DNA from: a virus
Length of the DNA stretch: 64,000 nucleotides
Reading direction: 5' to 3' (one strand)
Virus record (IMG/VR): IMGVR_UViG_3300045988_098461
Location: 20,546 to 84,545 of that record
The notes below the pieces were generated by a model. It worked only from the letters and a program-made list of their open reading frames with translations. It ran no database searches and was not told where the DNA came from. A program made the translations under genes and the position numbers. Below are positions 1 to 64,000 of this stretch, one piece after another; within the stretch, counting starts at the first letter, position 1; every line of letters starts with the position of its first letter.

Positions 1-3000
1 CGTCCCACCAAAGGTTTCCATTTGCGAAATAGCCTGTTCCGTCAAAGCGCAAGAGGGACTTGGCAGCAATTTTCTTCTCTTCCTCTGTTGTCGTGGAGGC
101 TTGCTTGTCGATAGCCTTTCCACCTAGCCAAAGGGCGATGCCATTCTCCTTCGTGTCCGCTCCATTGATACCTGCGGTAACATTTCCCTTATCGTTACGT
201 AAGGCTATCAATGTGGAGAGGATAAGACCACCCTTGACTACTGTGTCTCCATCAACAAGAGCAGCCTTGATGTATTCAAGACCAGCCATATTAGTGATGA
301 GCTTAGTATTGAGACCATCAAACAGATTAGACGTGATATAGTTGTTCGCCACACCCAGCTTGTCGTAGAAAGCCTTATAAGCATTCGTGAAGTTGGTATA
401 CTTCTGAGCCGCAGCCGCCTTGATGGTAGCCTTTCCATTTGAATCAGAAGCGTTGTATCTGCTTACGATGTCAGAAAGATAGGTAATGAGTTCATTTTTT
501 GCGCTATCGAGTGTAGCCTTAGCTGAAACCAAATCCGTTTTATAGGTCGTTTCATTACCATCCTTATCCAACAAGAACTTAGAGCCAACAACATTATTAT
601 ACGACTCAACGGCTGCATTATAATCATCCTCCAGTCGCTTGCTATCCTGTGCGATAGCCGCAATCTCCGAGCTATCCAAGTAGCCATCAGAGGTAAAATC
701 ATCGAAAGCCTTCTTGTTGTTAGATACGGTCGTTCCGAGGGTATTCAAGTTGCTCTGTGTCGTCTTAATCTCTTCTTGCGCCTTCTCAGCAGCTTTCTTG
801 GCTTCCTCTGCCTTCGTGTCATCGGTATACTTGCTAGCCAATTTCCAATCGGCAATATCGAACTTTTCTCCTTCTGCCTTGGCGGTGGAACACTTCAAGA
901 TTTCATTCTTGTAGGTACTTCCATCGCTAGGATAGGTGGCATTGACCCACATATCGTTCACGTCGTATGGGGGAACTGGCTGTGAACCGAAAATGCGTCT
1001 CTTGTCTGCGATATACTTATCCAAGGTTTTGCCATCATAGGTGGACTTTATATCCAATTCTCCCTTGATGGTAACTTTCTTCGTCTCGCTATCAAACTTG
1101 ACATAGGATTCACCCTCGTAGTTATTGGCACTAGTAGGTCGGTCTCCGAAGTACATATCTCCGTAGACGTGGAAGAAAGCCTTGTTCGTGGAATGGTTCA
1201 CGCCATAGTTCACATACTCCTTGTTATTAAAGGTGTAGCCGTCAACTCCGTGATAGAGTGTTATGCAAGGGGAATAGGTGTCAACGGCAGAGAATACCAA
1301 GCAACTTTGCCTTGTGATGTTCGTTCTATTACCGCACTGATTCAGAATGTCATCAACCATAGGCTCATCGCTGGCTGCGTCCTTGTCGATGTCCGATAAA
1401 TCCACATAATGATATTTCTTGCCATCTATCTCCACTGCCTCGGAAGACACACCGATGACTAGCCTCCAATAGTAATGGTTGCCTACGTTATGATACTTTC
1501 CTGCCGTAAGATTGAAGCTCTTGCTCCTTGCTTGGTCTCCAACCTTCCATTTATTCTCCACCTTTGAGCCATCTTGCTCACCAAGGAAGTAGCATCTGTA
1601 AGCCTTCTGACTAACACCATCATAGGTAATATTCACCTCCTCAACCTTCAATATTCGGTTACTGCCTACTGGGGTGATGAACAATTCACCACCCAATGTG
1701 TCTGTATGCAATATTTCCAAGGTCTCGAAGATTGCTTTCATTCTGACTTGTAGATAATCTGTGGTTAGATGGGTGTTATCTAGTTCGTCAAGAGTCCAAT
1801 CCCCGTTCGCCCCGACCTTCATTCCCTTCAAGAACTTCTGGAGCTTTTCCCAAGTGATAGTGCCTTTTGCAATGTCATCGAACTGCTTAGATATAAAATT
1901 ATCACTTCCGTACTTCGCAATGAGTTTTCTTAGCTGGGAAACGGAATATCCACCTCCGTTACCGCTACTTCCTCCGCTCGCAATAATTGTCTGTACGTCT
2001 TCTTTGAGCTGCGTGATAGTGCCCTTAATTACTTGATTGCCTATTGTAATCGACTGAATAAAGTCGTAATCAATATTAGTCGATAGCTTCAACACTCTTG
2101 TCGCAAGCTCATATCCGTGTCCGTCCTTATACGTTATACTCTGACCGATTTGTAGTTGAGGGTTATCTTCCAAGAATACATCAGAATATGATTTAACCTC
2201 ATAGTTATTCAAATCAGAGAGTAATCGCACAATCTCCTCCTTTGCTTTCTCTAACAATCTATTTTGAGCATCCTCGTAATAGATAGTATCAGCCATTGCA
2301 ATATTATAGAGTACCGTGATATTACACTTCAAAGAAGGTTTGCTTTCTCCACGAGGAATGAGCATTTCTGCTTCATTTGTAGGTATAATGACCTCATTAT
2401 CCTCTTGATAGATAATTTCGTAATCACCAGCCAATACAGAGAAATTACTATCACTAACATCATCTGACGTATGCGAGGATGATGCCTCTTTATGATAGAT
2501 AAGTTCAAAGCCTACATATTCGCCGTTAGAGCCACGACCAGCAAGTGGAGTAGAAAGCGCACCCGTATTAAAGTTTGGTTCAAATGAGCATCCGATATTC
2601 TTACCATTGATAAGCAAATCATCTGTAACCTCAAAGTCATACCAATAATGAGTAACGCCATCATCAACTGTTGTATTGATAATTGTCTTTCCTTCTACTT
2701 TTTCTGTAGCAGGATAAGCCAATTTCATATACCATACTGTAAAGGTCTTATATTCCTTAACCGAGCCATCAGCATTATAAGAAATAGGTATTTTCTTATT
2801 ATTATCATCAAGCACATACTTAACTCGCCCACGTACATTATATACATAGGTATTGAGCGAAGGATAAATCTGAGAAAAATCAAGCACCTTCGTAAAGAGA
2901 GGTTCTTTCGTTTTATCCGCTCTAAGGTCAAGGGTAGAATACTTATCAATAGAGTAGGAGCGTTCCTTTCCGTCTATTAATATTGTACCATTGCCCTCAT

Positions 3001-3772
3001 CTAATTGCAGACGAATATCGCCAGATGAAACATTCTCACCTTTGCTATTTACTTGTGTAATATTTCTAGTACCGCCGAAGATAGAGAAAGCGTTATAGTA
3101 GCCTTCTTTGCTATTATTGATACTTGGTACACCTACATTCTTTCCAACCTCTAAAACGACAGGAGTTGCACCGATTAAGACCTTACCGATGTAGATAATT
3201 TCATCATCATAGTCAATATGCCATTCGCAGTTATCTCCAATAGCATTTGTAATTGCTGTAAGTGCAGAAATAAAATCGTTATCGCTGAATGATACATTGA
3301 CAGTATTTGCCGTTACATTTGAAAAGATAACTTTCCATCCGCATTCGCCAAACATTAAATCCTTGTTAAGGAAATCTTTTATTTTTTCGCTAAGTGCAGA
3401 TGTAGTACCTACGAAAGACCATACATTTTGCTTTACCTCTACATTCTGTGAATTACGAGTATAGATAAAGAATGGGGTCTTCGATAGAATCATCTTCGGA
3501 TGCTGGAATTGAGGAGTGTACTTCCAAGAGCATTCATCTGATTGAGTAGGCTCATACGATTCCAAGAGAAGAAACTTCCTAGTAACCTCTCTTACTTTAT
3601 CAATCTTATATGTATAATTGATATACGCACCAATGGGCAGAATAACCTTCTCAGCAGCAGAGAAAGACAGAGAAATGTAATCTGACTTAGACATTTCCTG
3701 TTCTCTCTTAGCCGCTGATGTTACTTCTGCTTGCATCAGCAATTTATCGTTAATATCATATATCTTAATCAT
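1..3772 (-). CDS. tail-associated host-specificity / tail fibre protein (Tal-like N-terminus); 5' complete, 3' end beyond the window edge (>=1257 aa)
   Basis: Missing from the ORF track because it has no stop in the window. ATG at 3772-3770 overlaps the TGA of the upstream ORF (ATGA). Hand translation starts MIKIYDINDKLLMQAEVTSAAKREQEMSKSDYISLSF. I checked the frame stop-free at 3542-3772, 1742-1801 and 2-61, where it reads ...KSLLRFDGTGYFANGNLWWD at the edge. Sits directly after the tape measure and Dit-like genes. Confidence 0.7.
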   Translation of the reverse strand, partial: MIKIYDINDKLLMQAEVTSAAKREQEMSKSDYISLSFSAAEKVILPIGAYINYTYKIDKVREVTRKFLLLESYEPTQSDECSWKYTPQFQHPKMILSKTPFFIYTRNSQNVEVKQNVWSFVGTTSALSEKIKDFLNKDLMFGECGWKVIFSNVTANTVNVSFSDNDFISALTAITNAIGDNCEWHIDYDDEIIYIGKVLIGATPVVLEVGKNVGVPSINNSKEGYYNAFSIFGGTRNITQVNSKGENVSSGDIRLQLDEGNGTILIDGKERSYSIDKYSTLDLRADKTKEPLFTKVLDFSQIYPSLNTYVYNVRGRVKYVLDDNNKKIPISYNADGSVKEYKTFTVWYMKLAYPATEKVEGKTIINTTVDDGVTHYWYDFEVTDDLLINGKNIGCSFEPNFNTGALSTPLAGRGSNGEYVGFELIYHKEASSSHTSDDVSDSNFSVLAGDYEIIYQEDNEVIIPTNEAEMLIPRGESKPSLKCNITVLYNIAMADTIYYEDAQNRLLEKAKEEIVRLLSDLNNYEVKSYSDVFLEDNPQLQIGQSITYKDGHGYELATRVLKLSTNIDYDFIQSITIGNQVIKGTITQLKEDVQTIIASGGSSGNGGGYSVSQLRKLIAKYGSDNFISKQFDDIAKGTITWEKLQKFLKGMKVGANGDWTLDELDNTHLTTDYLQVRMKAIFETLEILHTDTLGGELFITPVGSNRILKVEEVNITYDGVSQKAYRCYFLGEQDGSKVENKWKVGDQARSKSFNLTAGKYHNVGNHYYWRLVIGVSSEAVEIDGKKYHYVDLSDIDKDAASDEPMVDDILNQCGNRTNITRQSCLVFSAVDTYSPCITLYHGVDGYTFNNKEYVNYGVNHSTNKAFFHVYGDMYFGDRPTSANNYEGESYVKFDSETKKVTIKGELDIKSTYDGKTLDKYIADKRRIFGSQPVPPYDVNDMWVNATYPSDGSTYKNEILKCSTAKAEGEKFDIADWKLASKYTDDTKAEEAKKAAEKAQEEIKTTQSNLNTLGTTVSNNKKAFDDFTSDGYLDSSEIAAIAQDSKRLEDDYNAAVESYNNVVGSKFLLDKDGNETTYKTDLVSAKATLDSAKNELITYLSDIVSRYNASDSNGKATIKAAAAQKYTNFTNAYKAFYDKLGVANNYITSNLFDGLNTKLITNMAGLEYIKAALVDGDTVVKGGLILSTLIALRNDKGNVTAGINGADTKENGIALWLGGKAIDKQASTTTEEEKKIAAKSLLRFDGTGYFANGNLWWD

Positions 3773-4215
3773 AACTTAATTCTATCATTCGGGTTATACT
3801 CCGTTAATTTGAGTACAAATTTACCTCTTTTTAGACCGTAATCACCAAACTGCGAGCATTGCGTGTAAACAAGTTTAAAAACCCTCTTTAGGCGAGGAAC
3901 TTTCAAGCAAAATTCACCCGAATAAGCTATCTTATCAAGGAAAGCCTCATACTTCTGTAAGTAATCTTCTTCTGAACTACCTTCAAGAAAGAAAGAGATA
4001 CTTACTTCACGCTTATCTTTCTTTACATACTTCGATGTAGCGATAACCGATTGTCCATGTTCCAATCGACTATCGTTAGTTACATAGCTTTTTACTGGGG
4101 CTGGGGTCAGCAGAGCTTCTCGCCAACCCCTTACCAATGTAATACCGAAAGTATCAAGGTCAATGTAAGCAGTATCCGCTTCATCGACCAATTTTATAAA
4201 AGCATCATTCTTCAT
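3769..4215 (-). CDS. distal tail protein-like (position-based)
   Basis: 148-aa ORF immediately downstream of the tape measure. Its stop overlaps the next start (ATGA). Confidence 0.4.
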   Translation of the reverse strand: MKNDAFIKLVDEADTAYIDLDTFGITLVRGWREALLTPAPVKSYVTNDSRLEHGQSVIATSKYVKKDKREVSISFFLEGSSEEDYLQKYEAFLDKIAYSGEFCLKVPRLKRVFKLVYTQCSQFGDYGLKRGKFVLKLTEYNPNDRIKL

Positions 4216-4218
4216 AAC

Positions 4219-7200
4219 TTAATACTTATCCTTCATTAATTTATACATACTTGCGATGTCTTCACGTATCAATATAATAGGGGCAGTATTCTTATTGATT
4301 GCTTCCAACTGCTGTAATCCTTGATACTGAATATCTCGCATTTCAGAGATATTATTATATGTCTGCTCAGCATAGATGCGCAAGAAAGAAACATCAACTG
4401 CGATAGCCTTACGAACCTCATTACCTTGCTCTTGGGCAATTTGCACCGCATAACCGATACCGATAAGGCTGCTTGCTTGGTCTGCGGTGATAGCTTCGAT
4501 AGCCTTGCCCGTTGCCGTCTGCTGAGATTGCGCCTCCTTATACCCTGTTATTGCAGCAATATTATCTCTTATCTTTAAACCTTCATTAACGATGTTATCG
4601 TACTCTTTTTTAAGAGCATTCAAATCATCATCCGAAAGCTGTCCCTGCTTCATCTTATCAGCCCACTTTTCATAAAGGACTTTAAGTCTCTTGTTTGCAA
4701 TATCATCAACGGCAAAGTTAAGCATTGACTTATTGAGCATCGTTGTGAAATCATTTGCGAAATCTTGCGCCGATTTACTCATATCCATAAGATTGCTAAT
4801 AAAGTTGTCCTTTAACGAATCGAAGGTTGTCTGCGTAAGATTCTGATTGATTTTATCAGTCAGCTCTTCAAGCTTCTCGGCAAGGTCGGTATAATTCTCC
4901 CAATATTCAGTTTTATCATATTTACCTTGGTCGGTCATATTCTTCCATACATCTTGGTTGTATGTGCGAATATCCTTCATCTGCTCTGGAGTGAGCTTAT
5001 AAATATCCTCCAAGGAATTTACCTTGCTTATCGTAGAATTAACATAACCGCCTCTTACTGCTGATTGCTGTGCCAACGTGCGATTGATAGCAGCATAATC
5101 CTGTGCCGACAGATTCCAATAATAAGCATTAGAATGATGCGAGCCATGGTAACCCATCTGTGCTTGAAGAATTTCCATACTCTGCTTATTGATTTGCTTC
5201 TGTGCATCATAGGCTTTTTGATAATTGCTGACGGCACTCATTCCCGAAGTCTTATCAATCGAACTCTTCAACTGCTCAATAGAGTATTGCAATCGCTCGT
5301 TTGATTCTGTAAGGCGATTCGTAGTCTCGGCAACCTCCTTCGCATTACTTCCATTGCCGATACCAAAAGCACTACCAAGCGATTTGATAGCCCCTATGCC
5401 GTTAATAGCTGCCCCGATATAGTTGCCCGTAGCAAAGTCTGATGCCGCTTGCGAACCCTTATTGAAGGCATCTGCACCACTTTTAAGCTTCTTTCCAAGG
5501 TCTGAATCACCGAAGCCGAGAACATCAATCAATTCACTTGCTTCTTGTAGCTTCTTAGCAACGTTACCGATGCTTTCTGCCCATTCATTAGCAATCTGCT
5601 TAATTGACTTTCTTGCCTTATCTTGTGATACATTTGCATCTTCTTGTGCCTTCTTTACGTCCTTTGTTGCCTTTCCGACTTTTACCTCAGAAACAGCGAG
5701 CTCATCAAAGAGTTTCTTTAATTTTTCGAGCTGTTCGTTGCTGAGATTCATCTTATTCTCATTAAAGAGTGCGCTCTTATTCTGAGAGGTTATCTTATTG
5801 GTGCTTACAGATACCCCCGTCTCCGCAAAGACTTTTTGTATAGCAATTTTCGTAGAAGACTGCTGTTCTTGTGCATTATATTGCTCTACTGTAGCTTTTC
5901 TTAATCGCTCTTGTGCATCAGCAGCCTCTTGTAAGAGCCGATTATATTCACGCACCTTCTCGTTAGACCAACCCCATTTATCGGTCTGCTCAGAAATAGC
6001 ATCATCAATCTTACCAATCTGTTCAGATACAACCTTCATATCATCAATATCAAGAGTACCCGAACCGAGAAGGTCTTTGAGCTTTTTTCTTAGGTCTTCG
6101 AGATAAGATTTGCTCAATCTTCCCATATCAGAGAAAACAGAATCCCAGTTGATAGAATCCTTGAAATCATTAAAGTTGAGCTTCTTTAGCTGCTCTTCAA
6201 GGTCAGTTTTCAACTTTGCTTCCTCGAAAATATTACCCTTTGCCCTTGCTTCTTTGATTTTCTCGTTATATTCCTCAACGATGGCGAGCTTCTGCTGTTC
6301 GAGATTGCCATACTCCTTCAGGTATTCACGATATGATTTTAATTCATCAGCATAAATCTCATTATTATATAATTCTACAGTCTTCTGTTCAATGATGGTG
6401 TACTGCTCGGTAATCTTCTGAATATTCTTTGAATCAAGATGGTTCTTATCATCCCAAGTCTCAGCCTTGCCACCCTTTGCCTTAATAACAGACTGCTGTG
6501 CGTCAAATTCAGCTTTCTGTCGGTCACGCTCTGCCTTGATAGCTGCATTCTTTCGCTCTTCAATCTGCTCAATTTCTTTGGATAGCTCTCTTTTGCGCTC
6601 GGCAATAACCTTCTCTTCGCCTTCTTTCATCGCCTTAATCTTTGCATCGGTTACCTCCTGTTCCAAAGATTGCCAAGCTTTTGCTCTTTCATAAGCATTC
6701 TTATAGATAACATCATCAAGCTTCCCTTCTGCTGAATTAATCTGCTTCTGTTGAGTAGCATCTTTCTTAGCATCCGATTTTGCTTTATTCGCTAGAGAAC
6801 GTTTTGCTGCTGCCTCTTGTCTGATGAGCATTCTCTGTTCGCTATTCTGCTGAACTTGCGTTCTAAGAACTTGCATTCTAAGTTCACGCTCTGCGGCAAT
6901 ATCCTTCAAAGATTGAGTATGCAATTTAGCTTGCTTTTCATGTAACTCAACGAGCTGTTGCTGCTGCTTTATCTGAAAATCGTATTTCTGCTTAACAAGA
7001 GCCTTTGCCTCCTCAATTGCAGCGATTTTCTCCTTTCCTTGTAAGGTATATATTTTATTTCTTACATCGGCAATTTTTCCATCAAGTTTGAGCTGAGTTT
7101 CCTTATTCTTATTGATAGCGATTTGCGTTTCTTGAATCTTACCTGCAAGGGAAGCCGCTTGCTCTGCCTTTGTAAGTATTCCATTGAATGCCGCTCCTAA

Positions 7201-9363
7201 CTTCTTTGATAAATCTTCATTGGTAAAAGCATCATAGATAGTCTTTGTTGCGCCAATAACACCTGATACTTGTGTTTTGAATACATCAATAACAGTTTCA
7301 CCAGCACCCTTAATTCCATCCCAAGTCTTTTTAAGACCAGCAGTAAAGGTGTCCCAGTCCATATTTAATACACCTTTAATGGTAGTTCCGAGACCTCCAA
7401 TAAGATTTACCGCTGCTTTCACGGCAGTTTTGAACGTCTTTACGAAGTTATTACCGAAGTCACGAAGGGGAGCGTTTGGCTTTGTGAAGCACTTATACAA
7501 GTATTCTCCGAAGATAATCACAATATCTGTGATAGACTTAGCAAGAGAACCAAAGTAAGCCATCAGCTTTGTATAGACCTTCTGACCCTCTGCGGATTTA
7601 GTCATCCATGTATGCACCGCCTTGAAAGCAAGAGCGATTGCAGCAATTACCGCACCCACAGGTGTTGCACACATTCCCCATAGAGCCTTTGTTACAGACT
7701 TGATGGCAGTAAGAGACCCCGTTACGGGAATACCAAGAGCCTTGAAAGCTTCACCGACCTTACCAATCTCACCTTGCAACTTACCATTGGCAGTCATTAC
7801 ATTAATGATTCCGTCTTTAAAATCATTGAGACCAGACTTTGCTTGTGTAAACTCCTCGCTAAAACGCTGACCAATGGAAGAGCCGCTTATCTTGGATTTT
7901 AGCTCATCAATAGGCTGTGTGATTTTATCCTTTATACTCTGCCCAAAATCAGAGATATTTTGCAAGGAATCGGAAATCTGATTACGTAATCTGCCAATAA
8001 AAGTCTCTTCGTTCTTCTCACGAATAGCCTCTTGTAATACAGATATATTATTCTTCGTCTTTTCAATCTCAGATTGCAAATTTCCCAAATCCGCTTTCTG
8101 CTTATCACCAAGAGGCTTTCCGCTGAATTTATCGGTTTCCGCTTCAAGCTCCTGCAATCTTTGCTTACTCTCGTCAAGTTTATTATTAAGCTCAGATAGA
8201 GAAGTATCTTCTATATTGATGCTTACAGTTGAAGATGAAGAATCAGGTTGAACGATAGCTTTTCCACCTTGTATCTGATTTGCAGCTTCAAGCAAGGTCG
8301 TGTACTCACGGAGGTCAGCATTAAGTCTTTGCTGCTCTCCACTCATTGCGTTTATCTTAGATTGTAAAGAATCTATATTATCCTGCGCTACCTGTATAAG
8401 TTGATTATAGTAATTAGCACCTTGCCCAGATTGATTATCCTCAGAAGAGAGATTTGATATAGCTTCCTTATAGCTATTAATTTTCTCTTTCTGAATCTCT
8501 ATTTTCTTTGTTGCCTCTTCAATATTCTTAGCATAATCAGTAGAGCCAAGCTTTTGCTGAATATCATTGATGGCTTGCTCATATAGTTTAATATCAGCTT
8601 TAAGTTCCTTTGTGCTTTCAGATTGCATTCGTTCAATCTCGGCACGACCCGAAGCAACGGAAATATACTGTTGCAAGGCTTCTGTAAGATGTTTGGTTGC
8701 TTCTACGTTCTGATTCTCAGCTTCGGCATTCTGTGTTGCCGCCTCGGCATTTGCTACGTGTGCTGCCGCTTCTGCCGAGGTAGCAGTTGCCGCCGTTGTA
8801 GCCGTTGCTCCTACAGCAATATTCGTTGCAGATTGTACACTATTAGCACTTGTGCTTGCAACCGAGAAAGCACTTAATGCCTGATATGCACCATTTACCT
8901 GAGAGATAGAATTTCTAACACCATCATAAGATTCAACAAGGTCTTTTACATCACCTTTCGCCAATTCCAAAGAGTGCTTTTGAGCATCAATCTGCTTTGT
9001 AAGCGAACCGAATGCCTCTGAGCCCTTTTCTGTCTTAGCTAACTGCTCGTTAAGTTTACCGATAGTACCTTCAATGGTTTCTACTCGTCTATTGGCAGTA
9101 TCAATCATTTCTGGTACTACCTGTATCCCCTTTGTGGCTTCATCCATAGCAGATTTAAGAACCTGCATAGCCTTGGTGGTCTTTGTCGCAAGGTCTTCAT
9201 CGGATTGCGCCACATCGTTAAGTGCCTTATTCATTCTCTGAGATAAGGCTTCTGTATCAACGCCGACACGATTCAAACCATCACAAAGCTTATCAAGTGA
9301 TGCTTGAATATCGGAAATATCCATCTGTCCGCTGATTCCAAGTATTTCATCTGCTGCTGCCAT
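4219..9363 (-). CDS. tail tape measure protein
   Basis: 1714 aa. Long Q/E/K-rich coiled-coil stretches with a central Gly/Ala-rich hydrophobic segment (...PVGAVIAAIALAFKAVHTW...). Lies after the chaperone pair. Confidence 0.9.
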   Translation of the reverse strand: MAAADEILGISGQMDISDIQASLDKLCDGLNRVGVDTEALSQRMNKALNDVAQSDEDLATKTTKAMQVLKSAMDEATKGIQVVPEMIDTANRRVETIEGTIGKLNEQLAKTEKGSEAFGSLTKQIDAQKHSLELAKGDVKDLVESYDGVRNSISQVNGAYQALSAFSVASTSANSVQSATNIAVGATATTAATATSAEAAAHVANAEAATQNAEAENQNVEATKHLTEALQQYISVASGRAEIERMQSESTKELKADIKLYEQAINDIQQKLGSTDYAKNIEEATKKIEIQKEKINSYKEAISNLSSEDNQSGQGANYYNQLIQVAQDNIDSLQSKINAMSGEQQRLNADLREYTTLLEAANQIQGGKAIVQPDSSSSTVSINIEDTSLSELNNKLDESKQRLQELEAETDKFSGKPLGDKQKADLGNLQSEIEKTKNNISVLQEAIREKNEETFIGRLRNQISDSLQNISDFGQSIKDKITQPIDELKSKISGSSIGQRFSEEFTQAKSGLNDFKDGIINVMTANGKLQGEIGKVGEAFKALGIPVTGSLTAIKSVTKALWGMCATPVGAVIAAIALAFKAVHTWMTKSAEGQKVYTKLMAYFGSLAKSITDIVIIFGEYLYKCFTKPNAPLRDFGNNFVKTFKTAVKAAVNLIGGLGTTIKGVLNMDWDTFTAGLKKTWDGIKGAGETVIDVFKTQVSGVIGATKTIYDAFTNEDLSKKLGAAFNGILTKAEQAASLAGKIQETQIAINKNKETQLKLDGKIADVRNKIYTLQGKEKIAAIEEAKALVKQKYDFQIKQQQQLVELHEKQAKLHTQSLKDIAAERELRMQVLRTQVQQNSEQRMLIRQEAAAKRSLANKAKSDAKKDATQQKQINSAEGKLDDVIYKNAYERAKAWQSLEQEVTDAKIKAMKEGEEKVIAERKRELSKEIEQIEERKNAAIKAERDRQKAEFDAQQSVIKAKGGKAETWDDKNHLDSKNIQKITEQYTIIEQKTVELYNNEIYADELKSYREYLKEYGNLEQQKLAIVEEYNEKIKEARAKGNIFEEAKLKTDLEEQLKKLNFNDFKDSINWDSVFSDMGRLSKSYLEDLRKKLKDLLGSGTLDIDDMKVVSEQIGKIDDAISEQTDKWGWSNEKVREYNRLLQEAADAQERLRKATVEQYNAQEQQSSTKIAIQKVFAETGVSVSTNKITSQNKSALFNENKMNLSNEQLEKLKKLFDELAVSEVKVGKATKDVKKAQEDANVSQDKARKSIKQIANEWAESIGNVAKKLQEASELIDVLGFGDSDLGKKLKSGADAFNKGSQAASDFATGNYIGAAINGIGAIKSLGSAFGIGNGSNAKEVAETTNRLTESNERLQYSIEQLKSSIDKTSGMSAVSNYQKAYDAQKQINKQSMEILQAQMGYHGSHHSNAYYWNLSAQDYAAINRTLAQQSAVRGGYVNSTISKVNSLEDIYKLTPEQMKDIRTYNQDVWKNMTDQGKYDKTEYWENYTDLAEKLEELTDKINQNLTQTTFDSLKDNFISNLMDMSKSAQDFANDFTTMLNKSMLNFAVDDIANKRLKVLYEKWADKMKQGQLSDDDLNALKKEYDNIVNEGLKIRDNIAAITGYKEAQSQQTATGKAIEAITADQASSLIGIGYAVQIAQEQGNEVRKAIAVDVSFLRIYAEQTYNNISEMRDIQYQGLQQLEAINKNTAPIILIREDIASMYKLMKDKY

Positions 9364-9387
9364 ATTGTTTGCTTATTTATGTGATTA

Positions 9388-9597
9388 TTACATCATGCCC
9401 ATAAAGAAATCATTAGCAGAAATTGACTTATCTATCTTATGATACTCTTTTTGTGGCTTCTTTTGCTGTCTGCTGCCTTTTCTCGGTTCATCCTTGGTAT
9501 TTGTATTAAAGGGCGGAATCGAGCGGTTAAGCAGAATAATATTAAGGTATGAGCGATTAAATACGACCTCCTCGTAACTCATACGAAAGTACTTCAT
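9388..9597 (-). CDS. tail assembly chaperone, -1 frame part (gpT-like)
   Basis: Lies in the -1 frame relative to 9597..10043, and that frame stays open upstream past the slippery site. TAATG junction. Immediately upstream of the tape measure. Confidence 0.5.
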   Translation of the reverse strand: MKYFRMSYEEVVFNRSYLNIILLNRSIPPFNTNTKDEPRKGSRQQKKPQKEYHKIDKSISANDFFMGMM

Positions 9598-10043
9598 TAC
9601 TTCTCCGATTGTTGCCCACGGGGAGTCGTTTTCGGCTCCGTCATTATCTTCGTCTGAGTTAGGAAAGTTATAGAGGTTAAGAAAAAATTTGCATTGAAAG
9701 AACCACTTATAAACTTCACAAGCTCATTGAATGCCATAATATCAAGGTGCTTGCGTATATATCGCCCCCATACCTTGCGTGCCCACTTCTTTCGAAAGGC
9801 GCACACGATAAAAATCTCGCTCATTAAACGAGCCGTCTCAGAGTGCTCAAACAAAAGAGGGATGATATTCATCATATCGCCTTCTTTCCATGTTGGTTCT
9901 TTGATAGAGTTACCGAATACACCCATTTCATAAATCTGCATAAAGGTAAGTGGCTTCACTTTAAAGCGAAACATACCAACCTTAATCTTTACAGATGCCT
10001 CGGAAAGCGTTTTTGCTACCTTTTCCTTATCTGATGTTTTCAT
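9597..10043 (-). CDS. tail assembly chaperone (gpG-like)
   Basis: 148 aa, between the major tail gene and the tape measure. Contains the heptamer T_TTT_TTC near its 3' end. Confidence 0.55.
   Translation of the reverse strand: MKTSDKEKVAKTLSEASVKIKVGMFRFKVKPLTFMQIYEMGVFGNSIKEPTWKEGDMMNIIPLLFEHSETARLMSEIFIVCAFRKKWARKVWGRYIRKHLDIMAFNELVKFISGSFNANFFLTSITFLTQTKIMTEPKTTPRGQQSEK
9681..9687 (-). promoter_or_regulatory. putative -1 programmed frameshift slippery heptamer (T TTT TTC)
   Basis: The minus strand reads GCA AAT TTT TTC TTA (..ANFFL..) in the G frame. The -1 frame is open from here to 9388. Confidence 0.45.
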
Positions 10044-10060
10044 ATCAAAATATGTTTTAT

Positions 10061-10111
10061 AACATAAAAAGCGGTGCGGCTTGGGAAAGTTCCCTTACCT
10101 CACCGCCTTTT
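10061..10111 (-). terminator. intrinsic terminator after the major tail gene
   Basis: GCGGTG(10071-76)...CACCGC(10101-06) stem with inner GGGAA/TTCCC pairing, followed on the minus strand by TTTTTATGTT. Confidence 0.55.
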
Positions 10112-10151
10112 GAAGTTTAATTTTAAATCATATAAAAGATAAAAGCTTTAC

Positions 10152-10721
10152 TTACTTCACAATAGCCGCAGCACTAATATCCTTTGTGAGGATATTGCGA
10201 TGACCGCTCTTCTTGTCACCCTTTGCATCGAATACCGCCATCTGACGGAACTCAATGTTAAGATTAGGAAGTCCACTCTTACCGATAGAACCACTGCGAG
10301 TGATTGTAAGTTTCATCTTAGACCACTGGAAGGTACGAGAAGGAATATCATCCAAATATTTTGTTACAATCTGTACAGCCTTGTAAATCTCGGTTTCTTG
10401 CGGAAGCTCATTCAACCAAGCATCCTTACCACCAGTACCAGAATCCTTTGTGTAACCAAGAAGCTTCGTAAAGTTTTCTTCTGAGAAATCGTATGTCTGC
10501 AAGGTAAAGCCCTTTGTTGCTGCTGATGTGGTCAGCACTGCGTAAGGGTCTTCTGAATCCTCAACCTCTACATCCGATGTCTGTGCTGCCTGGTCGTTAA
10601 AACTCAAGCTACCAGAAACGACAGCCTTAATTTTGTCGCTCCATGTTGTTGGGTAGCCGCCATTTTCGACACAATCGGCAAAACGGAAGCTTTCCAAGCC
10701 ATATACACCATTCTTTGCCAT
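10152..10721 (-). CDS. major tail protein (position-based)
   Basis: 189 aa, directly upstream of the chaperone pair and followed by its own terminator. Confidence 0.55.
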   Translation of the reverse strand: MAKNGVYGLESFRFADCVENGGYPTTWSDKIKAVVSGSLSFNDQAAQTSDVEVEDSEDPYAVLTTSAATKGFTLQTYDFSEENFTKLLGYTKDSGTGGKDAWLNELPQETEIYKAVQIVTKYLDDIPSRTFQWSKMKLTITRSGSIGKSGLPNLNIEFRQMAVFDAKGDKKSGHRNILTKDISAAAIVK

Positions 10722-10725
10722 AGTT

Positions 10726-11130
10726 TTATTCTTTTAAATTATTATACGTTACATTAAATTTCATATTGATGTAATAAGTGTTATCACTATCACGAGTAGG
10801 GCGAGAGATAGAATAGAAATCGAAGTAACAGCCACCGAGGTAAGTACCGTCACCAAACAGAGAAAGAATCTTCTCCGAGTAATCAGAGAGCTTCTTTATG
10901 TTAGGTAGATTTGATAAGGTCTTAGGGCAATGAATATTCAAATTCACTACACCCTCATTAATAGCATCACTATACACAAAGGGAAGATGATTGATTGCGA
11001 TATAATCACAAACCGCCAACTTCTCGGGTATCTCATATTTAAAGATACGACCTTTCTTTATGCCTATTCTCTCAACATTATCATTGAGATACTTAAATAA
11101 TGCCGTAACGGCTGTATCACCGAGTATCAT
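10726..11130 (-). CDS. tail completion / tail terminator-like protein (position-based)
   Basis: 134-aa ORF between the gp10-like gene and the major tail gene. Confidence 0.35.
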   Translation of the reverse strand: MILGDTAVTALFKYLNDNVERIGIKKGRIFKYEIPEKLAVCDYIAINHLPFVYSDAINEGVVNLNIHCPKTLSNLPNIKKLSDYSEKILSLFGDGTYLGGCYFDFYSISRPTRDSDNTYYINMKFNVTYNNLKE

Positions 11131-11132
11131 AT

Positions 11133-11612
11133 CTAACTATCGCTTTTAATCATTTCAGCTACTTCTTCAAAAATCTTCTTCATTTCGTCACGAAGGAAAT
11201 ACTTTGTAAGGTGTAAGACATTGTAACCTTTATCCTCTACATGTTTTCCGTAATTCATACCAGCAACAATGACGAGAGAGTACCCTTTGGGTGCTACTAC
11301 CCCTTCTTTCTGTGCATACTCACTGAGTGCAGCACTTACGCCTTCCTGTCCTCCTTCCGCTTCTTCTGCCTTTGGAATCTTACCAACTGCCGAGGTGATG
11401 AGTTGACCATCAAGGTAGAGAGCGAAAGAAATTGAGTTCTTTAAATTTGCAGTTCGGTCTTGATAACCTTTATTTTCTTTGGAAAAGGTGACCGCTTCTT
11501 CGGCAAGTTGCATCAAACGCATATTAAGGTAGCTGATAATCTGCTACCTCTTTTCATTCAACCTTTTCTGTAAGGCTTCACGACCTTTGATTTGTAATTC
11601 AACCTTTGCCAT
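11133..11612 (-). CDS. HK97 gp10-family head-tail joining protein, interrupted by an in-frame TAG at 11544-11546
   Basis: ATG at 11612 is in frame with the track ORF 11133..11522. Hand translation gives MAKVELQIKGREALQKRLNEKR*QIISYLNMRLMQLAEEAVTFSKENKGYQDRTANLKN. This aligns without gaps to the intact paralog at 32463..32939 on both sides of the TAG. Confidence 0.6.
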
Positions 11613-11623
11613 ATTACCGCCTA

Positions 11624-11959
11624 TTAGAGCCAAATTCTAAGATAGCGTTTTTTTAAGGTTACGAAGCCTTTAACCTCCATTTCCTTATCAATCGTGCCAT
11701 CTTTCTTGGTTATCCAAACCTTTTCGCCTTCCTTCGGTATGAGAGGGTATTTTGCTTTTGAGAGAGGAGCATAGATTTCGTGTGAATACACGTACTGCTG
11801 CCCGTCTGCCAGAGTGATAATCTTCGCCTGCGAATTAGGCAAAATAACGCACTTTCCAAAGGTTTGCCATTCTCCTTCGGGCTGTTCGATAGGATTTCCG
11901 TCCTCATCAAAGCCATCTTGTGGAGCACCTTTTACTTTAAGTATATCTTCAAAGTTCAT
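11624..11959 (-). CDS. head-tail adaptor / head closure protein (position-based)
   Basis: 111-aa ORF in the connector module. Confidence 0.4.
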   Translation of the reverse strand: MNFEDILKVKGAPQDGFDEDGNPIEQPEGEWQTFGKCVILPNSQAKIITLADGQQYVYSHEIYAPLSKAKYPLIPKEGEKVWITKKDGTIDKEMEVKGFVTLKKRYLRIWL

Positions 11960-11974
11960 ACGCTATCTATATGA

Positions 11975-12328
11975 TTACCATACCTTCACACTCTGAACCC
12001 AATAATCATCAGAAGTACTATCAATAACAAGGTCAGCATCCAATCCAGCATCCTTCGCAATAGATTTAATCATCTTATCAATAAGATTCTTGTCGTTCTT
12101 GTAACTCTGAGAGATACCGCCAACATTCTCACTTGATAATGGATTCATCTTGTAGAGGATACGCATAGCCGCATAGGCTACGGGTTTCTTTACCGATACA
12201 GAGTATTCATCAGCCACGGATGCCGTGATGCTAAACTTATCAGTAGCATCAATAAACATCTTCTCCAAGGTCTCATCTGAGGTAGAGAAAGGCTGAATCT
12301 CGCTTGCTATGGCTTCTGAAATTGTCAT
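11975..12328 (-). CDS. head-tail connector protein (position-based)
   Basis: 117-aa ORF directly downstream of the major capsid gene. Confidence 0.4.
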   Translation of the reverse strand: MTISEAIASEIQPFSTSDETLEKMFIDATDKFSITASVADEYSVSVKKPVAYAAMRILYKMNPLSSENVGGISQSYKNDKNLIDKMIKSIAKDAGLDADLVIDSTSDDYWVQSVKVW

Positions 12329-12395
12329 GCTAATCTTGTTATTTTATGAAGTTTCACTTATTAAATCAAAATATCCATAACTGAGGGTCAGTGCA

Positions 12396-13490
12396 TTAAG
12401 CACCAACCTTCAAGATAAAGAAGTCTTCGATACCATCGAATACTGGTTGCATCCACATTTCGTTGGTAAGGTGATAACCCTTCTTATCTCTCCAATAACC
12501 GATAAGGTTGTTATCGTATGTAGAGTAAGAAACGCCATCAACTGGGTCAATAGCCTCCAAGCACTCTGCGCACTTAGGTACAGCCACCTTATCGGCACAC
12601 ATCGCAACAACTCGGTTATCTGGGATAAGGTTAAAGACTGTCTTGTCAGGCAGCTCAACAAACTTATCTTCATCAATCTGAATTGTTGGCAAGAGGATAG
12701 AGCGCAGATAGATATTCATCTGGTCAACGCTAATCATCGGTGCAGTAGGATTGATGGTAATCTGACCGAGGTTCAAGCGGAAGGTGTCCTTAATCTCCTT
12801 TGCCTTACACATTGCGAAGAATGTGTTCTCAGACATACGAAGACGCAGAATCTTACGACCCTTTTTGCGAGCCTCGTCCTTCAACTTCTTAATATCCTCA
12901 ATAGGAGTTGCGTTCTCCATTCCCCAATTTGTGGTAGCAGAAAGCTGCTTAACACCCAAATTAAAGGTATAAGATACGTTAGCCTTAGAGTTATTGGTAC
13001 GTGATACAGTCTGAGTACCCTTGAACAATCCCTCGAAGTACAACATATCAATACGCTTATGAGGAGAGATAACCGCCAACTCAAAAGGTTTGAATGAGTA
13101 CTTGATAAGTTCATCGTACTTAGCATTGAGCTGTGACTGTGTATAACCGCCACGTCCCGACATATCATTAAACTTACCCTCCAAGAGGTGCATCTGTTCG
13201 AGGTAATCGTTATCAAGCTCCCACTCATCGGCGATACGACCGATAGAGCCAGTAAGCTGACCCCAATCAGGCATAGTATGCAATGGACGCTCTGCGTTCT
13301 TAGCGACAACAGAACCAACCATAGCAGCAGCATAGGTAGCCATATTTGCCTGATATACCTTTGCAGCACAATACTCAACAGGCTTCAACTCGTTCTTCCA
13401 CTCAGCCTTGTAGGTGGAAGTCTTCATGTATTCGTCAATGTAGGTCTGAAAAGACTTTGGGTCTTGCAGATTCTTCAAAATACTATTCAT
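12396..13490 (-). CDS. major capsid protein
   Basis: 364 aa, sitting between the decoration-like and connector genes. The lambda gpE-like family assignment is tentative. Confidence 0.8.
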   Translation of the reverse strand: MNSILKNLQDPKSFQTYIDEYMKTSTYKAEWKNELKPVEYCAAKVYQANMATYAAAMVGSVVAKNAERPLHTMPDWGQLTGSIGRIADEWELDNDYLEQMHLLEGKFNDMSGRGGYTQSQLNAKYDELIKYSFKPFELAVISPHKRIDMLYFEGLFKGTQTVSRTNNSKANVSYTFNLGVKQLSATTNWGMENATPIEDIKKLKDEARKKGRKILRLRMSENTFFAMCKAKEIKDTFRLNLGQITINPTAPMISVDQMNIYLRSILLPTIQIDEDKFVELPDKTVFNLIPDNRVVAMCADKVAVPKCAECLEAIDPVDGVSYSTYDNNLIGYWRDKKGYHLTNEMWMQPVFDGIEDFFILKVGA

Positions 13491-13515
13491 AATCTATAAT
13501 CTCCACTTTTAAAGG

Positions 13516-14094
13516 TTACTGAATCTTAAACAAAGCGATACCATTTGCTCTGATACCTTCCTTAATCTCATCATTGATAGGATAAGGGAGTGAATCTTCC
13601 TCTACCTCCATTACCTGTAAGGTAGGAGTAGCTGCGATAGAAGACTCTTGGTCTCTTACATCGAGAGTATCATATGAGAAGCCAAGAAGTACGTCCTTGG
13701 TCTTATCGTAATCCGATACAATCGCATTTGCGGCAACTTCGTTAGCGAGTTCTGATACAGTTAATGTATCTACACCATCGGAAGAAGTAATTGCCGAAAT
13801 GGTCGCACCAGCAATCTTATCATTAACCTGGAATAAAGAACCACTAGCAATCTTTAAGGTTGTAGCAGCCTTGGCTGCTTTTTCTGTGACCTTTGCAGTC
13901 TTTACAACCTGTGCCTTACCACCAGTTACAAGTCTGAGAACTGTACCCTTCGCTACAAACTTTAAAGTAGCTGGAAGGTTGGTGCGGTCGAGGTCATAAC
14001 CACCTTGTCGGCGAAGGCACTGCTCTTCAAGCCAAAGTGCTTCCTTGATATCCTCTGGCTTGGTTCTATGCAAAAAATAGCCTCTGTTTGACAT
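13516..14094 (-). CDS. capsid decoration / head accessory protein (position-based)
   Basis: 192 aa, between the scaffold-like and capsid genes. Confidence 0.4.
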   Translation of the reverse strand: MSNRGYFLHRTKPEDIKEALWLEEQCLRRQGGYDLDRTNLPATLKFVAKGTVLRLVTGGKAQVVKTAKVTEKAAKAATTLKIASGSLFQVNDKIAGATISAITSSDGVDTLTVSELANEVAANAIVSDYDKTKDVLLGFSYDTLDVRDQESSIAATPTLQVMEVEEDSLPYPINDEIKEGIRANGIALFKIQ

Positions 14095-14139
14095 AATTTT
14101 CTTCTTTTAAAGAGTTTAACATAATTCATTGATAATGCC

Positions 14140-14826
14140 TTACTCCTTTGGAGCATTACGCTCCGAGAAGCCTTGCATTTTTGTAATGAAATCATTCTGC
14201 TCGTCTTCGGGAGAGGTTGCCTTGGGTGCTTCAACAAAATTGCCGTTTGCTACAAGTGACTGCTTCAATGCTGTCCAATCATCGGCACATTGCTGTGCGA
14301 GAGTTTCAAGATTCTCTTCCTTGTCGAGCTGATAACGTGAACGGAACTGCTGCGGAACGTCCTTCAATTTTTCGCTCTTACCGAAAAGGTCATCAAGACG
14401 TGCTCTTTCTTCCTTTTCCTTGTATGGGGCAATGGCGGCGGCTACAGCTTCGCTAACTGCTTTCTGGGTACTTTTGGTAGCCTCGGCAATCATCTGCTGA
14501 ACCTGCTCTTGCGTAAGCCCTGTTGGAGGTACTGGAGGGGTAGGAGGAACTGGTGGAGTAGGCTTATGGTTAGGGTCGTTAGGGTCAATCCATCCATCGA
14601 ATTTCTTCGTTGTTTCACTGACCGCACGATTGAATGATGATTGCATCATACCAACATAAGGTTCAACTGCCGAGATAGCACTCGTTACATCCTCGTCCTT
14701 TGACTCATCTGTTAGACCACGACTTGCAACAATCAGGTCAACCAGCTTTGAAAGTTCATCCTTCTTCAAACCATACTTTGCAAATGATGTTTTGGCAGAA
14801 GCAAGCACTTTTTCTTTTATTGTCAT
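14140..14826 (-). CDS. scaffolding protein (tentative)
   Basis: 228 aa, helical and acidic, with a PTPPVPPTPPVPP linker. It is the first gene of the head operon. Confidence 0.5.
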   Translation of the reverse strand: MTIKEKVLASAKTSFAKYGLKKDELSKLVDLIVASRGLTDESKDEDVTSAISAVEPYVGMMQSSFNRAVSETTKKFDGWIDPNDPNHKPTPPVPPTPPVPPTGLTQEQVQQMIAEATKSTQKAVSEAVAAAIAPYKEKEERARLDDLFGKSEKLKDVPQQFRSRYQLDKEENLETLAQQCADDWTALKQSLVANGNFVEAPKATSPEDEQNDFITKMQGFSERNAPKE

Positions 14827-14870
14827 AGTAATTCTGTTTTAAACGTTAATAAATAAATAATTTCTGATTG

Positions 14871-14878
14871 CAAAATTA
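14871..14878 (-). promoter_or_regulatory. -7 box TAATTTTG (Bacteroidota-type) for the head/tail operon
   Basis: Plus strand reads caaaatta, 45 nt upstream of the ATG at 14826. No clear -33 box. Confidence 0.4.
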
Positions 14879-14994
14879 CTATTTCTATTAGTAAAATAAT
14901 AATAAATAATAAAAGCTGTGTAAACAAATGCTATTTTTGACGATTTTCTTGCGGTCTAAGCGGCTTTCTTTTAGTTTATGTATAGTTATTAAGA

Positions 14995-15042
14995 AACAAA
15001 AATAAAAGGCAAGATAGCCAATATTCTTGGTTACTTTGCCTT
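14995..15042 (-). terminator. intrinsic terminator of the leader-protein/DUF559 cassette
   Basis: AAGGCAA(15006-12)/TTGCCTT(15036-42) stem, followed on the minus strand by TTATTTTTGTTT. Confidence 0.5.
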
Positions 15043-15387
15043 GCGTTGTATCAAATCTATCTTTGCCTTAACCTTCTTCGGATTCCTAGCATCGTGATTA
15101 CTCAATCTTACCACATGATACCCAAGCCGCCATATACCCGAAGAGCGGTTACCATCCTTGCGCTTTTGGTCTTTAGTAAAATGATAACCACCATCGAGCT
15201 CAATAATCGTTTTTATCTCGGGCAGATATATATCAGCGAAGTATAGCTTTCTGCCCGTGACTATCGGCTGCTGTGGTATCACCTTATATCCTAACAGAGT
15301 GCAGATTTTCGCCGCAGCCTTCTCCGCATCGGTTGTATGTGAAAGTAGGTCGCAGCGAATCTGATATATGAGTTTCTTGGATAGCAT
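15031..15387 (-). CDS. DUF559 / Vsr-like restriction-endonuclease-fold protein
   Basis: The stretch ...YFADIYLPEIKTIIELDGGYHF...VVRLSN... matches the DUF559 pattern. Confidence 0.65.
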   Translation of the reverse strand: MLSKKLIYQIRCDLLSHTTDAEKAAAKICTLLGYKVIPQQPIVTGRKLYFADIYLPEIKTIIELDGGYHFTKDQKRKDGNRSSGIWRLGYHVVRLSNHDARNPKKVKAKIDLIQRKAK

Positions 15388-15857
15388 TATTTATAATACT
15401 TTTTGAAATTTTCTTCGTTTGCGAAGTATTTTCCTGTAGTAGATGTTACTTCTTGCTTGAATTTTTTAACGCCATTAGCTAGTTTATTAAACTTATCTTT
15501 TGGCATAGCACTCTTAATAATAGATACGAATGCTTCGTGCGCTTTATCTGTTACATTCGGCTTTAATATGGCATTAAAAATGCTTCTATCATCGCTGAAA
15601 TTTATATTTCCAGAGATATTTTCTCCATGATTTATCGCACTCATAATTTTCGTTACATCGTACGTTGCATTTTTGAGGAGTTGATACAAATCTTGTTTAT
15701 CATATTCACTCAAATTGCTTATAGCACTATTTGGCGAGTTTGTCTTCAAGACTATATTTTCATTTGTCCCTCCCCCGATTGCGCTCTGCGCAAAGGTTCT
15801 GCTTGCGGCAGCATTTGCGCTGCTCACGGTTCTTGTACCGCCACTTGCCTTACTCAT
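15387..15857 (-). CDS. protein with conserved N-terminal MSKASGGTR leader (family member 2)
   Basis: N-terminus MSKASGGTRTVSSANAAASRT is nearly identical to that of 40752..41144. Confidence 0.55.
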   Translation of the reverse strand: MSKASGGTRTVSSANAAASRTFAQSAIGGGTNENIVLKTNSPNSAISNLSEYDKQDLYQLLKNATYDVTKIMSAINHGENISGNINFSDDRSIFNAILKPNVTDKAHEAFVSIIKSAMPKDKFNKLANGVKKFKQEVTSTTGKYFANEENFKKYYK

Positions 15858-15897
15858 AATCTTTATATTTTTAAATGTTAAACTTATTTTTTCGATG

Positions 15898-15905
15898 CAA
15901 AGATA
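15898..15905 (-). promoter_or_regulatory. -7 box TATCTTTG
   Basis: Plus strand reads caaagata, about 41 nt upstream of the ATG at 15857. Confidence 0.4.
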
Positions 15906-16107
15906 CTATTTATATACCAGATATTGAGTACCTTTGAAACTTCCCGTCTAAACTATTTACCCATCTTCTCCGCTCTTTTTCTTTCCAATCTTTAAAGATG
16001 CTTGATATGTCGCTTCTTCTTTTGCTCTCGCTGCGCAGGTGTTAGCATAAAGTAAGCCTGCGTCTTAGTCATTACCTTAATGATAACGTCTTGCACCTTC
16101 GAGTATT

Positions 16108-16629
16108 TCATTTGCTCTTCTTTATCATATCTATCTCATCCTGTAGATAGAAGATTGCTTTGCTCAAATCCTGCACTCTCTGTTCTCGCTCTGAAAGGTT
16201 CATTTCCTTCTTTCCCTTGCATAAAAGATACTTTACTGCCGAGCCGCAGTTAAAATCAAGGTGTCGGCAAATATCAATCGGCTCTATGCCGCAGAGTTCC
16301 TTTAGCCAAGCGTAATGGTTAGGGTGATTAACCATTTCTTCCTTTTCCTCTGTGACAATAGTACCATTTTTTGCAATCTCTTCAAACTGAATTGGAATAT
16401 TCTTTCTATATACAAGATTGTATTCGTCTGGTATAATATTGCATCCTACAATACATCTACCTACCTTGATAACTTTCAATCTGAGAGGGCAAATATTGGC
16501 TAGCGAAAATCTTTCTTCTCCGATGTTATAAACGTAAACTTCTAGTCTATCATTTACATGGACTACCATACTAGGCTCTATTGGTAAGGTAAATACCAAC
16601 CCTTCACGTATCTTCATTGATTCTATCAT
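16108..16629 (-). CDS. DUF3310-domain protein
   Basis: C-terminal HPNHYAWLK...IEPIDICRHLDFNCGSAVKYLLCKGKK pattern. Confidence 0.55.
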   Translation of the reverse strand: MIESMKIREGLVFTLPIEPSMVVHVNDRLEVYVYNIGEERFSLANICPLRLKVIKVGRCIVGCNIIPDEYNLVYRKNIPIQFEEIAKNGTIVTEEKEEMVNHPNHYAWLKELCGIEPIDICRHLDFNCGSAVKYLLCKGKKEMNLSEREQRVQDLSKAIFYLQDEIDMIKKSK

Positions 16630-16673
16630 AATTCTTACTTTTTAAAAAGTTTATCAACTGCTAATTCCTGTAA

Positions 16674-16895
16674 TTACGGATGCATACATCTTACAACCCT
16701 TGCTTCTGTATTATTTTTCTTCTGATACCTACAAAGATTGCATTCAATAGCACCGACTTTATTTAGAGCGTGCGTATATCGACCACATTCACCGAAAGGG
16801 CAATCTGTTGCATATTCAATACCGCCGTGAATAAACTCACGTACCTCATACTTAATTGCCGTATTCGGCTTCTTTTCTTTCTTTTGGTATAACAT
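16674..16895 (-). CDS. small Cys-rich (zinc-finger-like) protein
   Basis: 73 aa with several Cys pairs. Tightly packed and co-oriented with its neighbours. Confidence 0.45.
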   Translation of the reverse strand: MLYQKKEKKPNTAIKYEVREFIHGGIEYATDCPFGECGRYTHALNKVGAIECNLCRYQKKNNTEARVVRCMHP

Positions 16896-16896
16896 A

Positions 16897-17127
16897 TTAT
16901 CTTATCTCAATTTTGATTTTATAAATCGACTTCTGCTTCAAGTTTTCCGTGCCATCAAGCAAAAGATGAGCAATGATGTCATCTACGGATTCGCTGATAG
17001 CTCTCTTCGTATATTCGTGATAACTGCCGTCTTCTTTTTCTTGATAGACGTTTACAGAGCCAGAGCTATTATCTGTGACAATAACCCCATTATCGGCGAA
17101 CTCTAGCTTAAAATTAAGTTTTTCCAT
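16897..17127 (-). CDS. hypothetical protein
   Basis: 76-aa ORF, tightly packed. Confidence 0.45.
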   Translation of the reverse strand: MEKLNFKLEFADNGVIVTDNSSGSVNVYQEKEDGSYHEYTKRAISESVDDIIAHLLLDGTENLKQKSIYKIKIEIR

Positions 17128-17131
17128 ATAA

Positions 17132-17431
17132 TTATTTTTTTTGTTCCATGAAATGTTTTTGTTGTATTAACATCATTCTTGTAATCAGATTCTGCATCTT
17201 TTCAATAATGAACTTCGGGGTTTCCGAAGTTCTGATAAAGAAAGGATGCTTTCCTCTCTTATGCTTATTGAAGAACAATGTATCATCTTTACCCTCTATC
17301 TTTACAGCAATCATGTACTGACCGATGAAGAGGTGAGCACTTCCCTCTTTTCTCTTTCGAGGTGTAGTGTACTTAATGCCGTTCTCATCTAAGAAAGACA
17401 TCAGCTTCTTTAATTTCGTTTCATTTTTCAT
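17132..17431 (-). CDS. hypothetical protein
   Basis: 99-aa ORF with TATAGGAGATAT upstream of the ATG. Confidence 0.45.
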   Translation of the reverse strand: MKNETKLKKLMSFLDENGIKYTTPRKRKEGSAHLFIGQYMIAVKIEGKDDTLFFNKHKRGKHPFFIRTSETPKFIIEKMQNLITRMMLIQQKHFMEQKK

Positions 17432-17450
17432 CTTGCATATCTCCTATAGT

Positions 17451-17894
17451 TTAGTTATCGCTTAACATTTTCTCAACCTCATCATCGTATTTATTTCTTT
17501 TACACCAAGTAGTGAGGTCAAAGATTACTTCCGCATCCTTTCTAAAGCTTTTGTATAAGCTCAGATAGTTTTTCTTTGTTTGTGCGTTAGCCTTTCTCGC
17601 CTCGTGAAAAAAGGCAAAGTAATTCTTAAAATATTCAGAATGTATTGTGATAATATCGGCATCTTCGCATTTTTGCATCATAAACAGCGTTGCTTCTACG
17701 ATAACGACCGCCTTTGAAGCGCAATAGATGTGATTCATTTCATTTGCTACAACTTCTCCGTTCCTTATAATGATAACTGAAAATTTTCCTGTTGCGAACT
17801 TATCTTCATAATCACAACTTACGTAGCACTCATATCCAACAAGTTCTTTTGCTGGCGTGAGGTAAGTATCGAGCCAATTTTTCTTTTTCTCCAT
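17451..17894 (-). CDS. hypothetical protein
   Basis: 147-aa ORF with AGGAGATACAAA directly before the ATG. Confidence 0.5.
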   Translation of the reverse strand: MEKKKNWLDTYLTPAKELVGYECYVSCDYEDKFATGKFSVIIIRNGEVVANEMNHIYCASKAVVIVEATLFMMQKCEDADIITIHSEYFKNYFAFFHEARKANAQTKKNYLSLYKSFRKDAEVIFDLTTWCKRNKYDDEVEKMLSDN

Positions 17895-18040
17895 TTTGTA
17901 TCTCCTGTGTTATTATATAATCGGGTGGGGGCATATGTGCGCCCGTTAGTTAATTCTTTCTTGGGGCTGTCGCCCCTATAAGGGAATAAATTTTATTAAA
18001 GCCCTCATCCCTTATTTTATTATTTTTGATTTTACATAAA

Positions 18041-18862
18041 CTACATTTTTGCCTCCTTTCTTTTCATACCATGACGAGATATTGATATAGCATCGTCCAT
18101 CTGCATACGATAAATATTCGATTCAATGGAAAATGCACTTCTATTTTTTGCGCTTATCACTATTATAGAACCTTCAAAATCCGTAATAGCCATATTATTG
18201 GTACATACCTTTGCATCGCACCTTACTTCCTTGATTCTTGTGCGCTTATTGATGATACCCTTGTTTACAAGCTGATTTGTAACTTTGAACGCTTGGTACA
18301 TCGTACCATAGATAACATCCTTGATTCTGTCATAAGATAAACCTTTGTTATCACTGAACTTCTTCCTCAACATACGACTTTCACGTTTGAGAGCCTTGCA
18401 AATAGTCTTCGCATTTCTCCCATTCGTCCCCTTATTGTGCGTATTGATTACGTCTTCTTGCATTCTAACTTGGTTCTCCATGACAATTCTTCTCAAAAGG
18501 TTTTTGAGGGCTGGAAATGTCATCTTCGTTAAATCATCCTTGCGAAGCTTATAACTATATCCATTATTTGAATGTATGCTACGTGCAATGAATCTCTTCT
18601 TTCCATTTTTCTCTTCAAAACGGAAATACCCTATCTTGCAACCATATTCAAGTAGTCTCTTTAATTTATTATTGTCAATATGCAAAAGCTTGGCGCAATG
18701 ATTGTATGACACAAGATTAAGGTCTGATGAGCGGAATAAGAGCTTTATTTTAAGAAGTAAACAGAAGGCATCCAAGCGATTCTTATCGCTCAGAGCAAAC
18801 TTAGCTTCCTGTATTCCTATTCTTATTCTTTTCATCATTATATATATTAATGTAAAAACCAA
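18041..18862 (-). CDS. putative winged-helix DNA-binding protein (regulator or replication initiator), architecture-level paralog of 51937..52722
   Basis: 273 aa. It is the first gene leftward of the divergent promoter region, with a layout similar to the 261-aa protein behind promoter 51747-51778. Confidence 0.45.
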   Translation of the reverse strand: MVFTLIYIMMKRIRIGIQEAKFALSDKNRLDAFCLLLKIKLLFRSSDLNLVSYNHCAKLLHIDNNKLKRLLEYGCKIGYFRFEEKNGKKRFIARSIHSNNGYSYKLRKDDLTKMTFPALKNLLRRIVMENQVRMQEDVINTHNKGTNGRNAKTICKALKRESRMLRKKFSDNKGLSYDRIKDVIYGTMYQAFKVTNQLVNKGIINKRTRIKEVRCDAKVCTNNMAITDFEGSIIVISAKNRSAFSIESNIYRMQMDDAISISRHGMKRKEAKM

Positions 18863-18984
18863 ACAGATGAAAGGTGCTATCTATCATTCTGCTTGGTTTG
18901 TATATCGAACCCTTTCACTTGTGTTGATTGGGCATATATGATTCTTTTCTTTGCTTGGAAAATAGCACTTTCCTTTTTATGCCG

Positions 18985-18992
18985 CAAAATTA
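18985..18992 (-). promoter_or_regulatory. -7 box TAATTTTG (leftward arm of the divergent region)
   Basis: Plus strand reads gccgcaaaatta, i.e. TAATTTTGCGGC on the minus strand, the same core as the rightward cassettes. Confidence 0.45.
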
Positions 18993-19022
18993 TAAAGAAA
19001 ATCTGAGATATTCGCTTAAAAT

Positions 19023-19040
19023 CTATTAAAAAACTAATAG
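19023..19040. promoter_or_regulatory. perfect palindrome CTATTA-N6-TAATAG (operator candidate)
   Basis: Lies between the divergent promoters. CTATTAA/TAATAG half-sites recur next to most promoters in the window. Confidence 0.4.
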
Positions 19041-19075
19041 TTAGTATTAATAAACTAAAAATAGCTATTAGAAAA

Positions 19076-19107
19076 TTTGGTAGTCTAAGATAAAGTTATT
19101 AATTTTG
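19076..19107 (+). promoter_or_regulatory. Bacteroidota-type promoter TTTG-N20-TAATTTTG
   Basis: TTTG at 19076-79 and TAATTTTG at 19100-07. Confidence 0.6.
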
Positions 19108-19191
19108 CGGTATCAAAGTTAATAAAATAGCTTTTGATACATATAATTAATGTGGAAATTATTAATAAATTAAAAATAGGAGATACGAAAA

Positions 19192-19323
19192 ATGAAAAAA
19201 GAAAAAGACATGATGAATCCATGTAATTGGAGAACCGAAGATGTAAAAGATGCGGTACAAGCAGCAATGCTCGCCGCTAGTGGAATTATCTTAGCGTATG
19301 CTGTTATCTGGCTCGCTTACTAA
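19192..19323 (+). CDS. small membrane protein (43 aa, below the track cutoff)
   Basis: TAGGAGATAC at 19177-86, 5 nt before the ATG. Sequence MKKEKDMMNPCNWRTEDVKDAVQAAMLAASGIILAYAVIWLAY. Confidence 0.5.
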   Translation: MKKEKDMMNPCNWRTEDVKDAVQAAMLAASGIILAYAVIWLAY

Positions 19324-19336
19324 AAAAGGAGGTAAT

Positions 19337-19618
19337 ATGGAGATAGTAACAACATTAGTTAAGTTCCGTTGTCGCAAGGATGAAATGATGGAGCAATCAA
19401 AGAATGCTCAGATTTTTCTCTTTGAAGGCAAAGAAGGTAAGACTAAGGTATTCGTGCCTAAGTCTAAACTAATTATCAAGGATGATGCTTTAGATAGCAA
19501 CTATAATCTTTGCATCATACCTAAATGGGTATTTCTTAGCACAAAGAACCTTTCGCAGAATGTTGAGTTGGTAGGAGAAACGCAACACATGGAGGTTCTC
19601 AATGATATTGAAGATTAA
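19337..19618 (+). CDS. hypothetical protein
   Basis: Start moved to MEIVTTL, which is preceded by AGGAGGT. Confidence 0.55.
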   Translation: MEIVTTLVKFRCRKDEMMEQSKNAQIFLFEGKEGKTKVFVPKSKLIIKDDALDSNYNLCIIPKWVFLSTKNLSQNVELVGETQHMEVLNDIED

Positions 19619-19674
19619 TAGTATATATAGTAATAATTATTTTGTTTAATGTATTAAAAATAGGAGATACAACA

Positions 19675-20649
19675 ATGAACACAATGGCAATGAATTTGAT
19701 GGCACAGCCAAGAGTAAATGAAGTAGCGGTTGCAAAGCAGCCAGAGTTGAAGAGTGATAACATGAATCAGTTCTTGGATTTCGAAACATCTAAGGTACAG
19801 ATTCTGACAATCGACCAGCTTGAACGCACCGAGAAAGAGAATGATGTGTACGGAAAGCCTTTGAAGGGTATATATCATTTTGACCTCATTCATCAGGTTG
19901 AAGACTTGTGCGAGAAGCACGGCTATAAGGCTGAGATTTACGACCTCTTTGCGGCGAATAACAAAGACCGCAATACTCCAGGTGTTACCCGTTTGCCTCA
20001 AAAGGAAGCTTTGATGGGTGATAGAGCTGTAGAGGCTCATATCCTTCGCCGAGTATTCTGTAATATTCGCTTGCGTGACTTTGATAAAGGAGAGGGCAAT
20101 GATGAGATTACAACCAATATGGCGGTATCATTCCATCAGAAGGGTATTCAGTTAGGTATCGGTAGAAACGTAGTTATCTGTCACAATCAATGTATGCTTA
20201 GTGCTGAACATTACGCTGCTACCTACTCAGATATCAATAGCGGAAGAGGAGCTTTTAAGCTCGATGAGCTTCTTCAACGTGCTGATGCTTGGCTCGCTAA
20301 TCTAAGAGGTATCATTGATACTAATGATGAAATGATTGAGCGTATGAAGAATCGCGAGATTAAAGCACAGGAAATGTTTACCATCATCGGTATGCTGACC
20401 TCGCTTCGTGTTGCTGCTGAAACGAAATATAAAGGCATCCGCAACCCTCAGGTCATTCCTCTCAATCAGGCACAGATTGGTCGCTTGACCGAGAAAATGA
20501 TGATTGCCTACTACGAGCGCAATATTGTTACCGCTTGGGATTTGTACAATGCGGCTACAGATATGTATAAGTCAACTCAGCTCGACCAGCCAATGATTCT
20601 TTCACAGAACTTGGCAATGAGTAGCTTCATTCAGAATAAGTTGATTTAA
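19675..20649 (+). CDS. DUF932-like protein
   Basis: Start at MNTMAMN after TAGGAGATAC (19661-70). The ...GIGRNVVICHNQCML... stretch resembles the DUF932 core. Confidence 0.5.
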   Translation: MNTMAMNLMAQPRVNEVAVAKQPELKSDNMNQFLDFETSKVQILTIDQLERTEKENDVYGKPLKGIYHFDLIHQVEDLCEKHGYKAEIYDLFAANNKDRNTPGVTRLPQKEALMGDRAVEAHILRRVFCNIRLRDFDKGEGNDEITTNMAVSFHQKGIQLGIGRNVVICHNQCMLSAEHYAATYSDINSGRGAFKLDELLQRADAWLANLRGIIDTNDEMIERMKNREIKAQEMFTIIGMLTSLRVAAETKYKGIRNPQVIPLNQAQIGRLTEKMMIAYYERNIVTAWDLYNAATDMYKSTQLDQPMILSQNLAMSSFIQNKLI

Positions 20650-20950
20650 GATATAACTACATAAGATTGAATATTGAAGTCATAAGAAAGTCGATTTTGA
20701 AGAGCCATAAAGCCGCCGTGAGGTGTCGGCTCTTTCTCTTAGAAGAATTATTTTATTCAGATAAATCTTGCCGTGAGGTAAGTTTTAAGACGTTATTTTT
20801 GAAAATTTTATCTTTTTGCCCTACGGCGGTATGGCATTTATATCCCGAGAAAAACCAATCGCACGGGGTGCGTGAGCTGTAGAATAGTGGTTCCGACTTC
20901 TTTTAGTTAGAATAGATGTATGTATTATTTTCCATGCTTTTAAAGTATAT

Positions 20951-21021
20951 GCGAAGATACTCCGTAATAAGCAGCTCTTAATAAGCGGAGGTTGGCGAGG
21001 GTTCGATTCCCTCTCTTGGGG
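20951..21021 (+). other. tRNA-like element (perfect T-arm plus acceptor-like 3' strand, no anticodon or D arm)
   Basis: GAGGG-TTCGATT-CCCTC at 20997-21013, then TCTTGGG-G. This can pair with CCCGAGA at 20844-50. A long irregular hairpin at 20960-90 precedes it and a T-run at 21026-32 follows. Confidence 0.3.
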
Positions 21022-21045
21022 CTATGTTTTTTTAATATATATAAT

Positions 21046-21432
21046 ATGACAGATTTTAACGGAAAATTAAATTTGCTGAAGCTCAAAAGAGCTGGCGTAA
21101 TGCAAATCCAAGGTCGAACCGAGGTGCTTCGGTGTGTGGTTATTCCTATCGAAGATAATAGTATCTTCGTTACAACAGATGATAATAATCAACCAAAGGC
21201 TGCTTATCTCGACCTTACTGCTTGGGAATTAAAGAACCCTAAGTATGACGAGACTCACATGATTAAACAGTCGTTGCCTAAAGAGGTTCGTGAGAAAATG
21301 ACAGATGAGGAGAAAAAGGCGATGCCTATCCTTGGTGGTTTAAAGCCTGTAATTTTTGAAAGTCAGAATGCGGCTTCTTCTTGTGCTGCACCTTTTGCTC
21401 AAACACAGGATTTGAATGACTTACCTTTCTGA
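21046..21432 (+). CDS. SSB-like single-stranded DNA-binding protein (tentative)
   Basis: Start moved to MTDFNG. The C-terminal acidic tail ...QDLNDLPF resembles the SSB tip (D-D-D-I-P-F type). Sits in a recombination/replication context. Confidence 0.5.
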   Translation: MTDFNGKLNLLKLKRAGVMQIQGRTEVLRCVVIPIEDNSIFVTTDDNNQPKAAYLDLTAWELKNPKYDETHMIKQSLPKEVREKMTDEEKKAMPILGGLKPVIFESQNAASSCAAPFAQTQDLNDLPF

Positions 21433-21484
21433 GCACAGACTCTCTTAAATAATGGTTTTAGATTAGTTTTAGATTATTAGAAAT

Positions 21485-21976
21485 ATGAGAATTAGAACGA
21501 GTAATTGGTTTGAGGTAGGAATCCGCTACCAAAAGACCCAAGAAGATGGTTCAGAGAAATCTGTGACCGAAAAGTATGCGATTGATGCCTTATCCTTCAC
21601 GGAAGGTGAGAGCGCAATCACAGAAGAAATGGCTGCTTATATTAGCGGTGAGTTCAAGGTTAAGTCGATGCAAGAGGCTTCGTACAGAGAGGTGTTCTTT
21701 TCTGATAAGGATGATGATGATTGCTGGTACAAGGCAAAATTGCAATTCATTTCCTATGATGATAAGACCAACAAAGAGAAGCGTAGCAACGTGACATACC
21801 TCGTGCAAGCAAAGTCTATGCACCGAGCAATCAGTAACATTGATGAGGTAATGGGGAAGACCATGATAGACTATGAAATCATCGGTCTCAGCAAAACCAA
21901 CGTATACGATGTCTTCGAGCATAAGACAAAAGAGGAGAAGGAACAGAAGTCTAACGAAGAAAAGAAGGAGGAGTAA
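21485..21976 (+). CDS. DUF4494-like protein
   Basis: The stretch WFEVGIRYQKTQEDGSEKSVTEKYAIDALSFTEGESAITEEMAAYISGEF matches the pattern of this Bacteroidota family. Confidence 0.5.
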   Translation: MRIRTSNWFEVGIRYQKTQEDGSEKSVTEKYAIDALSFTEGESAITEEMAAYISGEFKVKSMQEASYREVFFSDKDDDDCWYKAKLQFISYDDKTNKEKRSNVTYLVQAKSMHRAISNIDEVMGKTMIDYEIIGLSKTNVYDVFEHKTKEEKEQKSNEEKKEE

Positions 21977-21979
21977 AAT

Positions 21980-22516
21980 ATGGCAAGACCTAAGAAAAAT
22001 GGCGTAGAACAGCCTTTAAATTTAGATGGCAATAATATGCCTATGGAGAACGAGAACGCTCAGCAGAGCCACGAAAATGCGGCTCAGCAGCAAAGTGAGG
22101 AGCAAGTTGAGGAGTTTGAGGAAGAGGATGAGCTCCCTTTTGAAGTAGAGGATGGAGTTCCTTCCCCTATTGATAATGATAGTAATTCATTTGTTATCTA
22201 TGCTCCAAATGATATTGAAACTCGTAAGGGGCGAATGGAGGTGGTAACGGGCATTACTCTTAAAGAGGGTTATCGTGGATTGATTGTTCCAATTACATTT
22301 AACGCTCTTCATGGTTTGCCTACGGAGTCAGATTATCGCCTACAGCACTCCGATGTGATTTCTACGCATGTAGGGGAGAAGGAGATGGTAAGACTTGTAC
22401 TCTCCATCAATGATGAAACAATGATACAAGAGCAGACGAACTTCGGTTCACGCTCTCGCTACCTTATCATTCCGAAGGGCTCTCCGCTTGCCGTTCTTTT
22501 GATTTTTAAGCTGTGA
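21980..22516 (+). CDS. hypothetical protein with an acidic N-terminus
   Basis: 178-aa ORF preceded by GAAGGAGGAG. Confidence 0.55.
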   Translation: MARPKKNGVEQPLNLDGNNMPMENENAQQSHENAAQQQSEEQVEEFEEEDELPFEVEDGVPSPIDNDSNSFVIYAPNDIETRKGRMEVVTGITLKEGYRGLIVPITFNALHGLPTESDYRLQHSDVISTHVGEKEMVRLVLSINDETMIQEQTNFGSRSRYLIIPKGSPLAVLLIFKL

Positions 22517-22578
22517 AATATATAATTGCGGATGGAGGTCTATTCTATAGTATCTCCTTCCGCTCTATTAAGTAAACT

Positions 22579-22731
22579 ATGACAGAAGTTGAACGTAAAA
22601 TGCGCAGAAGTAAATACGGCAAGACCTACTATCAAAAGCATCGTGAAGCTTGCATCGAAAGAGCCAAAGCTTGGTACAATGCTCATAAGGAGTATCGTAG
22701 GCTGTATATGCTTGCGTATAATGGTAAATAG
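22579..22731 (+). CDS. small basic protein (50 aa, hand-found)
   Basis: MTEVERKMRRSKYGKTYYQKHREACIERAKAWYNAHKEYRRLYMLAYNGK. I prefer this to the out-of-frame track ORF 22589..22771. Confidence 0.3.
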   Translation: MTEVERKMRRSKYGKTYYQKHREACIERAKAWYNAHKEYRRLYMLAYNGK

Positions 22732-22740
22732 TATTTTTAT

Positions 22741-22935
22741 ATGGATGAGTTGGATAAAATTAAAGAGTTGAATACTCAATATAAATTGCTGCGAAATAAC
22801 GGAATGGTGGTAAAAGTAGACCTCGTAACCAATGTGGGAACTTATGTAGTAAAGAACCCTAACATTATTAGCAAGGTGCTTGACTTACTTATCCGTGAAT
22901 CGCAGAAGCAGATAGAAAGTGAGGTGAATACATGA
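22741..22935 (+). CDS. hypothetical protein
   Basis: 64-aa ORF whose stop overlaps the next start. Confidence 0.45.
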   Translation: MDELDKIKELNTQYKLLRNNGMVVKVDLVTNVGTYVVKNPNIISKVLDLLIRESQKQIESEVNT

Positions 22936-23174
22936 TAGGATTGAATGATAGACCAACAAGAGCAAAAAGGGTTGTTGTGGTTCAGTTAAAAGACAAAAAG
23001 CCTGAACCTTTCCTTACTTGCCCAGAGATTTATTTAAAGTACGATAAAGAGAAGATTGGCATCTGTCTTAATGCTCTATGGAATGCTCTTGCTAAAGATG
23101 GTTGCTACGAGAATAAGAAATGCAAAATCTCTTATCAGAGTATCGAACAATTAAAAACATTGGCATGGGAGTAG
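22932..23174 (+). CDS. hypothetical protein
   Basis: 80-aa ORF with GTGAGGTGA upstream. Confidence 0.45.
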   Translation: MIGLNDRPTRAKRVVVVQLKDKKPEPFLTCPEIYLKYDKEKIGICLNALWNALAKDGCYENKKCKISYQSIEQLKTLAWE

Positions 23175-23707
23175 GTAATAAAGGGTGTTGTGTGCTAAAA
23201 TATCCTCATTCTATAGATGATGGATTATTAGCTCTGTACGCACAGGGGCTTACCATACCCGAAATTAGTAAAAAGGTAGGTATACCTTATGAAACAGTAC
23301 GGCGGCGACTAAAAGGAAATGGAGTTAAACCTGCATCACCACGATTTATCGCTAAGTATGGTGAAATCCGTTATTTAGGGCGTTTCCGCTACTGGAGCGA
23401 GGAGGAGGAACAGAGATTTATTAGATTATTTCCCTTTCGTACAAATAAAGAAATTGCTAAAATCTTCTGTTGTAATATCAGAACAGTTAAGAATAAGGCT
23501 ATGTCTCTTGGGTTAAGAAAAGATGCCGTATGGTTGCATGAGTATAGATTATCTTCCATGAAGATTGCTGCCATTATATCCAAATCAAGCTCTAAGAAGT
23601 TTAGGTTTAAGGAAGGGAATAAATTCGGACATAAGTTTAAGAAAGGGTTTAAGTACGATAAAGAATTTTGGGAGAAATATAGAAGAGGTGAGGTTTCTTT
23701 GCCTTGA
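23165..23707 (+). CDS. HTH / Myb-like DNA-binding protein
   Basis: LTIPEISKKVGIPYETVRRRLK (HTH) plus WSEEEEQRFIRLF...NKEIAKIF (SANT/Myb-like). Start is uncertain. Confidence 0.45.
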   Translation: MGVGNKGCCVLKYPHSIDDGLLALYAQGLTIPEISKKVGIPYETVRRRLKGNGVKPASPRFIAKYGEIRYLGRFRYWSEEEEQRFIRLFPFRTNKEIAKIFCCNIRTVKNKAMSLGLRKDAVWLHEYRLSSMKIAAIISKSSSKKFRFKEGNKFGHKFKKGFKYDKEFWEKYRRGEVSLP

Positions 23708-23740
23708 TTACATTTTCTCGGAATATAAAATGAATAAACT

Positions 23741-24376
23741 ATGAAATTTAATAAAGAACTATCGAAGGATTTGCAAGTAAAGACAATTATGCAAAACTTC
23801 GACAAAAAGCAAGCCGAATGCGATGCTCTTAAAAAAGAAAACGAAGAATTGAAAAAGAAGTTAGAGCAGAAGGATATTCTGTATCGTAATATGCTCAATC
23901 GCTTTAGTAATATGAGTAGTCAAACAAATATTGACTATAAGGAAAGATACGAACAGCTCAAAGCTGAAAAGGCTGAGAGCGGTATGAGATATAGCCGAAT
24001 CCTTAACGATTTAAATAAGGCTTATGGAATGCTTGAATCCGTCAATGGTATTATGAATAGCGCAAACGAAAAGATAGAAGCATTCTGCTCTGATAATATG
24101 GTTAAAAACGATATTCGTTCCAAAGTTATTGAGCCTGCAACAGATAGCACTCCATCTTCTGTAAGCGTTAAAGAACAGAAGTTCGTTAGTTATGTCCGTG
24201 AACTTATTGCTAACTTTAAGGAAACAGGCTCTCTTCGAGGAATAGCTATGATAGCAAAAGACTATGGGGTTAGTTCTTTATCTAAGGAGCAATTCTTTCG
24301 CTACGGATTGAACAATGAGGTTATAACTGATGAATATATCATTAGTATTTACGAAAAGGCTAAAAAACATTTGTAA
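23741..24376 (+). CDS. coiled-coil protein
   Basis: 211-aa ORF. Confidence 0.5.
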   Translation: MKFNKELSKDLQVKTIMQNFDKKQAECDALKKENEELKKKLEQKDILYRNMLNRFSNMSSQTNIDYKERYEQLKAEKAESGMRYSRILNDLNKAYGMLESVNGIMNSANEKIEAFCSDNMVKNDIRSKVIEPATDSTPSSVSVKEQKFVSYVRELIANFKETGSLRGIAMIAKDYGVSSLSKEQFFRYGLNNEVITDEYIISIYEKAKKHL

Positions 24377-24377
24377 T

Positions 24378-24668
24378 ATGGAAGAAACTAAGTATAATAA
24401 TGATGTACCTTACGAAAGAGTAGTGCTTAGAGTGTTAGAAAACTACTTGAAGATGCAAATCAAGCTAACTCGTTACCAGAAGAAGGTCAAAGAGCAAGGT
24501 GAGTTGCTTAATAAATTAAACAACAAACACAATGATTACGAGAAGGTCGTAGCTGAGCGTGATGAGCTTCTCCAAAAGAATAAAGAACTTTCTCGGCAAT
24601 TGAAGATTTACGAAGGTGTGCGCAAATACTTCAATAGTCAAGTCTCAAAAATAGAAACTGATAAATAA
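24378..24668 (+). CDS. coiled-coil protein
   Basis: Start moved to MEETKYNN, directly after the upstream TAA. Confidence 0.45.
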   Translation: MEETKYNNDVPYERVVLRVLENYLKMQIKLTRYQKKVKEQGELLNKLNNKHNDYEKVVAERDELLQKNKELSRQLKIYEGVRKYFNSQVSKIETDK

Positions 24669-24677
24669 TATATCAAT

Positions 24678-25100
24678 ATGAAGAAGATTTTATCTTGGTG
24701 CGGTTCTCATACAGATATGCTGTGTGCATTCTTTCTGATGGGATTCTGTTTCAATGCGGTGAAGGATGGTTGGTCTGAGGCGATATTATTCTTGCCGTTT
24801 ATCGTTACGTGGATATATGTCTATTACTTACAGAAATTTATTTGTCGTCTTATCAAAAAGAACGAAGAGTTGAAAGAAATCAATAAGCAGCTTGAAAAGG
24901 CTTACGAAGAAAAGACCTTGGCGTTTATCAGAACTGATGATTTGAAGATGCTCTACATCTATAAGTATTTGTTGGCTCAAAATAATGTGGATTTATGTAA
25001 GCGAAAGATTAACTGTACGAAGTATCTTGAAAGAAGAGAATATTATGAACGTATGATTGAATTTTTCGTTAAGGATATTAAGGCTAAAGAAATGCAATAA
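24678..25100 (+). CDS. membrane protein with a coiled-coil tail
   Basis: Two hydrophobic helices in the N-terminal 60 aa. Confidence 0.5.
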   Translation: MKKILSWCGSHTDMLCAFFLMGFCFNAVKDGWSEAILFLPFIVTWIYVYYLQKFICRLIKKNEELKEINKQLEKAYEEKTLAFIRTDDLKMLYIYKYLLAQNNVDLCKRKINCTKYLERREYYERMIEFFVKDIKAKEMQ

Positions 25101-25501
25101 TGAAGTACGATGAGCTTTTAAAGAAGGAGAGCCAGAAGAAAGGCAGAAGCAAACCACGGCATATTGAATCGCAGATTCAGATTCAGATGGTGAAGTGGTT
25201 TCGCTTGCAATACCCTCGCTATATCATTGCCGCCATCCCTAACGGAGGACAACGAAATGCGCTTGAAGCGAAGATTATGAAAGGCGAGGGCGTTTTGGCT
25301 GGCTTCTCCGACCTTATTATTATAGCAAGAGAAAATGTCCTATTTATTGAAGTTAAAACTAAGGACGGGTATCAATCTGATTTGCAAGCCAAATTTCAGT
25401 CTGACGTTGAGCGATTAGGCTTTCAGTACAGCATTTGCCGCTCATTGGATGAGTTTATCTTAACCATCCAAAAATGGTTAAAAGATAAGTTTTCTGTGTA
25501 A
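25100..25501 (+). CDS. VRR-NUC domain nuclease
   Basis: ESQIQIQMVKWFRLQYP...GFSDLIII...LFIEVKT... is a PD-(D/E)xK pattern of the VRR-NUC type. Confidence 0.7.
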   Translation: MKYDELLKKESQKKGRSKPRHIESQIQIQMVKWFRLQYPRYIIAAIPNGGQRNALEAKIMKGEGVLAGFSDLIIIARENVLFIEVKTKDGYQSDLQAKFQSDVERLGFQYSICRSLDEFILTIQKWLKDKFSV

Positions 25502-25566
25502 AAATATCCGATTTTCTTAGTTTTGTATTAATATCTATTAAAATACTAATAAAAACACTGAAAAGA

Positions 25567-25598
25567 TTTGTTAGTTTCAAAAGAAATTATTAATTTTG
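25567..25598 (+). promoter_or_regulatory. Bacteroidota-type promoter TTTG-N20-TAATTTTG (cassette copy A)
   Basis: TTTG at 25567-70 and TAATTTTG at 25591-98. About 105 bp is nearly identical to 34452-34560. Confidence 0.65.
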
Positions 25599-25645
25599 CG
25601 GTGTAAATAATTAATAAATAGGTTTAACAATTAAAAGATACAACA

Positions 25646-25864
25646 ATGGAAACAAAGAAAATTGCTCGATTCAGATTTACAGCACTTGCCCATACTTTCG
25701 ATAGTTGGGATGAGGTTATAAGTTATTACGAAAGACTTGTAGAGTGTGGTGAATGTATGGTACTTCCTACTCTTTCATTTTGGGATGGTAAGGTAAGAAC
25801 CAATAAGTGGCACGCACATGTTAAAAAGAATGGTAAAATTGAGTTTACAGAAATTGAAAAATAG
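25646..25864 (+). CDS. hypothetical protein
   Basis: First ORF after cassette A. Confidence 0.55.
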   Translation: METKKIARFRFTALAHTFDSWDEVISYYERLVECGECMVLPTLSFWDGKVRTNKWHAHVKKNGKIEFTEIEK

Positions 25865-25875
25865 GAGATACGACA

Positions 25876-26241
25876 ATGGAGACAATAAACGTAAATGAGC
25901 TTTTAAATAAGCTCTCAGATAAGCAGAAGCAACTTCTAAAAGATACTATTATTAATGGCTGTTGGGGTACATGTGATAGTGAATTTGTAAACGAAAAAGG
26001 TATTATTATTGTGTCTAATTGTTATGGATATGTTGTTAATTTAGCAAAGGAAGCAGGGCATTTCAATGGTCGCCAAATATCAGCAATGTTCCGTTCTATA
26101 TATAGCAAACTCTGCCCGAATAATGGTACAGGTAATTTTCTTTCTCATATCTCTAATTATTGGGGTAATGGTTCGGGTGATGCTTTATTCATAAAGAGAG
26201 ATTATGTTATAGCTTTCGAGCGTTGGGCAAGAGAGCAATAA
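25876..26241 (+). CDS. hypothetical protein
   Basis: TAGGAGATAC at 25862-71, 4 nt before the ATG. Confidence 0.55.
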   Translation: METINVNELLNKLSDKQKQLLKDTIINGCWGTCDSEFVNEKGIIIVSNCYGYVVNLAKEAGHFNGRQISAMFRSIYSKLCPNNGTGNFLSHISNYWGNGSGDALFIKRDYVIAFERWAREQ

Positions 26242-26262
26242 CTCAATGAAGGAGATACGACA

Positions 26263-26493
26263 ATGATTACAATTATTAATAAATACACTGGCGAGGTTAT
26301 CACCAAGTACTCAGGTGCTTTGGTTGGTGAATCTACAGAGGATTCTTTTATTGCCAACGCAAAGGGTTCGGGTACGTTCAGAGGACGTTGGAATGCTATC
26401 GTAGAGTATTTTATTCCTCTGAAAGGGTTGAATGCAACACAATGCCTTCTTAAAAGCCAATACGCTGTGAAGGAATGTATGAAGAAGAAATAA
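26263..26493 (+). CDS. hypothetical protein
   Basis: AAGGAGATAC at 26249-58 before the ATG. Confidence 0.55.
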   Translation: MITIINKYTGEVITKYSGALVGESTEDSFIANAKGSGTFRGRWNAIVEYFIPLKGLNATQCLLKSQYAVKECMKKK

Positions 26494-26521
26494 TTAACGT
26501 TTAAAAATAGGAGATACAATT

Positions 26522-26908
26522 ATGGAAATCAAGGTAAATATACCACAAAACGATTATGTTCAACCAACCGAAGTTAGAGAGGAAGTCGTACAGGCAATCT
26601 GTAATGCCTTCTTATCTAATAGTTGTTGGGATATTTTTCATCCTTTCTCAGGTGCAAATAATGGTAGCCGACCTGCTACAAGACGTATTAGTTTGAGCAA
26701 TCCATGTTTTAGTGGACATGCCAACGATAAGGATATGGTTAGAATACATGGATGTGAAATGAAAGCTGCCTTTAAGGTGTTGATGAAGGCTGGTTATCAC
26801 ATGTATAAAGTGTATGACTATGGCTCTTGGATGGGTTACGCTTGCGATAAGAAACCTTTCCGTGAGGGTGCATCTGAGGTTCTTACGTTTAACGACTTTA
26901 TTGATTAA
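26522..26908 (+). CDS. hypothetical protein
   Basis: TAGGAGATAC at 26508-17 before the ATG. Confidence 0.55.
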   Translation: MEIKVNIPQNDYVQPTEVREEVVQAICNAFLSNSCWDIFHPFSGANNGSRPATRRISLSNPCFSGHANDKDMVRIHGCEMKAAFKVLMKAGYHMYKVYDYGSWMGYACDKKPFREGASEVLTFNDFID

Positions 26909-26912
26909 GCTT

Positions 26913-27512
26913 ATGTTTATAGAATTTAAGGATTTAAACGTAGTATTTAGGAAAAAGTTTCCTTTGGCTATCGTGTATCTTGATAAGTATGATAGTGAAC
27001 AATTCTTGAAGAAGCAAGGAATGGCAAAATCTGGCTCATATTGCAATTTTAGCCCACTTATTGCTATCGTTGATTTTGTTCCGCAGAAAATCGGGTGTGA
27101 GATAATTTTTACTAATTATCGCATTCTTAATAAAAAGGAAGAGGAAGATGCTTTAGCTATCTTTAAAAGAAGCAATCTTACTATCAATGATAAAGGGTTT
27201 GTTTCCTTCCTTGATTATAAGCAGATTTGCTTTGAGGTAGATGGAAATATTCTTCCTTATGATGATTTCTGTAAGTATCAGCTACCTAAGAATAAGGTAT
27301 TCAAACTAGTCTTTGATAATGGCTTCTCCTATCATGGCTCAGAACCTTTTAAGGGTGATGCAAAGAAGTATGCTGATACCGCAATAAGGATTGCTGAGAA
27401 GATTGGTTATCTTTGGTTTAGTTGGAGAATGGGTTTCACACTTAACAATCTTCTTAACGTAAGAGTTGTTTACGGAAAAAATGAAAGTTATTCAGAAATA
27501 TCTAATACATAA
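26913..27512 (+). CDS. hypothetical protein
   Basis: Start moved to MFIEFKDL, 4 nt after the upstream TAA. Confidence 0.5.
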   Translation: MFIEFKDLNVVFRKKFPLAIVYLDKYDSEQFLKKQGMAKSGSYCNFSPLIAIVDFVPQKIGCEIIFTNYRILNKKEEEDALAIFKRSNLTINDKGFVSFLDYKQICFEVDGNILPYDDFCKYQLPKNKVFKLVFDNGFSYHGSEPFKGDAKKYADTAIRIAEKIGYLWFSWRMGFTLNNLLNVRVVYGKNESYSEISNT

Positions 27513-27871
27513 TGATTATGGAAGAGATTAAAGAAAAGAAGTTTATCATAGAAGCAAAGGGCGAAGTGCCCTTTGCACAACGCACGGGTGATGGCTACGA
27601 GCTATTCAATAACGAACGAACAATGAAGTTCTGTGCGAGAAGGCAACAGATACTGGATAATGAAACGGGTGAACAGAAATCTTGTTTTGCTGTTTTCTGC
27701 TTCGTTAAAGAGGATGATGGATGGGTACAAGGTGATAACTATCATCAGACGGAAACCATCACCTCTTTTGTTAAGGATTTGAATATCTCTCCTTATTTTA
27801 CCAATGCTGTAAAGGAATATCGTGAGCAGATGGAAATCACAGAAATATGGGAGGTGAAAAAATGGGAATAG
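27512..27871 (+). CDS. hypothetical protein
   Basis: 119-aa ORF with a TAATG junction. Confidence 0.5.
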   Translation: MIMEEIKEKKFIIEAKGEVPFAQRTGDGYELFNNERTMKFCARRQQILDNETGEQKSCFAVFCFVKEDDGWVQGDNYHQTETITSFVKDLNISPYFTNAVKEYREQMEITEIWEVKKWE

Positions 27872-28062
27872 GAGCGATTTTAATCATCATAGGCGCATCC
27901 GTCATCGCATTGAGCAGCGTTGTTGCTGTTGGCGCAATGAATGGAAAATTAGAAGGTGTGGTAACCATACAAGAAAAAATCTTGATTACTATATTCTTAT
28001 TCATCTTACTCATAACGGGTTGGGTGCTATTGTATAACGGAATATCAATAATTAATCTGTAA
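27862..28062 (+). CDS. small two-helix membrane protein
   Basis: Start at MGIGAIL after GGAGGTGA. Confidence 0.5.
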   Translation: MGIGAILIIIGASVIALSSVVAVGAMNGKLEGVVTIQEKILITIFLFILLITGWVLLYNGISIINL

Positions 28063-28066
28063 TAAA

Positions 28067-28627
28067 ATGGGAAAGAGATTAAGCTTAGAAGATAAAGCTA
28101 AAATAGCTAACGGCAATGAACGTCATTGTAGGCAATGCAATCATCGTGTTTGCCCAGATGGTTTGCTTGAAGTATGTTCGGAGGCTTTTATTCGAGGGTA
28201 CAAGAAAGGCTATAAACAAAGTCAGAAAGAACAGAAAGAACGTATTGATAAGATACTCCACCCTGTTACTGAGCCTTGTGGTAGTAATGCTATCTTTGTC
28301 TTTTTTAGAGACGTAAGAAGTGGTGAATTACAACCTTATATTGAGGATATGAGAATGCCTGATGCTAAACGTTACCAAGATATAGGTTCAATAAAGTTTT
28401 CGCCAGAAAAAGACGAGCCGCAGAAACTACAGATTGCATGGTGTTATCCGAAGGATTTGATTAAGCTTCTTGGATATGACAAGAAGTATGCCGATTTTGA
28501 GCGTATAGCTCTTTCTGAAGGCGCATTCTCTTATCCTCGTGAGGAATATGAGGAAAATCTTCAGAAGTACTCTTCCGTGCGCTATGAACACAAAAAATAT
28601 TATCATTATCGGAAATTAAAAAAATAG
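28067..28627 (+). CDS. hypothetical protein (N-terminal Cys cluster)
   Basis: 186-aa ORF. Confidence 0.5.
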   Translation: MGKRLSLEDKAKIANGNERHCRQCNHRVCPDGLLEVCSEAFIRGYKKGYKQSQKEQKERIDKILHPVTEPCGSNAIFVFFRDVRSGELQPYIEDMRMPDAKRYQDIGSIKFSPEKDEPQKLQIAWCYPKDLIKLLGYDKKYADFERIALSEGAFSYPREEYEENLQKYSSVRYEHKKYYHYRKLKK

Positions 28628-28634
28628 CTTTGCT

Positions 28635-28829
28635 ATGGATAAAAATGATATTAGTCTAACAGTTATACTTGAAATCGGTGGTAACCTTTGCGGTATGACC
28701 ATAAAGGATAAGGATGATAAAGTTGTGCTATTCGAGCATTTGTCATTTAATGAGCAAATTAAGATTCTCAATAGCCTTAGTCAGAATTATAACTGCCTTG
28801 TGCGGTTCTTAAAAGAAAAGGAGGGATAA
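28635..28829 (+). CDS. hypothetical protein
   Basis: 64-aa ORF. Confidence 0.45.
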   Translation: MDKNDISLTVILEIGGNLCGMTIKDKDDKVVLFEHLSFNEQIKILNSLSQNYNCLVRFLKEKEG

Positions 28830-28925
28830 GGTATGAATTTGGTTCTATTTGTATTGATTATCATATCTGTTGGGGTTACTTTCGGATGTCTTGTGCAAGG
28901 TAATAATAATAAGGAGAAGTAAAGT

Positions 28926-29774
28926 ATGGAAGCAACTATTTTATTAGGCAATCATAATGATTGTAAGATTGATACGGGAAGATATGTAGAAACGGACGTT
29001 ATGGGTTGGAAAGCCACTATCTATGTACCGAGTGGTATTGATAATGAGCAGATTCAGAAAGCCCTTGATTACGCTTATTCTACTCTCTGTCAGAGTTGCT
29101 ATATGGAGTTTATCTTGGCAGACAACTTCCTTCTTATCTCTAAGGAGGTCTTTGATAAGAAGAAGGTGTTTAAGTTCAATCTTAAAAAGCACTTTACTGA
29201 ATGCCAAACATCTATTCGTGATACGATGAAGTTGTATGAGCGAAATATGGATGAAGACTACTATAATGAGTATTCTACCTATCTTTGGGATTTGATTAAG
29301 GATAAGGTTGAGAAGTTACGAAAGATGATTGAGGATAAGCTTCGCAATCTGAAATGTAAGTATAACCCTTATCTCTGCTCGTATGTCATTATGATTCAGA
29401 ACCTCGTACAGCAGATTAATGATACCCATATACACGTTATGGAGATTACCGAAAGGGAGTATGGAGTTGATATTGCTCCAAGCTACGAAAATTATCGGGC
29501 TAAAATGGCATTCACGCAAGCGGATAATTGTCTGTACGACATCATGCACGATGAAGCAGAGAAATTCCGTGACAATATCGTTAAAGATAAGAAGGTTATC
29601 GCCGTATGGTCTGATATAACAAGAACTCTCTATGACCCTATCAATGCAAAGAAGGCTCGTTTCTCGGCTTTCTATAGTATGCCTAAGGAAACACAAGCTC
29701 TCTATAATTTGAGAGAGGAGGATGGCTTCTGCGAGCCTAAAGAAGGTACTAAGAAATTCAAGAAAGGAGCGTAG
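28926..29774 (+). CDS. hypothetical protein
   Basis: 282-aa ORF with AAGGAGAAG upstream. It ends in TAG, 3 nt before and in frame with the methyltransferase ATG. Confidence 0.55.
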   Translation: MEATILLGNHNDCKIDTGRYVETDVMGWKATIYVPSGIDNEQIQKALDYAYSTLCQSCYMEFILADNFLLISKEVFDKKKVFKFNLKKHFTECQTSIRDTMKLYERNMDEDYYNEYSTYLWDLIKDKVEKLRKMIEDKLRNLKCKYNPYLCSYVIMIQNLVQQINDTHIHVMEITEREYGVDIAPSYENYRAKMAFTQADNCLYDIMHDEAEKFRDNIVKDKKVIAVWSDITRTLYDPINAKKARFSAFYSMPKETQALYNLREEDGFCEPKEGTKKFKKGA

Positions 29775-29777
29775 GGT

Positions 29778-30521
29778 ATGGAGTTAGATAATATTTACTT
29801 CGGAGATTGCATTAACCTTATGCGTGATATTCCTGATAAAAGCATAGATTTATGTGTTACGGATGCACCATATCTCCATAATAAATCGCCACTTAGTCCT
29901 ACGTATGATGGGAGTGAATGGAATCAGAAAAGTTCCTTTGGAAAATCGGAGCTTTATAAATATGGTGGTGATATGATGGGAGGGATGAGTTGTTTTGGCG
30001 AAGAAGAAATAGATAAGTTCCTTGATGCATTAAAGCCGAAAATGAAGATAATGAATGCTTATATGTTCTGTTCGGAAGAACAGGTACCGTATTATTGTAA
30101 CTGGGCTAATAAGAATGGCTTGATGTTTACAATACTCGTTTGGGAAAAGCCGTTATCTATCATTAACAAAAATCGTTTTTCGCAGAACCTGGAGTACATA
30201 GTACGAGTATATGATTACGGTACTGCTCTTAATCGGTTAAATAATAACTTGTATTATAATCGGGTAAAGAAAGAAAAACCGATTAACGGGAAAAGTAAGA
30301 ATCATCCAACAGAAAAACCTGTCTCAATTATGCAAGAGTTCGTTGAACTGAGCAGTAATGAGGGTGATGTGGTCTTGGATGCGTTCTGTGGCTCTGGTAC
30401 GCTTGCGATAGCGTGCATTAATACTAACAGACATTTCATTTGCTTTGAGAAGAATAAAAAATTCTTTGATATTGCTAAGAAACGGGTTAAAGAACGGAAG
30501 CAACAACAAACAATTTGGTAA
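29778..30521 (+). CDS. DNA methyltransferase (N6-adenine/N4-cytosine, beta class)
   Basis: Motif IV is TDAPY. It is followed later by HPTEKP and AdoMet motif I DAFCGSGT. Confidence 0.8.
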   Translation: MELDNIYFGDCINLMRDIPDKSIDLCVTDAPYLHNKSPLSPTYDGSEWNQKSSFGKSELYKYGGDMMGGMSCFGEEEIDKFLDALKPKMKIMNAYMFCSEEQVPYYCNWANKNGLMFTILVWEKPLSIINKNRFSQNLEYIVRVYDYGTALNRLNNNLYYNRVKKEKPINGKSKNHPTEKPVSIMQEFVELSSNEGDVVLDAFCGSGTLAIACINTNRHFICFEKNKKFFDIAKKRVKERKQQQTIW

Positions 30522-30533
30522 TTAGTTATAGGT

Positions 30534-30692
30534 ATGAATAGAGAAGATATGCGTAGGCTGATACATTATGCACGTATTCGTGCTAAGCAAAGAGGATTAA
30601 AATTATCCCAAATTACCATTGAAGAATGTATTAAAGATATGCAATTTTGGGAGAAAGGGATTTTTGCGTATGCGCCTTTTAAGGTATCTTAA
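30534..30692 (+). CDS. small hypothetical protein (52 aa, hand-found)
   Basis: MNREDMRRLIHYARIRAKQRGLKLSQITIEECIKDMQFWEKGIFAYAPFKVS. Confidence 0.3.
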   Translation: MNREDMRRLIHYARIRAKQRGLKLSQITIEECIKDMQFWEKGIFAYAPFKVS

Positions 30693-30891
30693 AGAATAGA
30701 CGGATTCTCATTTTATCTTAATATATATGTTGTATCTCTTTGGGGGCGGTGGTCTCGGCTGCTGCTCCCTTCTGTAAGTATAATAAGTTTATCAAGGTAA
30801 AGAAATAAGTCTCTGATTCTTAACACGAAAGCTATTAAGCACTATTAATTCCGATTTATTTCTATTAATATCAAAAATAGTTGGAGAAAAA

Positions 30892-30923
30892 TTTGGTAGT
30901 TCGCAGATTTCTTTTTAATTTTG
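30892..30923 (+). promoter_or_regulatory. Bacteroidota-type promoter TTTG-N20-TAATTTTG
   Basis: TTTG at 30892-95 and TAATTTTG at 30916-23, preceded by three direct CTATTAA copies. Confidence 0.6.
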
Positions 30924-31154
30924 CGGCGTTCAATAAAATATCAGTGGTGAGGTTAGAAGCTCTGCCACAAAAAGGTAGGGCGTTTTTTATGCTCGCTTCT
31001 TAACGGATTACGATATACGTGTATCGCTTCCCTTGGGTGTATTGTAATGGTGCATCCGTGCTTTCACTGATAGGCATTGAACAAAGGGTAAAGCGGTACA
31101 CTCTTTTTGTTGTATCAACCCGACAAGTGTTTAACGTTCAAAAATATCAGTTCA

Positions 31155-32018
31155 ATGGACGAAATTAAAATTTTGCACAAATCTACTTTCCTAGGTAAGG
31201 AAATAGATGTATGGGGAACTTTTGATAACCCATTATTTCGGGCAAGTGATGTAGCAGATTGGCTACATAACACAAATGTCTCTAATATGGTTAAGAAGGT
31301 TGATGAGGACGAAGTGACTAAGTTTAACTTAGGCAGTCGTCAAGGTGAAACTCTTTTTCTTACAGAGAATGGTCTTTATGAGATACTTATGTTATCTCGC
31401 AAGAAGGAAGCCAAGCAGTTTAAGAAGGGAGTAAAAGCTATCCTTCACGAAATCCGCACCAAGGGCGGCTACATTGCTTCTTCGGTCAATGATACTCCCG
31501 AAGCTATCATGGCACGAGCCTTGAAGATTGCGGATGAGACATTGAAGCGGAATGAGCAAAGAGTTCGTGAGCTTGAAGCTTAGACCGAGCAGCAGGCACA
31601 GACCATCGGCATTCAGCAGAAAGAACTGACTGTTGCCGCACCAAAGGTAAAGTACTACGATGATACACTTGCATCAACGGACTGCCTTACCACCACACAA
31701 GTTGCTGATGACCTCGGTATCAGCGCAAGAGCACTCAATCAACAACTTTCCAATGCAGGTATTCAATACTTTCAATCAGGTTCTTGGCATTTGAAGGGCA
31801 AGTTCCGTGAATGGCAGCTCGCAAGCACCCGAACCTACAATTATATCAAGGGTGATGGTTCTACGGGCACAAAAGTAAACCTCGTATGGAATCAACGTGG
31901 CAAGCGTTTTATTCTTGCTCTCTATAACAACGACTTTAATGTGAAAGATGCTATCGCTGAAATCAACGGCGAGAAGAGAGCTGCGCTTGTATCTAAAAAC
32001 AATCAGTCTAACTTTTAA
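31155..32018 (+). CDS. Bro-N / KilAC(ANT)-type antirepressor, interrupted by an in-frame TAG at 31581-31583
   Basis: The N-terminal part (track ORF ending at 31583) looks Bro-N-like. Hand translation after the TAG is stop-free to 32018 and reads TEQQAQTIGIQQKELTVAAPKVKYYDDTLASTDCLTTTQVADDLGISARALNQQL...VWNQRGKRFI, which is ANT/KilAC-like. Track ORF 31791..32018 is the same frame. Confidence 0.6.
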
Positions 32019-32038
32019 TTGAATAGGAGAAATCAAAA

Positions 32039-32281
32039 ATGGATAATCAGAATATGATGATAGAGGTAACAGTTGATAATGATGCTACTCAGCGGTGTGT
32101 CGGTCTGCTTAAAGAACTTATGGCGGTACAGGAGAAGGCTATGAAGTTCTTGGTATCTGAGGGTATTGATGATAGCAATGAGGGTACGATGATTGCCGAG
32201 GGCATCGGTAACGCAGTGAAAGCCTTTGGTGGCGTACTGCCAGAGGGTATCTACAATAATGTAGTCGGTATTGAGGTTTAA
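32039..32281 (+). CDS. hypothetical protein
   Basis: TAGGAGAAATC upstream of the ATG. Confidence 0.5.
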   Translation: MDNQNMMIEVTVDNDATQRCVGLLKELMAVQEKAMKFLVSEGIDDSNEGTMIAEGIGNAVKAFGGVLPEGIYNNVVGIEV

Positions 32282-32431
32282 TGTTATGCGTGAATAGGAG
32301 ATACGCAATACAACAAGGTGTAAATAATTATAGGAGATACAAATGTAAAAGGCAGTACTTTGAAATACGTGCTGCCTTTGTTTTGTTTATATATAATCTC
32401 TGTATTTTCCTGTTATTTACAGAAAAAACTA

Positions 32432-32439
32432 TACCTTTG
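32432..32439 (+). promoter_or_regulatory. -7 box TACCTTTG for the gp10 paralog
   Basis: 24 nt upstream of the ATG at 32463. The -33 box is imperfect. Confidence 0.4.
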
Positions 32440-32462
32440 ACATGGTAAACAAAATATAAGTT

Positions 32463-32939
32463 ATGGCAAAAGTACAATTACGAATTAAGGGTATTGAAGC
32501 CCTCAAAAAGAAACTAATGGAGCAAAGAGAGATAATGATTAATTATCTTACATACGCTATGGCTGAACTAGGTGAGCGTGCTGTCACCTATTCTAAGGAT
32601 AACAAGGGTTATCAAGACCATACAGCAAATTTAAAGAACACCATTGATTATGCTTTATTTCTTGATGGCGAACTTGTGTGCGTTGGCGACCACGAGGAAT
32701 TAAATGGAACTGAAAAAGATAAGGCTCATTTTATCCCTGATGCAGCAGTTAAGTATGCTCAACAGCAAGGTGTTATTGCCCCCGAAGGATATTCTCTTAT
32801 CATTGCATCTGGTGTAGATTACGGTCAACATGTAGAAAATAAGGGCTACAACGTATTGTACCTAACAAAATTCTTTCTTAAAGATGAAATGAAAAAGATA
32901 ATACTTAAAGCTATAGAGAATGCGAAGCAAAATAACTAA
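32463..32939 (+). CDS. HK97 gp10-family protein, intact paralog of 11133..11612
   Basis: 158 aa, collinear with the structural copy (...KDNKGYQDHTANLKNTI...GYSLIIASGVDYGQHVENKGYNVLYLTKFFLKDEMKKI). Has its own -7 box and hairpin. Confidence 0.6.
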   Translation: MAKVQLRIKGIEALKKKLMEQREIMINYLTYAMAELGERAVTYSKDNKGYQDHTANLKNTIDYALFLDGELVCVGDHEELNGTEKDKAHFIPDAAVKYAQQQGVIAPEGYSLIIASGVDYGQHVENKGYNVLYLTKFFLKDEMKKIILKAIENAKQNN

Positions 32940-32964
32940 GAGTGAGCCAACTGACCCACTCTTA
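32937..32964. terminator. hairpin between convergent genes
   Basis: TAAGAGTG/CACTCTTA, an 8-bp stem. Confidence 0.45.
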
Positions 32965-33007
32965 GTTTAGTATAGATGTCCGTAATTCTTATAAGAAAGG
33001 CAGGGCA

Positions 33008-33172
33008 CTATCTGCGCTCTGCCTTTTCTTTTTCTCTTTGCTTTCGTTCAGCCCTTGCGAGCCGAATTTCTTCATTAATCTCGTCCATCGTCATATTGAC
33101 GTTATTCTTCCTAGCTTCTTCTATGAGAGCATTGAAGTTCTCTAAAGCCTTCTTCTTTTCTTCTTCTGTCAT
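33008..33172 (-). CDS. small charged helical protein (54 aa, hand-found)
   Basis: MTEEEKKKALENFNALIEEARKNNVNMTMDEINEEIRLARAERKQREKEKAERR, with a TAATG junction to the upstream gene. Confidence 0.4.
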   Translation of the reverse strand: MTEEEKKKALENFNALIEEARKNNVNMTMDEINEEIRLARAERKQREKEKAERR

Positions 33173-33759
33173 TATTTTATATTAATCAGTTCGTTTCTAT
33201 CTATCTTAGGAGCTTCCTTTTTATCTGAATCAAAGTCGAGTATATATTTTTGAGGATAACTAATACAATGTAGAAAAATATACTTCCTCTCATCAATATT
33301 TATAGCCCTTACGACAAAGGTATCATTTCTATAAAAATATGAGTTATTATCATTGAGAGTGAAATCAGCTCTTATCTTCTCTTTGATGATATTATTATCA
33401 ACGGGCGTTTGCTCATATCCGTTCTCGGTAAGTAGATAAAGAAGCTTTTCGTTACTTTGCAGTTTTAAGTCTTTATATTGGTAATCCTGTCCAACAACAA
33501 TAAAGCTACCTGTTAGCTCACCAAGATGTTTATCTACATAACTATATCCTATAAGGCTATATATGTTAGACAATACAACCGTATCTTTATTCATTTCATC
33601 AATAGGATGAGTAGAGATATATTGCTTGATAGTTTGTTTGGTTGCATCTGGTATAGGCGATAAGCTTGTTATCTTCTGTTGAGCGTTGGCTGTTATACAA
33701 AAGAGAAGTTCACTAAATATACATATCTTCTTTATCTGTTTCATATTATTTATCTTCAA
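33172..33759 (-). CDS. secreted protein (signal peptide)
   Basis: N-terminus ...MKQIKKICIFSELLFCITANAQQ. Confidence 0.5.
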   Translation of the reverse strand: MKINNMKQIKKICIFSELLFCITANAQQKITSLSPIPDATKQTIKQYISTHPIDEMNKDTVVLSNIYSLIGYSYVDKHLGELTGSFIVVGQDYQYKDLKLQSNEKLLYLLTENGYEQTPVDNNIIKEKIRADFTLNDNNSYFYRNDTFVVRAINIDERKYIFLHCISYPQKYILDFDSDKKEAPKIDRNELINIK

Positions 33760-34096
33760 GTGTTATAAAAGTCAGATTATCTTTATCACAAGAAAACATA
33801 GCTTGCCCCACATTATAACCTCCGAAGCCATTTTTTGCTCTATATGTAACAACAAACAACTTCTCTCCCTGTTTTGACGTTTCTTGCTCTTGCATATCAA
33901 CGAACTCATAACTATCTGGGTCACGTAATCGTTGTTTGATTAAATCGCCAGCCATCGTCTCAACATACTCCTTGTTTTCGTACAGAGGGGTATTCATAAG
34001 TTTTTCTGTCTCTTTTTTGTTTTCATTCTGTCCGATAGCTATCATTAAAAAGAACAAAATAACAAGGATTCCAAGACATCCACATCCCTTCTTCAT
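33746..34096 (-). CDS. membrane-anchored / exported protein
   Basis: MKKGCGCLGILVILFFLMIAIGQ..., with TATAGGAGATAT upstream. Confidence 0.5.
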   Translation of the reverse strand: MKKGCGCLGILVILFFLMIAIGQNENKKETEKLMNTPLYENKEYVETMAGDLIKQRLRDPDSYEFVDMQEQETSKQGEKLFVVTYRAKNGFGGYNVGQAMFSCDKDNLTFITLEDK

Positions 34097-34112
34097 AACT
34101 ATATCTCCTATA

Positions 34113-34340
34113 TTAATATTTATAAATTGTACAATACCTACTTAAAACACGCTCTGCGGCGTTATCTTTTCCTTGCTTGGTATATACTAAGGCAAGGCGA
34201 AGATAACCCGTTCTGCGCAAGCAACCGAGGTACATCAGCCGCTCGTAGCAATATGTGGCTCTGCTTAGTATTCCATCACGGAGGTAGCGTTGAGCCATTG
34301 CCGCCAACTCCTTTGGTGATGCGTTATAAATCTGTGTCAT
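34113..34340 (-). CDS. small helical-repeat-like protein
   Basis: 75-aa ORF, first gene of the leftward cassette. Confidence 0.4.
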   Translation of the reverse strand: MTQIYNASPKELAAMAQRYLRDGILSRATYCYERLMYLGCLRRTGYLRLALVYTKQGKDNAAERVLSRYCTIYKY

Positions 34341-34365
34341 AACTCGTCTGATTTGGTTATGTATG

Positions 34366-34373
34366 CAAAGGTA
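34366..34373 (-). promoter_or_regulatory. -7 box TACCTTTG
   Basis: Plus strand reads caaaggta, 26 nt upstream of the ATG at 34340. Confidence 0.4.
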
Positions 34374-34485
34374 GCGAAAAAATGAATACTATATATTTAT
34401 ATTGCATTTTTTATATTAATATAACCTTAATTTACATATCAATATATTAAAAGCTATTAAAATACTAATAAAAATACCGAAAAGA

Positions 34486-34517
34486 TTTGGTGGTTTTAAA
34501 AGAAATTATTAATTTTG
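34486..34517 (+). promoter_or_regulatory. Bacteroidota-type promoter TTTG-N20-TAATTTTG (cassette copy B)
   Basis: TTTG at 34486-89 and TAATTTTG at 34510-17. Nearly identical to cassette A. Confidence 0.65.
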
Positions 34518-34571
34518 CGGTGTAAATAATTAATAAATAGGTTTAATATTTAAATTATAGGAGATACAACA

Positions 34572-34754
34572 ATGAAAGTTAAATTGATTAATGGAACAGA
34601 AGTAGAAGCTAACGTTTTTGATTACGTTGCTCAGATTTACGAAGGTGGCAAATGGCAGGCAGTTGCCGTTAGCTCTGATTACAATGAAGCTGAAAAGAAA
34701 CGTAAAGAGTATGCCGTAAAGGGCTGCTATACAAGAATAGAACAGCTTTACTAA
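34572..34754 (+). CDS. hypothetical protein
   Basis: TAGGAGATAC at 34558-67 before the ATG. Confidence 0.55.
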   Translation: MKVKLINGTEVEANVFDYVAQIYEGGKWQAVAVSSDYNEAEKKRKEYAVKGCYTRIEQLY

Positions 34755-34779
34755 TTAATGATATATAGGAGATACGACA

Positions 34780-35205
34780 ATGAATAAGTACGCAGAATTA
34801 AAGAAGAAGCATCAGAAAGAGCTTAATAAATTGCCAATGAAAGCTGCTTTTGGTAAAGAGCAGTTTAAGAAAATGATGGAAGAGTGGGGGCTTACCACCA
34901 ACGCCGAAGATATTAGTAAGATTGATATGCTCGTTTGTGGTTGCTATTGCTTAAAGGAAGATACCCATCTTTTCGAGGAGTACTTTCAGAGAACACAGAA
35001 AGAGCTTAAAGAGTTCTTAAAGGATGATGATAATCTTAAATCAGCATTCAAATATGAGTTCGCTAACCATGAATGCGGATATACATATACACCGCAAGAT
35101 GCGCTTCCTCCGCTTAATCTTACCTATGAAGAGGTTGAGAAGAATGAGCGTTTAAATAGGGTCTTTAACGAGGCTTGGTGTGAATATTTAGATAAATGTG
35201 AATAA
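34780..35205 (+). CDS. hypothetical protein
   Basis: TAGGAGATAC at 34766-75 before the ATG. Confidence 0.55.
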   Translation: MNKYAELKKKHQKELNKLPMKAAFGKEQFKKMMEEWGLTTNAEDISKIDMLVCGCYCLKEDTHLFEEYFQRTQKELKEFLKDDDNLKSAFKYEFANHECGYTYTPQDALPPLNLTYEEVEKNERLNRVFNEAWCEYLDKCE

Positions 35206-35208
35206 GAT

Positions 35209-35520
35209 ATGTATAAAGAAGGCGATGTTTTAGTACTTTATAATAATTGGCGTGCTGAGTATTGCATATTCATTCTACACAGAATATACAATGATGATTG
35301 GATAGAAGCTCATGCAAAGTATTCTCTCCCATTCAAAAAGCTTGGAGTAGGAGCAAATAATGCTTCTACAAACGTAAAATACTCTACGGGGTGTTTGAGA
35401 AAAGCGTATGAGGATGAAAGAGAATTTTTGTTAGAAAAAATGAAGGAAAAAGGTTATTCATACGATTTTAAGAAGAATAAACTGCTACATTCATTCAATT
35501 ATGAAAAAGGAAGAAATTAA
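35209..35520 (+). CDS. hypothetical protein
   Basis: 103-aa ORF with a TAAGATATG junction. Confidence 0.5.
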   Translation: MYKEGDVLVLYNNWRAEYCIFILHRIYNDDWIEAHAKYSLPFKKLGVGANNASTNVKYSTGCLRKAYEDEREFLLEKMKEKGYSYDFKKNKLLHSFNYEKGRN

Positions 35521-35619
35521 GATAAATGAGCATTGTAAGCACTATTTCTTAGGCTTCTGCCACTTCTATTTAGGTGGCTGCTGCTCTGGTATTAAATGCG
35601 GATATAAATAATTAAGATT

Positions 35620-35841
35620 ATGACAAAGTTTATTGAGGTAAAGTATAAAGGGCATTGTACCCTTGTAAATATAGATAATATCGCTTACGTTGAACCTTCA
35701 CGAAATGGCGATATAGTAACATCTATAAAGCTTAATTGCAAGACCACACCAACGGGCGGTCAAGTGATTCTCTGCGAGGATGATTACCACACATTCTTGA
35801 CTAGATTGGAAAACCTTGTTGTCGTTGATAAAGCTGAGTAA
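35620..35841 (+). CDS. hypothetical protein
   Basis: 73-aa ORF. Confidence 0.45.
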   Translation: MTKFIEVKYKGHCTLVNIDNIAYVEPSRNGDIVTSIKLNCKTTPTGGQVILCEDDYHTFLTRLENLVVVDKAE

Positions 35842-35844
35842 GAT

Positions 35845-36078
35845 ATGAGAGCATTTGACGTACTTTTAGCCTTACATCGCTTGGATATGCGACAGGGCAA
35901 GGATTATCTTGAAGCTCCTGAAAAGAATGATTTGGAGCTGAATGTGATAGAAGGTAAGCTGAAACGGAATCATTGGTATTGGTGCGATTTCCATAAGCAG
36001 CCAATGCTCGGCGAGCCTTCGGTTATCCTCACTCTTGGCGGTGGGGATATTCAATACCTTTATGAAGTAGAAAAGTAA
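35845..36078 (+). CDS. hypothetical protein
   Basis: 77-aa ORF with a TAAGATATG junction. Confidence 0.45.
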   Translation: MRAFDVLLALHRLDMRQGKDYLEAPEKNDLELNVIEGKLKRNHWYWCDFHKQPMLGEPSVILTLGGGDIQYLYEVEK

Positions 36079-36091
36079 ATTAATATAAGTT

Positions 36092-36358
36092 ATGTATCAG
36101 ATAAATGTTGTAACATATAGCACAAGAGTGGACGTAAAGAACGCTCGCCGCAAGGTAGCGAATCGACAAAAGAGAATGCTCGGAGGATGGTTTGAAAGCG
36201 TGAAATTAGCAAGAAAAGCCTTGAAAGAATTCTTTGAGAAGGAAGGCTATCAGATAGGTAACGAGGTCGAGGAAAAGGGCAGCGAGACCTATGTTAAGAC
36301 GTTATTCTTCGGTAACATTATGCTCGAAATGGAGTATAAGATAATCAAGTATAATTAA
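36092..36358 (+). CDS. hypothetical protein
   Basis: 88-aa ORF. Confidence 0.45.
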   Translation: MYQINVVTYSTRVDVKNARRKVANRQKRMLGGWFESVKLARKALKEFFEKEGYQIGNEVEEKGSETYVKTLFFGNIMLEMEYKIIKYN

Positions 36359-36361
36359 TCT

Positions 36362-36601
36362 ATGGCTCGTTTCGCTCTCAGAAATCAGGAGAAGATAAAG
36401 CAAGCATTCGGGGAAGAAAGGTTGGATGAGCTTTTGAAAGCATTGAAGCTGTATTCTGCCAAGTACCCGAAATTATCGTTGAACACAATCATCGAAGAGG
36501 GTAAGCCTTATCCTTCTTTCGTAGTTGATAAGATTGCCGTATTATATGTAACTCGCCTGATGTATGACGTTTATCACGTTGCTTTAAAGGAGTTCTTATA
36601 A
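36362..36601 (+). CDS. hypothetical protein
   Basis: 79-aa ORF. Confidence 0.45.
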   Translation: MARFALRNQEKIKQAFGEERLDELLKALKLYSAKYPKLSLNTIIEEGKPYPSFVVDKIAVLYVTRLMYDVYHVALKEFL

Positions 36602-36731
36602 ACAAAAAGCACCGCCCTCGGAGATACGAATGAGGACGATGCTAGATGTAAATAATTATTATGTTTAACGTTGTGAGTACATAGGAGATACGCACTCGAT
36701 ATAACAATTAATGCAAAAGTAATAAAAAATA

Positions 36732-36763
36732 TTTGGTTATCTGAATATTTCTTCGTAAATTTG
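36732..36763 (+). promoter_or_regulatory. Bacteroidota-type promoter TTTG-N20-TAAATTTG
   Basis: TTTG at 36732-35 and TAAATTTG at 36756-63. Confidence 0.6.
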
Positions 36764-36796
36764 CGAATAATTAACATTAAAATAGGAGATACAGCT

Positions 36797-37585
36797 ATGA
36801 TAGGAGCAATTATAGGTGATATTGTAGGCTCTAAATATGAGTTTAATAACACATTTGATTATAACTTTAAACTATTTGACGAAGGTTGTAATTTTACAGA
36901 TGATACTATCTGTACAATAGCCGTAGCAGATGCTATTCTTAAAGAAGGTGGTGATAAAAAGCCGAATGTCGGAGATTATTGTATCTCGCTTCAATACTGG
37001 TGTCAGAAGTATCTAAACCCAATGGGTGGGTATGGCGCAAGCTTCGCAAAATGGGTTCGTAGCTCTAATCCACAGCCTTATGATAGTTTTGGAAATGGAG
37101 CAGCTATGAGAGTTAGTCCTGTGGGTTGGGCATTCAAAGAAAATTCTGATATCATTCATCAGGCAATGATGAGCGCAAAGGTTTCGCATAGCCATGTTGA
37201 AGGATTGATTGGTGCTATTGCGGTAGCAGATTGTGTACATGCTTTAAAAGCATATAAACAAAAAGATTTGATTAGGGTAATAGCAAAACAATATTATGGC
37301 TCTGATTGGAATAAGAATCTTGTACCAAGAGGTAGATGGGCAGAAACTTGCCAAGAGTGCGTTCCTCTTGCCTTTAGAATAGTCCTTGATAGTGATAGCT
37401 TCGAGGACGCAATCAGAAATGCTGTATCCTACGGCGGTGATAGCGATACGATGGGAGCAATCGTTGGTTCAATCGCTCAGCCACTCTTTGGTATTCCACA
37501 AGAAATGAAGGAAAAAGCATTGAACTATCTCCCTTTGGATATGAAGAATGTAGTAACTAAATTTATTGATAGATATGGTGAATAA
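36797..37585 (+). CDS. ADP-ribosylglycohydrolase (DraG/Tri1-like ARH)
   Basis: Start at MIGAIIGDIVGSKYEF after TAGGAGATAC (36783-92). Also carries ...GAAMRVSPVGW... and ...SYGGDSDTMGAIVGSIA..., typical of the ARH family. Confidence 0.8.
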   Translation: MIGAIIGDIVGSKYEFNNTFDYNFKLFDEGCNFTDDTICTIAVADAILKEGGDKKPNVGDYCISLQYWCQKYLNPMGGYGASFAKWVRSSNPQPYDSFGNGAAMRVSPVGWAFKENSDIIHQAMMSAKVSHSHVEGLIGAIAVADCVHALKAYKQKDLIRVIAKQYYGSDWNKNLVPRGRWAETCQECVPLAFRIVLDSDSFEDAIRNAVSYGGDSDTMGAIVGSIAQPLFGIPQEMKEKALNYLPLDMKNVVTKFIDRYGE

Positions 37586-37910
37586 GGAAGATTTAATCAA
37601 GCACTGCCGATACTATAGAGGTGGTGAGAACCCAAATACCAACGAAAATATGGCTTGGTTTTGGGATATGGAAAGAGTGTATGTTAATAGCGAAGGAAAG
37701 TTTAAAGGTGAGGAAGAATATTATAAGAAAATCAATGGTAAGGAATATAAGGGGATTCCACATACATTGCTTATTATAATGTTCACTTCATGGGCTAAAG
37801 CAGCCTTCAATATTAAGGAAGAGATAGGTAGGTTCTATAAGCTGATAGACGAATACCTCTTTATCCCAAACGACCATTTCCCAGAGGATAAAATTCCAAA
37901 CGAACTATAA
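37575..37910 (+). CDS. hypothetical protein translationally coupled to the ARH
   Basis: Start MVNKEDL overlaps the end of the ARH gene. Confidence 0.45.
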   Translation: MVNKEDLIKHCRYYRGGENPNTNENMAWFWDMERVYVNSEGKFKGEEEYYKKINGKEYKGIPHTLLIIMFTSWAKAAFNIKEEIGRFYKLIDEYLFIPNDHFPEDKIPNEL

Positions 37911-37912
37911 CG

Positions 37913-37945
37913 AAAAAAGGTGCGCCGTAATGGTACACCTTTTTT
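37913..37945. terminator. bidirectional intrinsic terminator between convergent ARH and MuF-ART genes
   Basis: AAAAAAGGTG...CACCTTTTTT. Confidence 0.6.
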
Positions 37946-37947
37946 GT

Positions 37948-40752
37948 TTAATATCCGATATTGCTATCCTTTACATAAGATAAATCTCTTATTTCTTGCC
38001 CTATAACCTCGCAGTCTATGTAGGTCTTTCCACCTTCTTCATAAACCTTTGTTATTCGCATTCGTGTTCCTCTCTGAAAGAGTGTTTCGTGCTCGGAACT
38101 ATATGTTGAGAAACGACTTACTCCATCCCAACTTCTTTTATCACCACAACCGAAAGCAGAGAAAGGTTCTACGTAAGCAGCCTTTGTTCCTTTTGGTGCA
38201 TATATGTTCATAATAACACTTCGAGTATTGAAGCCTTTTCCTTTTCGGCTACCAGTTGACATAAAACCACCTTCTTGCATTTCCATTCCAACAAGGTCTT
38301 GAAGGTTTTTTGGCATAGAACCGCCAGCAAACTTAATTCGTGATTCAATAACTTTCATTCCATCATCACCTCTTGTAAACCACATATCGGTAGGAAGTTC
38401 GTTCTTTTCTATATAGCTTGTTATATTATTAACCTTCTCTATGAACCTTTCCTTCGTTTGGTAACTATCATATTTTCTTCCTTGTAATGGTTCATTTACA
38501 TCGCAATAATGATGAGTGTATTCGTATGTGAAATCTTTTTCTTTTTCTGTTGCTGCTATCCATTGTTTGGATGCAACATCTACGAGGGTTTTATCAGCTT
38601 TTGCACCATTACCCTTATCCCATACTGCGGCATCTTTCCTTGATTGAGAGAATCGGTCTGTATCAAATACAACATTCTTCGCATTTCGTTTTGCTTTCGC
38701 ATTAATAAGCGTTTCTTTCTTTTGCTTAGCTTCATAAAGCAACTGCTCAGCAAGGGTCTTATCCTTTGCGAGCATGGCGTGTTCAAGGTCATAGATAAGC
38801 TTATGATATATCTTGCTCTGTGTCTTATAACCTTTTACGTCAGCATAAGCTTTATTGATATTCACCCAATCAATCGCCGTTTTTACCTCATCAAGCTTTT
38901 TGAGATATGCCGCTTGCGATACCTTCCATGTAGCATACTTCTGTTGAACCCCGTGCATATTTCCACCAAGGAAATCAACTGCCTCAAATTGCAATTTGCT
39001 AACTTGCTTTTCAAGCGTCAAGCTTTGCCATTGAGCCAACTTTGCTTCTACGGCATCATATACTCCGTGCAATTCCTGGGACGTGAACTGCTTATGCCAC
39101 TTATTAACATCAGGGATGAGAGCAGAAAGTGATAATTCATCCTTTTTAATAGCAGAAATGGCGTTTGCGAGCGTTTTTGCTTCTTTCCTTGCTAATGTAT
39201 AGTTAGCAGACTTTAATGCGATTAGAACGGCAGAAACATCGGTTTCTCCGTAATTAGCAGCCACCTTCATAACATTTATCGCAACCTTGCGGTCAGTCCA
39301 TGCAAGTTTAGTCTGATAACCTCGCTTGAATCTATCAAACAAAGATGCTATCTCAGAAGCACTCTTTTTGTCCTTGATTGCGTAGCGGATAGCATAGTAA
39401 CGTTCAAAGAGGTCTTGGCTCTTTATATCCGTAACAGATTTGCTACCGAGCAGATTATGAACTAAGCCATTGTAATAGTCACGTCTATGCTTATCCCATC
39501 GGCTCTGTATCTTATCTATCTGCTCTTTAGTTCTAAGGGCGTGACGTTCCTTTGCCTTCGCAAGTATAAGCTCCTTAGAAGAAACCGCCTTTAACCCCAA
39601 TTTCTTGCGGTCTAACGGGCTTAAAAGATGTGCCCAATACTTTGTATTATCTTGTAAGTGCCAAGCCAATTTACCCCTCATTCCTGCCTTCACAATAGCT
39701 TCGGAGTTATCCTTAATGTACTGATTGTACTTCTCGGGCATAGTGAGCACGGCAAAAGGGGATACGTAGTTGCTCATATCCTCGCCAGCCATTAAGCGTT
39801 TATAAAACTCCTTTTTCTCATCGCCTTGTATAGTGATAGGGTCTGAGGTACAGATACATTGAGGATGCCAAGAAATCCATACGTAATCTTTCGGGTAGCG
39901 ACCTTCAAGGTCATTGCATATATCATCAATATTGTGCTGTGGTGATACGTGAATATACTGACCGATAACGAACGGCTCGTTCTGCCATCGCTCGTTTCTT
40001 GCCTTGTGATATGCGGCATTTATCTCCGTTCTTGCTACTCTGAGAGCATTCTTTCTTGCCGAGCGGTAAACACCCATGCCTACTTTCTCTAATGGCTCTT
40101 CAATAAAGCGCACCTTGCCGTCAATGATTCTACGTCTGCGCCAAGTCACCACATCTTTCTTCTTTCCGTTCTTCTGAACCTTGATGGTATGATAACGGCG
40201 ATACATCATATCTGGGTCATTAAGGTATCTGCGAATACTCTTGCCGATTTCCTCTGCTGATGAGCCTTGTTTGATTCCGTCCGCAATGGTGTTGCTCATA
40301 GCCATTTCAAACTCGCTCTTCGTCTGTTGGCAATAGTTCCAAACAATCTGAGCGAGATTCAATCCATTCTTTGTTTTCAAACGATTTGCAATAAACGTGG
40401 CTGCGGCGGTATCTCGTGCGACCCTTATTGCTTTATCAGTAAGCACGGAATAACCGCCTATAACCATTTCATCGTGGTTATACGCCAACGCAACGCCATC
40501 GGTGATGCCGCTCTTATAACAAAGAAGGCTATTCTGATAGTAATCATTAAAGATGTCGTTCAAACGAGCCTTTAACTGCGGAAAGTTATCAAAGTTAAAA
40601 AGCGCATCATCTTCGAGCACATCTTCTCCATAGCCAAGAGAGGTAAGCTTCTTGACATAATCGCTGTATAATCTGCCCAACCGCTTATTATAAACGGCGA
40701 ACAGATTATTCAGTTGTTCTTTCTGTTGTTTTGATGTGAGCTTCTTAGACAT
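37948..40752 (-). CDS. MuF/SPP1 gp7-type minor head protein fused to a C-terminal ADP-ribosyltransferase toxin domain
   Basis: MuF core ...HVSPQHNIDDICNDLEGRYPKDYVWISWHPQCICT.... The C-terminal ~190 aa carry the R-S-E triad: WFTRG, GGFMSTGS and SSEHETLFQRG (ExE). Confidence 0.8.
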   Translation of the reverse strand: MSKKLTSKQQKEQLNNLFAVYNKRLGRLYSDYVKKLTSLGYGEDVLEDDALFNFDNFPQLKARLNDIFNDYYQNSLLCYKSGITDGVALAYNHDEMVIGGYSVLTDKAIRVARDTAAATFIANRLKTKNGLNLAQIVWNYCQQTKSEFEMAMSNTIADGIKQGSSAEEIGKSIRRYLNDPDMMYRRYHTIKVQKNGKKKDVVTWRRRRIIDGKVRFIEEPLEKVGMGVYRSARKNALRVARTEINAAYHKARNERWQNEPFVIGQYIHVSPQHNIDDICNDLEGRYPKDYVWISWHPQCICTSDPITIQGDEKKEFYKRLMAGEDMSNYVSPFAVLTMPEKYNQYIKDNSEAIVKAGMRGKLAWHLQDNTKYWAHLLSPLDRKKLGLKAVSSKELILAKAKERHALRTKEQIDKIQSRWDKHRRDYYNGLVHNLLGSKSVTDIKSQDLFERYYAIRYAIKDKKSASEIASLFDRFKRGYQTKLAWTDRKVAINVMKVAANYGETDVSAVLIALKSANYTLARKEAKTLANAISAIKKDELSLSALIPDVNKWHKQFTSQELHGVYDAVEAKLAQWQSLTLEKQVSKLQFEAVDFLGGNMHGVQQKYATWKVSQAAYLKKLDEVKTAIDWVNINKAYADVKGYKTQSKIYHKLIYDLEHAMLAKDKTLAEQLLYEAKQKKETLINAKAKRNAKNVVFDTDRFSQSRKDAAVWDKGNGAKADKTLVDVASKQWIAATEKEKDFTYEYTHHYCDVNEPLQGRKYDSYQTKERFIEKVNNITSYIEKNELPTDMWFTRGDDGMKVIESRIKFAGGSMPKNLQDLVGMEMQEGGFMSTGSRKGKGFNTRSVIMNIYAPKGTKAAYVEPFSAFGCGDKRSWDGVSRFSTYSSEHETLFQRGTRMRITKVYEEGGKTYIDCEVIGQEIRDLSYVKDSNIGY

Positions 40753-41144
40753 TATTTACCCTTATAGTTCCTCTTGTAGAAAATAGCGATATTCACAGCA
40801 CCGTTATCTTCGTAATAATATCCTTTCTTCGTAAGGTACGACTTTACGGTTGCTGCCTCGTTGTTTTTTAGCTGATTAAAATCAATATTGATGTAACCAC
40901 CTAATTTCTTAGAAGTACCGTTTATAGCCTTGCTAATATCTACATTCGTCATATCCTTTATGTGTCGTGGCAAGGTTTTTGTGAATAAGGAAAACTTTGA
41001 ACGGTCTATTTCTGTGATATTCTGATAATTCATCTGCTTACTTTCTGCCTTTGATTTAATCTGAATATCTTTATTCGCATTTGTTCTGCTACTTGCAGCG
41101 TTTACACTGCTTATAGTACGTGTATTTCCACTTCCTTTTGCCAT
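40752..41144 (-). CDS. protein with conserved N-terminal MAKGSGNTR leader (family member 1)
   Basis: MAKGSGNTRTISSVNAASSRT..., located between the portal and MuF genes. Confidence 0.55.
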   Translation of the reverse strand: MAKGSGNTRTISSVNAASSRTNANKDIQIKSKAESKQMNYQNITEIDRSKFSLFTKTLPRHIKDMTNVDISKAINGTSKKLGGYINIDFNQLKNNEAATVKSYLTKKGYYYEDNGAVNIAIFYKRNYKGK

Positions 41145-41146
41145 AG

Positions 41147-42658
41147 TTATTCCTCCTCTTCTTCTTCATTGGAAACTGACTGTCTTCCACTTGCGGCACT
41201 ACCAAGTCCCGAAAGAGCTGCCTGCTGCGCCAACGCTTCTTCCTGTTCACTCTTCATTTCTTCCTCAACCTTATCAGGGTCATCATTGAGAGGGTTAAGC
41301 TCGATGGCACGGCGATTAGAGGTAGATTTCGCACCACCATTGGATGAAGTGATAAGTTGCAACATTTCAACATCATTCTTTGGTAGATATGGCTTGAAGA
41401 CTGGTTCAAAGTCAATCTGCTCAGCAACACTCTGGTCGATACCCTTTACGTAAACTCCCGTATTACAGATGCCGTTAGCTACGATATTCGAGCGGCGAGT
41501 AAACATTTCACCGAACATTTCTGTCTTCAAATCTGCTTTCATATAAGGAGCAGTGAACATCAAACGGATAGCCGCACCCGAGGTGTTGCTGCCCAAGGTT
41601 TTCATATTCTCAAAGCTGATATCGGCTGTTGAGGTGAATGAATAGATGATATTGAAGAGGTAAGCAATTTCACCCTTCACACTCTCAGGTGATTTATCCC
41701 ATGAAAGGACGTTCATACTTGCATCACTGCCACCTTGGAAGACTGTGCCTTGCTCGCCCTTCTCAGCGAAGCCCTCCAAACGACCTTTAATAAAGTACTT
41801 AGGCGTGCCGAAGTAGTCATTCGTATCACCCCAATTTGAGATACAAGTTTCCACTCTGTCAATAGCCCATTGAACATCTTCCCACTCAGCTTGGTCTTGT
41901 CTATAGTAAACGACAGGCACTTTGGTGAAGCCATGAGGTAGGGCAGAAATAAGCTTCCAACCTGCGCCATCAATATTAGTGTACTGATAGCACAATCTAT
42001 CTGTATATACATCAAAATGTAGCTCAGATTTTCCAAGCTCATCATATACATAGTACTCACGGGCGAAGCCGTCCATGATATGGAAATCGTTGAAATGAGG
42101 GTAGAGCTTATCGCCGTTTGAAGGTGAAAGCAACTGAACTCGGATTTCGCCTCGAAGCTTTCCCTCTGCGTCTGTTGGCATATACCATAACTCGGCGCAC
42201 TCACATTCCTTGAAGAGGGTACGGGCAAGTCGCTTATCGAAGTACTTCATCTTGTTGTCGTGATAGCAGTGCATGATGCCGTCATATAGCTTCTGCTGCT
42301 TATCGTCCATCTTCTTTATATCAACACCATGTGCCGTAGCTTTATAGGTAACGGCATTCATAAACAAGAAACCAACAGTAAGATTTGTGATTGACTTCTG
42401 AGCAGGGATAGCGATTCTTACTGGCTCAACTTTCTTATCCTTATAAATCGGTTTCTGTGTGATAGGGTCATACTGACCCGTAGGTACTTTGATTCGTTTC
42501 TTAGGACGGAAATCCTCATCAAAGATTTTATGCTTTGATGGATTCCATTGTTCTTCAAGCACACTCAGTGATGTCTTAAAGCCTTTCTTTCTTGCGGTCA
42601 ATACCGAGCGGACTGTGTTCGCATCTTGTATTGATACTATCTGTTCTATTGCTCTCAT
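41147..42658 (-). CDS. portal protein
   Basis: 503 aa between TerL and MuF, with an acidic C-terminal tail (NEEEEEE). Confidence 0.8.
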   Translation of the reverse strand: MRAIEQIVSIQDANTVRSVLTARKKGFKTSLSVLEEQWNPSKHKIFDEDFRPKKRIKVPTGQYDPITQKPIYKDKKVEPVRIAIPAQKSITNLTVGFLFMNAVTYKATAHGVDIKKMDDKQQKLYDGIMHCYHDNKMKYFDKRLARTLFKECECAELWYMPTDAEGKLRGEIRVQLLSPSNGDKLYPHFNDFHIMDGFAREYYVYDELGKSELHFDVYTDRLCYQYTNIDGAGWKLISALPHGFTKVPVVYYRQDQAEWEDVQWAIDRVETCISNWGDTNDYFGTPKYFIKGRLEGFAEKGEQGTVFQGGSDASMNVLSWDKSPESVKGEIAYLFNIIYSFTSTADISFENMKTLGSNTSGAAIRLMFTAPYMKADLKTEMFGEMFTRRSNIVANGICNTGVYVKGIDQSVAEQIDFEPVFKPYLPKNDVEMLQLITSSNGGAKSTSNRRAIELNPLNDDPDKVEEEMKSEQEEALAQQAALSGLGSAASGRQSVSNEEEEEE

Positions 42659-42686
42659 ATATGAATATTTTTTGTTATAACAAGGG

Positions 42687-42694
42687 CAAAGTTA
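42687..42694 (-). promoter_or_regulatory. -7 box TAACTTTG
   Basis: Plus strand reads caaagtta, 29 nt upstream of the portal ATG. Confidence 0.35.
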
Positions 42695-42754
42695 GTAATA
42701 ATATAACTTATATAGGCATGAAGAAGAAACCCTGTGTAAACAAAAGAAAAACGC

Positions 42755-42958
42755 CTATTTCGGCAGTCTTCCAATGTGCCAATGATTGCACTCACTACAA
42801 AGATATGCGGAGTAACCGAGTAGCCGCTTTTTCTTTATGTATCTTGCGGCTACCTTCTCATTATCAAAGGATAATTTGGCTACTCCTCTGCTATTATAGT
42901 GGGAGCGTTTACGATGATGCTCCCTTGGCTGTTTATCATATATTCGTTTCATAAGCAT
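42755..42958 (-). CDS. small basic Cys/His protein
   Basis: 67-aa ORF with ...YLCSECNHWHIG.... Confidence 0.4.
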   Translation of the reverse strand: MLMKRIYDKQPREHHRKRSHYNSRGVAKLSFDNEKVAARYIKKKRLLGYSAYLCSECNHWHIGRLPK

Positions 42959-42965
42959 TTCGATT

Positions 42966-44156
42966 TTAACCCATCAGACCGAGAATGTCGGCGGCTTGCA
43001 TTCCGCTGCCATAATCGCCCAATAACTTCTCCATAACAACATATCGGCATGCATCTATAGCGTGATTATACATATCTATAGGCTCATTAAGCCACTTTCC
43101 TTCCTTATCTTGGCGATAGGTATAATTATTAAATTCCCTTCTTACATTTGTAGAGCGTTTTGTTATATGAATTGTGTATTCTTGCATCTTCATAATACTA
43201 GCTTGAATAGAACCTTTGAACTTCTTTACAGGTTTTATATCAATACCAGCATTATAGATTTCATCTATCAGACGAGGGTCGGCACTCTCTGATATTACCT
43301 CAATATTTTTTTTATCCTCTTTCAATACTCTGATAATATCAGAAGAAAGCATTTCTGTCTGATAGCATATTTCATCTATATAGATAATCTTTCCGTAGAT
43401 ATATACATCAATAATCGCTGTAGGGTCATTGGAGTAACCAAAGTCAATGGCTCTGTATCGGTGTCTGTTCGCTTGAATAGGAATATAATCATCAATAACT
43501 ACATTCTTAAAAATCAAGCCCTCAACCATAGAACGCAATCCCAAACCATAAATACGCCAAAGGCTCGGATTCTTCCATTTAAGGCTCTCAATCTCAGCGA
43601 TAACCTTTGGCTCGAGGAAAGGATTATCCTTATAGGTGGATATAAACCAATAAGTGCTTTTTTCCTCGTTTACCTGATTTATCCAATGGTCTTCTGAGAA
43701 GGAAGGGTTATAATCAAGGATAGAGAACTCCGTGGTACGCATCTGTAGCTGCTGCCATTCGATGAAAGAAAGCTCATTCGCCTCATTTACGAAAAGTATC
43801 TTACGCTTAGAACCACGCACCTTCTGCTCGTTATCGGTGGAGAAGAACTCAATCCAAGAGCCGTTAGGGAAAGTATAAACGAACTCCGATTTATTCATGC
43901 ACTTATCATCCCACCAACCAAAGTTGAGCATTATATCCTTGAAATCACGATAGACAGTTCGTTTAATGGAAGGCATACCAGCACGAATGATGGAAACGGT
44001 CGTTCCAGCATAATTGAAGCAAAGCATACAGAGGAACTGCACAACAGAATAGGTCTTCGCAGAGCGTGAGCTTCCTTGAAGAGAGCAAGTTGTGAACCCT
44101 GCTTCTTTCGCTGCCTTTACCCTCATGTAGTTCTTTGCTAAATATACGTGCGGCAT
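42966..44156 (-). CDS. terL: terminase large subunit
   Basis: 396 aa with a Walker-A-like GSSRSAKT and a C-terminal nuclease-like half. Sits directly upstream of the portal. Confidence 0.9.
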   Translation of the reverse strand: MPHVYLAKNYMRVKAAKEAGFTTCSLQGSSRSAKTYSVVQFLCMLCFNYAGTTVSIIRAGMPSIKRTVYRDFKDIMLNFGWWDDKCMNKSEFVYTFPNGSWIEFFSTDNEQKVRGSKRKILFVNEANELSFIEWQQLQMRTTEFSILDYNPSFSEDHWINQVNEEKSTYWFISTYKDNPFLEPKVIAEIESLKWKNPSLWRIYGLGLRSMVEGLIFKNVVIDDYIPIQANRHRYRAIDFGYSNDPTAIIDVYIYGKIIYIDEICYQTEMLSSDIIRVLKEDKKNIEVISESADPRLIDEIYNAGIDIKPVKKFKGSIQASIMKMQEYTIHITKRSTNVRREFNNYTYRQDKEGKWLNEPIDMYNHAIDACRYVVMEKLLGDYGSGMQAADILGLMG

Positions 44157-44179
44157 ATCTCTATTATCCTTTATTGCTC

Positions 44180-44689
44180 TTATTTCTTTATTTCATCAAC
44201 TGTAACTAAGGTGTCGTTGTGCGAGCCGCCATGTGCTACGATAAGAATCTCTTTACATACCGCTCCGTTACATTTTCCTATTCCTTGTGTATTCCAACCA
44301 CAAGAAATACAGATACCTTCATTCTTTAATATTCTTGCAATCTCCTTCTTACATAAAGACCAATATTTGGCATTAGAGACATTTATCTCCAATTTCTCTT
44401 TGCCAAAATCCTTATATAGCAAAGATGCTTGTGTTACACTATAAGGTGGGTCGTATAATACCATATCAGCAGAATTAGATTTCTGCCCTTGAAGGAACTT
44501 TAATGCGTCAAGGTGATACTGAGTATCGCAGTTCGGATTTAAGTCATTGCGAATTGTTCCGAGCTTGCAATCCTTTGCGAATGGGTCAATAATAACACCA
44601 CCTTTATTATATTTATCAAAAAGTTCTTTGATTGGCTTTATACCGAAAGTATCACCACTTGGCATAGCCCATTTCTTCTGTATTTCCAT
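44180..44689 (-). CDS. small DNA methyltransferase (DPPY motif)
   Basis: VIIDPFA (motif I-like) and VLYDPPYS (motif IV). Confidence 0.65.
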   Translation of the reverse strand: MEIQKKWAMPSGDTFGIKPIKELFDKYNKGGVIIDPFAKDCKLGTIRNDLNPNCDTQYHLDALKFLQGQKSNSADMVLYDPPYSVTQASLLYKDFGKEKLEINVSNAKYWSLCKKEIARILKNEGICISCGWNTQGIGKCNGAVCKEILIVAHGGSHNDTLVTVDEIKK

Positions 44690-44693
44690 ATAT

Positions 44694-45197
44694 TTATTCT
44701 CCTATATTTTTATCTGGCTCAGCATCCTTCTTTTCTTTCTCTTTCTGAATCTCAGCGAGAATCTTCTGATACTCTTCATTGTTGGTAACAACGTGTACTT
44801 GCAATGGGTCTTGCTTAATCTGCTCGCCCTTGCTCGTAAGGTCGATGCGTTGAATCTTTCCGTAGGCTCTATCAATAACTCTTTCGAGCACATCAAGCCC
44901 TTTCTTGTCAAGTATTCCCTTGGCAATAATGCGTTGCATCATCGGGCGTGACTTATCTGTCAACACCGCCTCCAATTCGGCTTGGGGCAGGGTCGCGATA
45001 TACAGAAAAGACTCCGCGATAATCTGAGAGGAAGGCACTTCGTAACCCTTCTCCTTCATTTCTTCGATGAACAATGACATCGTCTTAGGCTTTGGCGGTC
45101 TACCCTTCGGGTTGCCAACTCCACCTTTTTTAAACTTACCTTTTTCAAGGTTTGCAAGCTGTCTTTTACGCTTGCTTTCATCTCTTGATAATGGCAT
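44694..45197 (-). CDS. terS: terminase small subunit (tentative)
   Basis: 167 aa with a basic N-terminus (KRKRQLANLEKGKFKKGGVGNPKGRPPK), upstream of TerL. Confidence 0.55.
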   Translation of the reverse strand: MPLSRDESKRKRQLANLEKGKFKKGGVGNPKGRPPKPKTMSLFIEEMKEKGYEVPSSQIIAESFLYIATLPQAELEAVLTDKSRPMMQRIIAKGILDKKGLDVLERVIDRAYGKIQRIDLTSKGEQIKQDPLQVHVVTNNEEYQKILAEIQKEKEKKDAEPDKNIGE

Positions 45198-45238
45198 ATT
45201 AATAACTTTTATTCCTAATTTATTCCCAACAATAGCTT

Positions 45239-45538
45239 TTATTTAAGAAAAGCATCTTTATTCTCTTTTTCCTCTGCTGCCATTTCTCGGCACATTTTTA
45301 GTACATTAAAGTACTCTCCAAGATTGTTGTTATAGAGCAGCTTTGCTATCTGCTGTACAAAAGATGACTTACGTCCATCTTGTTGTAAGGTCACTATCTG
45401 GCTCGCTGGCATCATCAAGAACTGCTCCATGATTTCAACCTTTTCCTTAGAGGAAAGAAGCTTCTTGGTAGGAAGCAGAAAACCCACTTCCTCCAAGATT
45501 TTTGTTTTGACTGATTTAACCTTCATACTTATCACCAT
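45239..45538 (-). CDS. hypothetical protein
   Basis: 99-aa ORF. Start is uncertain because it overlaps the end of folE. Confidence 0.4.
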   Translation of the reverse strand: MVISMKVKSVKTKILEEVGFLLPTKKLLSSKEKVEIMEQFLMMPASQIVTLQQDGRKSSFVQQIAKLLYNNNLGEYFNVLKMCREMAAEEKENKDAFLK

Positions 45539-46118
45539 TTACGAGGTTCATAAACTCAGCTCTCACTTGTGGGTTATCTTTGAAAGCACCTTCAAGGTAA
45601 GAAGAGGTCATAATACCCTTCTTCTTTGCGCCTCTGAACTCTTTGCAAGAATGATGACCCTTCATCACGAGAGCAATACCAAGTGGTGGGTATTCGCTAC
45701 CGAGAGCATTTTTCAGCATATCTACGATGTCGTGTACCAATCGCTCCTGTATCTGTAAGCGAGCGGAGCAGTAATCAACTACACGACCAATCTTAGAGAT
45801 ACCGAGAATCTTTCCCTTTGGGTTCGGAATATATGCGAACCAATACTTACCCCAAAACCAAACACAATGATGCTCGCAGTTTGAATGGAAATCTCCTTGG
45901 TCGATAACCATGTTATCATAGACGATACCGTCATCATTGTTATCAAAGGTGGTAATCTTCGGCTTCTGTGAAGGGTCATAACCTCTGAATATTTCTTTCC
46001 ACATTCTAATAATGCGGTCGGGCGTTCCCTCTAAGCCCTTGCGGTTAGGGTCTTCACCGATATACTCCAAGAGCTCTTTGATATGCTTTTCTGCTTTTTC
46101 TTTTGTAATCTTAGCCAT
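45516..46118 (-). CDS. folE: GTP cyclohydrolase I
   Basis: Start moved to MAKITKE. Carries ...HSNCEHHCVWFWGKYWFAYIPN..ILGISKIGRVVDYCSARLQIQERL.... Confidence 0.85.
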   Translation of the reverse strand: MAKITKEKAEKHIKELLEYIGEDPNRKGLEGTPDRIIRMWKEIFRGYDPSQKPKITTFDNNDDGIVYDNMVIDQGDFHSNCEHHCVWFWGKYWFAYIPNPKGKILGISKIGRVVDYCSARLQIQERLVHDIVDMLKNALGSEYPPLGIALVMKGHHSCKEFRGAKKKGIMTSSYLEGAFKDNPQVRAEFMNLVNGDKYEG

Positions 46119-46122
46119 ATTA

Positions 46123-46335
46123 TTAACCTTTCCAATATTCTTTATAATCTTGTTTCTCCTCCTCATTAGGCTCATATACCTCATAAGAAGTACCGCATTG
46201 CATACAATGATAGTAATCCACTACGGAATCATCATCCTCGCTGCGGTCACCTGATGAATCCCAACAAAGTTTCCCACCGCAATAAAAGCAGATAGGACGA
46301 TACTTTGTCGGGGTTTTCTTTTTATTCTTGCTCAT
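46123..46335 (-). CDS. small zinc-ribbon protein
   Basis: CFYCGG...CMQCG. Confidence 0.5.
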   Translation of the reverse strand: MSKNKKKTPTKYRPICFYCGGKLCWDSSGDRSEDDDSVVDYYHCMQCGTSYEVYEPNEEEKQDYKEYWKG

Positions 46336-46347
46336 AGGCGAAATGAT

Positions 46348-46938
46348 TTATTTCACGTTGAGAATCTTCTGCTGCTGTAAAGAAAGTCGCCACTTAGGGT
46401 TAGCCTCTACGAAAGCAACAGTCTGTTTCAGAATCTCGGCATTCTTCTTTGCATCGCCCGTATCACAAGGTTGAACGTAGTAGTAATCTGCATCAATACC
46501 ACAATCGGTAATCTCGTGCTCACCATCAAAGACAACCTTCACCTCAGTAGCTATCTTTATGATAGGTTCTGCGCCCTTAACGAATAAGCACTTAGGAGAG
46601 CAAGTAACCCAGTTGATACCACCATGAATCTTGTGCGTTCCGTTGGTCTCCATAGCAATATAATAGCCCCAATTTTGGAGAAGGGTAGTAAGCTCCTCAT
46701 CCACCTGTAATGTAGGCTCACCGCCCGTAAAGACAACAAATTTACAATCAGGTGAGAGCAACTGAATCTTATTCAGAATATCAATAGCCCCCATTTCCTC
46801 ATACTTCTTAAAGTCAGTATCACAGAAAGGGCACTTCAAGTTACAACCCGAGAAGCGGACGAAGATAGCCGCTCTGCCTGCATGTCTTCCCTCACCTTGG
46901 ATAGAGTAGAAGATTTCGTTTACTTTATACTTAGCCAT
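46348..46938 (-). CDS. queE: 7-carboxy-7-deazaguanine synthase (radical SAM)
   Basis: YSIQGEGRHAGRAAIFVRFSGCNLKCPFCDTDF. Confidence 0.85.
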   Translation of the reverse strand: MAKYKVNEIFYSIQGEGRHAGRAAIFVRFSGCNLKCPFCDTDFKKYEEMGAIDILNKIQLLSPDCKFVVFTGGEPTLQVDEELTTLLQNWGYYIAMETNGTHKIHGGINWVTCSPKCLFVKGAEPIIKIATEVKVVFDGEHEITDCGIDADYYYVQPCDTGDAKKNAEILKQTVAFVEANPKWRLSLQQQKILNVK

Positions 46939-47297
46939 TAGAGAGCCTCCTTTCCGTCAATTTTATCATCGTCACAATAAACAGCGATATTGCCTTCACT
47001 CTCCTGTACCTGTGCCTTGTAGCACTCTATGAACTGAGCAACAATCCATTTGGCGATATTCTCAGCAGTAGGATTGAAAAACAAAAGCTCGTTGAGGTTG
47101 CCGTGGTCGAGGTAGCCGTGAATCTTCTGCTTAATATGCTTGAAGTCCATCACCATACCATCCTTGTTCAGCTTTTCAGCCTTGCAGTAGACAGTAATAA
47201 TCCAATTATGCCCATGAAGGTTGGCGCACTTGCTTTCATAAGAGAGATTCAGCTTATGACAAGCGGCAATCTCCATTCTTTTTGAAACGTAATACAT
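46938..47297 (-). CDS. queD: 6-carboxy-5,6,7,8-tetrahydropterin synthase
   Basis: ...ACHKL......LHGHNW.... Confidence 0.85.
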   Translation of the reverse strand: MYYVSKRMEIAACHKLNLSYESKCANLHGHNWIITVYCKAEKLNKDGMVMDFKHIKQKIHGYLDHGNLNELLFFNPTAENIAKWIVAQFIECYKAQVQESEGNIAVYCDDDKIDGKEAL

Positions 47298-47315
47298 AAT
47301 TTTCCTTTCTTTTAT

Positions 47316-47346
47316 TTTGTTATTTCAATTTTTATTCTTAATTTTG
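47316..47346 (+). promoter_or_regulatory. orphan Bacteroidota-type promoter TTTG-N19-TAATTTTG, antisense to the que operon
   Basis: TTTG at 47316-19 and TAATTTTG at 47339-46. Confidence 0.55.
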
Positions 47347-47352
47347 CGACCG

Positions 47353-47446
47353 AGAAGAATAAATCGGGTGGGTCAGTACACTGGCTGCTCGATTTCATGC
47401 TTATTCTTCAAAGGCAAAGAGGTGTACCTGCTTTGCTGTTTTTTAT
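47353..47446 (+). ncRNA. candidate ~95-nt structured sRNA with an intrinsic terminator
   Basis: A 9-bp stem GAAGAATAA(47354-62)/TTATTCTTC(47401-09) encloses inner helices. The terminator is GCAAAG-AGGT..ACCT-CTTTGC(47414-36) plus TGTTTTTTAT. No ORF. Confidence 0.45.
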
Positions 47447-47985
47447 CAAAGTTTATGGCGATGAACATTGCCTGATAAGCCAACAACAATAACTTCTTTT
47501 AAGTTACCTCTTTCATTTCCTTTTGCATGAGTGAGATACATAGAAATTTGGTCTTTGACATATTCCTTTGTCATAGCCTTGTTATTCTGTATGAGGATAG
47601 CAACCTCTGCCCCTTGCTTTGCAGCACTCTTCAATGCATTCTCTACCTTATAGGCACTCGCCGAGTTGATGGTTTTCATATCCATCACGGCGTGCTCTTT
47701 GAAGCCATCAGTCTTCTTCGCTCCCGTTATATACGACATTTCGCTCATCAAATATACACGATAACCCTTTTTGGCAAGAACTTCTGCGGCATACATTTCC
47801 TTATTGGTATTCGGGTCAGCAATCTTATTATGGTTGTTATGTACCACATAATAACCGCCGCTTTTATCGAAGTAGCTATCTTTATAGTTGCCCGTAGAGA
47901 CGATGGCTTGAAATTCTGATTCTCTCTTAGCCATCGTCTTAGGGTTACCCGAATAGTTTCGTGTACCTCCGCTTGCCTTACTCAT
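47446..47985 (-). CDS. protein with N-terminal MSKASGGTR leader (family member 3) and a possible PD-(D/E)xK-like C-terminal domain
   Basis: Start moved to the internal MSKASGGTRNY (47985), because the longer track ORF overlaps queC. ...KKTDGFKEHAVMDMKTI...QGAEVAILIQ... resembles restriction-endonuclease-fold toxin domains, but this is tentative. Confidence 0.5.
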   Translation of the reverse strand: MSKASGGTRNYSGNPKTMAKRESEFQAIVSTGNYKDSYFDKSGGYYVVHNNHNKIADPNTNKEMYAAEVLAKKGYRVYLMSEMSYITGAKKTDGFKEHAVMDMKTINSASAYKVENALKSAAKQGAEVAILIQNNKAMTKEYVKDQISMYLTHAKGNERGNLKEVIVVGLSGNVHRHKL

Positions 47986-48634
47986 CCTCGTATTCGGTTG
48001 GGTCTGAAATGCCTGCATCACGGAGAGCTTCCTTGCGTTCCATACAAGTACCACACTTACCGCAATGCTTCTCACCGCCCTTGTAGCAGCTCCAAGTTTC
48101 AGCGTAGTTAATGCCAAGCTCCTTGCCGTGGCGAGCAACATCAGTCTTCGTAATACTGGTATAAGGAGCATCAATGCTGATACCCTCGTAAGTACCATTC
48201 TTCATTGCCTCTGACATGGCATCAATGAAGCCCTTGCGGCAGTCTGGATAGATTGCGTGGTCGCCGAAATGGTTAGCAATAAGCACCTTCTTCAATCCAT
48301 TACTCTCTGCGATACCGCAAGCGATAGAGAGCATAATGCCGTTACGGAAAGGAACTACGGTTGATTTCATGTTTGCATCATCGTAATTACCTTCTGGGAT
48401 AGCTTCTGCTCCTTCGAGGAGAGAGGATTTGAAATAATCGTGAATAAAATTGAGTGGAATAACAATATGCTTGATACCAAGTCGCTCACAATGCAACTTA
48501 GCAAAAGGAATCTCCTTCTGATTGTGGTTAGAGCCATAATCAAAAGAAATAGCGAGAGCAATGTTCTCTTTCTTCTCATGCAGGAGAGTTACCGAGTCCA
48601 TACCTCCTGATACAATAATCAATGAATCTTTCAT
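47978..48634 (-). CDS. queC: 7-cyano-7-deazaguanine (preQ0) synthase
   Basis: IIVSGGMDS PP-loop and a C-terminal Cys cluster CYKGGEKHCGKCGTC. Confidence 0.9.
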   Translation of the reverse strand: MKDSLIIVSGGMDSVTLLHEKKENIALAISFDYGSNHNQKEIPFAKLHCERLGIKHIVIPLNFIHDYFKSSLLEGAEAIPEGNYDDANMKSTVVPFRNGIMLSIACGIAESNGLKKVLIANHFGDHAIYPDCRKGFIDAMSEAMKNGTYEGISIDAPYTSITKTDVARHGKELGINYAETWSCYKGGEKHCGKCGTCMERKEALRDAGISDPTEYEDE

Positions 48635-48662
48635 AACTAATTAAAATTTAAATATTTATCTT

Positions 48663-49523
48663 TTATAATCTTGCACGAGCGTACTTCATAAAGCGTACCC
48701 ACTCGCCGAAATTATGTGCAGCAACCAACTTTGAGCGAAGTTTCTTGCCCTCAGGTGCTTTGGTTTTATCCATAGTTCCGTTCTTGGCATTGAACTTATA
48801 TATAGAACCGCTCATATTGCCATAAAGCCAAGCTGTTGAATCCACAGAATCAAAGTGATAAGTATGCAATCCTCTGATATTTGTATATCCAAGAGCATGT
48901 ATCTTGCAGCCATATTTATGTGCTGTCTTTATGAACCAAGGAAATAACTTCTCATATTTATTGATAGGTATCTCTTTAGTCACGATGCCACCAATAGCCA
49001 CATAAGGGTAATTCTTGCACATTTCAACGAAATACTCTTTCCCTCGTGACTTATGCCAAACGGGGATAGGCTTACGTCCACTTAATCTTTCGAGCTTTTC
49101 ACGAAGTCTTTCAACCTCCTTGATACCAACAACTGAATCAATATCAAGCTCAAAGAAATTCTTTACGTTCCATTTCTTAATGAATGCAGCATATCCTTCT
49201 ACGTATTTATCGAAGTTAACTACACCTGCTCCCGACATAAATGTGAAAGCACCACTATCTAATAGGAAATTCTGAAAATTGCCTATCAATCGAGGAAACT
49301 CTTTATTATTCTGTAGATAATAGTAAGTTTCCAATATATTTAATCCTTCCCAATCGGCATCCTTGCCGTTCTTTACTGGGTGTTCACCTGCTAAAAAAAC
49401 TTCCATAGCCTTTTTATAAACATAGGGACGACTTAAAGTCCCTGCTATATATAATTCCATACTAACACTTTTCCAAAACTTACTAAGATTTCCAGTAAGC
49501 CCCCCCGCAAGATAGACTTCCAT
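48663..49523 (-). CDS. dpdA: DpdA-like DNA (tRNA-guanine-transglycosylase-fold) transglycosylase
   Basis: ...FLLDSGAFTFMSG... core and its position beside queC. Start is ambiguous because of three ME[VL][YF][LI]AG repeats. Confidence 0.6.
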   Translation of the reverse strand: MEVYLAGGLTGNLSKFWKSVSMELYIAGTLSRPYVYKKAMEVFLAGEHPVKNGKDADWEGLNILETYYYLQNNKEFPRLIGNFQNFLLDSGAFTFMSGAGVVNFDKYVEGYAAFIKKWNVKNFFELDIDSVVGIKEVERLREKLERLSGRKPIPVWHKSRGKEYFVEMCKNYPYVAIGGIVTKEIPINKYEKLFPWFIKTAHKYGCKIHALGYTNIRGLHTYHFDSVDSTAWLYGNMSGSIYKFNAKNGTMDKTKAPEGKKLRSKLVAAHNFGEWVRFMKYARARL

Positions 49524-49530
49524 ATCTCTA

Positions 49531-50202
49531 TTATTTTATTTCCACACCATCGTATTCGGAAACGGCAGACTTGATAATCTCCTTAATCTCATCTACCTTA
49601 TCTTCCAACTCTTGTGGAATATGGACGGAGAGCTTAATATCTTTAACTTTGCTCTCGGTATTTTGGGCATCCTCGAATAGCTCATCAATATCGGTATCAT
49701 CCTCATCGGTATTGAGAAAAGAGCAATCAACACCCCAATTCTGCAAATCATCGGTTTCCCATTCACCATTGGCAAGCTCATCCCAATCCCAATTACCTGC
49801 TTGCACGTTATCCTTGATAGCATACTCCTTGATTTTCTGAATTGGGGTATCGGTCTTCAAGACGAAACAAGGCAGCTTATCGAAGTTCGTATTTCCACCG
49901 ATGCGTAACTCGTTAGCCACTCTGAGGCGCATATTACCGCAGATGGTGACGTATGTACCATCCTCCAAGCCATAAACCATCAAAGGCTTGTACTCTAAGA
50001 GCTCTGGGCTATCGGCGAGTGATTTGACGAGCTTGTCGTGCTCGCTCTCCTTTAAGTAGCGAGGGTTCTTTGGAACGCCATCAATCTGCCCCTCATTATA
50101 GAGGAGCTTTGTAATGTCAATCATTTCACGAAACCCAAGCTTTACAAGAAGCTCATCCTTTGCGATGGATGGGTTCTGTGAGATTCTCTTTTCTCTTGCC
50201 AT
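49531..50202 (-). CDS. ParB N-terminal-domain (ParB-like nuclease/NTPase) protein, DpdB-like by context
   Basis: ...GVPKNPRYLKESEHDKLVKSL... and ...ICGNMRLRVANEL.... Confidence 0.65.
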   Translation of the reverse strand: MAREKRISQNPSIAKDELLVKLGFREMIDITKLLYNEGQIDGVPKNPRYLKESEHDKLVKSLADSPELLEYKPLMVYGLEDGTYVTICGNMRLRVANELRIGGNTNFDKLPCFVLKTDTPIQKIKEYAIKDNVQAGNWDWDELANGEWETDDLQNWGVDCSFLNTDEDDTDIDELFEDAQNTESKVKDIKLSVHIPQELEDKVDEIKEIIKSAVSEYDGVEIK

Positions 50203-50230
50203 AATTTTATTATTTAATAATTATTATTTG

Positions 50231-50238
50231 CAAAGTTA
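50231..50238 (-). promoter_or_regulatory. -7 box TAACTTTG for the ParB-dpdA-que operon
   Basis: Plus strand reads caaagtta, 29 nt upstream of the ATG at 50202. A CTATTAAAA motif lies just upstream. Confidence 0.4.
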
Positions 50239-50288
50239 CGGAGATTATTCGGGTTTTAATAGAAAATAATAGGTTGCGTGTAAACAAA

Positions 50289-50486
50289 TAAAAAAGCTAC
50301 CCATATAATGAGTAGCCTTTGAAGTTATCATAAAATATTATACCTATTATATATAAGAAAAGCAGCTACCTATCACAGGCGGCTGCTTATAGACTAATAA
50401 CTAACTATTATTTTCATTTAACCAAATCTTAACTAATACATATTGTTATGACACTTCAGAACCTATATTCCACAATTTCCGTTTTG
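50289..50486 (-). ncRNA. candidate 135-200-nt sRNA with two terminator hairpins
   Basis: Lies downstream of promoter 50493-50524. Hairpin AAGCAGC/GCTGCTT (50360-88) is followed by TTCTTATATAT, and hairpin GCTAC/GTAGC (50296-50316) by TTTTTTATTTG. Only trivial ORFs are present. Confidence 0.4.
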
Positions 50487-50492
50487 CTGATG

Positions 50493-50524
50493 CAAAGATA
50501 CAAAAGAAAGCGAGATACAGCAAA
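50493..50524 (-). promoter_or_regulatory. orphan Bacteroidota-type promoter TTTG-N20-TATCTTTG
   Basis: Plus strand reads caaagata at 50493-500 and caaa at 50521-24, with exactly 20 nt between the boxes. Confidence 0.55.
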
Positions 50525-50551
50525 TAAATGCCATATCTCGCATAAACAATC

Positions 50552-51322
50552 TTACTTTTCCTCAATCTGTTTAGAGACATTATCTGTTCGGAAATCCTCA
50601 ATCTGCTTGGAGAAAGGGGTGAGCTTATCAAGCTGCGCCTTAACAGAGAACTCTTCTCCGATAAAGGCAACACCTTCGTGAATCTTCTGCAAGGCGGCAA
50701 GCTGCTTCTTTGTAGTAACAACGGGGTTGATGTAGATGCAACCTCTATGGGTCTGGGCGAACCGCAGACACTCAGCACCGCCGCCGTAGATAACAAATAG
50801 CGGCTCTTTGCCCTCTGCCCAATCGCTTGCAATGGAATACTCAAAGGCGAGGTTATTCAGTCTATCCGAATATCCACGGGTAGCGAAGGCACGCCATCCA
50901 CGAGGTACGCCAATCATATTGAGGCGATAGAACTTCTGCGCAACGTTGAGGTCAACGAAGATACCGATACCCTTACCTTGCATACAACGGGCAATCCAGC
51001 GTTTCTTGTAGATAGCCTGCAAGCCGAAAGATACGGGCATTTCATTATATAGGGAGAAGTTCGGCTCAACGATAACGGCAGGGTGATGCTGCAATATCTT
51101 CTCAGGGTGCTCGTAGATAGCTGAGAAGCGGTAATCATCGGTATAGAAGTGCAAAGAGCCTTCACCATTGAGGTTGAAGGTTCTCTTCTGTTCGCCGAAG
51201 CAAAGGAAGGGTGACTGACACTCCTTTGCTTGCATATCAATATCGAGTGTCGGAATCTCTAGGTCATTGTCCGTTGGGAAGAGCTGGTCGGGCAGGGTAA
51301 GCTCATAATCTGTTCTTTTCAT
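50552..51322 (-). CDS. DUF4417-family protein
   Basis: ...SLHFYTDDYRFSAIYEHPEKIL....IVEPNFSLYNEMP...IYKKRWIARCMQ.KGI... matches the DUF4417 pattern. Confidence 0.6.
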   Translation of the reverse strand: MKRTDYELTLPDQLFPTDNDLEIPTLDIDMQAKECQSPFLCFGEQKRTFNLNGEGSLHFYTDDYRFSAIYEHPEKILQHHPAVIVEPNFSLYNEMPVSFGLQAIYKKRWIARCMQGKGIGIFVDLNVAQKFYRLNMIGVPRGWRAFATRGYSDRLNNLAFEYSIASDWAEGKEPLFVIYGGGAECLRFAQTHRGCIYINPVVTTKKQLAALQKIHEGVAFIGEEFSVKAQLDKLTPFSKQIEDFRTDNVSKQIEEK

Positions 51323-51636
51323 GCTTTGTTACTTTTTAAGAGTTCTACGATTTGGTTATATATAGATAAGGTGTACTTATCCTTTGACTGAACGTATTGC
51401 ATATACTTTCGTGCTTGGTTGATTACGTTTGCTCTGGTACGGCAGAGTAGGCGAGCCGAGCGGTCGGGGTGAATGCAATAATCACGGCTTATGAGGCAAT
51501 ATAATCCTCTAAGGGTGTTGAGCTTGACGGTCTTCACCGCAGAGCAAAGTTCCATGAACGTAACCTTGCCTACCTCACATACCGCTTGCATGATGCGGTC
51601 GGAGAGTTCGTACTGCTGATATTGATTGTATATCAT
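51319..51636 (-). CDS. small HTH protein (DnaA domain IV-like, tentative)
   Basis: 105 aa with ...LYCLISRDYCIHPDRSARLLCRTRANVINQARKY.... Confidence 0.4.
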   Translation of the reverse strand: MIYNQYQQYELSDRIMQAVCEVGKVTFMELCSAVKTVKLNTLRGLYCLISRDYCIHPDRSARLLCRTRANVINQARKYMQYVQSKDKYTLSIYNQIVELLKSNKA

Positions 51637-51678
51637 ACGCTATTACTTATTATTTGGTTATTAATAGAAAATATAATG

Positions 51679-51686
51679 CAAAGTTA
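51679..51686 (-). promoter_or_regulatory. -7 box TAACTTTG
   Basis: Plus strand reads caaagtta, 43 nt upstream of the ATG at 51636. Confidence 0.4.
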
Positions 51687-51714
51687 TAAAAATCTATTAA
51701 AAAGCGAATAGAAA

Positions 51715-51742
51715 CTATTAATTATTTTAAATTTATTAATAG
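51715..51742. promoter_or_regulatory. palindrome CTATTAAT-N12-ATTAATAG (operator candidate)
   Basis: Lies between the divergent promoters at 51.7 kb. Confidence 0.35.
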
Positions 51743-51746
51743 AAAA

Positions 51747-51778
51747 GTTGGTTATTTGACAGATTTTTATTAATTTTG
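51747..51778 (+). promoter_or_regulatory. Bacteroidota-type promoter GTTG-N20-TAATTTTG
   Basis: TAATTTTGCGGTG core at 51771-83, identical to cassettes A and B. Confidence 0.55.
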
Positions 51779-51879
51779 CGGTGTGTTTAAGATAGAACAC
51801 TATCACTTAGCGAGTTTATGGGGAACTTTCTAAAGTGTAAGATTTTGGATTTACGTGAGCCGCAAGGCTACTAAATACG

Positions 51880-51925
51880 GAGCAGCAGAGAATCCCCATT
51901 TCTTTGCTGCTCTTGACTTTTTAAA
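51880..51925 (+). terminator. terminator/attenuator hairpin in the leader, 12-15 nt before the ATG at 51937
   Basis: GAGCAGCA(51880-87)/TGCTGCTC(51905-12) followed by TTGACTTTTT. Confidence 0.5.
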
Positions 51926-51936
51926 GCATCTGTAAA

Positions 51937-52722
51937 ATGGAGATACGCAGAAAGATATTGAACGATATGTATTGCAATCCCGAACTAAGGAAGGCAATTG
52001 CATTTTCCCTTTTCATTAAGACAAGGGTCAAGTCTTCTGCCGTGCAAAGATGGAGCATCAATAAGCTTCACGAAATCACGGGAGTAAGTGCCTGTGCTGT
52101 CCGCAAGCGTATTGATACATTGAAGGCTCTGGGCTTGGTTGAGTTCACGGGCAAGAATAATCGTTGCCTCGTCTTCAAGTCTCTAAAAAGTCATACCTCT
52201 CACAGGAACGTCCTCGTTCCTAATATCGAGTTTATTTCAAGGAATGATTCTAAAAAGAATGCCTATGCACAGAATGTAAAGTTCATAGAAGATACCTTAT
52301 CTGCTATGCTTATCATTGATGTACAGAATCGAAAGAATTACGCTAAGCAAATGATTCAGCAGTCTAAGCACCCTAAAGGCTTAAAAGAGTTGAAGGCGGC
52401 TAAGAAGGTTTGTAATCGTTTTGGCTACGGCGATAAGTTTAGAGAGAATGGTATATCATATAAGTATATAGCTGAGAAGTTAAGCGTAAGCGTACAAAAA
52501 GCTTTTGATTTGGTAAAATTCGCGGTCAAAAACGAGATTTTATGCAAATACAGAAACATAGAAAAACGTTTTTTATCCTCTATTGACTATATAAAGGATA
52601 TGATACTCAATAACTATACTTATATCAAGGGAGGGGTAGTCTGTAGGGTGTATGCTAATACCTATGAGGTAATGGAAGGCTCGCCTTCGGCTCGCTTCGC
52701 TTCTATCGTGGTATATAATTAG
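51937..52722 (+). CDS. putative winged-helix DNA-binding protein (regulator or replication initiator)
   Basis: 261 aa with ...INKLHEITGVSACAVRKRIDTLKALGLVEF... and a second HTH-like segment ISYKYIAEKLSVSVQKAFDLVK. Confidence 0.5.
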   Translation: MEIRRKILNDMYCNPELRKAIAFSLFIKTRVKSSAVQRWSINKLHEITGVSACAVRKRIDTLKALGLVEFTGKNNRCLVFKSLKSHTSHRNVLVPNIEFISRNDSKKNAYAQNVKFIEDTLSAMLIIDVQNRKNYAKQMIQQSKHPKGLKELKAAKKVCNRFGYGDKFRENGISYKYIAEKLSVSVQKAFDLVKFAVKNEILCKYRNIEKRFLSSIDYIKDMILNNYTYIKGGVVCRVYANTYEVMEGSPSARFASIVVYN

Positions 52723-52799
52723 ATTATAAAAAACTAAGATTTTGTTTAACGTTTAAATATAGGAGATACAAAAATGTTATTTGAGAAAATTAGTCGTAG

Positions 52800-53030
52800 A
52801 TGTCTGCTTACTTTGAGTTTAAGCCATTCGACAGATGTATTTGGAAGATACGGAATTGTGAAGGCTCTATATGGCAAGCAAGTTTCGTTTCTTATGTTGA
52901 TGAGTATGGTGCTACTCCAATGGGTATGTCTATAGATGAAGATTTGGTTAACTTAATTATCCTTCCTTATAACGACCAGACTAAGCTCCTCGTGGGTACT
53001 ACCGATGAATGGGAAGGAGGTGAGCAATGA
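52800..53030 (+). CDS. hypothetical protein
   Basis: 76-aa ORF whose stop overlaps the next start. Confidence 0.5.
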   Translation: MSAYFEFKPFDRCIWKIRNCEGSIWQASFVSYVDEYGATPMGMSIDEDLVNLIILPYNDQTKLLVGTTDEWEGGEQ

Positions 53031-53245
53031 TTAGAAACGATGCAAAGATAATTGTAACACCAACTAGAGTATCACTTAAAGAAGCCTTGATAGAAGAAGT
53101 AGTTAAGGCACTCAATGAAGAAACTTCCATCTATAAGAATTATGAAATCTCAGAAGTAAAACTTGTTGGCAACCCTCCTAGTGGCAAGGAAAGCCGCAGA
53201 ACGAGGAGAATGTTAGAACTTAGAAAAAGAAAGGGTAGATTATGA
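53027..53245 (+). CDS. hypothetical protein
   Basis: GGAGGTGA upstream. Confidence 0.5.
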   Translation: MIRNDAKIIVTPTRVSLKEALIEEVVKALNEETSIYKNYEISEVKLVGNPPSGKESRRTRRMLELRKRKGRL

Positions 53246-53652
53246 ATGATGATAATAAAATAGAAGCTGCAAAGGAAGAAATCTACGAGGATAGATTCTT
53301 GCTTAATGGTGAAGAGATAGTCTTCAACAATGATGAAAAGGAAGAAATGTTCTACAAAGAGGACATCAAAGAAGCCATTGGACTAGGTGCTAAGTGGGGT
53401 ATCAATGAGCTATTGAAGGACATGTTTCACCCTGCTAGCGAAGTTCCACGTAACGACAACGGAAAGGTTCTTGCGTTCTCAAAAGAATTCGGTAATAGAA
53501 AGCTCTACGATATGAACGATGAGCTTGATAAAACCACTTGCGATACATATAAAGAAATGTGGGAAGAGCAAGTCAATATATTCCATTTGTCTGATTGGAT
53601 ATTCGTAGAAGAGTTGTTTGACTTAATTACGAAAGGAGGCAACCATGATTAA
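53242..53652 (+). CDS. hypothetical protein
   Basis: 136-aa ORF with an overlapping junction. Confidence 0.55.
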   Translation: MNDDNKIEAAKEEIYEDRFLLNGEEIVFNNDEKEEMFYKEDIKEAIGLGAKWGINELLKDMFHPASEVPRNDNGKVLAFSKEFGNRKLYDMNDELDKTTCDTYKEMWEEQVNIFHLSDWIFVEELFDLITKGGNHD

Positions 53653-53881
53653 GACAGTTACTATGTACTCTGTCGTTTGTGACAGATGTGGAAAGACCTT
53701 CATTGATGAGTTTAATGGCATCGGGGCTTGGTTGGACGAAGGAACTGCAAAAGAGCAAGCAATGGAAAGCGAATGGGCAGAGATAGGCGATAAGCACTAC
53801 TGCCCAGACTGCTATGAGTTTGACGATGAGTTAGATGAGTACGTTCCTAAAAAGAAAGGAGGAAGCAATGAAAGAGCTTAA
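53645..53881 (+). CDS. zinc-ribbon protein (paralog of 58866..59075)
   Basis: TMYSVVCDRCG...KHYCPDC, with AGGAGG upstream. Confidence 0.55.
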   Translation: MIKTVTMYSVVCDRCGKTFIDEFNGIGAWLDEGTAKEQAMESEWAEIGDKHYCPDCYEFDDELDEYVPKKKGGSNERA

Positions 53882-54203
53882 AGATTTGGTGGTTGGTGAT
53901 GATGTTCTAGTTATAAGTAGGTATTATAGACGTATCGCCAAGGTTGATAAAGTGACAAAAACTCAAATTATTGCTAATAACGCTAGATTTAGGAGAGATT
54001 CTGGCTGGCAATATGGTGGCGATAGCTGGAATAGGAAAATTATATCTGTTCCTACAGAAAAGGAAATATCAGATGTTAAAGAAGAGAATCTTCGTAATAC
54101 TCTCGTCTACGCTATCAGTTCTTTTGATTTCAAACGCTTATCAACAGATGAGTTAAAACAAGTGTACAATATTGTAAAAGGCAAAGAAAATGAAAGAGAA
54201 TAA
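53868..54203 (+). CDS. hypothetical protein
   Basis: Start moved to MKELKDL after AGGAGGAAG. Confidence 0.5.
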   Translation: MKELKDLVVGDDVLVISRYYRRIAKVDKVTKTQIIANNARFRRDSGWQYGGDSWNRKIISVPTEKEISDVKEENLRNTLVYAISSFDFKRLSTDELKQVYNIVKGKENERE

Positions 54204-54351
54204 ACACTCATTAAAGATAAGTCGTGGCTACTTTGGCGAAACTACCCTTGATGGTTATCCTATAGCTACATATTCAAATGATGAATTGAAGATTCTAAAG
54301 AACCTGCTAGAAAAGGTTCTGTGTGAAGTAAATGGATATATTCATCTTTAG
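54190..54351 (+). CDS. small hypothetical protein (53 aa, hand-found)
   Basis: MKENKHSLKISRGYFGETTLDGYPIATYSNDELKILKNLLEKVLCEVNGYIHL. Confidence 0.3.
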   Translation: MKENKHSLKISRGYFGETTLDGYPIATYSNDELKILKNLLEKVLCEVNGYIHL

Positions 54352-54364
54352 AAAAGTAAAGCGT

Positions 54365-54787
54365 ATGGCACATAAAGAATTTAGGAAACCACCTCGTTAT
54401 ATGGTGGGTGATATAGTTTATAGTCACGGATTTATTTGTATTGTCTGTAGCATCTATCCGTTCAATATAGATTATTCTTACGACTTGAAAGTTATTGATG
54501 GGCAAAGCTTGGGCAAAATTTGTCAAAATGATATTATGCACGTTCATATTTGGGAAGAGTTTCTTAAAAAGAATGGATGGACATGTTATCGCTCAGAAGG
54601 AGAATGTTTTGGGCATAGGTGGTATAAACACCAAGAATACCCTTTCACTTTGCGATATAATAATTTCTTGGGAATTATCGGAGTATCTTTCAATGACGGA
54701 AAAGACGATACTGTTATGATAAAATGTGTAGATGAACTCCAACATATTCTTTTTGGCTTGCAATTAGATAGCAATTTAAAAATATAA
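54365..54787 (+). CDS. hypothetical protein (paralog of 54958..55359)
   Basis: Shares the C-terminal motif ..LQHI[LF]F[GS]L.. and the upstream AGTAAAGCGTATGG. Confidence 0.5.
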   Translation: MAHKEFRKPPRYMVGDIVYSHGFICIVCSIYPFNIDYSYDLKVIDGQSLGKICQNDIMHVHIWEEFLKKNGWTCYRSEGECFGHRWYKHQEYPFTLRYNNFLGIIGVSFNDGKDDTVMIKCVDELQHILFGLQLDSNLKI

Positions 54788-54791
54788 GCGT

Positions 54792-54944
54792 ATGTATTTT
54801 GAATATAGAATAGTCAAAATTGAGAAAGGTTTGTTTCTCATCGAGTATAGAACCGCTCCTTATGGAGTTTGGCATGAAGTAAAAAACAAACAGTTCAAGA
54901 CTAAGCCAAAGGCAGAAGCTTGGGCTAGAAAGAACTTAGGTTAA
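54792..54944 (+). CDS. small hypothetical protein (50 aa, hand-found)
   Basis: MYFEYRIVKIEKGLFLIEYRTAPYGVWHEVKNKQFKTKPKAEAWARKNLG. Confidence 0.35.
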   Translation: MYFEYRIVKIEKGLFLIEYRTAPYGVWHEVKNKQFKTKPKAEAWARKNLG

Positions 54945-54957
54945 TGAAGTAAAGCGT

Positions 54958-55359
54958 ATGGATAAGCTAGAATACATTCCAGGAGATTTTATCTCTGTAT
55001 ATGTAGGTGTAAAGAAATATATCGTTGAGGTAATTGGTACGGAAAACGAAAATGAAGTACTCTCATACCAAATCAAGTTCCCAAATGGAGAAATTCAATA
55101 TGCTGATAAGGATAATATTGTTCCGATTCCTCTCACTCCAGAGATTCTAGAGAAGAACGGATGGAAGAACGATGGCTATGATTGGTATAAATTGCCAACA
55201 AAAAGAGCTTATCTGTATATAACAAAAGATATAATAACTTTGGGTGAGTTCTTGGTGTGCGTAGGTCTAGACAGACACAATCTTGCTAGTATTAACTTTG
55301 TTCATCAGTTACAGCACATTTTCTTTAGCTTGAATATTAATCACAAAATGGAGGTGTAG
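54958..55359 (+). CDS. hypothetical protein (paralog of 54365..54787)
   Basis: 133-aa ORF. Confidence 0.5.
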   Translation: MDKLEYIPGDFISVYVGVKKYIVEVIGTENENEVLSYQIKFPNGEIQYADKDNIVPIPLTPEILEKNGWKNDGYDWYKLPTKRAYLYITKDIITLGEFLVCVGLDRHNLASINFVHQLQHIFFSLNINHKMEV

Positions 55360-55361
55360 GT

Positions 55362-55478
55362 ATGGCAAAGTGTCCTTTTAATAAATATAAAGAGTGTCAA
55401 GAATCAGATTCGAGATATTGTTATTGTACTCTTCCATGTGATGTGTATAATAATTATAAGAATAAGTTGTTAACTTAA
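55362..55478 (+). CDS. small Cys-rich peptide (38 aa, hand-found)
   Basis: MAKCPFNKYKECQESDSRYCYCTLPCDVYNNYKNKLLT, with GGAGGTG upstream. Confidence 0.3.
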   Translation: MAKCPFNKYKECQESDSRYCYCTLPCDVYNNYKNKLLT

Positions 55479-55490
55479 AAGTATAGAGAT

Positions 55491-55706
55491 ATGAAATTAG
55501 GAGAACTCAGAAAAATCATAGCAGATATAGACACAGTATATGATAATTGTGATGTAACTTGTTATGAGAGCAATGGTAATTTAGGATATGCAAGTATTGC
55601 AACTACTGCTTATCTTGGGAAGACGTATGTAAATCAAGGCTATCCTATACGTAGAACATTTCAAATTCAATTCAATTACCAGATAAAATTAAAAATAATT
55701 ATTTAA
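55491..55706 (+). CDS. hypothetical protein
   Basis: 71-aa ORF. Confidence 0.45.
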   Translation: MKLGELRKIIADIDTVYDNCDVTCYESNGNLGYASIATTAYLGKTYVNQGYPIRRTFQIQFNYQIKLKIII

Positions 55707-55741
55707 AGTAACTAACCGCCCTCGGGCATAATTTTAAAGAT
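55707..55741 (+). repeat. intercistronic element copy 1 (TAACTAACC - hairpin - ATAAnT..AAG..AT - ATG)
   Basis: AGTAACTAACC GCCC-TC-GGGC ATAATTTTAAAGAT. Confidence 0.5.
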
Positions 55742-56047
55742 ATGACAAAAGAAGAATTAGAAGCAAAGGTATCAATACAGAAAGACATCATTCGTAATGC
55801 CAATTATCAGATTTATTCTGATGTGAATAAATATATCAAAAGTCTTCCTTTCAAGGTTAACGACAAGGTAAGATGCTCAAGATTTGATATTTGTTGGATT
55901 GTTAGTTTAGTTCCATGTAATAGCAATGGTTATTATAATGGAAAGATTCAGGTTAGAGTTAATATTCCCAAGAAAGATGGCACTCGTTCTAACCGAGAAT
56001 ACTTAATTTATAGTTGGGAAGTCGATAGTATAAAGAAGATTGATTAA
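55742..56047 (+). CDS. hypothetical protein (paralog of 56079..56408)
   Basis: Both have an N-terminal coiled coil followed by LPF[KQ].[ND]DKV. Confidence 0.5.
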   Translation: MTKEELEAKVSIQKDIIRNANYQIYSDVNKYIKSLPFKVNDKVRCSRFDICWIVSLVPCNSNGYYNGKIQVRVNIPKKDGTRSNREYLIYSWEVDSIKKID

Positions 56048-56078
56048 CTATCCCTTATGGGATATAAATAGAAGTAAT
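56048..56078 (+). repeat. intercistronic element copy 2
   Basis: (TGATTAA)CT ATCCC-TTAT-GGGAT ATAAATAGAAGTAAT. Confidence 0.5.
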
Positions 56079-56408
56079 ATGACAGAAATAGAATTATACA
56101 ACAAATTACAAAATGTAGAAGGTCGTTTAAAGATGATGGATTCACAAATATTAGAGCTTCGCAAAAAGCAGAATGGTATAATGAACGACTTTCTTAGTTT
56201 GTTACCTTTTCAAGAAGGTGACAAAGTGAAAGATAAAAATGGCAATATCTTTATCATAGAACGTCTAAAAAGAGCCATGTCTCTTGGCAAGAATGAAATC
56301 AAGGTTCATTTTTTTATCCGAAAAATAAAGAAAAACGGAGAACCTTACAAAGACGTAAACCAAGCTTGGGGAATTGATTATTTTTCCCTTGAGAAAGTAG
56401 TAGAGTAA
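56079..56408 (+). CDS. hypothetical protein
   Basis: Start moved to MTEIELY directly after element copy 2. Confidence 0.5.
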   Translation: MTEIELYNKLQNVEGRLKMMDSQILELRKKQNGIMNDFLSLLPFQEGDKVKDKNGNIFIIERLKRAMSLGKNEIKVHFFIRKIKKNGEPYKDVNQAWGIDYFSLEKVVE

Positions 56409-56443
56409 TAACCATCCTGTAATTGATATAAATAAAAAGTAAC
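56409..56443 (+). repeat. intercistronic element copy 3 (weak hairpin)
   Basis: TAACC ATCCTGTAATTGAT ATAAATAAAAAGTAAC. Confidence 0.4.
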
Positions 56444-56659
56444 ATGAATACAGAAAAATTAGAAAGAGCAAACATCTTAGCCAAGAGTTTAATTCCTAAA
56501 GTAAATGAACTCTTAAATTTGTCTCCAAAATCAATGCGTAGTAGTCTTGCTGATGCTATTTGTGGGCTTTCAGAGTGTGATGAAGAGTTTAAAACAAAAT
56601 TCAAGCAGCTTCTGAATGAAACAAAACAGAGATTTCAGAAAGAGTTTGATGAGATTTAG
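56444..56659 (+). CDS. hypothetical protein
   Basis: 71-aa ORF. Confidence 0.5.
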   Translation: MNTEKLERANILAKSLIPKVNELLNLSPKSMRSSLADAICGLSECDEEFKTKFKQLLNETKQRFQKEFDEI

Positions 56660-56696
56660 TAACTAACCGTCCTTATAGGACATAAATATAAGTGAT
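56660..56696 (+). repeat. intercistronic element copy 4
   Basis: TAACTAACC GTCCT-TAT-AGGAC ATAAATATAAGTGAT. Confidence 0.5.
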
Positions 56697-57284
56697 ATGT
56701 TAAAAGCTATGTTAAGTCAGCCAATGGCTAGAAAAACAGACGAAGAAATCGTAAGCTGGCTGAATCAGCACATTTTTTTTGAAAGTGGGTACGATATTAC
56801 TGAAGGACCATTCCCATTACCGGCAACTATTGGTGAGGGGTTTAGGTTTCAATCATTAGATTTTTTCAATAAAAATGTGGTTGACTATGTTACAAAAGCC
56901 AGCCGTAAAAATGGTAAGCGTGTGTTACGTTTTAGAATTTCAACTTTTATCGGGTTATGTGGAGGAGCCTGTCATTATTTCTGTAAGGCATATTCAGCAA
57001 TTCACAACACAGATGTCAATGATGCATCACATTATATCAGTGGATATATTACAGATGTAGATGACAAGGCAATAGATATTCCGAGTGAATCTCGTTCCCT
57101 TGCATTTGATATTGGCGTTCCTTTAACGAAGGAAATGATACAAAGAGATATGGGACATTATGAATACTCAGAAGTTGGCGATTGTGGCACAGCGTTACGT
57201 TCCAAAGATGACTTTTATGAAGTCATTGAAAAGCTAAAAGAAGTGTTTGATATGGAACAATGGAGTTTTGAAATTGATGAATAA
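56697..57284 (+). CDS. hypothetical protein
   Basis: 195-aa ORF. Confidence 0.55.
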   Translation: MLKAMLSQPMARKTDEEIVSWLNQHIFFESGYDITEGPFPLPATIGEGFRFQSLDFFNKNVVDYVTKASRKNGKRVLRFRISTFIGLCGGACHYFCKAYSAIHNTDVNDASHYISGYITDVDDKAIDIPSESRSLAFDIGVPLTKEMIQRDMGHYEYSEVGDCGTALRSKDDFYEVIEKLKEVFDMEQWSFEIDE

Positions 57285-57302
57285 CATTAACTAGGTAAAA
57301 CT

Positions 57303-57407
57303 ATGAACAAAGAAATAAAACATTACACAGAAACAAAAGCAATTAAGGCAATGCCTATGACAATGGGAAGCCTACGAGCGCAAGCTTTTGAAATGGTAAC
57401 AGAGTAA
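57303..57407 (+). CDS. small hypothetical peptide (34 aa, hand-found)
   Basis: MNKEIKHYTETKAIKAMPMTMGSLRAQAFEMVTE. Confidence 0.25.
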   Translation: MNKEIKHYTETKAIKAMPMTMGSLRAQAFEMVTE

Positions 57408-57455
57408 CTAACCACCCTCTCCCTTTTACAGGAGAGGGTAAAAAGAAGAAAAGGG
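57408..57455 (+). repeat. intercistronic element copy 5 (longest hairpin)
   Basis: CTAACC A CCCTCTCC-CTTTTACA-GGAGAGGG TAAAAAGAAGAAAAGGG. Confidence 0.5.
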
Positions 57456-57740
57456 ATGATAAGACAATCAGGAATAAAAACAGAAAGAATCAGAAGCGGA
57501 ATGTACCAATTATATTACAAACACCACTCGCCAATAATATTAAGAGTTGATAATATCGGGTGGCAGGCTATACTTCCTTCTGGTGGATTTGCAAATGCAA
57601 GAACAAAAGCACAATGTGTTATACTTGCATGTTTGGAAATTGATAAAACAGAACCAATAGAGGAAGACCTTGCTACAGGCAAATATGTTAGTTGGTGGCA
57701 AGATGACCCTATGTTTAAGGCAAAGGAGGATAAGCAATGA
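57456..57740 (+). CDS. hypothetical protein
   Basis: 94-aa ORF. Confidence 0.5.
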   Translation: MIRQSGIKTERIRSGMYQLYYKHHSPIILRVDNIGWQAILPSGGFANARTKAQCVILACLEIDKTEPIEEDLATGKYVSWWQDDPMFKAKEDKQ

Positions 57741-57910
57741 GTAAAGAATCCGTAATACAAAGCATGAAGGAAGATTTAGATTATCGTAATGCTTTCGGAA
57801 AATATATAACGTCTTGCGAAGGCTATCTTTTGGCTATGCATGCACTGAGTGCGCCTAGTGTAGCAGAAGAATATGCTAAATGGAAATTAATGGATTTGGG
57901 GCTATTATGA
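57737..57910 (+). CDS. small hypothetical protein (57 aa, hand-found)
   Basis: ATGA overlap with the upstream stop and AGGAGGA upstream. Confidence 0.35.
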   Translation: MSKESVIQSMKEDLDYRNAFGKYITSCEGYLLAMHALSAPSVAEEYAKWKLMDLGLL

Positions 57911-58077
57911 CAAGAGAAGAATTACAAAATAAATTCGGCGATGCTATCTGTGAGTATTGCAACAAGAACATTATTTCAAAATATAACATCGGCATAGGTT
58001 GGCTTTGCGAAGGTTTGTTTTGCGAGGAAGCACAAGATGGCTACGCAGCAGAAAATAACATAGAGTTGGAGGATTGA
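57907..58077 (+). CDS. small Cys-rich protein
   Basis: Start moved to MTREELQ (ATGA overlap). Confidence 0.45.
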   Translation: MTREELQNKFGDAICEYCNKNIISKYNIGIGWLCEGLFCEEAQDGYAAENNIELED

Positions 58078-58078
58078 T

Positions 58079-58315
58079 ATGAAAATCTTGAAGCGATTAG
58101 TATATGTGTTACTTATGATTCCTATATGTACTATAGTATTCGTAATTGAAGGTTCTTTGTTGCCTTTAATCATACCAGCAATATGGGTAATAACAGGAAG
58201 TACTATATTACGAGTGAAAGAAACTAAAGAATGTGAATCATTCTATGTATACACTATTACTCAGATAGTGTATTATAGTATGGATAAGTATTTAACTAAA
58301 TTATTAAAGCTATGA
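58079..58315 (+). CDS. membrane protein
   Basis: Two hydrophobic helices. Confidence 0.5.
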   Translation: MKILKRLVYVLLMIPICTIVFVIEGSLLPLIIPAIWVITGSTILRVKETKECESFYVYTITQIVYYSMDKYLTKLLKL

Positions 58316-58716
58316 ATAGAATTGAAGCTAAAGAATTTTATCCTTTCTTGCAAGCTTTTGCAGAAGGCAAGATAATAGAAACAAGAAGAAAACCGAGTGC
58401 CATAAAAGGTACAAGTGTTCCGAATAATTGGACGGAAATGACAGAGATTGAGTTTTGGAATAATACAGAGTATCGCATCAAGCCAGAGTCTACCTACCGC
58501 CCTTTCAAGGACGCAGAAGAGTGCTGGGCAGAGATGCAAAAGCATCAGCCGTTTGGGTGGGTGAAGGATAAGGACACACAAAAGTTTTTAGTATGCAAGG
58601 CTCTTGGGAAACTTTTTTTCATAGGTATTGAAGATAAACCTTATAACTACAAGGAGGTATTAAGAGACTATACCTTTGCCGATGGCACTCCATTTGGCGT
58701 AGAAGTGGAGGAATAG
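58312..58716 (+). CDS. hypothetical protein
   Basis: 134-aa ORF with an ATGA overlap. Confidence 0.5.
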   Translation: MNRIEAKEFYPFLQAFAEGKIIETRRKPSAIKGTSVPNNWTEMTEIEFWNNTEYRIKPESTYRPFKDAEECWAEMQKHQPFGWVKDKDTQKFLVCKALGKLFFIGIEDKPYNYKEVLRDYTFADGTPFGVEVEE

Positions 58717-58718
58717 TT

Positions 58719-58862
58719 ATGGGAGTATCAAGGAGAGCCTATCAAGAATTGATAGACGGAGATATAGAATGGCTTCTTAGACAGCCTAGAGACCTCGAAA
58801 GAGACCATATAGAGGCAGTGCTAAGAAAGAGTGTTGAACTTTTATACGGAAAGGAGAAATAG
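58719..58862 (+). CDS. small hypothetical protein (47 aa, hand-found)
   Basis: GGAGGAA upstream. MGVSRRAYQELIDGDIEWLLRQPRDLERDHIEAVLRKSVELLYGKEK. Confidence 0.3.
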   Translation: MGVSRRAYQELIDGDIEWLLRQPRDLERDHIEAVLRKSVELLYGKEK

Positions 58863-58865
58863 CTT

Positions 58866-59075
58866 ATGTATAGACCGATTACAATGTATCAGATTGTTTG
58901 CGATAGATGCGGAGAAGTATTTGGCGGTACAGATACTTGCTCTGCACTATTCCACGACAAAAGTACTGATATTGAAGACTTCTCAAACTGGAAGATGATT
59001 GATGGTAAACACTATTGTCCTGTGTGCGATGGGGTGAGGTCATTAATGGAGTGTATACCTTTAAAGAAAAAATAG
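58866..59075 (+). CDS. zinc-ribbon protein (paralog of 53645..53881)
   Basis: TMYQIVCDRCG...KHYCPVC. Confidence 0.5.
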   Translation: MYRPITMYQIVCDRCGEVFGGTDTCSALFHDKSTDIEDFSNWKMIDGKHYCPVCDGVRSLMECIPLKKK

Positions 59076-59077
59076 TT

Positions 59078-59332
59078 ATGGCAACATATAGAATAGTAGA
59101 TATGTATCGTAAAAGCAAGGCTGTTAGAGGCATACATTACGATTCTCAGGATAATCCAATCCTTGCTTATCGTGTAGATAAGAGACATTCATTGTTATTT
59201 GGACTTATCCATTATTGGGATTATGGTGCATATAACCTTTGCCCAGACTATTTGTTTTCTTCGATTGATAAAGCAGAAGAAGCTATATTGAAGGTAGATA
59301 AAAGTAAAAGAATAACAATTTTATATGAATAG
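59078..59332 (+). CDS. hypothetical protein
   Basis: Start moved to MATYRIV. Confidence 0.45.
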   Translation: MATYRIVDMYRKSKAVRGIHYDSQDNPILAYRVDKRHSLLFGLIHYWDYGAYNLCPDYLFSSIDKAEEAILKVDKSKRITILYE

Positions 59333-59335
59333 CTT

Positions 59336-59704
59336 ATGAAAATAAAAAACATAAAATTCAAGGCTAAGCAGCTCAACTCAGGAAAATGGTTTGAGGGCGA
59401 TTTAGTACGTCTTGGGAATAGGGTATGTATAGGAGGAGACCATATAAAAGATGGTATAACTGACGTTGACCCTTCTACAGTCTGTATGTTCACAGGGTTG
59501 AAAGATTGTGAAGGAAATGAGATTTGGGAAGGTGATATTATAAGTAGCCCACACTTTGAAAGGGTAGCCACAGTAAAATGGGATGATTCTTTATGTGGTT
59601 TTAAATGTTCAGATGTTACTGGGAATATTAATTTTTCTTTTACAGCTATTGCTCACTGTTCTGAATGGTCAATTGTTGGTAATAAATTCGATAAAAAGAA
59701 GTAG
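59336..59704 (+). CDS. YopX-family protein
   Basis: ...GKWFEGDLV...CMFTGLKDCEGNEIWEGDII.... Confidence 0.7.
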   Translation: MKIKNIKFKAKQLNSGKWFEGDLVRLGNRVCIGGDHIKDGITDVDPSTVCMFTGLKDCEGNEIWEGDIISSPHFERVATVKWDDSLCGFKCSDVTGNINFSFTAIAHCSEWSIVGNKFDKKK

Positions 59705-59707
59705 CGT

Positions 59708-59968
59708 ATGATTCTTAAAAAGAAAGATAAGCTAACGGCATATTGGGATAAGAAAGAGAACTGCATTGGTGCTTATCATCCTCTAGGGTTTATGACACAA
59801 ACAGATGCTCATTATCTCTTCGATAAGGTCTTCACCAAAGAGTTTGTCAAAGAAATGACTGATAGAGGATATGATGTTACAACTATGAAATTTGAAATCT
59901 CTCCAAAACTGCCGAACTATGAGCGATTCAATGGCTTATCAGAAAAGTATTACGGAAAGGAAAAATAG
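59708..59968 (+). CDS. hypothetical protein
   Basis: 86-aa ORF. Confidence 0.5.
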   Translation: MILKKKDKLTAYWDKKENCIGAYHPLGFMTQTDAHYLFDKVFTKEFVKEMTDRGYDVTTMKFEISPKLPNYERFNGLSEKYYGKEK

Positions 59969-59971
59969 TGT

Positions 59972-61207
59972 ATGGAGAAACGAATAATTTTAGACGAACA
60001 AGATATGAATGAGTTTACAAAGATTTTCGCAAAGACAATAGAAGATGAAGCTATCAAGCAGATAGAAGTTCTATCCAATAGCGATGCTTACTCTGGTTGT
60101 GAAATAAGAATAATGCCAGATTGTCACGCAGGTAAAGGCTGTACTATTGGTACGGTGATAGAGCTGGACAAAAGAGTAGTTCCTAACACCGTAGGAGTAG
60201 ATATAGGTTGCGGAATGAAAGTCGTTAGACTTGGTAAAGTTAATATTAATCTACAGAAATTTGACGAAGCAGTCAATACGTTGATTCCATCTGGTTTCAA
60301 TATCAACGAAGAAGCTTCTGCATACATACATGGATTAGTTGACGGCAATATGTTTGGCAAATTCCGTGCTTGGGATTGTCTTGACAGCATGGAAATAGTA
60401 TATCGTTCTGTTGGAAGTCTTGGCGGTGGCAATCACTTTATTGAGTTAGATGCAAATGAAGAAGGAGAGAAGTTTCTTGTGATACATACAGGAAGTAGAA
60501 ACCTTGGTGTTAGGGTATGCAACTATTACCAAAAACTTGCCTACGAGTATTGTCGTAAGAAAATAGCCGATAAGTCGGAGGTTATTGCCAAGTTGAAAAG
60601 CGAAGGAAGAGAAAAGGAAATACAGAGTGCTATCAAGTTGTTAGGTACTAGAGATATTAGCAAGGAACTTTCTTACTTGGAGGGCGATTTGCTTGATGAT
60701 TACTTAAATGATATGCGTATAGTTCAGAAATATGCCGAGCATAATAGAAGAATTATAGCTAACAGACTCGTCAATGCTCTAGGTGTGGATATTGACCCAA
60801 ATTCAGACAAGCATTCTTTTACAACCATTCACAACTATATAGATACAGACAAGGGCATATTGCGAAAAGGAGCTATCAGTGCAAAAAAGGATGAGGTAGT
60901 CATTATCCCAATGAATATGCGTGATGGTTCTCTTATCTGCAAGGGAAAAGGTAACAAAGATTGGCTATGCTCTGCCCCACATGGAGCAGGTAGATTGATG
61001 TCTCGTACGCAAGCGAAGAAAGAGTTATCTATGGATTCTTACAAGAATGAAATGAATGGCATCTATTCTAGTTCTGTATGCGAAGAGACGATTGACGAAG
61101 CACCTATGGCATATAAATCAACAGAAGAGATTGTTGAGCTAATAAAACCTACGGTTGATGTGATAGATGTTATTAAACCAATTTACAACTTTAAAGCAAA
61201 ATTATAA
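59972..61207 (+). CDS. rtcB: RtcB-family RNA 3'-phosphate ligase
   Basis: MPDCHAGKGCTIG, GVDIGCGM, GGGNHFIE, HTGSRNLG, IHNYI and SAPHGAGR motifs. Confidence 0.9.
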   Translation: MEKRIILDEQDMNEFTKIFAKTIEDEAIKQIEVLSNSDAYSGCEIRIMPDCHAGKGCTIGTVIELDKRVVPNTVGVDIGCGMKVVRLGKVNINLQKFDEAVNTLIPSGFNINEEASAYIHGLVDGNMFGKFRAWDCLDSMEIVYRSVGSLGGGNHFIELDANEEGEKFLVIHTGSRNLGVRVCNYYQKLAYEYCRKKIADKSEVIAKLKSEGREKEIQSAIKLLGTRDISKELSYLEGDLLDDYLNDMRIVQKYAEHNRRIIANRLVNALGVDIDPNSDKHSFTTIHNYIDTDKGILRKGAISAKKDEVVIIPMNMRDGSLICKGKGNKDWLCSAPHGAGRLMSRTQAKKELSMDSYKNEMNGIYSSSVCEETIDEAPMAYKSTEEIVELIKPTVDVIDVIKPIYNFKAKL

Positions 61208-61422
61208 TGAGCAAGGAAACATTTGACTTCTCGGAGGCTCTGAGAAGAATGAAGGAGGGGAAGAAAGTGAGACGTAAGATTTTTGCGGACGGCACATACG
61301 CATACATTGATAAGAACTATCTTGGTTCAGAGGCATTAATGTATAATAGCGTAGGAAGAGCTGCACCAGTTTTATGGTTACTTCCTGAGACTATTCTCGC
61401 AACAGACTGGGAGGAGGTGTAA
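61207..61422 (+). CDS. DUF2829 (Tad2-like) protein
   Basis: FDFSEALRRMKEGKKVRRK...ILATDWEEV matches the DUF2829 pattern. TAATG coupling to rtcB. Confidence 0.6.
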   Translation: MSKETFDFSEALRRMKEGKKVRRKIFADGTYAYIDKNYLGSEALMYNSVGRAAPVLWLLPETILATDWEEV

Positions 61423-61424
61423 GG

Positions 61425-61817
61425 ATGGAAAAGAAAGTATTGACCCTCACCGTCAGCAAGCAATGGTTCGACATGATTGCGGACGGAAGAAAGAATGAAG
61501 AGTATCGGACAATAAAAGGATATTGGGTAAAACGCCTTTTCTTATTATGGAATGAAGATACTTGTACCAACGAGAAGATACCCACTCATTGCGTTAAAAA
61601 CTGGGATAGTATTAGCCCCGAAATGGCTAACTATTGCATCAATAGTCCATATTACAAGGCTATTCCTTACACACACGTCCTCTTCATCAACGGCTACCGC
61701 AAGGATAGTCCACGAATTGAGAAGGAGATAGAGAGCATTAGTATCGGCAAGCCTAAGGAAGGCTTATGCCCCGATAAATGGCTTGATACCGAGTTTTTTA
61801 TCATTAAATTCAAGTGA
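61425..61817 (+). CDS. ASCH-domain protein
   Basis: LTLTVSKQWFDMIADGRKNEEYRTIK...HVLFINGY.... Confidence 0.55.
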   Translation: MEKKVLTLTVSKQWFDMIADGRKNEEYRTIKGYWVKRLFLLWNEDTCTNEKIPTHCVKNWDSISPEMANYCINSPYYKAIPYTHVLFINGYRKDSPRIEKEIESISIGKPKEGLCPDKWLDTEFFIIKFK

Positions 61818-61818
61818 T

Positions 61819-61989
61819 ATGAATTACATACAATGTGATGAATGTAAATATAGATTAGTCTGTAACGGAGAGCCACTTACTAGTGGAAGTACAGGAAGTT
61901 GCGACCATCGTGTTATCAGCAATACTCCTATATCTCCAAAGATTAAGACACCACCAGATGAAAGATACGCTGACATTTGGAATTGGTAA
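61819..61989 (+). CDS. small Cys-rich protein
   Basis: Start moved to MNYIQCDECKY. Confidence 0.4.
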   Translation: MNYIQCDECKYRLVCNGEPLTSGSTGSCDHRVISNTPISPKIKTPPDERYADIWNW

Positions 61990-62015
61990 ATATTCATAAA
62001 TTAAGTTTAAGGGAT

Positions 62016-62387
62016 ATGAAAATAAAGAATTTACCTAAGAAGATTTATCTCAATATCTGTAGCAATGAAGATGAGGTAGATTACAATGAGCTGAACGGGG
62101 TAACGTTCAGTACAGAAAAGATTGGTGTTACTGATTGTAACACAGAAAACGTTCCTTACGTGAATGCTGCATCATTATGGCACGACCTAAAGGAAGAGAA
62201 GCCACCATTAAAAAAGTGGGTAATGTTCCGATATAGTGGAGGTGGCGTAAATCCTACTGCTCTTCACTATGGAGCGATGAGTGATGACGTATGGCTTGTC
62301 ACTAGAGGAGACGGAACACAGCGTATAGAAGTTCTGTACGAGTGTTACGAAAAGATTGAGTGGCTTGACTTTGATGAACTAAAATAG
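62016..62387 (+). CDS. hypothetical protein
   Basis: Start is uncertain (61977 or 62016). Confidence 0.45.
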   Translation: MKIKNLPKKIYLNICSNEDEVDYNELNGVTFSTEKIGVTDCNTENVPYVNAASLWHDLKEEKPPLKKWVMFRYSGGGVNPTALHYGAMSDDVWLVTRGDGTQRIEVLYECYEKIEWLDFDELK

Positions 62388-62396
62388 CGATAGCGT

Positions 62397-62627
62397 ATGA
62401 CAAACGAGGAATTTTTCTATGCTCATCTTGGTGAGCGAGTTCTTTATAAAGGTAAGGATATTGGCGCATACGTAGCAGGGTATATTGAAGATAAGTATAT
62501 CATCTTAGGATTCGATAATTATACAGGCTGCATTCTGTACTTCACATCTAAGGTGTATAAAACGCTTGGTAAAACATATAACTCATACCGATTCGCAAAG
62601 TTAAAGTATTTGGAAGTAATAGAATAA
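62397..62627 (+). CDS. hypothetical protein
   Basis: 76-aa ORF with a TAGCGTATG junction. Confidence 0.5.
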   Translation: MTNEEFFYAHLGERVLYKGKDIGAYVAGYIEDKYIILGFDNYTGCILYFTSKVYKTLGKTYNSYRFAKLKYLEVIE

Positions 62628-62628
62628 T

Positions 62629-62662
62629 AAGAAAGGGTAGGGCGAAAGCTCTACCCCTTCTT
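62629..62662. terminator. hairpin between convergent genes (overlaps the integrase stop)
   Basis: AAGAAAGGGTAG-GGCGAAAGCT-CTACCCCTTCTT. Confidence 0.5.
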
Positions 62663-63826
62663 GTTATATAGAACATAATCAATAACCTTTCGATTGGCTT
62701 CATCAATCCGTTGTTGGTCTTTTCGCACATATATAGAGGTTATTCTATGGCTATTCTTATGCCCAAGGCAGTCTGCAATAATATCCATACTGATACCAAT
62801 CTCATAAGCAATAGTAGCAAAGGTATGTCTTGCCCAATAAGTAGTTACTTCGGGTATTCCTATACTTTTGCAGATTTTGCTAAGACATCTATTATTGGCT
62901 TGGTCAAAGCTTAGATACGATGCTTTTCTATCGAATTGCTTGATAAGATGCTCTTTCCCTCTATATCGTTCAATAATCTCCATAGCCTCAGGTTCTACCT
63001 TTATATTATATAGCGTTCCCGTTTTTGAGCGGCGATAGGAGATTCTGCCGTTTTCTATTTTTTCTAATTTCGATAGGTCTTTAACATTGATACCCATTAG
63101 ATAGAAGATAAGAAAGAACATATCACGATGTTTAGAACGGATAGGTGATAACTTTGCTTCATGCAATTTTCTTAACTGCTCAACAGTTAATGAGCGTTTC
63201 CTTGTTTCTTCTGATTTAATACTATACATATTAAAAACATATTCTTTAAGGACACCTTTTTTGCGAGCATAGTTTAAGATGGTTCGGATAATCCTTAATC
63301 TCATAGCAATGGTGTTTTTGCAATTTTTTATCTTTAGAAAATCAACGAAATCATCCAACCAGTCTATATCTATATCTTCAACCCTTAATGTATCATAATC
63401 ACAGAAATCTTTTATTCTGTTTTCTGCTGCGATATATATGCGTTTAGTTCCCTCACTTTCTTTCTTGGATAGAAATTCTGCCATCTGTGTTTTGAAAAGA
63501 TGATTCTCGTAATCGGTTTTATCTTCTTCGTTAGACAGATAAAGTGATAGCTTCTTATTAGAGAAGTAGCGCAGTTTGCCTTCTTCTTGCAATTGCACTA
63601 TCTTATCATTAAGAAGGGAAATCCTTTTCATAAGCTTCATATTGATAACTCTCTGTTCGGGTATTCCTTTCACCTTCTCATTCTTAGCATCCCATTCATC
63701 TTCTTTCAGCTCATAGCCTGTGGGAATATAAATGGCACTATCTTTCCTTGCCACTTTGAACTTCAAAGGGAATCTGCCGCTATTCAATCGCCTCCTTTTA
63801 TCCAACTTAATTGAAATCTTAATCAT
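62651..63826 (-). CDS. int: tyrosine recombinase / phage integrase
   Basis: 391 aa with ...YWARHTFAT... and ...LGHKNSHRITSIYV.... Has an N-terminal arm-binding-like domain of the Bacteroidota integrase type and AAGGAGATAC upstream. Confidence 0.9.
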   Translation of the reverse strand: MIKISIKLDKRRRLNSGRFPLKFKVARKDSAIYIPTGYELKEDEWDAKNEKVKGIPEQRVINMKLMKRISLLNDKIVQLQEEGKLRYFSNKKLSLYLSNEEDKTDYENHLFKTQMAEFLSKKESEGTKRIYIAAENRIKDFCDYDTLRVEDIDIDWLDDFVDFLKIKNCKNTIAMRLRIIRTILNYARKKGVLKEYVFNMYSIKSEETRKRSLTVEQLRKLHEAKLSPIRSKHRDMFFLIFYLMGINVKDLSKLEKIENGRISYRRSKTGTLYNIKVEPEAMEIIERYRGKEHLIKQFDRKASYLSFDQANNRCLSKICKSIGIPEVTTYWARHTFATIAYEIGISMDIIADCLGHKNSHRITSIYVRKDQQRIDEANRKVIDYVLYNKKG

Positions 63827-63843
63827 AAGTATGTATCTCCTTT

Positions 63844-63863
63844 ATTTGCACGAAATTTGCACG
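63844..63863. repeat. direct repeat ATTTGCACG x2 (11-bp register) next to the integrase start
   Basis: Copies at 63844-52 and 63855-63. Confidence 0.3.
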
Positions 63864-63916
63864 TTTTATTGTAAACAATAGCAAAGTATGCAATATTTTG
63901 ATAATCATTCATAATG

Positions 63917-63924
63917 CAAAGATA
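63917..63924 (-). promoter_or_regulatory. -7 box TATCTTTG upstream of int
   Basis: Plus strand reads caaagata. A CTATTTAATAG palindrome lies nearby. Confidence 0.3.
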
Positions 63925-64000
63925 ACTATTTTTTTGCGAATTAATGCCTATTTAATAGTTTTTTTTGCATATTCACCATAAATATTTCAATATTTTTTTT

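What the first reader, a model, noticed from the sequence alone, without database searches (positions are those of the whole stretch)
40752..41144. Three otherwise unrelated proteins share an N-terminal M[SA]K[AG]SG[GN]TR(T[VI]SS.NAA.SRT) leader, a possible capsid-targeting signal
Seen in the sequence: 40752..41144 starts MAKGSGNTRTISSVNAASSRTNAN. 15387..15857 starts MSKASGGTRTVSSANAAASRTFAQ. The internal start at 47985 gives MSKASGGTRNYSGNPK. The DNA encoding the leaders has diverged while the peptide is kept, and the downstream domains show no similarity to each other. One member lies between the portal and MuF genes, where internal or ejection proteins are usually encoded. Inference: the leader may be a shared packaging or portal/MuF docking signal, or a processing site, that lets interchangeable cargo proteins be loaded into the capsid. 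I do not recognise this motif from a described family.
Basis: partly seen in the sequence, partly recalled or inferred. Interest (0 to 1): 0.7.

Follow-up and report, generated by a model that had tools for sequence, protein, structure and literature searches.

The report
Shared N-terminal tag on swappable phage proteins
Gut Bacteroidales phages put the same nine-residue N-terminal tag (M-A/S-K-x-S-G-x-T-R) on dozens of unrelated small proteins, some of them toxins, encoded beside the portal and head genes. The tag most likely loads these swappable proteins into the virus particle, but no experiment has shown this.

Summary
All three genes are on the minus strand and start with M[SA]K[AG]SG[GN]TR (about 1e-6 matches expected by chance). 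Their downstream parts are unrelated.

Pattern scans and profile searches found 225 distinct proteins with this N-terminus. They fall into at least 44 unrelated cargo clusters, with up to five per 10-kb locus, all in Bacteroidales (pro)phages. The peptide is conserved, but the DNA is not: all six Arg codons and both Ser codon classes are used.

The architecture is a 9-residue tag (21 residues in a subtype), a fast-evolving disordered linker, a variable cargo, and usually a basic C-terminal tail.

The genes lie on the packaging-gene strand in recurrent slots. In the main slot, portal|X|MuF, nine cargo types (one tandem pair) alternate.

Known cargos are effector-like: a CdiA-CT-type nuclease (lead3), ADP-ribosyltransferases, and a weak LPD3 match. 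The lead3 cargo is fused to a MuF head protein in an Elizabethkingia phage.

Best reading (about 50%): a portable virion-loading tag, a "split" form of MuF polymorphic toxins that works like the T4 and P1 capsid-targeting sequences. Encapsidation is inferred. No database or paper searched describes the motif.

The parts
40752..41144 (-). lead1: 130-aa tagged protein in the portal|X|MuF slot. It has the tag plus extended leader (residues 1-21), a disordered linker (to about residue 46), a folded ~80-aa alpha/beta C-domain of unknown function, and a basic ...YKGK end.
   Evidence: homologues keep the MAKxSGxTR start and the YKGK end while the linker varies. AF2 shows residues 9-46 disordered and the C-domain at pLDDT about 84; no PDB fold match.
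41118..41144 (-). Core 9-residue tag of lead1 (MAKGSGNTR). The extended 21-residue leader runs to 41082.
15387..15857 (-). lead2: 156-aa tagged protein upstream of the DUF559 gene and the head genes (p228, p192, major capsid protein). The cargo is of unknown function and the protein ends ...FKKYYK.
   Evidence: the extended-leader profile finds it again on other cargos.
15831..15857 (-). Core tag of lead2 (MSKASGGTR). The extended leader runs to 15795.
47446..47985 (-). lead3: 179-aa tagged protein with a CdiA-CT-type nuclease toxin domain, inserted between QueC and QueD.
   Evidence: Pfam CdiA_C, E = 0.0017; many homologues carry a precomputed PF18451 hit. AF2 pLDDT 83; top Foldseek match is 4g6v_A, the CdiA-CT toxin of B. 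pseudomallei (probability 1.00, E = 2.5e-4); sources name it tRNA nuclease CdiA C-terminal domain / CDI toxin-like.
47959..47985 (-). Core tag of lead3 (MSKASGGTR). Its ATG overlaps the QueC stop by 8 nt.
41147..42658 (-). SPP1-type portal gene, ending 2 nt before the lead1 start. Its C-terminus is acidic (...SNEEEEEE).
37948..40752 (-). MuF head protein with a C-terminal ADP-ribosyltransferase (Bxa-like MuF polymorphic toxin). Its start overlaps the lead1 stop by 1 nt. It carries no tag.
   Evidence: ADPrib_exo_Tox 9.7e-25; phrog_16625, Bxa ADP-ribosyl transferase, 2.5e-123..
36761..37910 (+). An ADP-ribosylglycohydrolase (BAH-like) and a 114-aa ORF in the position where Bsi lies in the published Bxa locus. 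They are convergent with the MuF-ADPRT gene.
   Evidence: ADP_ribosyl_GH 1.5e-32. Literature: PMC11699363. The Bsi equivalence rests on position only.
42966..44156 (-). Terminase large subunit, in the same strand block as the tagged genes.
50552..51322 (-). DUF4417 gene. In related phages the position just after its homologue is a second hot spot for tagged genes.
15031..15387 (-). DUF559 endonuclease-like gene whose start overlaps the lead2 stop. It is a recurrent neighbour of tagged genes (L046, L110).

Best explanation
M-[A/S]-K-x-S-G-x-T-R, sometimes extended to ...TR-T-V-S-S-x-N-A-A-x-S-R-T, is a portable N-terminal trafficking tag. It sits on a disordered tether in front of small, basic, interchangeable effector proteins of gut Bacteroidales siphophages. 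The genes are expressed with the packaging and head genes. I infer that the tag docks the proteins to an internal procapsid component (portal, MuF or scaffold), so that they are enclosed with the DNA and ejected into the next cell. There the cargos would act: a CdiA-CT-type nuclease, ADP-ribosyltransferases, and many of unknown function. In effect this is a split version of the MuF polymorphic toxins, in which a 9-residue tag replaces covalent fusion to the MuF head protein. SHOWN: the tag, its selection at the peptide level, its modularity, its genomic slots, and the cargo identities. INFERRED: encapsidation, the docking partner and delivery.
For: (1) Scale and modularity. With all sources pooled there are 225 distinct proteins in 44 cargo clusters.
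(2) A discrete motif. Over ORF starts in these loci the motif score is bimodal: 104 at 7/7, 12 at 6/7 and 3 at 5/7. These loci were retrieved with the motif, so the peak at 7/7 is partly by design.
(3) An independent check. A 32-position profile of the extended leader, run against 1.84 billion proteins, gave 16 significant hits. All 16 begin at residue 1 of the protein, and seven of them (P0122, P0123, P0125, P0128, P0129, P0131, P0133) have downstream sequences unlike one another; six stay as separate cargo clusters.
(4) Peptide-level selection. There are 56 different 27-mers among 61 leaders, using all six Arg codons, both Ser codon classes and all Gly and Thr third bases. Within orthologous families the tag is 75% identical, against 34-44% for the adjacent linker (alignments).
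(5) Location. Tagged genes always lie on the packaging-gene strand, usually abutting the upstream gene. Cargo clusters 1, 2, 3, 4, 5, 9+25, 15 and 20 alternate directly after the portal, mostly in a portal|X|MuF slot. Other slots lie after the DUF4417 gene, before DUF5681-TerL, and before the capsid genes. Hits in bacterial genomes are all in such prophage modules of Bacteroidales.
(6) Link to known virion cargo. The lead3 cargo is 33% identical (E = 2e-15) to the C-terminal half of the MuF 'minor head protein' of Elizabethkingia phage TCUEAP3, which is encoded next to its portal. Other cargos match ADPrib_exo_Tox (1.9e-15) and, weakly, ART-PolyVal and LPD3. These are domain types that Iyer et al. 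2017 (PMC5512222) and Jamet et al. 2017 (PMC5576092) assign to proteins packed in phage heads.
(7) Physical properties. The tag region is predicted disordered. The proteins are basic (median pI 9.5 against 7.8). 55% have at least 3 K/R among the last 6 residues, against 6% of controls (p = 3e-9).
(8) Precedent. The T4 internal proteins use a 10-residue N-terminal capsid-targeting sequence, and P1 DarB uses an N-terminal signal within 30 residues (PMC9026906 and PMC9024508).
Against: No virion proteomics exists for this lineage, and no cultured phage in the INPHARED collection carries the tag. No docking partner has been identified. Porphyromonas phage005b has the same portal|ORF|MuF|ADP-ribosylglycohydrolase layout, but its slot protein has no tag, so the slot does not require it. 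A common lead1 homologue (P0018) lies in elements where no portal or MuF is visible within 10 kb. lead3 has no adjacent immunity gene, unlike typical MuF toxins. The tag has no similarity to the T4 capsid-targeting sequence. Most cargos have no known function, so calling them effectors extrapolates from a few.
Confidence: 0.5

Rival explanations
1. The tag is a regulatory handle rather than a packaging signal. It could be a recognition site for a protease (a processing site or degron), or for one shared chaperone or inhibitor that keeps many different toxic cargos silent in the producing cell.
For: Several cargos are toxins, yet lead3 has no adjacent immunity gene. A shared neutralising or turnover handle would explain one tag on many toxins. 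The tag lies on a disordered N-terminal tail, as degrons and cleavage sites do. Residue 2 is nearly always small (A, S, G, V, T), which is compatible with N-terminal Met removal.
Against: No protease or common binding-partner gene was identified. Late lytic expression makes self-protection less necessary. This does not explain the preference for the portal|MuF slot or the cargo shared with a MuF fusion. The two ideas are not exclusive: the T4 capsid-targeting sequence is both a targeting and a cleavage signal.
Confidence: 0.17
2. The tag directs export or release of the proteins from the lysogen or lysing cell (to the medium, to vesicles or to neighbouring cells) without passing through the capsid.
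For: According to the abstract of Alexei et al. 2024 (PMC11699363), the neighbouring MuF-ADPRT homologue Bxa acts on host epithelial cells after release from cells. The cargos include interbacterial-type toxins.
Against: The tag has no hydrophobic core, no twin arginine and no lipobox, as the sequences show directly, so it is not a Sec, Tat or lipoprotein signal. The proteins lack the C-terminal domains used by type IX secretion in Bacteroidota (own knowledge; none was found by Pfam). All occurrences lie in phage packaging modules and none beside a secretion system.
Confidence: 0.1
3. The shared start has no function as a peptide. It would be a nucleotide-level element (a translation-initiation context, or a recombination anchor for cassette exchange) or a remnant of common descent.
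For: The genes are tightly coupled to the upstream gene (2-nt gap or overlapping stop and start), so the first codons lie in a translational coupling region. Cassette exchange clearly happens at these slots.
Against: Synonymous sites vary freely while the residues are fixed: 56 distinct 27-mers among 61, six Arg codons, and both AGY and TCA for Ser. The upstream DNA is unrelated. The motif survives 5-6 residues from the start in N-extended forms such as MGGNSDKTSGGTRNY. 27 nt is too short and too variable to act as a recombination anchor. The tag is more conserved than the adjacent linker within families.
Confidence: 0.04

Closest known systems
T4 capsid-targeting sequence (CTS) of internal proteins IPI-III and Alt (Mullaney and Black 1996; reviewed in PMC9026906)
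   Same: Both are short N-terminal peptides (about 10 residues) shared by otherwise unrelated small, basic proteins of one phage. In T4 the peptide is sufficient to load foreign proteins into the head, and the cargos include an ADP-ribosyltransferase and anti-restriction proteins that are ejected with the DNA.
   Different: There is no sequence similarity (own knowledge: the T4 IPIII CTS begins MKTYQEFIAE). The T4 CTS is cleaved at an L/I-x-E site by the prohead protease gp21; no such site or protease is evident here. T4 is a myovirus with a scaffolding core, whereas this is an SPP1-like siphovirus module with portal and MuF. The cargo repertoire here (at least 44 families) is far larger.
MuF polymorphic toxins (Jamet et al. 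2017, PMC5576092; Bxa, Alexei et al. 2024, PMC11699363)
   Same: Both occur in temperate phages, next to the portal gene, with variable C-terminal toxin domains (ADPRT, nucleases). One cargo here (lead3) is homologous to the C-terminal domain of a MuF protein. The window itself carries a Bxa-type MuF-ADPRT with a BAH-like hydrolase next to it.
   Different: The tagged proteins have no MuF domain. The conserved N-terminal part is 9-21 disordered residues, not a folded domain of about 250 aa. Adjacent immunity genes are not evident. There can be several tagged genes per genome.
Polyvalent proteins and their 'solo' effector domains (Iyer et al. 2017, PMC5512222)
   Same: The domain repertoire overlaps (ART-PolyVal and LPD3 weakly, and toxin-type nucleases). 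The genes neighbour virion genes. That paper already proposed that solo versions act early after injection.
   Different: That work gives no route by which solo domains would enter the virion. The tag described here would supply one. The matches to LPD3 and ART-PolyVal are below Pfam thresholds.
P1 DarB N-terminal capsid-targeting signal (PMC9024508)
   Same: An N-terminal signal within the first 30 residues is sufficient to send a reporter into the capsid. The cargo is an anti-restriction effector.
   Different: It is described for one 250-kDa protein in a stepwise Dar assembly pathway. It is not a tag shared by many cargos, and there is no sequence similarity.
Encapsulin cargo-loading peptides
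   Same: Both are short, disordered, Gly/Ser-containing terminal peptides on flexible linkers. In encapsulins they load diverse cargo into an HK97-fold shell.
   Different: Encapsulin peptides are usually C-terminal and anchored by hydrophobic residues (own knowledge), and they work in non-viral compartments. The tag here has no hydrophobic anchor.

Membership tests
T4-type capsid-targeting-sequence proteins | A short N-terminal peptide shared by unrelated proteins of the same phage | tested here: met
   Three proteins in the window, up to five per related locus, and 44 cargo clusters.
T4-type capsid-targeting-sequence proteins | Sequence similarity to the T4 CTS and an L/I-x-E prohead-protease cleavage site | tested here: not met
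   The tag MAKxSGxTR contains no L/I-x-E. No prohead protease family was detected among the head genes.
T4-type capsid-targeting-sequence proteins | The peptide is necessary and sufficient for encapsidation, and the protein is present in virions | not testable with these tools
   This needs virion proteomics and reporter fusions. No cultured relative carrying the tag is in the phage collection.
MuF polymorphic toxins | An N-terminal MuF domain (PF04233, PF06152 or MuF3/4) | tested here: not met
   The three proteins and 29 cargo representatives have no MuF hit. The MuF gene is a separate neighbour (37948..40752).
MuF polymorphic toxins | A variable C-terminal toxin domain | tested here: met
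   lead3 has a CdiA-CT fold. Cluster 5 matches ADPrib_exo_Tox at 1.9e-15. Most other cargos are unknown.
MuF polymorphic toxins | Encoded in the head-morphogenesis module of a temperate phage, next to the portal | tested here: met
MuF polymorphic toxins | A small immunity gene immediately downstream | tested here: inconclusive
   There is no ORF between lead3 and QueD. lead1 is followed by MuF and lead2 by a DUF559 gene. Some relatives have an 89-aa ORF downstream.
CdiA-CT toxins (for the lead3 cargo only) | Fold and sequence of a CdiA C-terminal nuclease domain | tested here: met
   Foldseek 4g6v_A, probability 1.00, E = 2.5e-4, TM-score 0.62 normalised by target length. Pfam PF18451 is below threshold in the window protein (E = 0.0017) but is precomputed for many homologues.
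CdiA-CT toxins (for the lead3 cargo only) | Location at the C-terminus of a CdiA filament protein, with a CdiI immunity gene downstream | tested here: not met
   It is a stand-alone 179-aa protein in a phage 7-deazaguanine gene cluster, with no downstream ORF.
Sec, Tat or lipoprotein signal peptides | A hydrophobic h-region, a twin-arginine motif or a lipobox cysteine | tested here: not met
   Direct reading of the sequences: residues 1-25 are polar (S, A, N, T, K, R, G; composition), with a single R and no C.

The most novel reading that the evidence does not exclude
The 9-residue peptide is a general, portable capsid-loading tag. It would define a previously unrecognised polymorphic effector-delivery system of human-gut Bacteroidales phages. 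Dozens of unrelated cargos (toxins, host-takeover and probably anti-defence proteins) would be loaded non-covalently beside the portal/MuF complex, with the basic C-terminal tail as a second shared feature, and injected with the DNA. The tag could then be used to pack chosen proteins into Bacteroides phage particles.
Probability: 0.45. Interest if true: 0.85.

Novelty: new variant of a known kind. Interest (0 to 1): 0.72.

Why it matters
Two kinds of system are well described: phage proteins that travel inside the capsid, and polymorphic toxins with a conserved trafficking end. How free-standing ("solo") effector domains of siphophages get into virions is an open point. Iyer et al. 2017 noted such solo domains but offered no route. 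A 9-residue tag shared by at least 44 cargo families in abundant human-gut Bacteroidales phages would give that route. It would also provide a simple sequence rule for cataloguing the injected-protein arsenal of these phages, most of which has unknown function, and it marks the portal|X|MuF slot as a place to look for new effectors. It would offer a practical handle for loading proteins into Bacteroides phage particles. The idea can be tested directly in the Bxa prophage system already used experimentally.

Tried and rejected
1. The plus-strand reading at the reported coordinates gives only stops; the genes are on the minus strand.
2. A short leader profile in the search for homologous proteins returned only 5 short fragments, because candidate collection is limited. 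It did reveal a new cargo (P0005).
3. The exact-codon scan for MSKASGGTR found only close relatives of the same phage, so a looser pattern was needed.
4. I considered mimicry of the ribosomal protein bL27 N-terminus, a resemblance recalled from memory (KAGGSTRNG). A leader profile against all PDB sequences, which include ribosomes, gave no bL27 hit. The only hits were chance matches to the antibody J-region (GQGTxVTVSS). Rejected.
5. Sec, Tat or lipoprotein signal: there is no hydrophobic region. Rejected.
6. I tested whether the basic C-terminal tail is a by-product of the A-rich start region of the next gene. Portal proteins are equally tightly followed by a gene but have non-basic C-termini. 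Not supported.
7. A nucleotide-level function is rejected by the synonymous variation.
8. Searches for cultured phages carrying the tag found none in the INPHARED collection. The nearest cultured portals (30-34% identity) are in Porphyromonas, Riemerella and Bacteroides BS-TP2 phages, and no tag was found in the two of these that I fetched and scanned (Porphyromonas phage005b, Bacteroides BS-TP2).
9. The fold search for the lead1 cargo gave nothing significant.
10. Pfam, NCBIfam and PHROGs have no model for the tag, and literal motif strings occur in no paper of the library.
11. Brown et al. 2021 (PMC8429246), which might hold virion or secretion data for the Bxa phage, is not in the library.
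12. About 35 of the 47 hits in the bacterial-genome scan are chance matches in high-GC genomes, as expected from the pattern's information content.
Full report
OBSERVATION. The three genes are on the minus strand; plus-strand translation at the reported coordinates gives only stops. Read on the minus strand:
- 40752..41144 encodes a 130-aa protein starting MAKGSGNTRTISSVNAASSRT.
- 15387..15857 encodes a 156-aa protein starting MSKASGGTRTVSSANAAASRT.
- The ATG at 47985 opens a 179-aa protein starting MSKASGGTRNYSGNPK.

That third ATG overlaps the stop of QueC (47978..48634) by 8 nt. It is the start used by most homologues, the 179-aa forms. The regex M[SA]K[AG]SG[GN]TR occurs exactly three times in the six-frame translation, each time at an initiator Met. 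From the window's own residue frequencies, 1.3e-6 matches are expected. The leader DNA differs at synonymous positions and the upstream DNA is unrelated. The downstream parts share no similarity (best BLASTP E = 0.24).

CONTEXT. The window is a Bacteroidales siphophage or prophage of the Bxa type.
- Reading the minus strand, one block holds a DUF4417 gene, a ParB-like gene, a DpdA-like transglycosylase, QueC, lead3, QueD, QueE, FolE, a DUF5681 (small-terminase-like) gene, a methyltransferase, TerL, an SPP1-type portal, lead1, and a 934-aa MuF protein with a C-terminal ADP-ribosyltransferase. That MuF protein matches the PHROG family named after Bxa.
- Convergent with the MuF gene lie an ADP-ribosylglycohydrolase and a 114-aa ORF. 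This matches the BAH/Bsi arrangement described for Bxa by Alexei et al. 2024 (PMC11699363). For the 114-aa ORF the match is by position only.
- A second minus-strand block holds lead2, a DUF559 gene, two head-associated genes, the major capsid protein, connector and tail genes, and a 1714-aa tape measure.
- lead1 starts 2 nt after the portal stop and its own stop overlaps the MuF start. The lead2 stop overlaps the DUF559 start.

HOW FAR THE TAG EXTENDS. A codon-specific scan for MSKASGGTR in viral contigs found 45 loci, all close relatives of this phage. After filtering for ORFs of at least 80 aa with an upstream stop within 25 codons, 106 ORFs (81 distinct) carried the tag. Their cargo parts fall into about 30 BLAST clusters. 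Single 10-kb loci carry up to five tagged genes (L082). The only systematic false positive is an internal Met in a 179-aa protein (MAKGSGATRATYL...).

Over all ORF starts in these loci the motif score is sharply bimodal: 104 at 7/7, 12 at 6/7, 3 at 5/7 and 40 at 4/7. So this is a discrete motif, not a compositional trend, although the loci were retrieved with the motif, which inflates the top bin.

Two searches were not biased by my codon pattern.
- The lead1 family, found by full-length homology down to about 50% identity, keeps MAK[GNS]SG[GTNS]TR while residues 10-40 change freely. Some members even gain a ~90-aa insert there.
- A 32-position profile of the extended leader, run against 1.84 billion representative proteins, gave 16 significant hits. 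All 16 start at residue 1 of the protein. Seven of them (P0122, P0123, P0125, P0128, P0129, P0131, P0133) have downstream sequences unlike one another, and six remain separate cargo clusters.

Pooling everything gives 225 distinct tagged proteins in 44 cargo clusters. Thirteen of those clusters carry the 21-residue extended leader.

In one genome per bacterial species (GTDB), 47 loci matched a stricter pattern. The credible ones are all Bacteroidales (Muribaculaceae, Sangeribacter, Egerieousia and unnamed MAGs), apart from L179, a MAG labelled Oscillospiraceae that carries a lead3-like protein. Most also show homologues of this window's packaging genes within the fetched stretch. The rest are the chance hits expected in high-GC genomes.

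SELECTION ACTS ON THE PEPTIDE. Among 61 leaders from different cluster and DNA combinations there are 56 different 27-mers. Arg9 uses all six codons, Ser5 uses AGY and TCA, and Gly and Thr use three or four codons each. Within the lead1 and lead3 families the nine tag residues are 75% identical, although two positions are free. The adjacent linker is 34-44% identical. In the lead3 family the core also occurs displaced from the start (MGGNSDKTSGGTRNY, MSGTPDKKTGGTRNY) or shortened (MKASGGTRNY). The core is therefore K-x-[ST]-G-G-T-R rather than a fixed distance from the N-terminus.

ANATOMY OF A TAGGED PROTEIN. Each has a 9-residue tag, then a polar S/A/N/T/K/R-rich linker that AlphaFold predicts as disordered: lead1 residues 9-46 and lead3 residues 1-7 have pLDDT below 50. 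A folded cargo of about 80-190 aa follows. The protein very often ends in a basic tail (...YKGK...RKK...KLKKK...RKRK). 55% of cluster representatives have at least 3 K/R in the last six residues, against 6% of control ORFs from the same loci (p = 3e-9). This is not a side effect of tight gene packing, because portal proteins, which are followed just as closely by a gene, have neutral or acidic ends. The proteins are basic overall (median pI 9.5 against 7.8; lead1 9.9, lead2 9.5, lead3 9.6).

CARGO IDENTITIES.
- lead3: weak Pfam CdiA_C in the window copy (E = 0.0017), the same family precomputed for many homologues, and a confident model (pLDDT 83). Its only significant PDB neighbour is the CdiA-CT toxin of Burkholderia pseudomallei 1026b (4g6v_A, probability 1.00, E = 2.5e-4). 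Public sources call it a tRNA nuclease CdiA C-terminal domain or CDI toxin-like protein.
- Cluster 5 is an ADP-ribosyltransferase (ADPrib_exo_Tox, 1.9e-15).
- Clusters 7 and 6 give sub-threshold hits to ART-PolyVal and LPD3, domains defined in polyvalent proteins.
- lead1 has a small alpha-beta-beta-alpha-beta-beta domain with no PDB match.
- lead2 and most other cargos match nothing in Pfam, NCBIfam or PHROGs beyond cargo-specific families of unknown function.

WHERE THE GENES SIT. I mapped homologues of the window's packaging genes onto the fetched loci. Tagged genes are always on the packaging-gene strand and occupy a few recurrent slots.
- The clearest slot is portal|X|MuF, typically with about a 3-nt gap after the portal and X abutting MuF. 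There, cargo clusters 1, 2, 3, 4, 5, 9+25 (a tandem pair), 15 and 20 replace one another between otherwise syntenic phages.
- Other slots lie directly after the DUF4417 gene, around the ParB-like gene upstream of DUF5681-TerL, and next to DUF559 upstream of the capsid genes.
- The three window genes occupy three of these slots.

THE LINK TO MuF. The lead3 cargo (residues 18-150) is 33% identical (E = 2e-15) to the C-terminal half of the 'minor head protein' of Elizabethkingia phage TCUEAP3. That protein is a Phage_Mu_F domain followed by a CdiA_C-like domain and is encoded just after the portal. So the same cargo is attached to a MuF head protein in one phage and to the 9-residue tag in another. 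MuF proteins (SPP1 gp7) bind the portal and are carried in the capsid. MuF fusions to toxins are an established polymorphic toxin family (Jamet et al. 2017, PMC5576092; Alexei et al. 2024). Iyer et al. 2017 (PMC5512222) noted that solo versions of such effector domains are encoded among virion genes and probably act early after injection, but gave no route into the virion.

MECHANISM. I think the tag is most likely a docking peptide that brings small basic effectors into the procapsid, near the portal/MuF complex or the scaffold, for ejection with the DNA.
- Shown: the tag is real, modular, selected as a peptide, restricted to phage late and packaging modules, placed on a disordered tether, and attached to effector-type cargos that elsewhere ride on MuF.
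- Inferred: encapsidation, the receptor and delivery.
- Precedents: the 10-residue capsid-targeting sequence of the T4 internal proteins, and the N-terminal signal of P1 DarB (PMC9026906 and PMC9024508).

I put this at about 0.5. The main rival, at about 0.17, is a regulatory handle: a processing site, a degron, or the binding site of one shared inhibitor. It is compatible with the lack of an immunity gene next to lead3, and it could coexist with targeting, as it does in T4. An export signal is unlikely, because there is no hydrophobic core and no secretion-system context. A nucleotide-level role is contradicted by the synonymous variation.

CAVEATS.
- No cultured phage in the INPHARED collection carries the tag, so no virion proteome can be consulted. 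The paper most likely to hold such data (Brown et al. 2021) is not in the library.
- Porphyromonas phage005b has the same portal|ORF|MuF|ADP-ribosylglycohydrolase layout, but its slot protein lacks the tag. The tag is therefore a lineage-specific solution, not a requirement of the slot.
- A frequent lead1 homologue (P0018) sits in integrase-bearing elements where no portal, MuF or capsid gene is visible within the 20 kb fetched.
- Most cargos have unknown function.

NOVELTY. Pfam, NCBIfam and PHROGs hold no model of the tag. Public names are 'hypothetical protein' except for the lead3 cargo. The motif strings occur in no paper of the library. The kind of system is known: a conserved N-terminal trafficking element on polymorphic cargos, and phage-capsid delivery. 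This element, its size, its cargo repertoire and its relation to MuF are not described, so I rate it a new variant of a known kind.

Noticed in passing
window 40752-40775, 15387-15410; related loci L051-L165; P0122-P0133: Tagged proteins share a second feature, a short basic C-terminal tail that often ends in K (...YKGK, ...KKYYK, ...RKRK, ...KLKKK). 55% of cargo-cluster representatives have at least 3 K/R in the last 6 residues, against 6% of controls. Portal proteins, which are equally tightly followed by a gene, do not. The tagged proteins are also basic overall (median pI 9.5). This may be a DNA-binding or second sorting element.
   Followed up: partly
window 45516-49523 (-): A 7-deazaguanine DNA-modification cluster (DpdA-like transglycosylase, QueC, QueD, QueE, FolE) has the CdiA-CT-type toxin gene lead3 inserted between QueC and QueD. 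The lead3 ATG overlaps the QueC stop, and no immunity-like ORF follows.
   Followed up: partly
window 36761-40752: A Bxa-type MuF ADP-ribosyltransferase lies convergent with an ADP-ribosylglycohydrolase (BAH-like) and a 114-aa ORF (Bsi-like by position). The window is therefore a relative of the experimentally studied Bacteroides stercoris Bxa prophage.
   Followed up: partly
window 3769-18862 versus 37948-51636, separated by plus-strand genes 19298-37910: The morphogenesis genes are split into two minus-strand blocks: terminase-portal-MuF, and scaffold/capsid-to-tail. About 19 kb of plus-strand genes lie between them, which is unusual for an SPP1-like module order.
   Followed up: no
L047-L049 (contigs carrying P0018), locus coordinates about 2000-20375: A very common lead1 homologue (124 aa) lies in an element ordered integrase, repressor, tagged gene, HTH_39, ParB-methyltransferase, DUF5681, several small genes, then a ~1900-aa tape measure. 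No terminase large subunit, portal, MuF or capsid gene is visible in 20 kb. It could be a rearranged phage or a satellite-like element.
   Followed up: no
P0033-P0056 (lead1 family, 217-220 aa forms): Some lead1 homologues carry an extra conserved ~90-aa module (QQFTDDAT...GKFLSIEHANMSGARSE) inserted between the tag and the C-domain. The linker can therefore accept whole domains.
   Followed up: no
L214 9458-9832 (Porphyromonas phage phage005b): This cultured-host relative has the same portal|124-aa ORF|MuF|ADP-ribosylglycohydrolase layout. Its slot protein has no tag (MQIREFNP...) but still ends in a basic tail (KSRKNKE).
   Followed up: partly
L172, L184, L190 (Candidatus Dormiibacter genomes): A conserved 207-280-aa protein of high-GC Dormibacterota starts MAKKSGGTRQQVRRVVKPKPP. 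It was picked up by the DNA pattern and looks unrelated to the phage family, but I did not examine it.
   Followed up: no
window 41147-41180 (-): The portal protein ends in an acidic run (...SVSNEEEEEE). Related portals often end in acidic residues, the opposite charge to the basic tagged proteins encoded next to them. The pattern is not uniform across loci.
   Followed up: partly
(PDB search with the extended leader): The only PDB sequences resembling the extended leader (GSGGTRTVSSANAA) are antibody heavy-chain J-regions (GQGTTVTVSSA). This is a chance resemblance that could confuse motif searches.
   Followed up: yes

Follow-up and report, generated by a model that had tools for sequence, protein, structure and literature searches.

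The window, that is, the whole stretch of 64,000 nucleotides that was analysed, carries on its minus strand between 45516 and 50202 genes for a ParB-like protein, DpdA, QueC, a 179-aa ORF, QueD, QueE, a 70-aa zinc-ribbon protein and FolE, in that order, and these are followed on the same strand by genes for the small terminase subunit, a small DNA methylase, the large terminase subunit and the portal protein. All of the genes that an earlier note on this DNA had named were found, on the minus strand and in the places it had assigned to them. The locus is a DNA-modification operon of a temperate phage, situated immediately upstream of the terminase genes, and the host of that phage is probably Prevotella. 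The large terminase (42966..44156) and portal (41147..42658) proteins are 64% and 50% identical, respectively, to products of L054 genes that have Terminase_3 plus Terminase_6N and SPP1_portal Pfam matches, while the putative small terminase subunit (44694..45197), assigned by position, is 40% identical to the product of the gene preceding TerL in L054, which itself has a weak Pfam match to DUF5681. The small DNA methyltransferase (44180..44689; DPPY motif; phrog_11619, 7e-39) is accessory, its presence varying among close relatives.

The Pfam and NCBIfam matches support the assignment of the preQ0 synthesis genes that had been made from their motifs. FolE, GTP cyclohydrolase I (45516..46118), matched PF01227 (2e-49) and NF006826 (175.5 bits, NCBIfam cutoff 162); its reading frame reaches 46184, with the likely start, MAKITKEK, at 46118. 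QueE, the radical-SAM 7-carboxy-7-deazaguanine synthase (46348..46938), matched PF04055 (Radical_SAM, 9e-12), and its top NCBIfam matches were QueE models, the match to TIGR04508 (1e-45) being under the equivalog cutoff of that model. QueD, 6-carboxytetrahydropterin synthase (46938..47297), matched PF01242 (PTPS, 8e-28) and TIGR03367 (7e-25), and QueC, 7-cyano-7-deazaguanine (preQ0) synthase (47978..48634), matched PF06508 (6e-57) and TIGR00364 (175 bits, cutoff 150). QueC is a single-domain protein of 218 aa with no fused amidotransferase. As the earlier note had claimed of queF, arcS and amidotransferase-type genes, none was found: phmmer against all ORFs of the window gave no QueF, and neither an ArcS nor a Gat-type gene came up when the 10 largest of the other ORFs, a non-exhaustive set, were scanned with Pfam.

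Other ORFs are inserted among these genes. The zinc-ribbon ORF that had been noticed at 46123..46335 exists; it encodes 70 aa with a CxxC...CxxC arrangement and a weak match to phrog_10675, and it is lineage-specific, occurring in close relatives only. Between queC and queD lies a further ORF of 179 aa that had been overlooked (47446..47985; N-terminus MSKASGGTR; phrog_36422, 1e-18), with weak matches to CdiA_C (E 0.0017) and to PADLOC PD-T4-6 (E 1e-4). Its slot is polymorphic: near-identical phages hold alleles of 26% identity there, and the gene is missing in distant relatives. It is not a conserved component of the pathway.

The DpdA-type DNA guanine transglycosylase (48663..49523, 286 aa) had no Pfam or NCBIfam match, and the proposal that it is a DpdA-like enzyme carrying LLDSGAFTFMSG is supported by phrog_887 (3e-54), by tblastn, which returned 94 phage records with Queuovirinae among them, and by the motif itself, which occupies residues 87-98. 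A DpdA HMM matched the DpdA proteins of Queuovirinae, Sonali and Rosebush, and D89, D127, D129, D225 and D228 are invariant. Foldseek aligned the DpdA model with the Z. mobilis TGT at TMq 0.40-0.51 and a probability of about 0.99, with E-values of only about 1e-2.

Which base would this operon make? The idea of a phage cassette for preQ0 synthesis and DpdA is supported by the family matches and by the gene order of Mycobacterium phage Rosebush (Bclasvirinae), in which gp1-gp7 encode ParB-like, DpdA, QueC, QueD, QueE and FolE proteins in the same order, followed by terminase and portal; gp86-gp91 of Arthrobacter phage Sonali likewise have the modification-gene order of the window. Both phages, as the window, are without an amidotransferase and without QueF, and their ParB-like gene overlaps dpdA. 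They differ from the window in the phylum of their hosts, in lacking the inserted 179-aa and zinc-ribbon ORFs, in the distance of their DpdA proteins (the window-clade HMM gave E 2e-6 for Rosebush gp2 and 3e-18 for Sonali gp87) and in their ParB partners, which belong to PHROG 723 rather than 17622 and are missed by the window-type ParB HMM. In Rosebush DNA, 28% of G was found experimentally to be replaced by dPreQ0 (PMC6884629), and because its order of genes is that of the window, the cluster belongs to an already known kind. The locus is an ordinary phage gene set for replacing guanine with a 7-deazaguanine in the phage's own DNA, and what is notable about it is the small ParB-like protein with which its DpdA is almost always paired.

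The dPreQ0 put forward in the earlier note remains the best prediction of the base. FolE, QueD, QueE and QueC would convert GTP to preQ0, and DpdA, with a TIM barrel like that of TGT but no Zn, would exchange guanine for preQ0 in the double-stranded phage DNA. Pantoea phage MED16 presumably has the same core gene set as the window. Its DNA is described as dADG-modified (PMC8306585), which counts against the prediction, and the uncharacterised ORFs of the operon (179 aa, 70 aa and 99 aa) might change the base.

The ParB/Srx-fold protein encoded upstream of dpdA (49531..50202, 223 aa) matched phrog_17622 (4e-38) and phrog_620 (ParB, 5e-10) and no Pfam or NCBIfam family. It contains an NPR box, a P-motif of sequence GNMR, a segment rich in Trp, an acidic-aromatic DIDELFE motif and a small C-terminal domain, and its stop codon lies 7 nt before the dpdA start codon. 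A profile of its relatives matched SbnI (6.6e-7) and ParB/Noc (about 2e-3) among PDB chains. Closest in sequence to its ParB domain are the ParB-N domains that phage DNA methylases carry in fusion (ParB-N6_N4_Mtase, ParB-Methyltransf_23), at 41-49% identity, the nearest fused relatives being ParB-N6_N4 methylases. These fusions have the same NPR, GNMR and Trp-rich segments and likewise join a ParB domain to a DNA-modifying enzyme, but in the window the enzyme, a transglycosylase and not a methylase, is a polypeptide of its own, and the acidic-aromatic tail is found only in DpdA-linked forms.

That dpdA of a phage should be preceded by a ParB gene had been thought to stand out, yet in this large lineage of DpdA proteins the arrangement is the norm. 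Of 164 loci screened, 147 had a ParB-like gene directly upstream of dpdA, often with a 4-nt overlap; the pairs (134 of them non-identical) come from many host phyla, with DpdA identities ranging from 34 to 99%. The arrangement also recurs in Rosebush (gp1-gp2) and Sonali (gp86-gp87). In viral loci with DNA upstream of dpdA the ParB-like ORF was directly upstream in all (DpdA identity 52-99%), at a gap of -4 to about +70 nt; among genome loci it was present in 58 of 66 (Bacteroidota, Firmicutes, Synergistota, Saccharibacteria and others; DpdA identity 34-97%), many of which have ParB and DpdA without que genes. The identity matrices of ParB and DpdA over the 134 non-identical pairs are correlated (r=0.89; in a Mantel test, none of 500 permutations gave so high a value). 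The P-motif G[NH]xR, with the GxxR arginine, is conserved in about 131/134 partners, and the C-terminal acidic-aromatic motif occurs in 116/134 (7.8% of shuffled sequences have it) but in 0/22 ParB fusion proteins, the ParB-methylase fusions being without it. Rosebush and phiFN37 partners do not have the strict Phe-Phe form of this motif, and three of the loci that are exceptions to the pairing encode a mini-partner of 68-79 aa that has the motif and no ParB domain. Among phages with DpdA 98-100% identical, ParB residues 1-130 are 63-100% identical and residues 131-223 are 86-100% identical. The 150 best ParB relatives included no ParB-DpdA fusion. Both the identity correlation and the linkage of the tail with DpdA could stem simply from physical adjacency.

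That the ORF upstream of dpdA might be a dpdB homologue was already suggested for mycobacteriophages (PMC6392294), and the earlier note had likewise proposed a DpdB-like partner. The first half of that proposal stands, in that DpdA very likely has a functional partner in the ParB-like protein, but this protein is not a DpdB orthologue. The bacterial Dpd system (Salmonella Montevideo) also has a TGT-family DNA transglycosylase that inserts preQ0, and this DpdA needs DpdB, a ParB-fold NTPase of which the P-motif arginine is required (PMC10164549). Membership as a DpdB orthologue was rejected: the window protein, at 223 aa, has GGNMR instead of DGQQR and lacks a helical C-terminal domain of the SspE type, and no window protein matched the Dpd or DndB models of PADLOC, NCBIfam or Pfam. 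The window is also without DpdC or a restriction module, and the role would be one of phage anti-restriction, not host defence. Queuovirinae DpdA1 clusters (Escherichia phages CAjan and 9g, Enterobacter phage EC151, Vibrio phage pVco-14) have the same preQ0 genes and a homologous DpdA (about 25-27% identity; HMM E-values 1e-23 to 1e-26; same PHROG 887), but they lie beside DNA polymerase genes and no ParB-like gene adjoins dpdA. Since phage DpdA puts preQ0 into DNA with no partner mentioned (Hutinet 2019, PMC6884629), the enzyme can in principle do without one.

The earlier note had also enlisted the DUF4417 protein as a DpdA partner, and this we reject. The stand-alone protein (50552..51322, minus strand, 256 aa) matched PF14386 (3e-32) and the C-terminal part of phrog_940 (5e-35), and its AF2 model (pLDDT 80.8) had no significant PDB match (best E-value 0.24). 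A previously overlooked 105-aa ORF (51319..51636, minus strand), with no Pfam, NCBIfam or PHROG match, precedes it and overlaps its start, and the two genes form a module; in L096 and L097 the stand-alone DUF4417 gene is likewise directly preceded by a homologue of this ORF (43-57% identity), and L098 has a small ORF at this position. Transcription signals that had also escaped notice divide this module from the ParB-dpdA operon. Terminator-like hairpins, each of 13 pairs with a T-run, lie on the minus strand just past the DUF4417 stop codon (50510..50541) and in the spacer before the ParB-like gene (50292..50320). The Bacteroidetes -7 consensus is TAnnTTTG, and TAACTTTGCA, a -7-like promoter element that occurs only twice in the window, where 0.28 copies are expected, lies on the same strand upstream of the 105-aa ORF (51677..51686) and 27 nt before the start codon of the ParB-like gene (50229..50238). 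DUF4417 is missing from 62/66 genome loci, is variable in position or absent in relatives, is found without DpdA, and in other phages is fused to a ParB domain of its own. Together with the 105-aa ORF it is an independent neighbouring module.

Those fusions raise the question of whether the ParB-like and DUF4417 proteins are halves of a split ParB-DUF4417 enzyme, brought next to dpdA incidentally in a hot spot for accessory genes upstream of terminase. Each window protein matches one half of the fusion profile phrog_940 and is 43% identical to the fusion protein P0378, the only ParB-like gene of the window is the one adjacent to dpdA, and in phages LE3, BS-TP3 and Versailles related ParB-like genes, situated just upstream of terminase, are neighbours of genes for other enzymes. 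In the fusions (phrog_940; the 'nuclease' of Bacteroides phage Versailles), which are also upstream of terminase, the DUF4417 domain is 36-43% identical to that of the window and the ParB half is related to the window protein. We nevertheless regard a split enzyme as unlikely, because well over 100 ParB-DpdA loci have no DUF4417 within 10 kb, the hairpins and the separate promoter-like site lie between the two window genes, stand-alone DUF4417 genes accompany the 105-aa ORF rather than a ParB gene, the window protein fits phrog_17622 far better than the N-terminal part of phrog_940 (1e-12), and the ParB-DpdA pair occurs away from terminase in Sonali and phiFN37.

Alternatively, might the ParB-like protein be no catalytic partner of DpdA but a regulator of the transcription of its own operon, in the way that DndB acts on dnd? 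Its gene is the first of the operon, DndB, which has a ParB fold, is described as repressing the dnd operon (bioRxiv 10.1101/2025.10.10.680097), and an 11-mer, TTTTCTATTAA, which occurs three times in the window and only in the promoter regions of the ParB-like gene and the 105-aa ORF, is a candidate operator (one copy, at 50256-50266, is just upstream of the TAACTTTGCA of the ParB-like gene). This too appears improbable, as Pfam, NCBIfam and PHROG detected no helix-turn-helix domain in the protein and its closest ParB-domain relatives are fused to enzymes, mostly DNA methylases, and not to DNA-binding regulatory domains, while the stop-start overlap with dpdA across phyla and the retention of the tail motif in mini-partners without a ParB domain suggest a stoichiometric partner. 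A role in packaging as a binder of the pac site, in prophage partition, or in DNA cleavage as a ParB-type nuclease, which the position upstream of the terminase genes and automatic annotations of such proteins as 'ParB-like partition protein' or 'nuclease' might suggest, is very improbable given that the locus yielded no ParA gene and no HTH or dimerisation domain of ParB, that the protein follows dpdA and not terminase across hosts, many genome ParB-DpdA loci having no terminase nearby, and that the tail motif is specific to DpdA-linked forms.

We conclude that the most probable account is that of a preQ0 operon producing dPreQ0, in which the ParB-like protein is a dedicated partner of DpdA, co-inherited with this DpdA lineage, and DUF4417 is independent. 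Gene identities, synteny, co-occurrence, motif conservation and transcription-unit signals were observed directly; we infer the identity of the base, a physical interaction between the ParB-like protein and DpdA and a dependence on nucleotide triphosphate. The N-terminal ParB/Srx domain, which shares its descent with the ParB-N module of the phage DNA methyltransferase fusions, would bind nucleotide triphosphate and DNA, and the C-terminal tail with DIDELFE would dock onto DpdA, so that the protein would load or activate the transglycosylase on DNA, a job matching that of the unrelated ParB-fold ATPase DpdB for bacterial DpdA. The resulting dPreQ0 in the phage DNA would block the restriction enzymes of the host.

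The operon lies in a single gene run on the minus strand, from 51636 down to 41147, that opens with a 105-aa ORF (51319-51636) and a DUF4417 gene (50552-51322, a curated match to PF14386). A spacer of 350 nt then leads to the ParB-like gene (49531-50202; phrog_17622, 4e-38; phrog_620 "ParB-like", 5e-10), which is followed by dpdA (48663-49523; phrog_887 "queuine tRNA-ribosyltransferase", 3e-54), queC (47978-48634), a 179-aa ORF between queC and queD (47446-47985), queD (46938-47297), queE (46348-46938), a 70-aa zinc-ribbon ORF (46123-46335) and folE (45516-46118, in a frame open to 46184). After folE come, in order, a 99-aa ORF, a putative small terminase, a 169-aa DNA methylase, the large terminase and the portal. 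Three uncharacterised ORFs lie inside the operon. All four enzymes of the preQ0 pathway, FolE, QueD, QueE and QueC, were found with curated matches in Pfam and NCBIfam: FolE and QueC exceed their NCBIfam cutoffs, QueD (87.3) falls slightly under its equivalog cutoff of 89.25 and scores 97 bits with Pfam PTPS, and QueE is under its equivalog cutoff, QueE models being nonetheless its top matches. [quoted passage not shown]

The gene order is that of Mycobacterium phage Rosebush, in which gp1 is ParB-like and is followed by DpdA (gp2), QueC (gp3), QueD (gp4), QueE (gp5), FolE (gp6), a terminase (gp7) and then the portal. In Rosebush DNA, dPreQ0 has been measured to replace approximately 28% of G (PMC6884629). 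The base we infer for the window phage is likewise dPreQ0, with dADG or another derivative possible. Consistent with the earlier reading, no QueF was found in the window; as for the claimed lack of arcS and of an amidotransferase gene, it stands for the 10 largest remaining window ORFs, which include no ArcS or Gat-type protein, and for QueC, which has a single domain. A related prophage of Prevotella sp. tc2-28 (L096), whose ParB and DpdA are 45% and 41% identical to the window proteins, does encode QueF (8568-9041, in the order ParB-DpdA, QueF, QueC), so that dPreQ1 rather than dPreQ0 is predicted for it.

Neither DpdA nor the ParB-like protein was matched by Pfam or NCBIfam models, and sequence searches of the PDB with DpdA, the ParB-like protein or DUF4417 alone gave nothing useful, nor did a profile of 12 DpdA relatives match any PDB entry. 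The homology of the window DpdA to phage DpdAs of demonstrated function (the 9g/CAjan/Rosebush group) was established by sequence search: tblastn returned 94 phage records, Seuratvirus and other Queuovirinae among them, and an HMM of its clade detected the DpdAs of Queuovirinae (1e-23 to 1e-26), Sonali (3e-18) and Rosebush (gp2, 2e-6). In Foldseek searches with an AF2 model (pLDDT 78) the match of widest coverage was the TGT of Zymomonas mobilis (TMq 0.40-0.51, probability 0.95-1.0, E only about 1e-2), and the model thus predicts a TGT-like TIM-barrel fold. The protein does not match canonical TGT (PF01702) in Pfam or NCBIfam and has no CxCxxC...H zinc site, having two cysteines in its 286 residues, C169 and C206. 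Five aspartates, D89 (LLDSGAF), D127 and D129 (ELDID), and D225 and D228 (FDSVDS), are invariant in 51 DpdA homologues, and presumably correspond to catalytic or substrate residues of TGT, Asp102 (TDSGG) and Asp280 (FDC).

Residues 1-50 of DpdA consist of short repeats that each start from Met (MEVYLAGG, MELYIAGT, MEVFLAGE), and this region is modelled with low confidence. At the DNA level, no tandem repeat corresponds to the triple ME(V/L)(Y/F)(L/I)AG peptide repeat. Homologues have from one to five or more copies, with start calls that differ between gene callers, and N-terminal repeats also occur in the long homologues P0085 and L124 (539-1876). Several close relatives have two dpdA paralogues, the second of which encodes 266 aa, shares the catalytic motifs and lies directly 3' of the first (L019, 10810-11610; L011, 7264-8064; also L016, L024, L026, L028, L029, L031, L033, L040 and L052), giving the order ParB-DpdA-DpdA'-QueC; the sequence specificities of the two copies may differ.

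The modification cluster itself is ordinary. The earlier note held that a ParB gene beside dpdA stands out for a phage, and this was wrong, because Rosebush and Arthrobacter phage Sonali share the layout (in the latter gp86 is a ParB protein matching PF02195 over the gathering score, gp87 is DpdA, and QueC, QueD, QueE and FolE follow) and because the ORF that precedes dpdA had been noted before, in a paper on mycobacteriophage CRB2, as one that "could encode a dpdB homolog" (PMC6392294). ParB goes unmentioned in the main publications on 7-deazaguanines in phages; the phage DpdA literature that we searched names DpdA as the inserting enzyme and does not discuss a phage partner, and we found in it no functional test of the ParB-like protein. 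There is no ParB gene at dpdA in the Queuovirinae (EC151, ECP2304, pVco-14) or in BcepGomr, and therefore DpdA lineages are of two sorts, ParB-linked and ParB-free.

How tight is the pairing in the ParB-linked sort? We sampled 90 viral loci, several metagenome contigs and 69 loci of species-representative genomes, where the IMG/VR relatives number 509 and the DpdA homologues approximately 5000 in all; the ParB alignment has no stretch conserved enough for a reciprocal locus search, and ParB relatives were sought by tblastn against phage records and among cluster representatives. Wherever a viral locus extends upstream of dpdA, a homologous ParB-like ORF directly precedes dpdA on the same strand, across DpdA identities from 99% down to 52% and with gaps of -4 to about +70 nt, many of them ATGA overlaps. 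Similarly, 58 of 66 genome loci have an upstream ParB-like gene, at DpdA identities of 34-97% and in hosts that include Prevotella, Alistipes, Muribaculaceae, Clostridia, Faecalibacterium, Veillonella, Staphylococcus, Enterococcus, Synergistaceae and Saccharibacteria. Of the eight exceptions, four lack DNA upstream, and in three more (L131, L135, L167) an ORF of 68-79 aa that overlaps the dpdA start encodes the partner tail only. Many loci have ParB and DpdA without any que genes, and therefore it is the ParB-DpdA pair that forms the conserved core of the system. The identity matrices of 134 non-identical ParB/DpdA pairs are correlated at r=0.89, a value reached in 0 of 500 Mantel permutations, some of which correlation would arise from adjacency alone. 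The best 150 ParB representatives include no ParB-DpdA fusion, which would have been Rosetta-stone evidence, and the long DpdAs P0085 and L124 have no ParB domain.

The alignment of the partners shows an NPR box, a P-motif (GGNMRxRA), a segment DN...FG.WDW..LAN.W....L..WG, an acidic linker with DIDELFE and a tail of approximately 40 residues. Support for a ParB/Srx fold comes from a profile of the partner family, which matches SbnI (6.6e-7), ParB and Noc (both about 2e-3) in the PDB. The P-motif arginine (GNMR) is invariant in the alignment and kept in about 131 of 134 partners, an indication that the partners can still bind a nucleotide. In 116 of the 134 partners the C-terminal half contains an acidic-aromatic motif, [DE]x[FLMI]F, as compared to 7.8% of shuffled sequences and 0 of 22 ParB fusion proteins, and the motif occurs also in the mini-partners that have no ParB domain. 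Among phages whose DpdAs are 98-100% identical, residues 1-130 of the partner exist as alleles of 63-100% identity and residues 131-223 are 86-100% identical. From this pattern the partner would be modular, its ParB head being open to exchange and its tail linked to DpdA, and the tail motif is the foremost candidate docking site. A trivial alternative is that the tail follows DpdA through its physical linkage to dpdA.

A second type of partner, of approximately 155-180 aa, has a CPxCG zinc ribbon at the C-terminus in place of the window-type tail (L002, 3018-3506; L001, 7543-8028; L116, L139, L167 and others). It is dominant in Firmicutes-type loci, and two of its members are without the P-motif arginine (GNGV, GNGI).

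Is the partner then a phage DpdB, the ParB-fold ATPase of the bacterial Dpd system? The two share an N-terminal ParB/Srx-fold domain and the P-motif arginine. Nevertheless, identity with DpdB was ruled out: the partner has GGNMR instead of DGQQR, it matches no DndB or DpdB model in PADLOC, NCBIfam or Pfam, and its 223 residues have no SspE-like alpha-helical C-terminal domain of the kind described for DpdB (PMC10164549), the Trp-rich segment, acidic linker and tail of about 40 aa standing in its place. Searches with PADLOC also found no bacterial Dpd system. The partner belongs to another branch of the ParB/Srx fold than DpdB, although it may well work in a DpdB-like manner, assisting a DNA transglycosylase at the expense of an NTP. 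Partner-type ParB-N domains are numerous (3013 cluster representatives at E<1e-3). Closest to the partner are ParB-like phage proteins that stand alone and the domains found N-terminally in ParB-N6_N4 methylase fusions; the long representatives that we tested are N6_N4_Mtase fusions with N-terminal domains 41-49% identical to the window partner. Stand-alone relatives lie directly upstream of a P-loop/GNAT protein in Leptospira phage LE3 and of a ParB-Methyltransf_23 fusion in Bacteroides phage BS-TP3.

DUF4417 (111.9 bits with PF14386, gathering cutoff 28.9) had also been proposed as a partner of DpdA, and this link does not hold. No DUF4417 gene lies within 10 kb in any of the viral loci whose DpdA is 52-64% identical, and 62 of 66 genome loci are without one; in close relatives the position of the gene varies, either -1.7 to -3.7 kb from dpdA or downstream of folE (L045, L046). 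Together with the 105-aa ORF it forms a module that adjoins integrases or early genes in L096, L097 and L098, the latter two having no DpdA within 7 kb. In the window, the spacer between DUF4417 and the ParB-like gene contains two strong terminator-like hairpins (50541-50510 and 50320-50292, minus strand) and TAACTTTGCA (50238-50229, minus strand), which has one further copy in the window, upstream of the 105-aa ORF, and which we take to agree with the Bacteroidetes -7 consensus TAnnTTTG. DUF4417 and the 105-aa ORF therefore seem to form a transcription unit of their own. A sigma-70 scan was uninformative (18 sites, 20.5 expected) and a fixed-spacing pattern for the Bacteroidetes -7 motif found nothing.

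Fusion proteins show that DUF4417 normally comes with a ParB domain of its own: ParB-DUF4417 fusions are encoded in two of the four DUF4417-positive genome loci, and further ones are the "nuclease" of Bacteroides phage Versailles and the representative protein P0378. A preprint reports that the ParB-DUF4417 pairing is enriched in phages. As the window has a single ParB-like gene, it is possible that the stand-alone DUF4417 borrows the ParB-like protein in trans. That DUF4417 might be a remote TIM-barrel relative of DpdA/TGT was rejected, as its AlphaFold model (pLDDT 80.8) has no significant match in the PDB (best Foldseek E 0.24, TM at most 0.36, weakly TIM-barrel-like), hhalign against DpdA gave a probability of 0.2, and in BFVD its two significant matches are unnamed and those to TGT are non-significant.

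Several other features of the operon and its surroundings deserve mention. An 11-mer, TTTTCTATTAA, has three copies in the window (50256-50266, 51661-51671 and 51736-51746, minus strand; 0.25 expected), all within two promoter regions, that of the ParB-like gene and that of the 105-aa ORF, and is possibly an operator common to both. Certain small proteins form a family with a common N-terminus, MSKASGGTR (or MSKSSGGTR, MAKNSGSTR, MVKNSGGTR), followed by unrelated C-terminal parts. Its copies, in the window (47446-47985 and 15387-15857, both minus strand) and elsewhere (L010, 8706-9176; L024, 6205-6714 and 6719-7171; L045, 8343-8789 and 8792-9109), fill variable slots around the modification operon, with one among structural genes, and the leader might direct injected accessory proteins to the capsid or mark them for processing. 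The queC/queD slot is an insertion hot spot, with alleles merely 26% identical in near-identical phages. QueC, QueD, QueE and FolE are directly downstream of dpdA in the window and in most relatives; judged by eye, QueD is fused to a Vsr/DUF559 endonuclease-like tail in one relative (L005, 12268-13173), and Alistipes-type relatives encode a membrane protein resembling the preQ0 transporter YhhQ (L084, 5366-6025). The 169-aa methylase, a DPPY methyltransferase (44180-44689, minus strand; phrog_11619, 7e-39) between the small and large terminase genes, is present in some close relatives and absent in others. The plus strand encodes an N6_N4 methylase (29778-30521; PF01555, 1e-26), an RtcB RNA ligase (59972-61207; PF01139, 5e-63) and an ADP-ribosylglycohydrolase (36761-37585; PF03747, 1.5e-32), the last two of which may be counter-defence genes.

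Overall, a dPreQ0 operon in which the ParB-like protein acts as a partner of DpdA is the explanation that we favor, with reasonable though not high confidence. In the mechanism that we tentatively propose, and to which we give somewhat less than even weight, the ParB-like protein would bind DpdA and, by means of a nucleotide, load it onto DNA or activate it there. A broader proposal, which we regard as doubtful, is that phage DNA-modifying enzymes in general use small ParB-like proteins as an interchangeable "DNA-loading" subunit: a nucleotide-gated ParB-N clamp would slide along phage DNA, DpdA would be recruited via the short acidic-aromatic docking peptide DIDELFE, giving processive genome-wide base exchange, and methylases and DUF4417 would rely on this module too, either as a fused domain or as a neighbor. 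If that were true, DUF4417 would be an undescribed DNA-modifying or DNA-processing enzyme, and the swaps of ParB N-domains in otherwise identical phages would reflect selection on DNA loading or evasion of host sensing.

Prevotella-type Bacteroidales are the hosts of the window phage, which is temperate and common. It encodes a tyrosine integrase (62651-63826, minus strand), a 97%-identical DpdA is found on a 124-kb contig of a Prevotella MAG, IMG/VR contains more than 40 near-identical contigs of 40-100 kb, and the isolate Prevotella sp. tc2-28 carries a related prophage. The presence of 7-deazaguanine in DNA is an established phage defence against restriction enzymes, and the list of phages with this modification gains a common lineage of the human gut. 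We conclude that a large DpdA lineage spread over many bacterial phyla nearly always has a small ParB-fold gene immediately upstream, with a conserved P-motif and tail motif, and that this near-universal partner with its candidate docking motif is a little-discussed and testable question, for which the predicted docking motif and the P-motif arginine are simple mutant targets. If the partner is required, it would explain the route by which these DpdA enzymes reach DNA, tie phage DpdA mechanistically to the bacterial DpdA-DpdB pair, and suggest a function for the currently unexplained ParB-N domains fused to many phage methylases.

Follow-up and report, generated by a model that had tools for sequence, protein, structure and literature searches.

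In the 64,000-nt stretch of viral DNA analyzed here (the window), a gene encoding a 179-aa protein with an N-terminal leader is embedded among genes for a 7-deazaguanine DNA modification. The original prediction read this protein as a packaged nuclease directed at host or competitor DNA that lacks the modification, with the phage's own modified genome being spared. This raises the question of what kind of protein the gene encodes, and whether its place among the modification genes reflects a shared function.

Position and surroundings of the gene

The ORF map agrees with the predicted arrangement, in which the gene begins 8 nt within queC and precedes queD: its ATG (47983-47985) lies in the 8-nt overlap with the queC ORF, and a gap of 148 nt separates its end from queD. 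A longer, 250-aa version would carry an additional 71 aa that overlap queC in a different frame. As had been expected, this start is unlikely and the 179-aa start is the correct one, because nearly all full-length homologues measure 177-203 aa and start with M-A/S-K, and because other lineages have an in-frame stop 4-25 codons upstream of the ATG that matches the 179-aa start. The 148-nt gap ahead of queD showed no significant RNA structure (z-score 0.16) and contained none of the terminator-like sites, of which 14 were found, compared with 6.0 in shuffles. A promoter scan gave no excess of sites (19, versus 20.6 in shuffled sequence). Scans of the window for Rfam families at gathering thresholds and for tRNAs gave no match, and no preQ1 riboswitch reached the cut-off. 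Megablast of the region against cultured phages likewise gave no match, and NCBIfam had no name for the 179-aa protein.

The gene is part of a run of minus-strand genes, from DUF4417 and ParB through TerS, TerL and portal to MuF, that constitutes the packaging/head module of the phage (Table 1). The phage is probably temperate, since it carries an integrase. The 169-aa ORF between the two terminase genes is unannotated, and calling it a methylase would be a guess. A 70-aa cysteine-rich ORF (CxxC...CxxC; "Zn70") between QueE and FolE overlaps the annotated start of FolE, and is kept in many, though not all, relatives. Two related loci encode a large terminase of 528 aa (L001, 9836-11422; L002, 6400-7986), compared with 396 aa in the window; weak matches to PT-HINT and intein-splicing domains suggest that an intein is contained in these proteins.

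Table 1. Features of the window discussed in the text, with their positions.
Feature	Position	Strand	Evidence or remarks
Leader-tagged, CdiA-CT(Bp1026b)-like nuclease gene	47446..47985	minus	ORF, 179 aa, N-terminus MSKASGG
N-terminal leader, residues 1-13 (MSKASGGTRNYSG)	47947..47985	minus	K3, G6, G7, R9 and N10 invariant
Nuclease domain, residues about 15-179	47449..47943	minus	Profile positions about 15-170 match C-termini of MuF proteins
Catalytic-type motif E82 ... D93-G94 ... D102-x-K104	47674..47742	minus	Invariant or nearly invariant columns
Second leader-tagged gene, 130 aa	40752..41144	minus	MAKGSGNTR...; between portal and MuF
Third leader-tagged gene, 156 aa	15387..15857	minus	MSKASGGTR...; upstream of scaffold and capsid genes, scaffold candidate at 14140-14826
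118-aa DUF559/Vsr-like PD-(D/E)xK endonuclease gene	15031-15387	minus	Starts on the last base of the third leader-tagged gene
preQ0/DpdA cluster around the nuclease gene	45516..49523	minus	Pfam and PHROG matches
DUF4417 protein	50552-51322	minus	Pfam/PHROG
ParB-like protein	49531-50202	minus	Pfam/PHROG
DpdA	48663-49523	minus	phrog_887, E 3e-54
QueC	47978-48634	minus	PF06508, E 6e-57
QueD	46938-47297	minus	PTPS, E 8e-28
QueE	46348-46938	minus	Pfam/PHROG
Cysteine-rich ORF, 70 aa	46123-46335	minus	Between QueE and FolE
FolE	45516-46184	minus	Pfam/PHROG
p99, 99-aa gene	between FolE and TerS-like	minus	
TerS-like	44694-45197	minus	
169-aa ORF	44180-44689	minus	Unannotated
TerL	42966-44156	minus	396 aa
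Portal	41147-42658	minus	L001 homologues carry PF05133 SPP1_portal
MuF minor-head protein fused to ADP-ribosyltransferase (Bxa-like), 934 aa	37948..40752	minus	phrog_16625, E 2.5e-123; PF03496, E 1e-24; Phage_Mu_F match weak
ADP-ribosylhydrolase-like gene (DraG/Tri1-type) and overlapping 114-aa ORF	36761-37910	plus	Convergent to the MuF-ADP-ribosyltransferase gene
Tyrosine recombinase/integrase	62651-63826	minus	

The DUF4417 protein, which adjoins the ParB-fold protein or is fused with it in other phages, is reminiscent in this respect of the DpdA/DpdB pair (PMC10164549), and it occurs even in relatives without que genes. Nearly all of the top PDB fold matches of its AlphaFold2 model (pLDDT 84) were tRNA-guanine transglycosylases, albeit weakly (E about 0.04, probability about 0.9), so the model leaves room for the view that DUF4417 could be a second base-exchange enzyme. 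The hhalign comparison with the phage DpdA alignment was negative (probability 0.2). As a second transglycosylase or a partner of the leader, DUF4417 is thus an unconfirmed candidate.

A toxin-type nuclease domain shared with phage head proteins

The 179-aa protein has 59 close homologues, mostly of about the same length, and a profile search of 1.84 billion representative proteins yielded 412 relatives at E<=0.001. The sole consistent Pfam match of the family was PF18451 (CdiA_C), the tRNase domain of CdiA-CT(II) from Burkholderia pseudomallei 1026b, which belongs to the PD-(D/E)xK clan (PMC9990079). This domain was matched by 27 of 30 homologues at E<=0.01 (best E 1.3e-7); the window protein itself scored 18.9 bits, under the gathering threshold of 26.6, whereas two remote relatives exceeded it, P0086 with 32.6 bits and P0135 with 27.7 bits. 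From the family alignment we built an AlphaFold2 model (mean pLDDT 82), whose first-ranked and only significant Foldseek match in the PDB was the CdiA-CT toxin of B. pseudomallei 1026b (4g6v_A; E 8.8e-5, probability 1.0, TM 0.44/0.57 over 127 columns), with the next match at E 0.036. Since the family sequence profiles retrieved only designed proteins among PDB chains and missed 4g6v, the link to CdiA-CT rests on Pfam and Foldseek. Taken together, these sequence and model comparisons make the fold assignment secure and place the protein in the CdiA-CT(Bp1026b)/PF18451/cd13442 branch of PD-(D/E)xK nucleases, and the tentative assignment to a PD-(D/E)xK toxin or nuclease domain in the original prediction is borne out.

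The D...D-x-K arrangement that had led to this assignment is present in the sequence and conserved. In an alignment of 30 homologues with 44-80% identity, D93-G94 and D102-M-K104 were invariant, bar one conservative change at D102, and residue 82 was conserved as either E or D. Invariant or nearly invariant positions fell into three groups: K3, G6, G7, T8, R9, N10 and Y11 at the N-terminus; G43, G44, H49 and H52; and E82, D93, G94, D102, K104, Q124, Q133 and H175. At the sequence level, conservation of the motif is well above chance expectation. The resulting pattern, E82...D93...D102-x-K104, fits the active site E...D...(D/S)-x-K of the CdiA-CT toxins TA271 and Bp1026b (PMC9086364), a correspondence by pattern only. 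As the acidic-acidic-DxK center is intact, the protein is probably catalytically active. Of the two characterized toxins, TA271 is a Zn-dependent DNase, while Bp1026b cleaves the acceptor stem of tRNA-Ala (PMC9086364). By analogy with Bp1026b, the closest relative and a tRNase, RNA, most likely tRNA, would be the more probable substrate.

Many of the relatives found in the large profile search were longer proteins of 300-513 aa, in which the nuclease domain (profile positions about 15-170) is located at the C-terminus. Eight of ten long relatives tested contained an N-terminal Phage_Mu_F domain, which is absent from the 179-aa protein itself according to Pfam. The best matches among predicted viral structures (BFVD) point in the same direction: they included a 453-aa "CDI toxin-like protein", a mycobacteriophage capsid-protease/MuF fusion, a "tRNA nuclease CdiA C-terminal domain" protein, three "minor capsid proteins" of 520-560 aa, and an 883-aa portal protein, also a fusion. 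The single match in a cultured phage, Elizabethkingia phage TCUEAP3, has the domain at the C-terminus of an annotated minor head protein, encoded beside the portal gene. MuF toxins with a cd13442 (Bp1026b-type) domain have been described before (PMC5576092), and MuF toxins of Bacteroidales, Bxa among them, are an active research topic (PMC11699363). The MuF fusions do not carry the MAKxSGGTR peptide of the small proteins, and their homology to these begins at about residue 15; judging from these sequences, one toxin domain therefore seems to be combined with either of two N-terminal modules, the leader or the MuF domain. Because its relatives are fused to MuF head proteins, the earlier idea that the 179-aa protein is a packaged effector is plausible, with packaging inferred from these fusions.

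A leader tag on small proteins of the packaging operon

The leader is not confined to the nuclease. Three minus-strand ORFs of the window (starts at 47985, 41144 and 15857) have the motif M[AS]K.SG[GN]TR at their N-terminus. No Pfam or PHROG match was found for the 130-aa protein encoded by the second of these. In the AlphaFold2 model of the nuclease, the leader is predicted to be disordered, with residues 1-7 at pLDDT below 50. Across 75 loci around nuclease homologues, of which 10 kb on either side was visible, we counted 136 tagged ORFs with about 20 unrelated clusters of cargo. A scan of IMG/VR with a degenerate DNA pattern for MAKx[ST]GGTR returned at least 100 stretches; among the 101 peptide matches listed, nearly all begin an ORF of 19-216 aa, and 2-3 looked like chance matches within longer frames. 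Pooling the 75 loci with the IMG/VR matches listed, at least 32 unrelated cargo clusters bear the tag, and in each of them a polar linker (about 10-20 residues, enriched in S, T, N, K and P) comes after the motif, although part of the apparent invariance of the tag was imposed by the search patterns. The leader of the original prediction is confirmed, and it occurs widely. A literature search found no description of the tag, and a free-text search for the tag sequence was uninformative.

The carriers of the tag are Bacteroidales phages related to the window phage. Two of the cargos are ADP-ribosyltransferases (L091, PF01129, E 1.3e-11; L105, PF03496, E 1.9e-15), while most of the others had no Pfam or PHROG match. 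All 61 tagged genes other than those for the nuclease are on the strand of the late operon: 32 were located in the interval from portal to MuF, 17 in that from DUF4417 to ParB, and 8 in that from DUF4417 to TerL.

Some further features of these genes were observed. The first 30 nt of two of the tagged genes in the window (47956-47985 and 15828-15857, minus strand) are identical at 26 of 30 positions, after which homology stops abruptly. This pattern suggests that the tag may also be a recombination junction for the swapping of cargos. The tag, in a form such as MAKGGGSTRTV... (L050, 5827-6204), is similar to the conserved start of ribosomal protein L27 of bacteria (AHKKAGGSTRNGRDS in Escherichia coli); this resemblance may be a coincidence of composition. 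A homologue of the DUF559/Vsr-like endonuclease encoded next to the third tagged gene was also seen in L071, and L104 has one close to a tagged gene.

The reading that we prefer, and to which we give about an even chance, is that the gene encodes a standalone, leader-tagged cargo effector, a nuclease of the MuF/CDI toxin type. From the family and fold of the domain, its conserved motif, the distribution of the tag and the synteny observed here, we infer the activity, substrate, packaging and injection of the 179-aa nuclease as follows. Residues of about 15-179 would form the effector, a PD-(D/E)xK nuclease domain, and residues 1-13 the disordered tag (M-S/A-K-x-S-G-G-T-R), placed on polymorphic small proteins of the packaging/head operon. 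As a trafficking signal, the tag would bring these proteins into the procapsid, from which they would enter the next host cell with the DNA, making them non-covalent "cargo" counterparts of the MuF-fused toxins. The nuclease, delivered in this way or made late in the producing cell, would damage host RNA, in support of takeover or of antagonism towards competitors. The presence of a MuF-ADP-ribosyltransferase toxin in the same phage supports the cargo reading. We are more tentative, at somewhat below an even chance, about the wider proposal that M-A-K-x-S-G-G-T-R is a portable capsid-loading signal, and marks an undescribed "cargo effector" arm of the phage MuF toxin system in abundant gut phages of Bacteroidales, through which dozens of unrelated small effectors (the nuclease, ADP-ribosyltransferases and many proteins of unknown type) would be loaded with neither a MuF fusion nor T4-style protease processing, and injected with the DNA.

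Several findings speak against the cargo reading. No small immunity-like ORF next to the nuclease gene is conserved in any lineage, unlike what is seen for MuF and CDI toxins. The 99-aa gene p99, at first an immunity candidate, was dismissed because the L071 and L075 lineages lack it. By comparison, the MuF-ADP-ribosyltransferase gene of the window is followed, convergently, by the ADP-ribosylhydrolase-like gene and its overlapping 114-aa ORF, a layout that matches the immunity pair BAH/Bsi of Bxa (PMC11699363). The absence of an immunity gene weakens the toxin reading somewhat, but it also fits a protein made only in lytic growth. The PF18451 score below the gathering threshold and the failure of the family profile to retrieve 4g6v also count against it, as does the survival of an intact copy of the gene in a degraded chromosomal remnant (see below). 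Finally, no structural protein of these phages is as well conserved as the tag, and this could mean that its partner is in the host rather than in the capsid.

Some of these points would be accounted for if the protein were never packaged, and instead acted inside the cell in the late phase, in the decay of host RNA or in nucleic-acid processing that serves the ParB/DUF4417/terminase module. The tag would then have another role, for example in regulation, in stability, or in contacts with some common partner of phage or host origin. Its conservation beyond that of portal and MuF (in L071, identity is 63% for TerL, 50% for portal and 44% for MuF) would agree with this, and a missing immunity gene suits a protein whose production is limited to cells already bound for lysis. 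Furthermore, many tagged genes directly adjoin DUF4417, and the nuclease family always occurs near ParB, DUF4417 and TerS/TerL, although gene order varies. Against it, fusions of the same domain with MuF and with portal proteins recur, the interval from portal to MuF contains half of the other tagged genes, and among the tagged cargos are ADP-ribosyltransferases, which are classically packaged in phage heads (PMC5512222). We consider an unpackaged nuclease rather unlikely.

The 7-deazaguanine genes and comparison with known systems

Whether the nuclease is coupled to the 7-deazaguanine genes can be judged from its lineages. Clustering of the family at 70% identity divided the 75 loci into ten lineages, and a locus was taken to contain que or DpdA genes if FolE, QueC, QueD, QueE or DpdA was matched by phmmer at E<1e-3 within 10 kb. 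By this measure, 27 of the 75 loci, corresponding to six of the ten lineages, had none; one of these six (L004) carries a gene for a TAGT-family (TAGT-type) transglycosylase. In the lineage of the window (44 loci), the nuclease gene is always found between the positions of QueC and QueD, and keeps this place in the 8 loci where a YhhQ/Vut_1 preQ0 transporter replaces QueC. In these relatives (L019, L020, L025, L027, L028, L040, L041 and L047), DpdA and QueC together have given way (at about 8.1-10.0 kb in L019) to genes for a 109-aa protein, a 305-aa protein without Pfam matches, and the YhhQ/Vut_1 transporter, of a preQ0 uptake family, while QueD, QueE and FolE are kept.

In other lineages, the arrangement is different. 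The L050 group (19 loci) has the order ParB-N6_N4-methylase, SAM-synthetase-like gene, nuclease, p99, TerS; in L050 (7873-9987), as in the rest of the group, the que slot holds genes for a fusion of ParB with an N6_N4 DNA methylase and for a 262-aa protein in which, of SAM synthetase, just the N-terminal domain is present. In the L071 group, the nuclease gene lies between a gene for an ABC-ATPase/GNAT protein, preceded by ParB, and DUF4417. L075 contains an unbroken DpdA-QueC-QueD-QueE-FolE run, with the nuclease gene two genes upstream, outside the cluster. In L103, the tagged nuclease gene is situated between portal and MuF, away from DpdA, and in L093 it comes just after MuF. The gene downstream of the nuclease accordingly varies by lineage (queD, p99, DUF4417, ParB or TerL). 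What remains constant are ParB and DUF4417, which adjoin the homologue in nearly all 75 loci regardless of que content, and the terminase genes. With these as the constant neighbors, the que genes are one of several cargos of the slot, and look like cargo inserted around a gene of the ParB/DUF4417-to-terminase module. We propose that the gene came to lie between queC and queD because of a variable insertion slot, extending from ParB/DUF4417 to terminase, and not because of functional coupling. This region is a swap site for DNA-modification cargo, which can be the que cluster, the YhhQ transporter, or the ParB-methylase with the SAM-synthetase-like gene.

Within the 10 kb covered on either side, the lineage survey thus argues against an obligate pairing of modification and nuclease, with the reservations that L004 carries its TAGT-family gene and that DUF4417 itself may be a base-exchange enzyme. 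A DNase that cuts unmodified host or competitor DNA, with the phage DNA protected by a preQ0-type 7-deazaguanine, would explain why the gene of the window lies within the que cluster on the same strand, overlaps queC by 8 nt, and holds its place when the transporter replaces QueC; the PD-(D/E)xK group of CdiA-CT domains does include Zn-dependent DNases such as TA271. Yet most lineages lack que and DpdA genes nearby, L075 has the nuclease gene outside the cluster and L103 has it between portal and MuF, and the nearest relative in both sequence and fold is the tRNase Bp1026b, not TA271 (PMC9990079, PMC9086364). In addition, for the phage DpdA enzymes known to date, the exchange is confined to short motifs and to part of the G (about 16.5% in phage iggy; PMC10484667), and such partial replacement would protect poorly against a non-specific DNase. 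The self/non-self pairing of the original prediction, an attractive but unsupported coupling, is corrected here as very unlikely; the protein is more likely to be a deliverable effector than a partner of the surrounding DNA-modification genes.

A decayed remnant of such a locus was observed on bacterial contigs of uncultured Bacteroidales (L005, L006 and L175), flanked in the chromosome by a two-component system and by an MFS transporter/nusA. Fragments of ParB, DpdA, QueD and QueE remain there with a FolE homologue, whereas the 179-aa nuclease is still intact (63% identity, with its motif), and the identical protein is present on 16 contigs. Least probable of all is a toxin expressed from the prophage, for abortive infection, superinfection exclusion or as half of a toxin-antitoxin pair: the temperate phage and the intact copy on these 16 contigs would suit it, but the gene sits in the late operon on the strand of terminase and portal, with no partner ORF, no evident promoter of its own and no conserved antitoxin candidate.

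Should the tag indeed be a loading signal, phages of Bacteroidales that are common in the human gut would inject a large and mostly uncharacterized set of proteins, as only the nuclease and ADP-ribosyltransferase families among the at least 32 tagged families have a recognizable domain. It would also provide a very short peptide for the packaging of foreign proteins into these phages.

Among known systems, the domain itself is most similar to CdiA-CT(II) of B. pseudomallei 1026b (PDB 4G6V), the best PDB fold match, with which it shares the PD-(D/E)xK core and the acidic...D...D-x-K pattern with the same 9-residue spacing from D to D. It differs in being phage-encoded, in its low identity (about 16%), and in an extra conserved N-terminal subdomain (GG..H..H, residues 43-52). 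Unlike in a CDI system, the 179-aa product stands alone between QueC and QueD, with no CdiA delivery region, CdiB, or CdiI-like neighbor. The combination of a DpdA-type transglycosylase and preQ0 genes with a nuclease-fold gene and a ParB-like protein resembles the bacterial Dpd system (PMC10164549). In contrast to that system, the mapped cluster has no DpdD-K-like helicase or ATPase restriction components, and the nuclease family is also found without que/DpdA genes and has toxins, not restriction enzymes, as relatives.

The tag itself invites comparison with the capsid-targeting sequence (CTS) of the T4 internal proteins (PMC3012670). There, too, a tailed phage has small proteins of great diversity that begin with the same short, conserved peptide, and the procapsid loading and injection proposed here would follow the T4 logic. 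The phages studied here differ from T4 in their Bacteroidales hosts and in being siphovirus-like with an SPP1-type portal/MuF module, and no scaffolding core or prohead protease was identified for the window phage. Because no prohead protease was recognized among the head-region ORFs tested, the T4 mechanism is not literally transferable. The tag is not known to share sequence similarity with the CTS.

The MuF polymorphic toxins of temperate phages (PMC5576092), including Bxa (PMC11699363), can have the toxin domain of the nuclease as their C-terminal module, and share with the tagged proteins a location in the packaging module and polymorphic cargo. Unlike these toxins, the nuclease has no MuF domain and no small immunity ORF downstream, and a tag of 9-13 residues takes the place of a trafficking domain of roughly 300 aa. 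The type of nuclease domain was already known; its tagged standalone architecture, and the polymorphic tag family to which it belongs, appear to be an undescribed variant.
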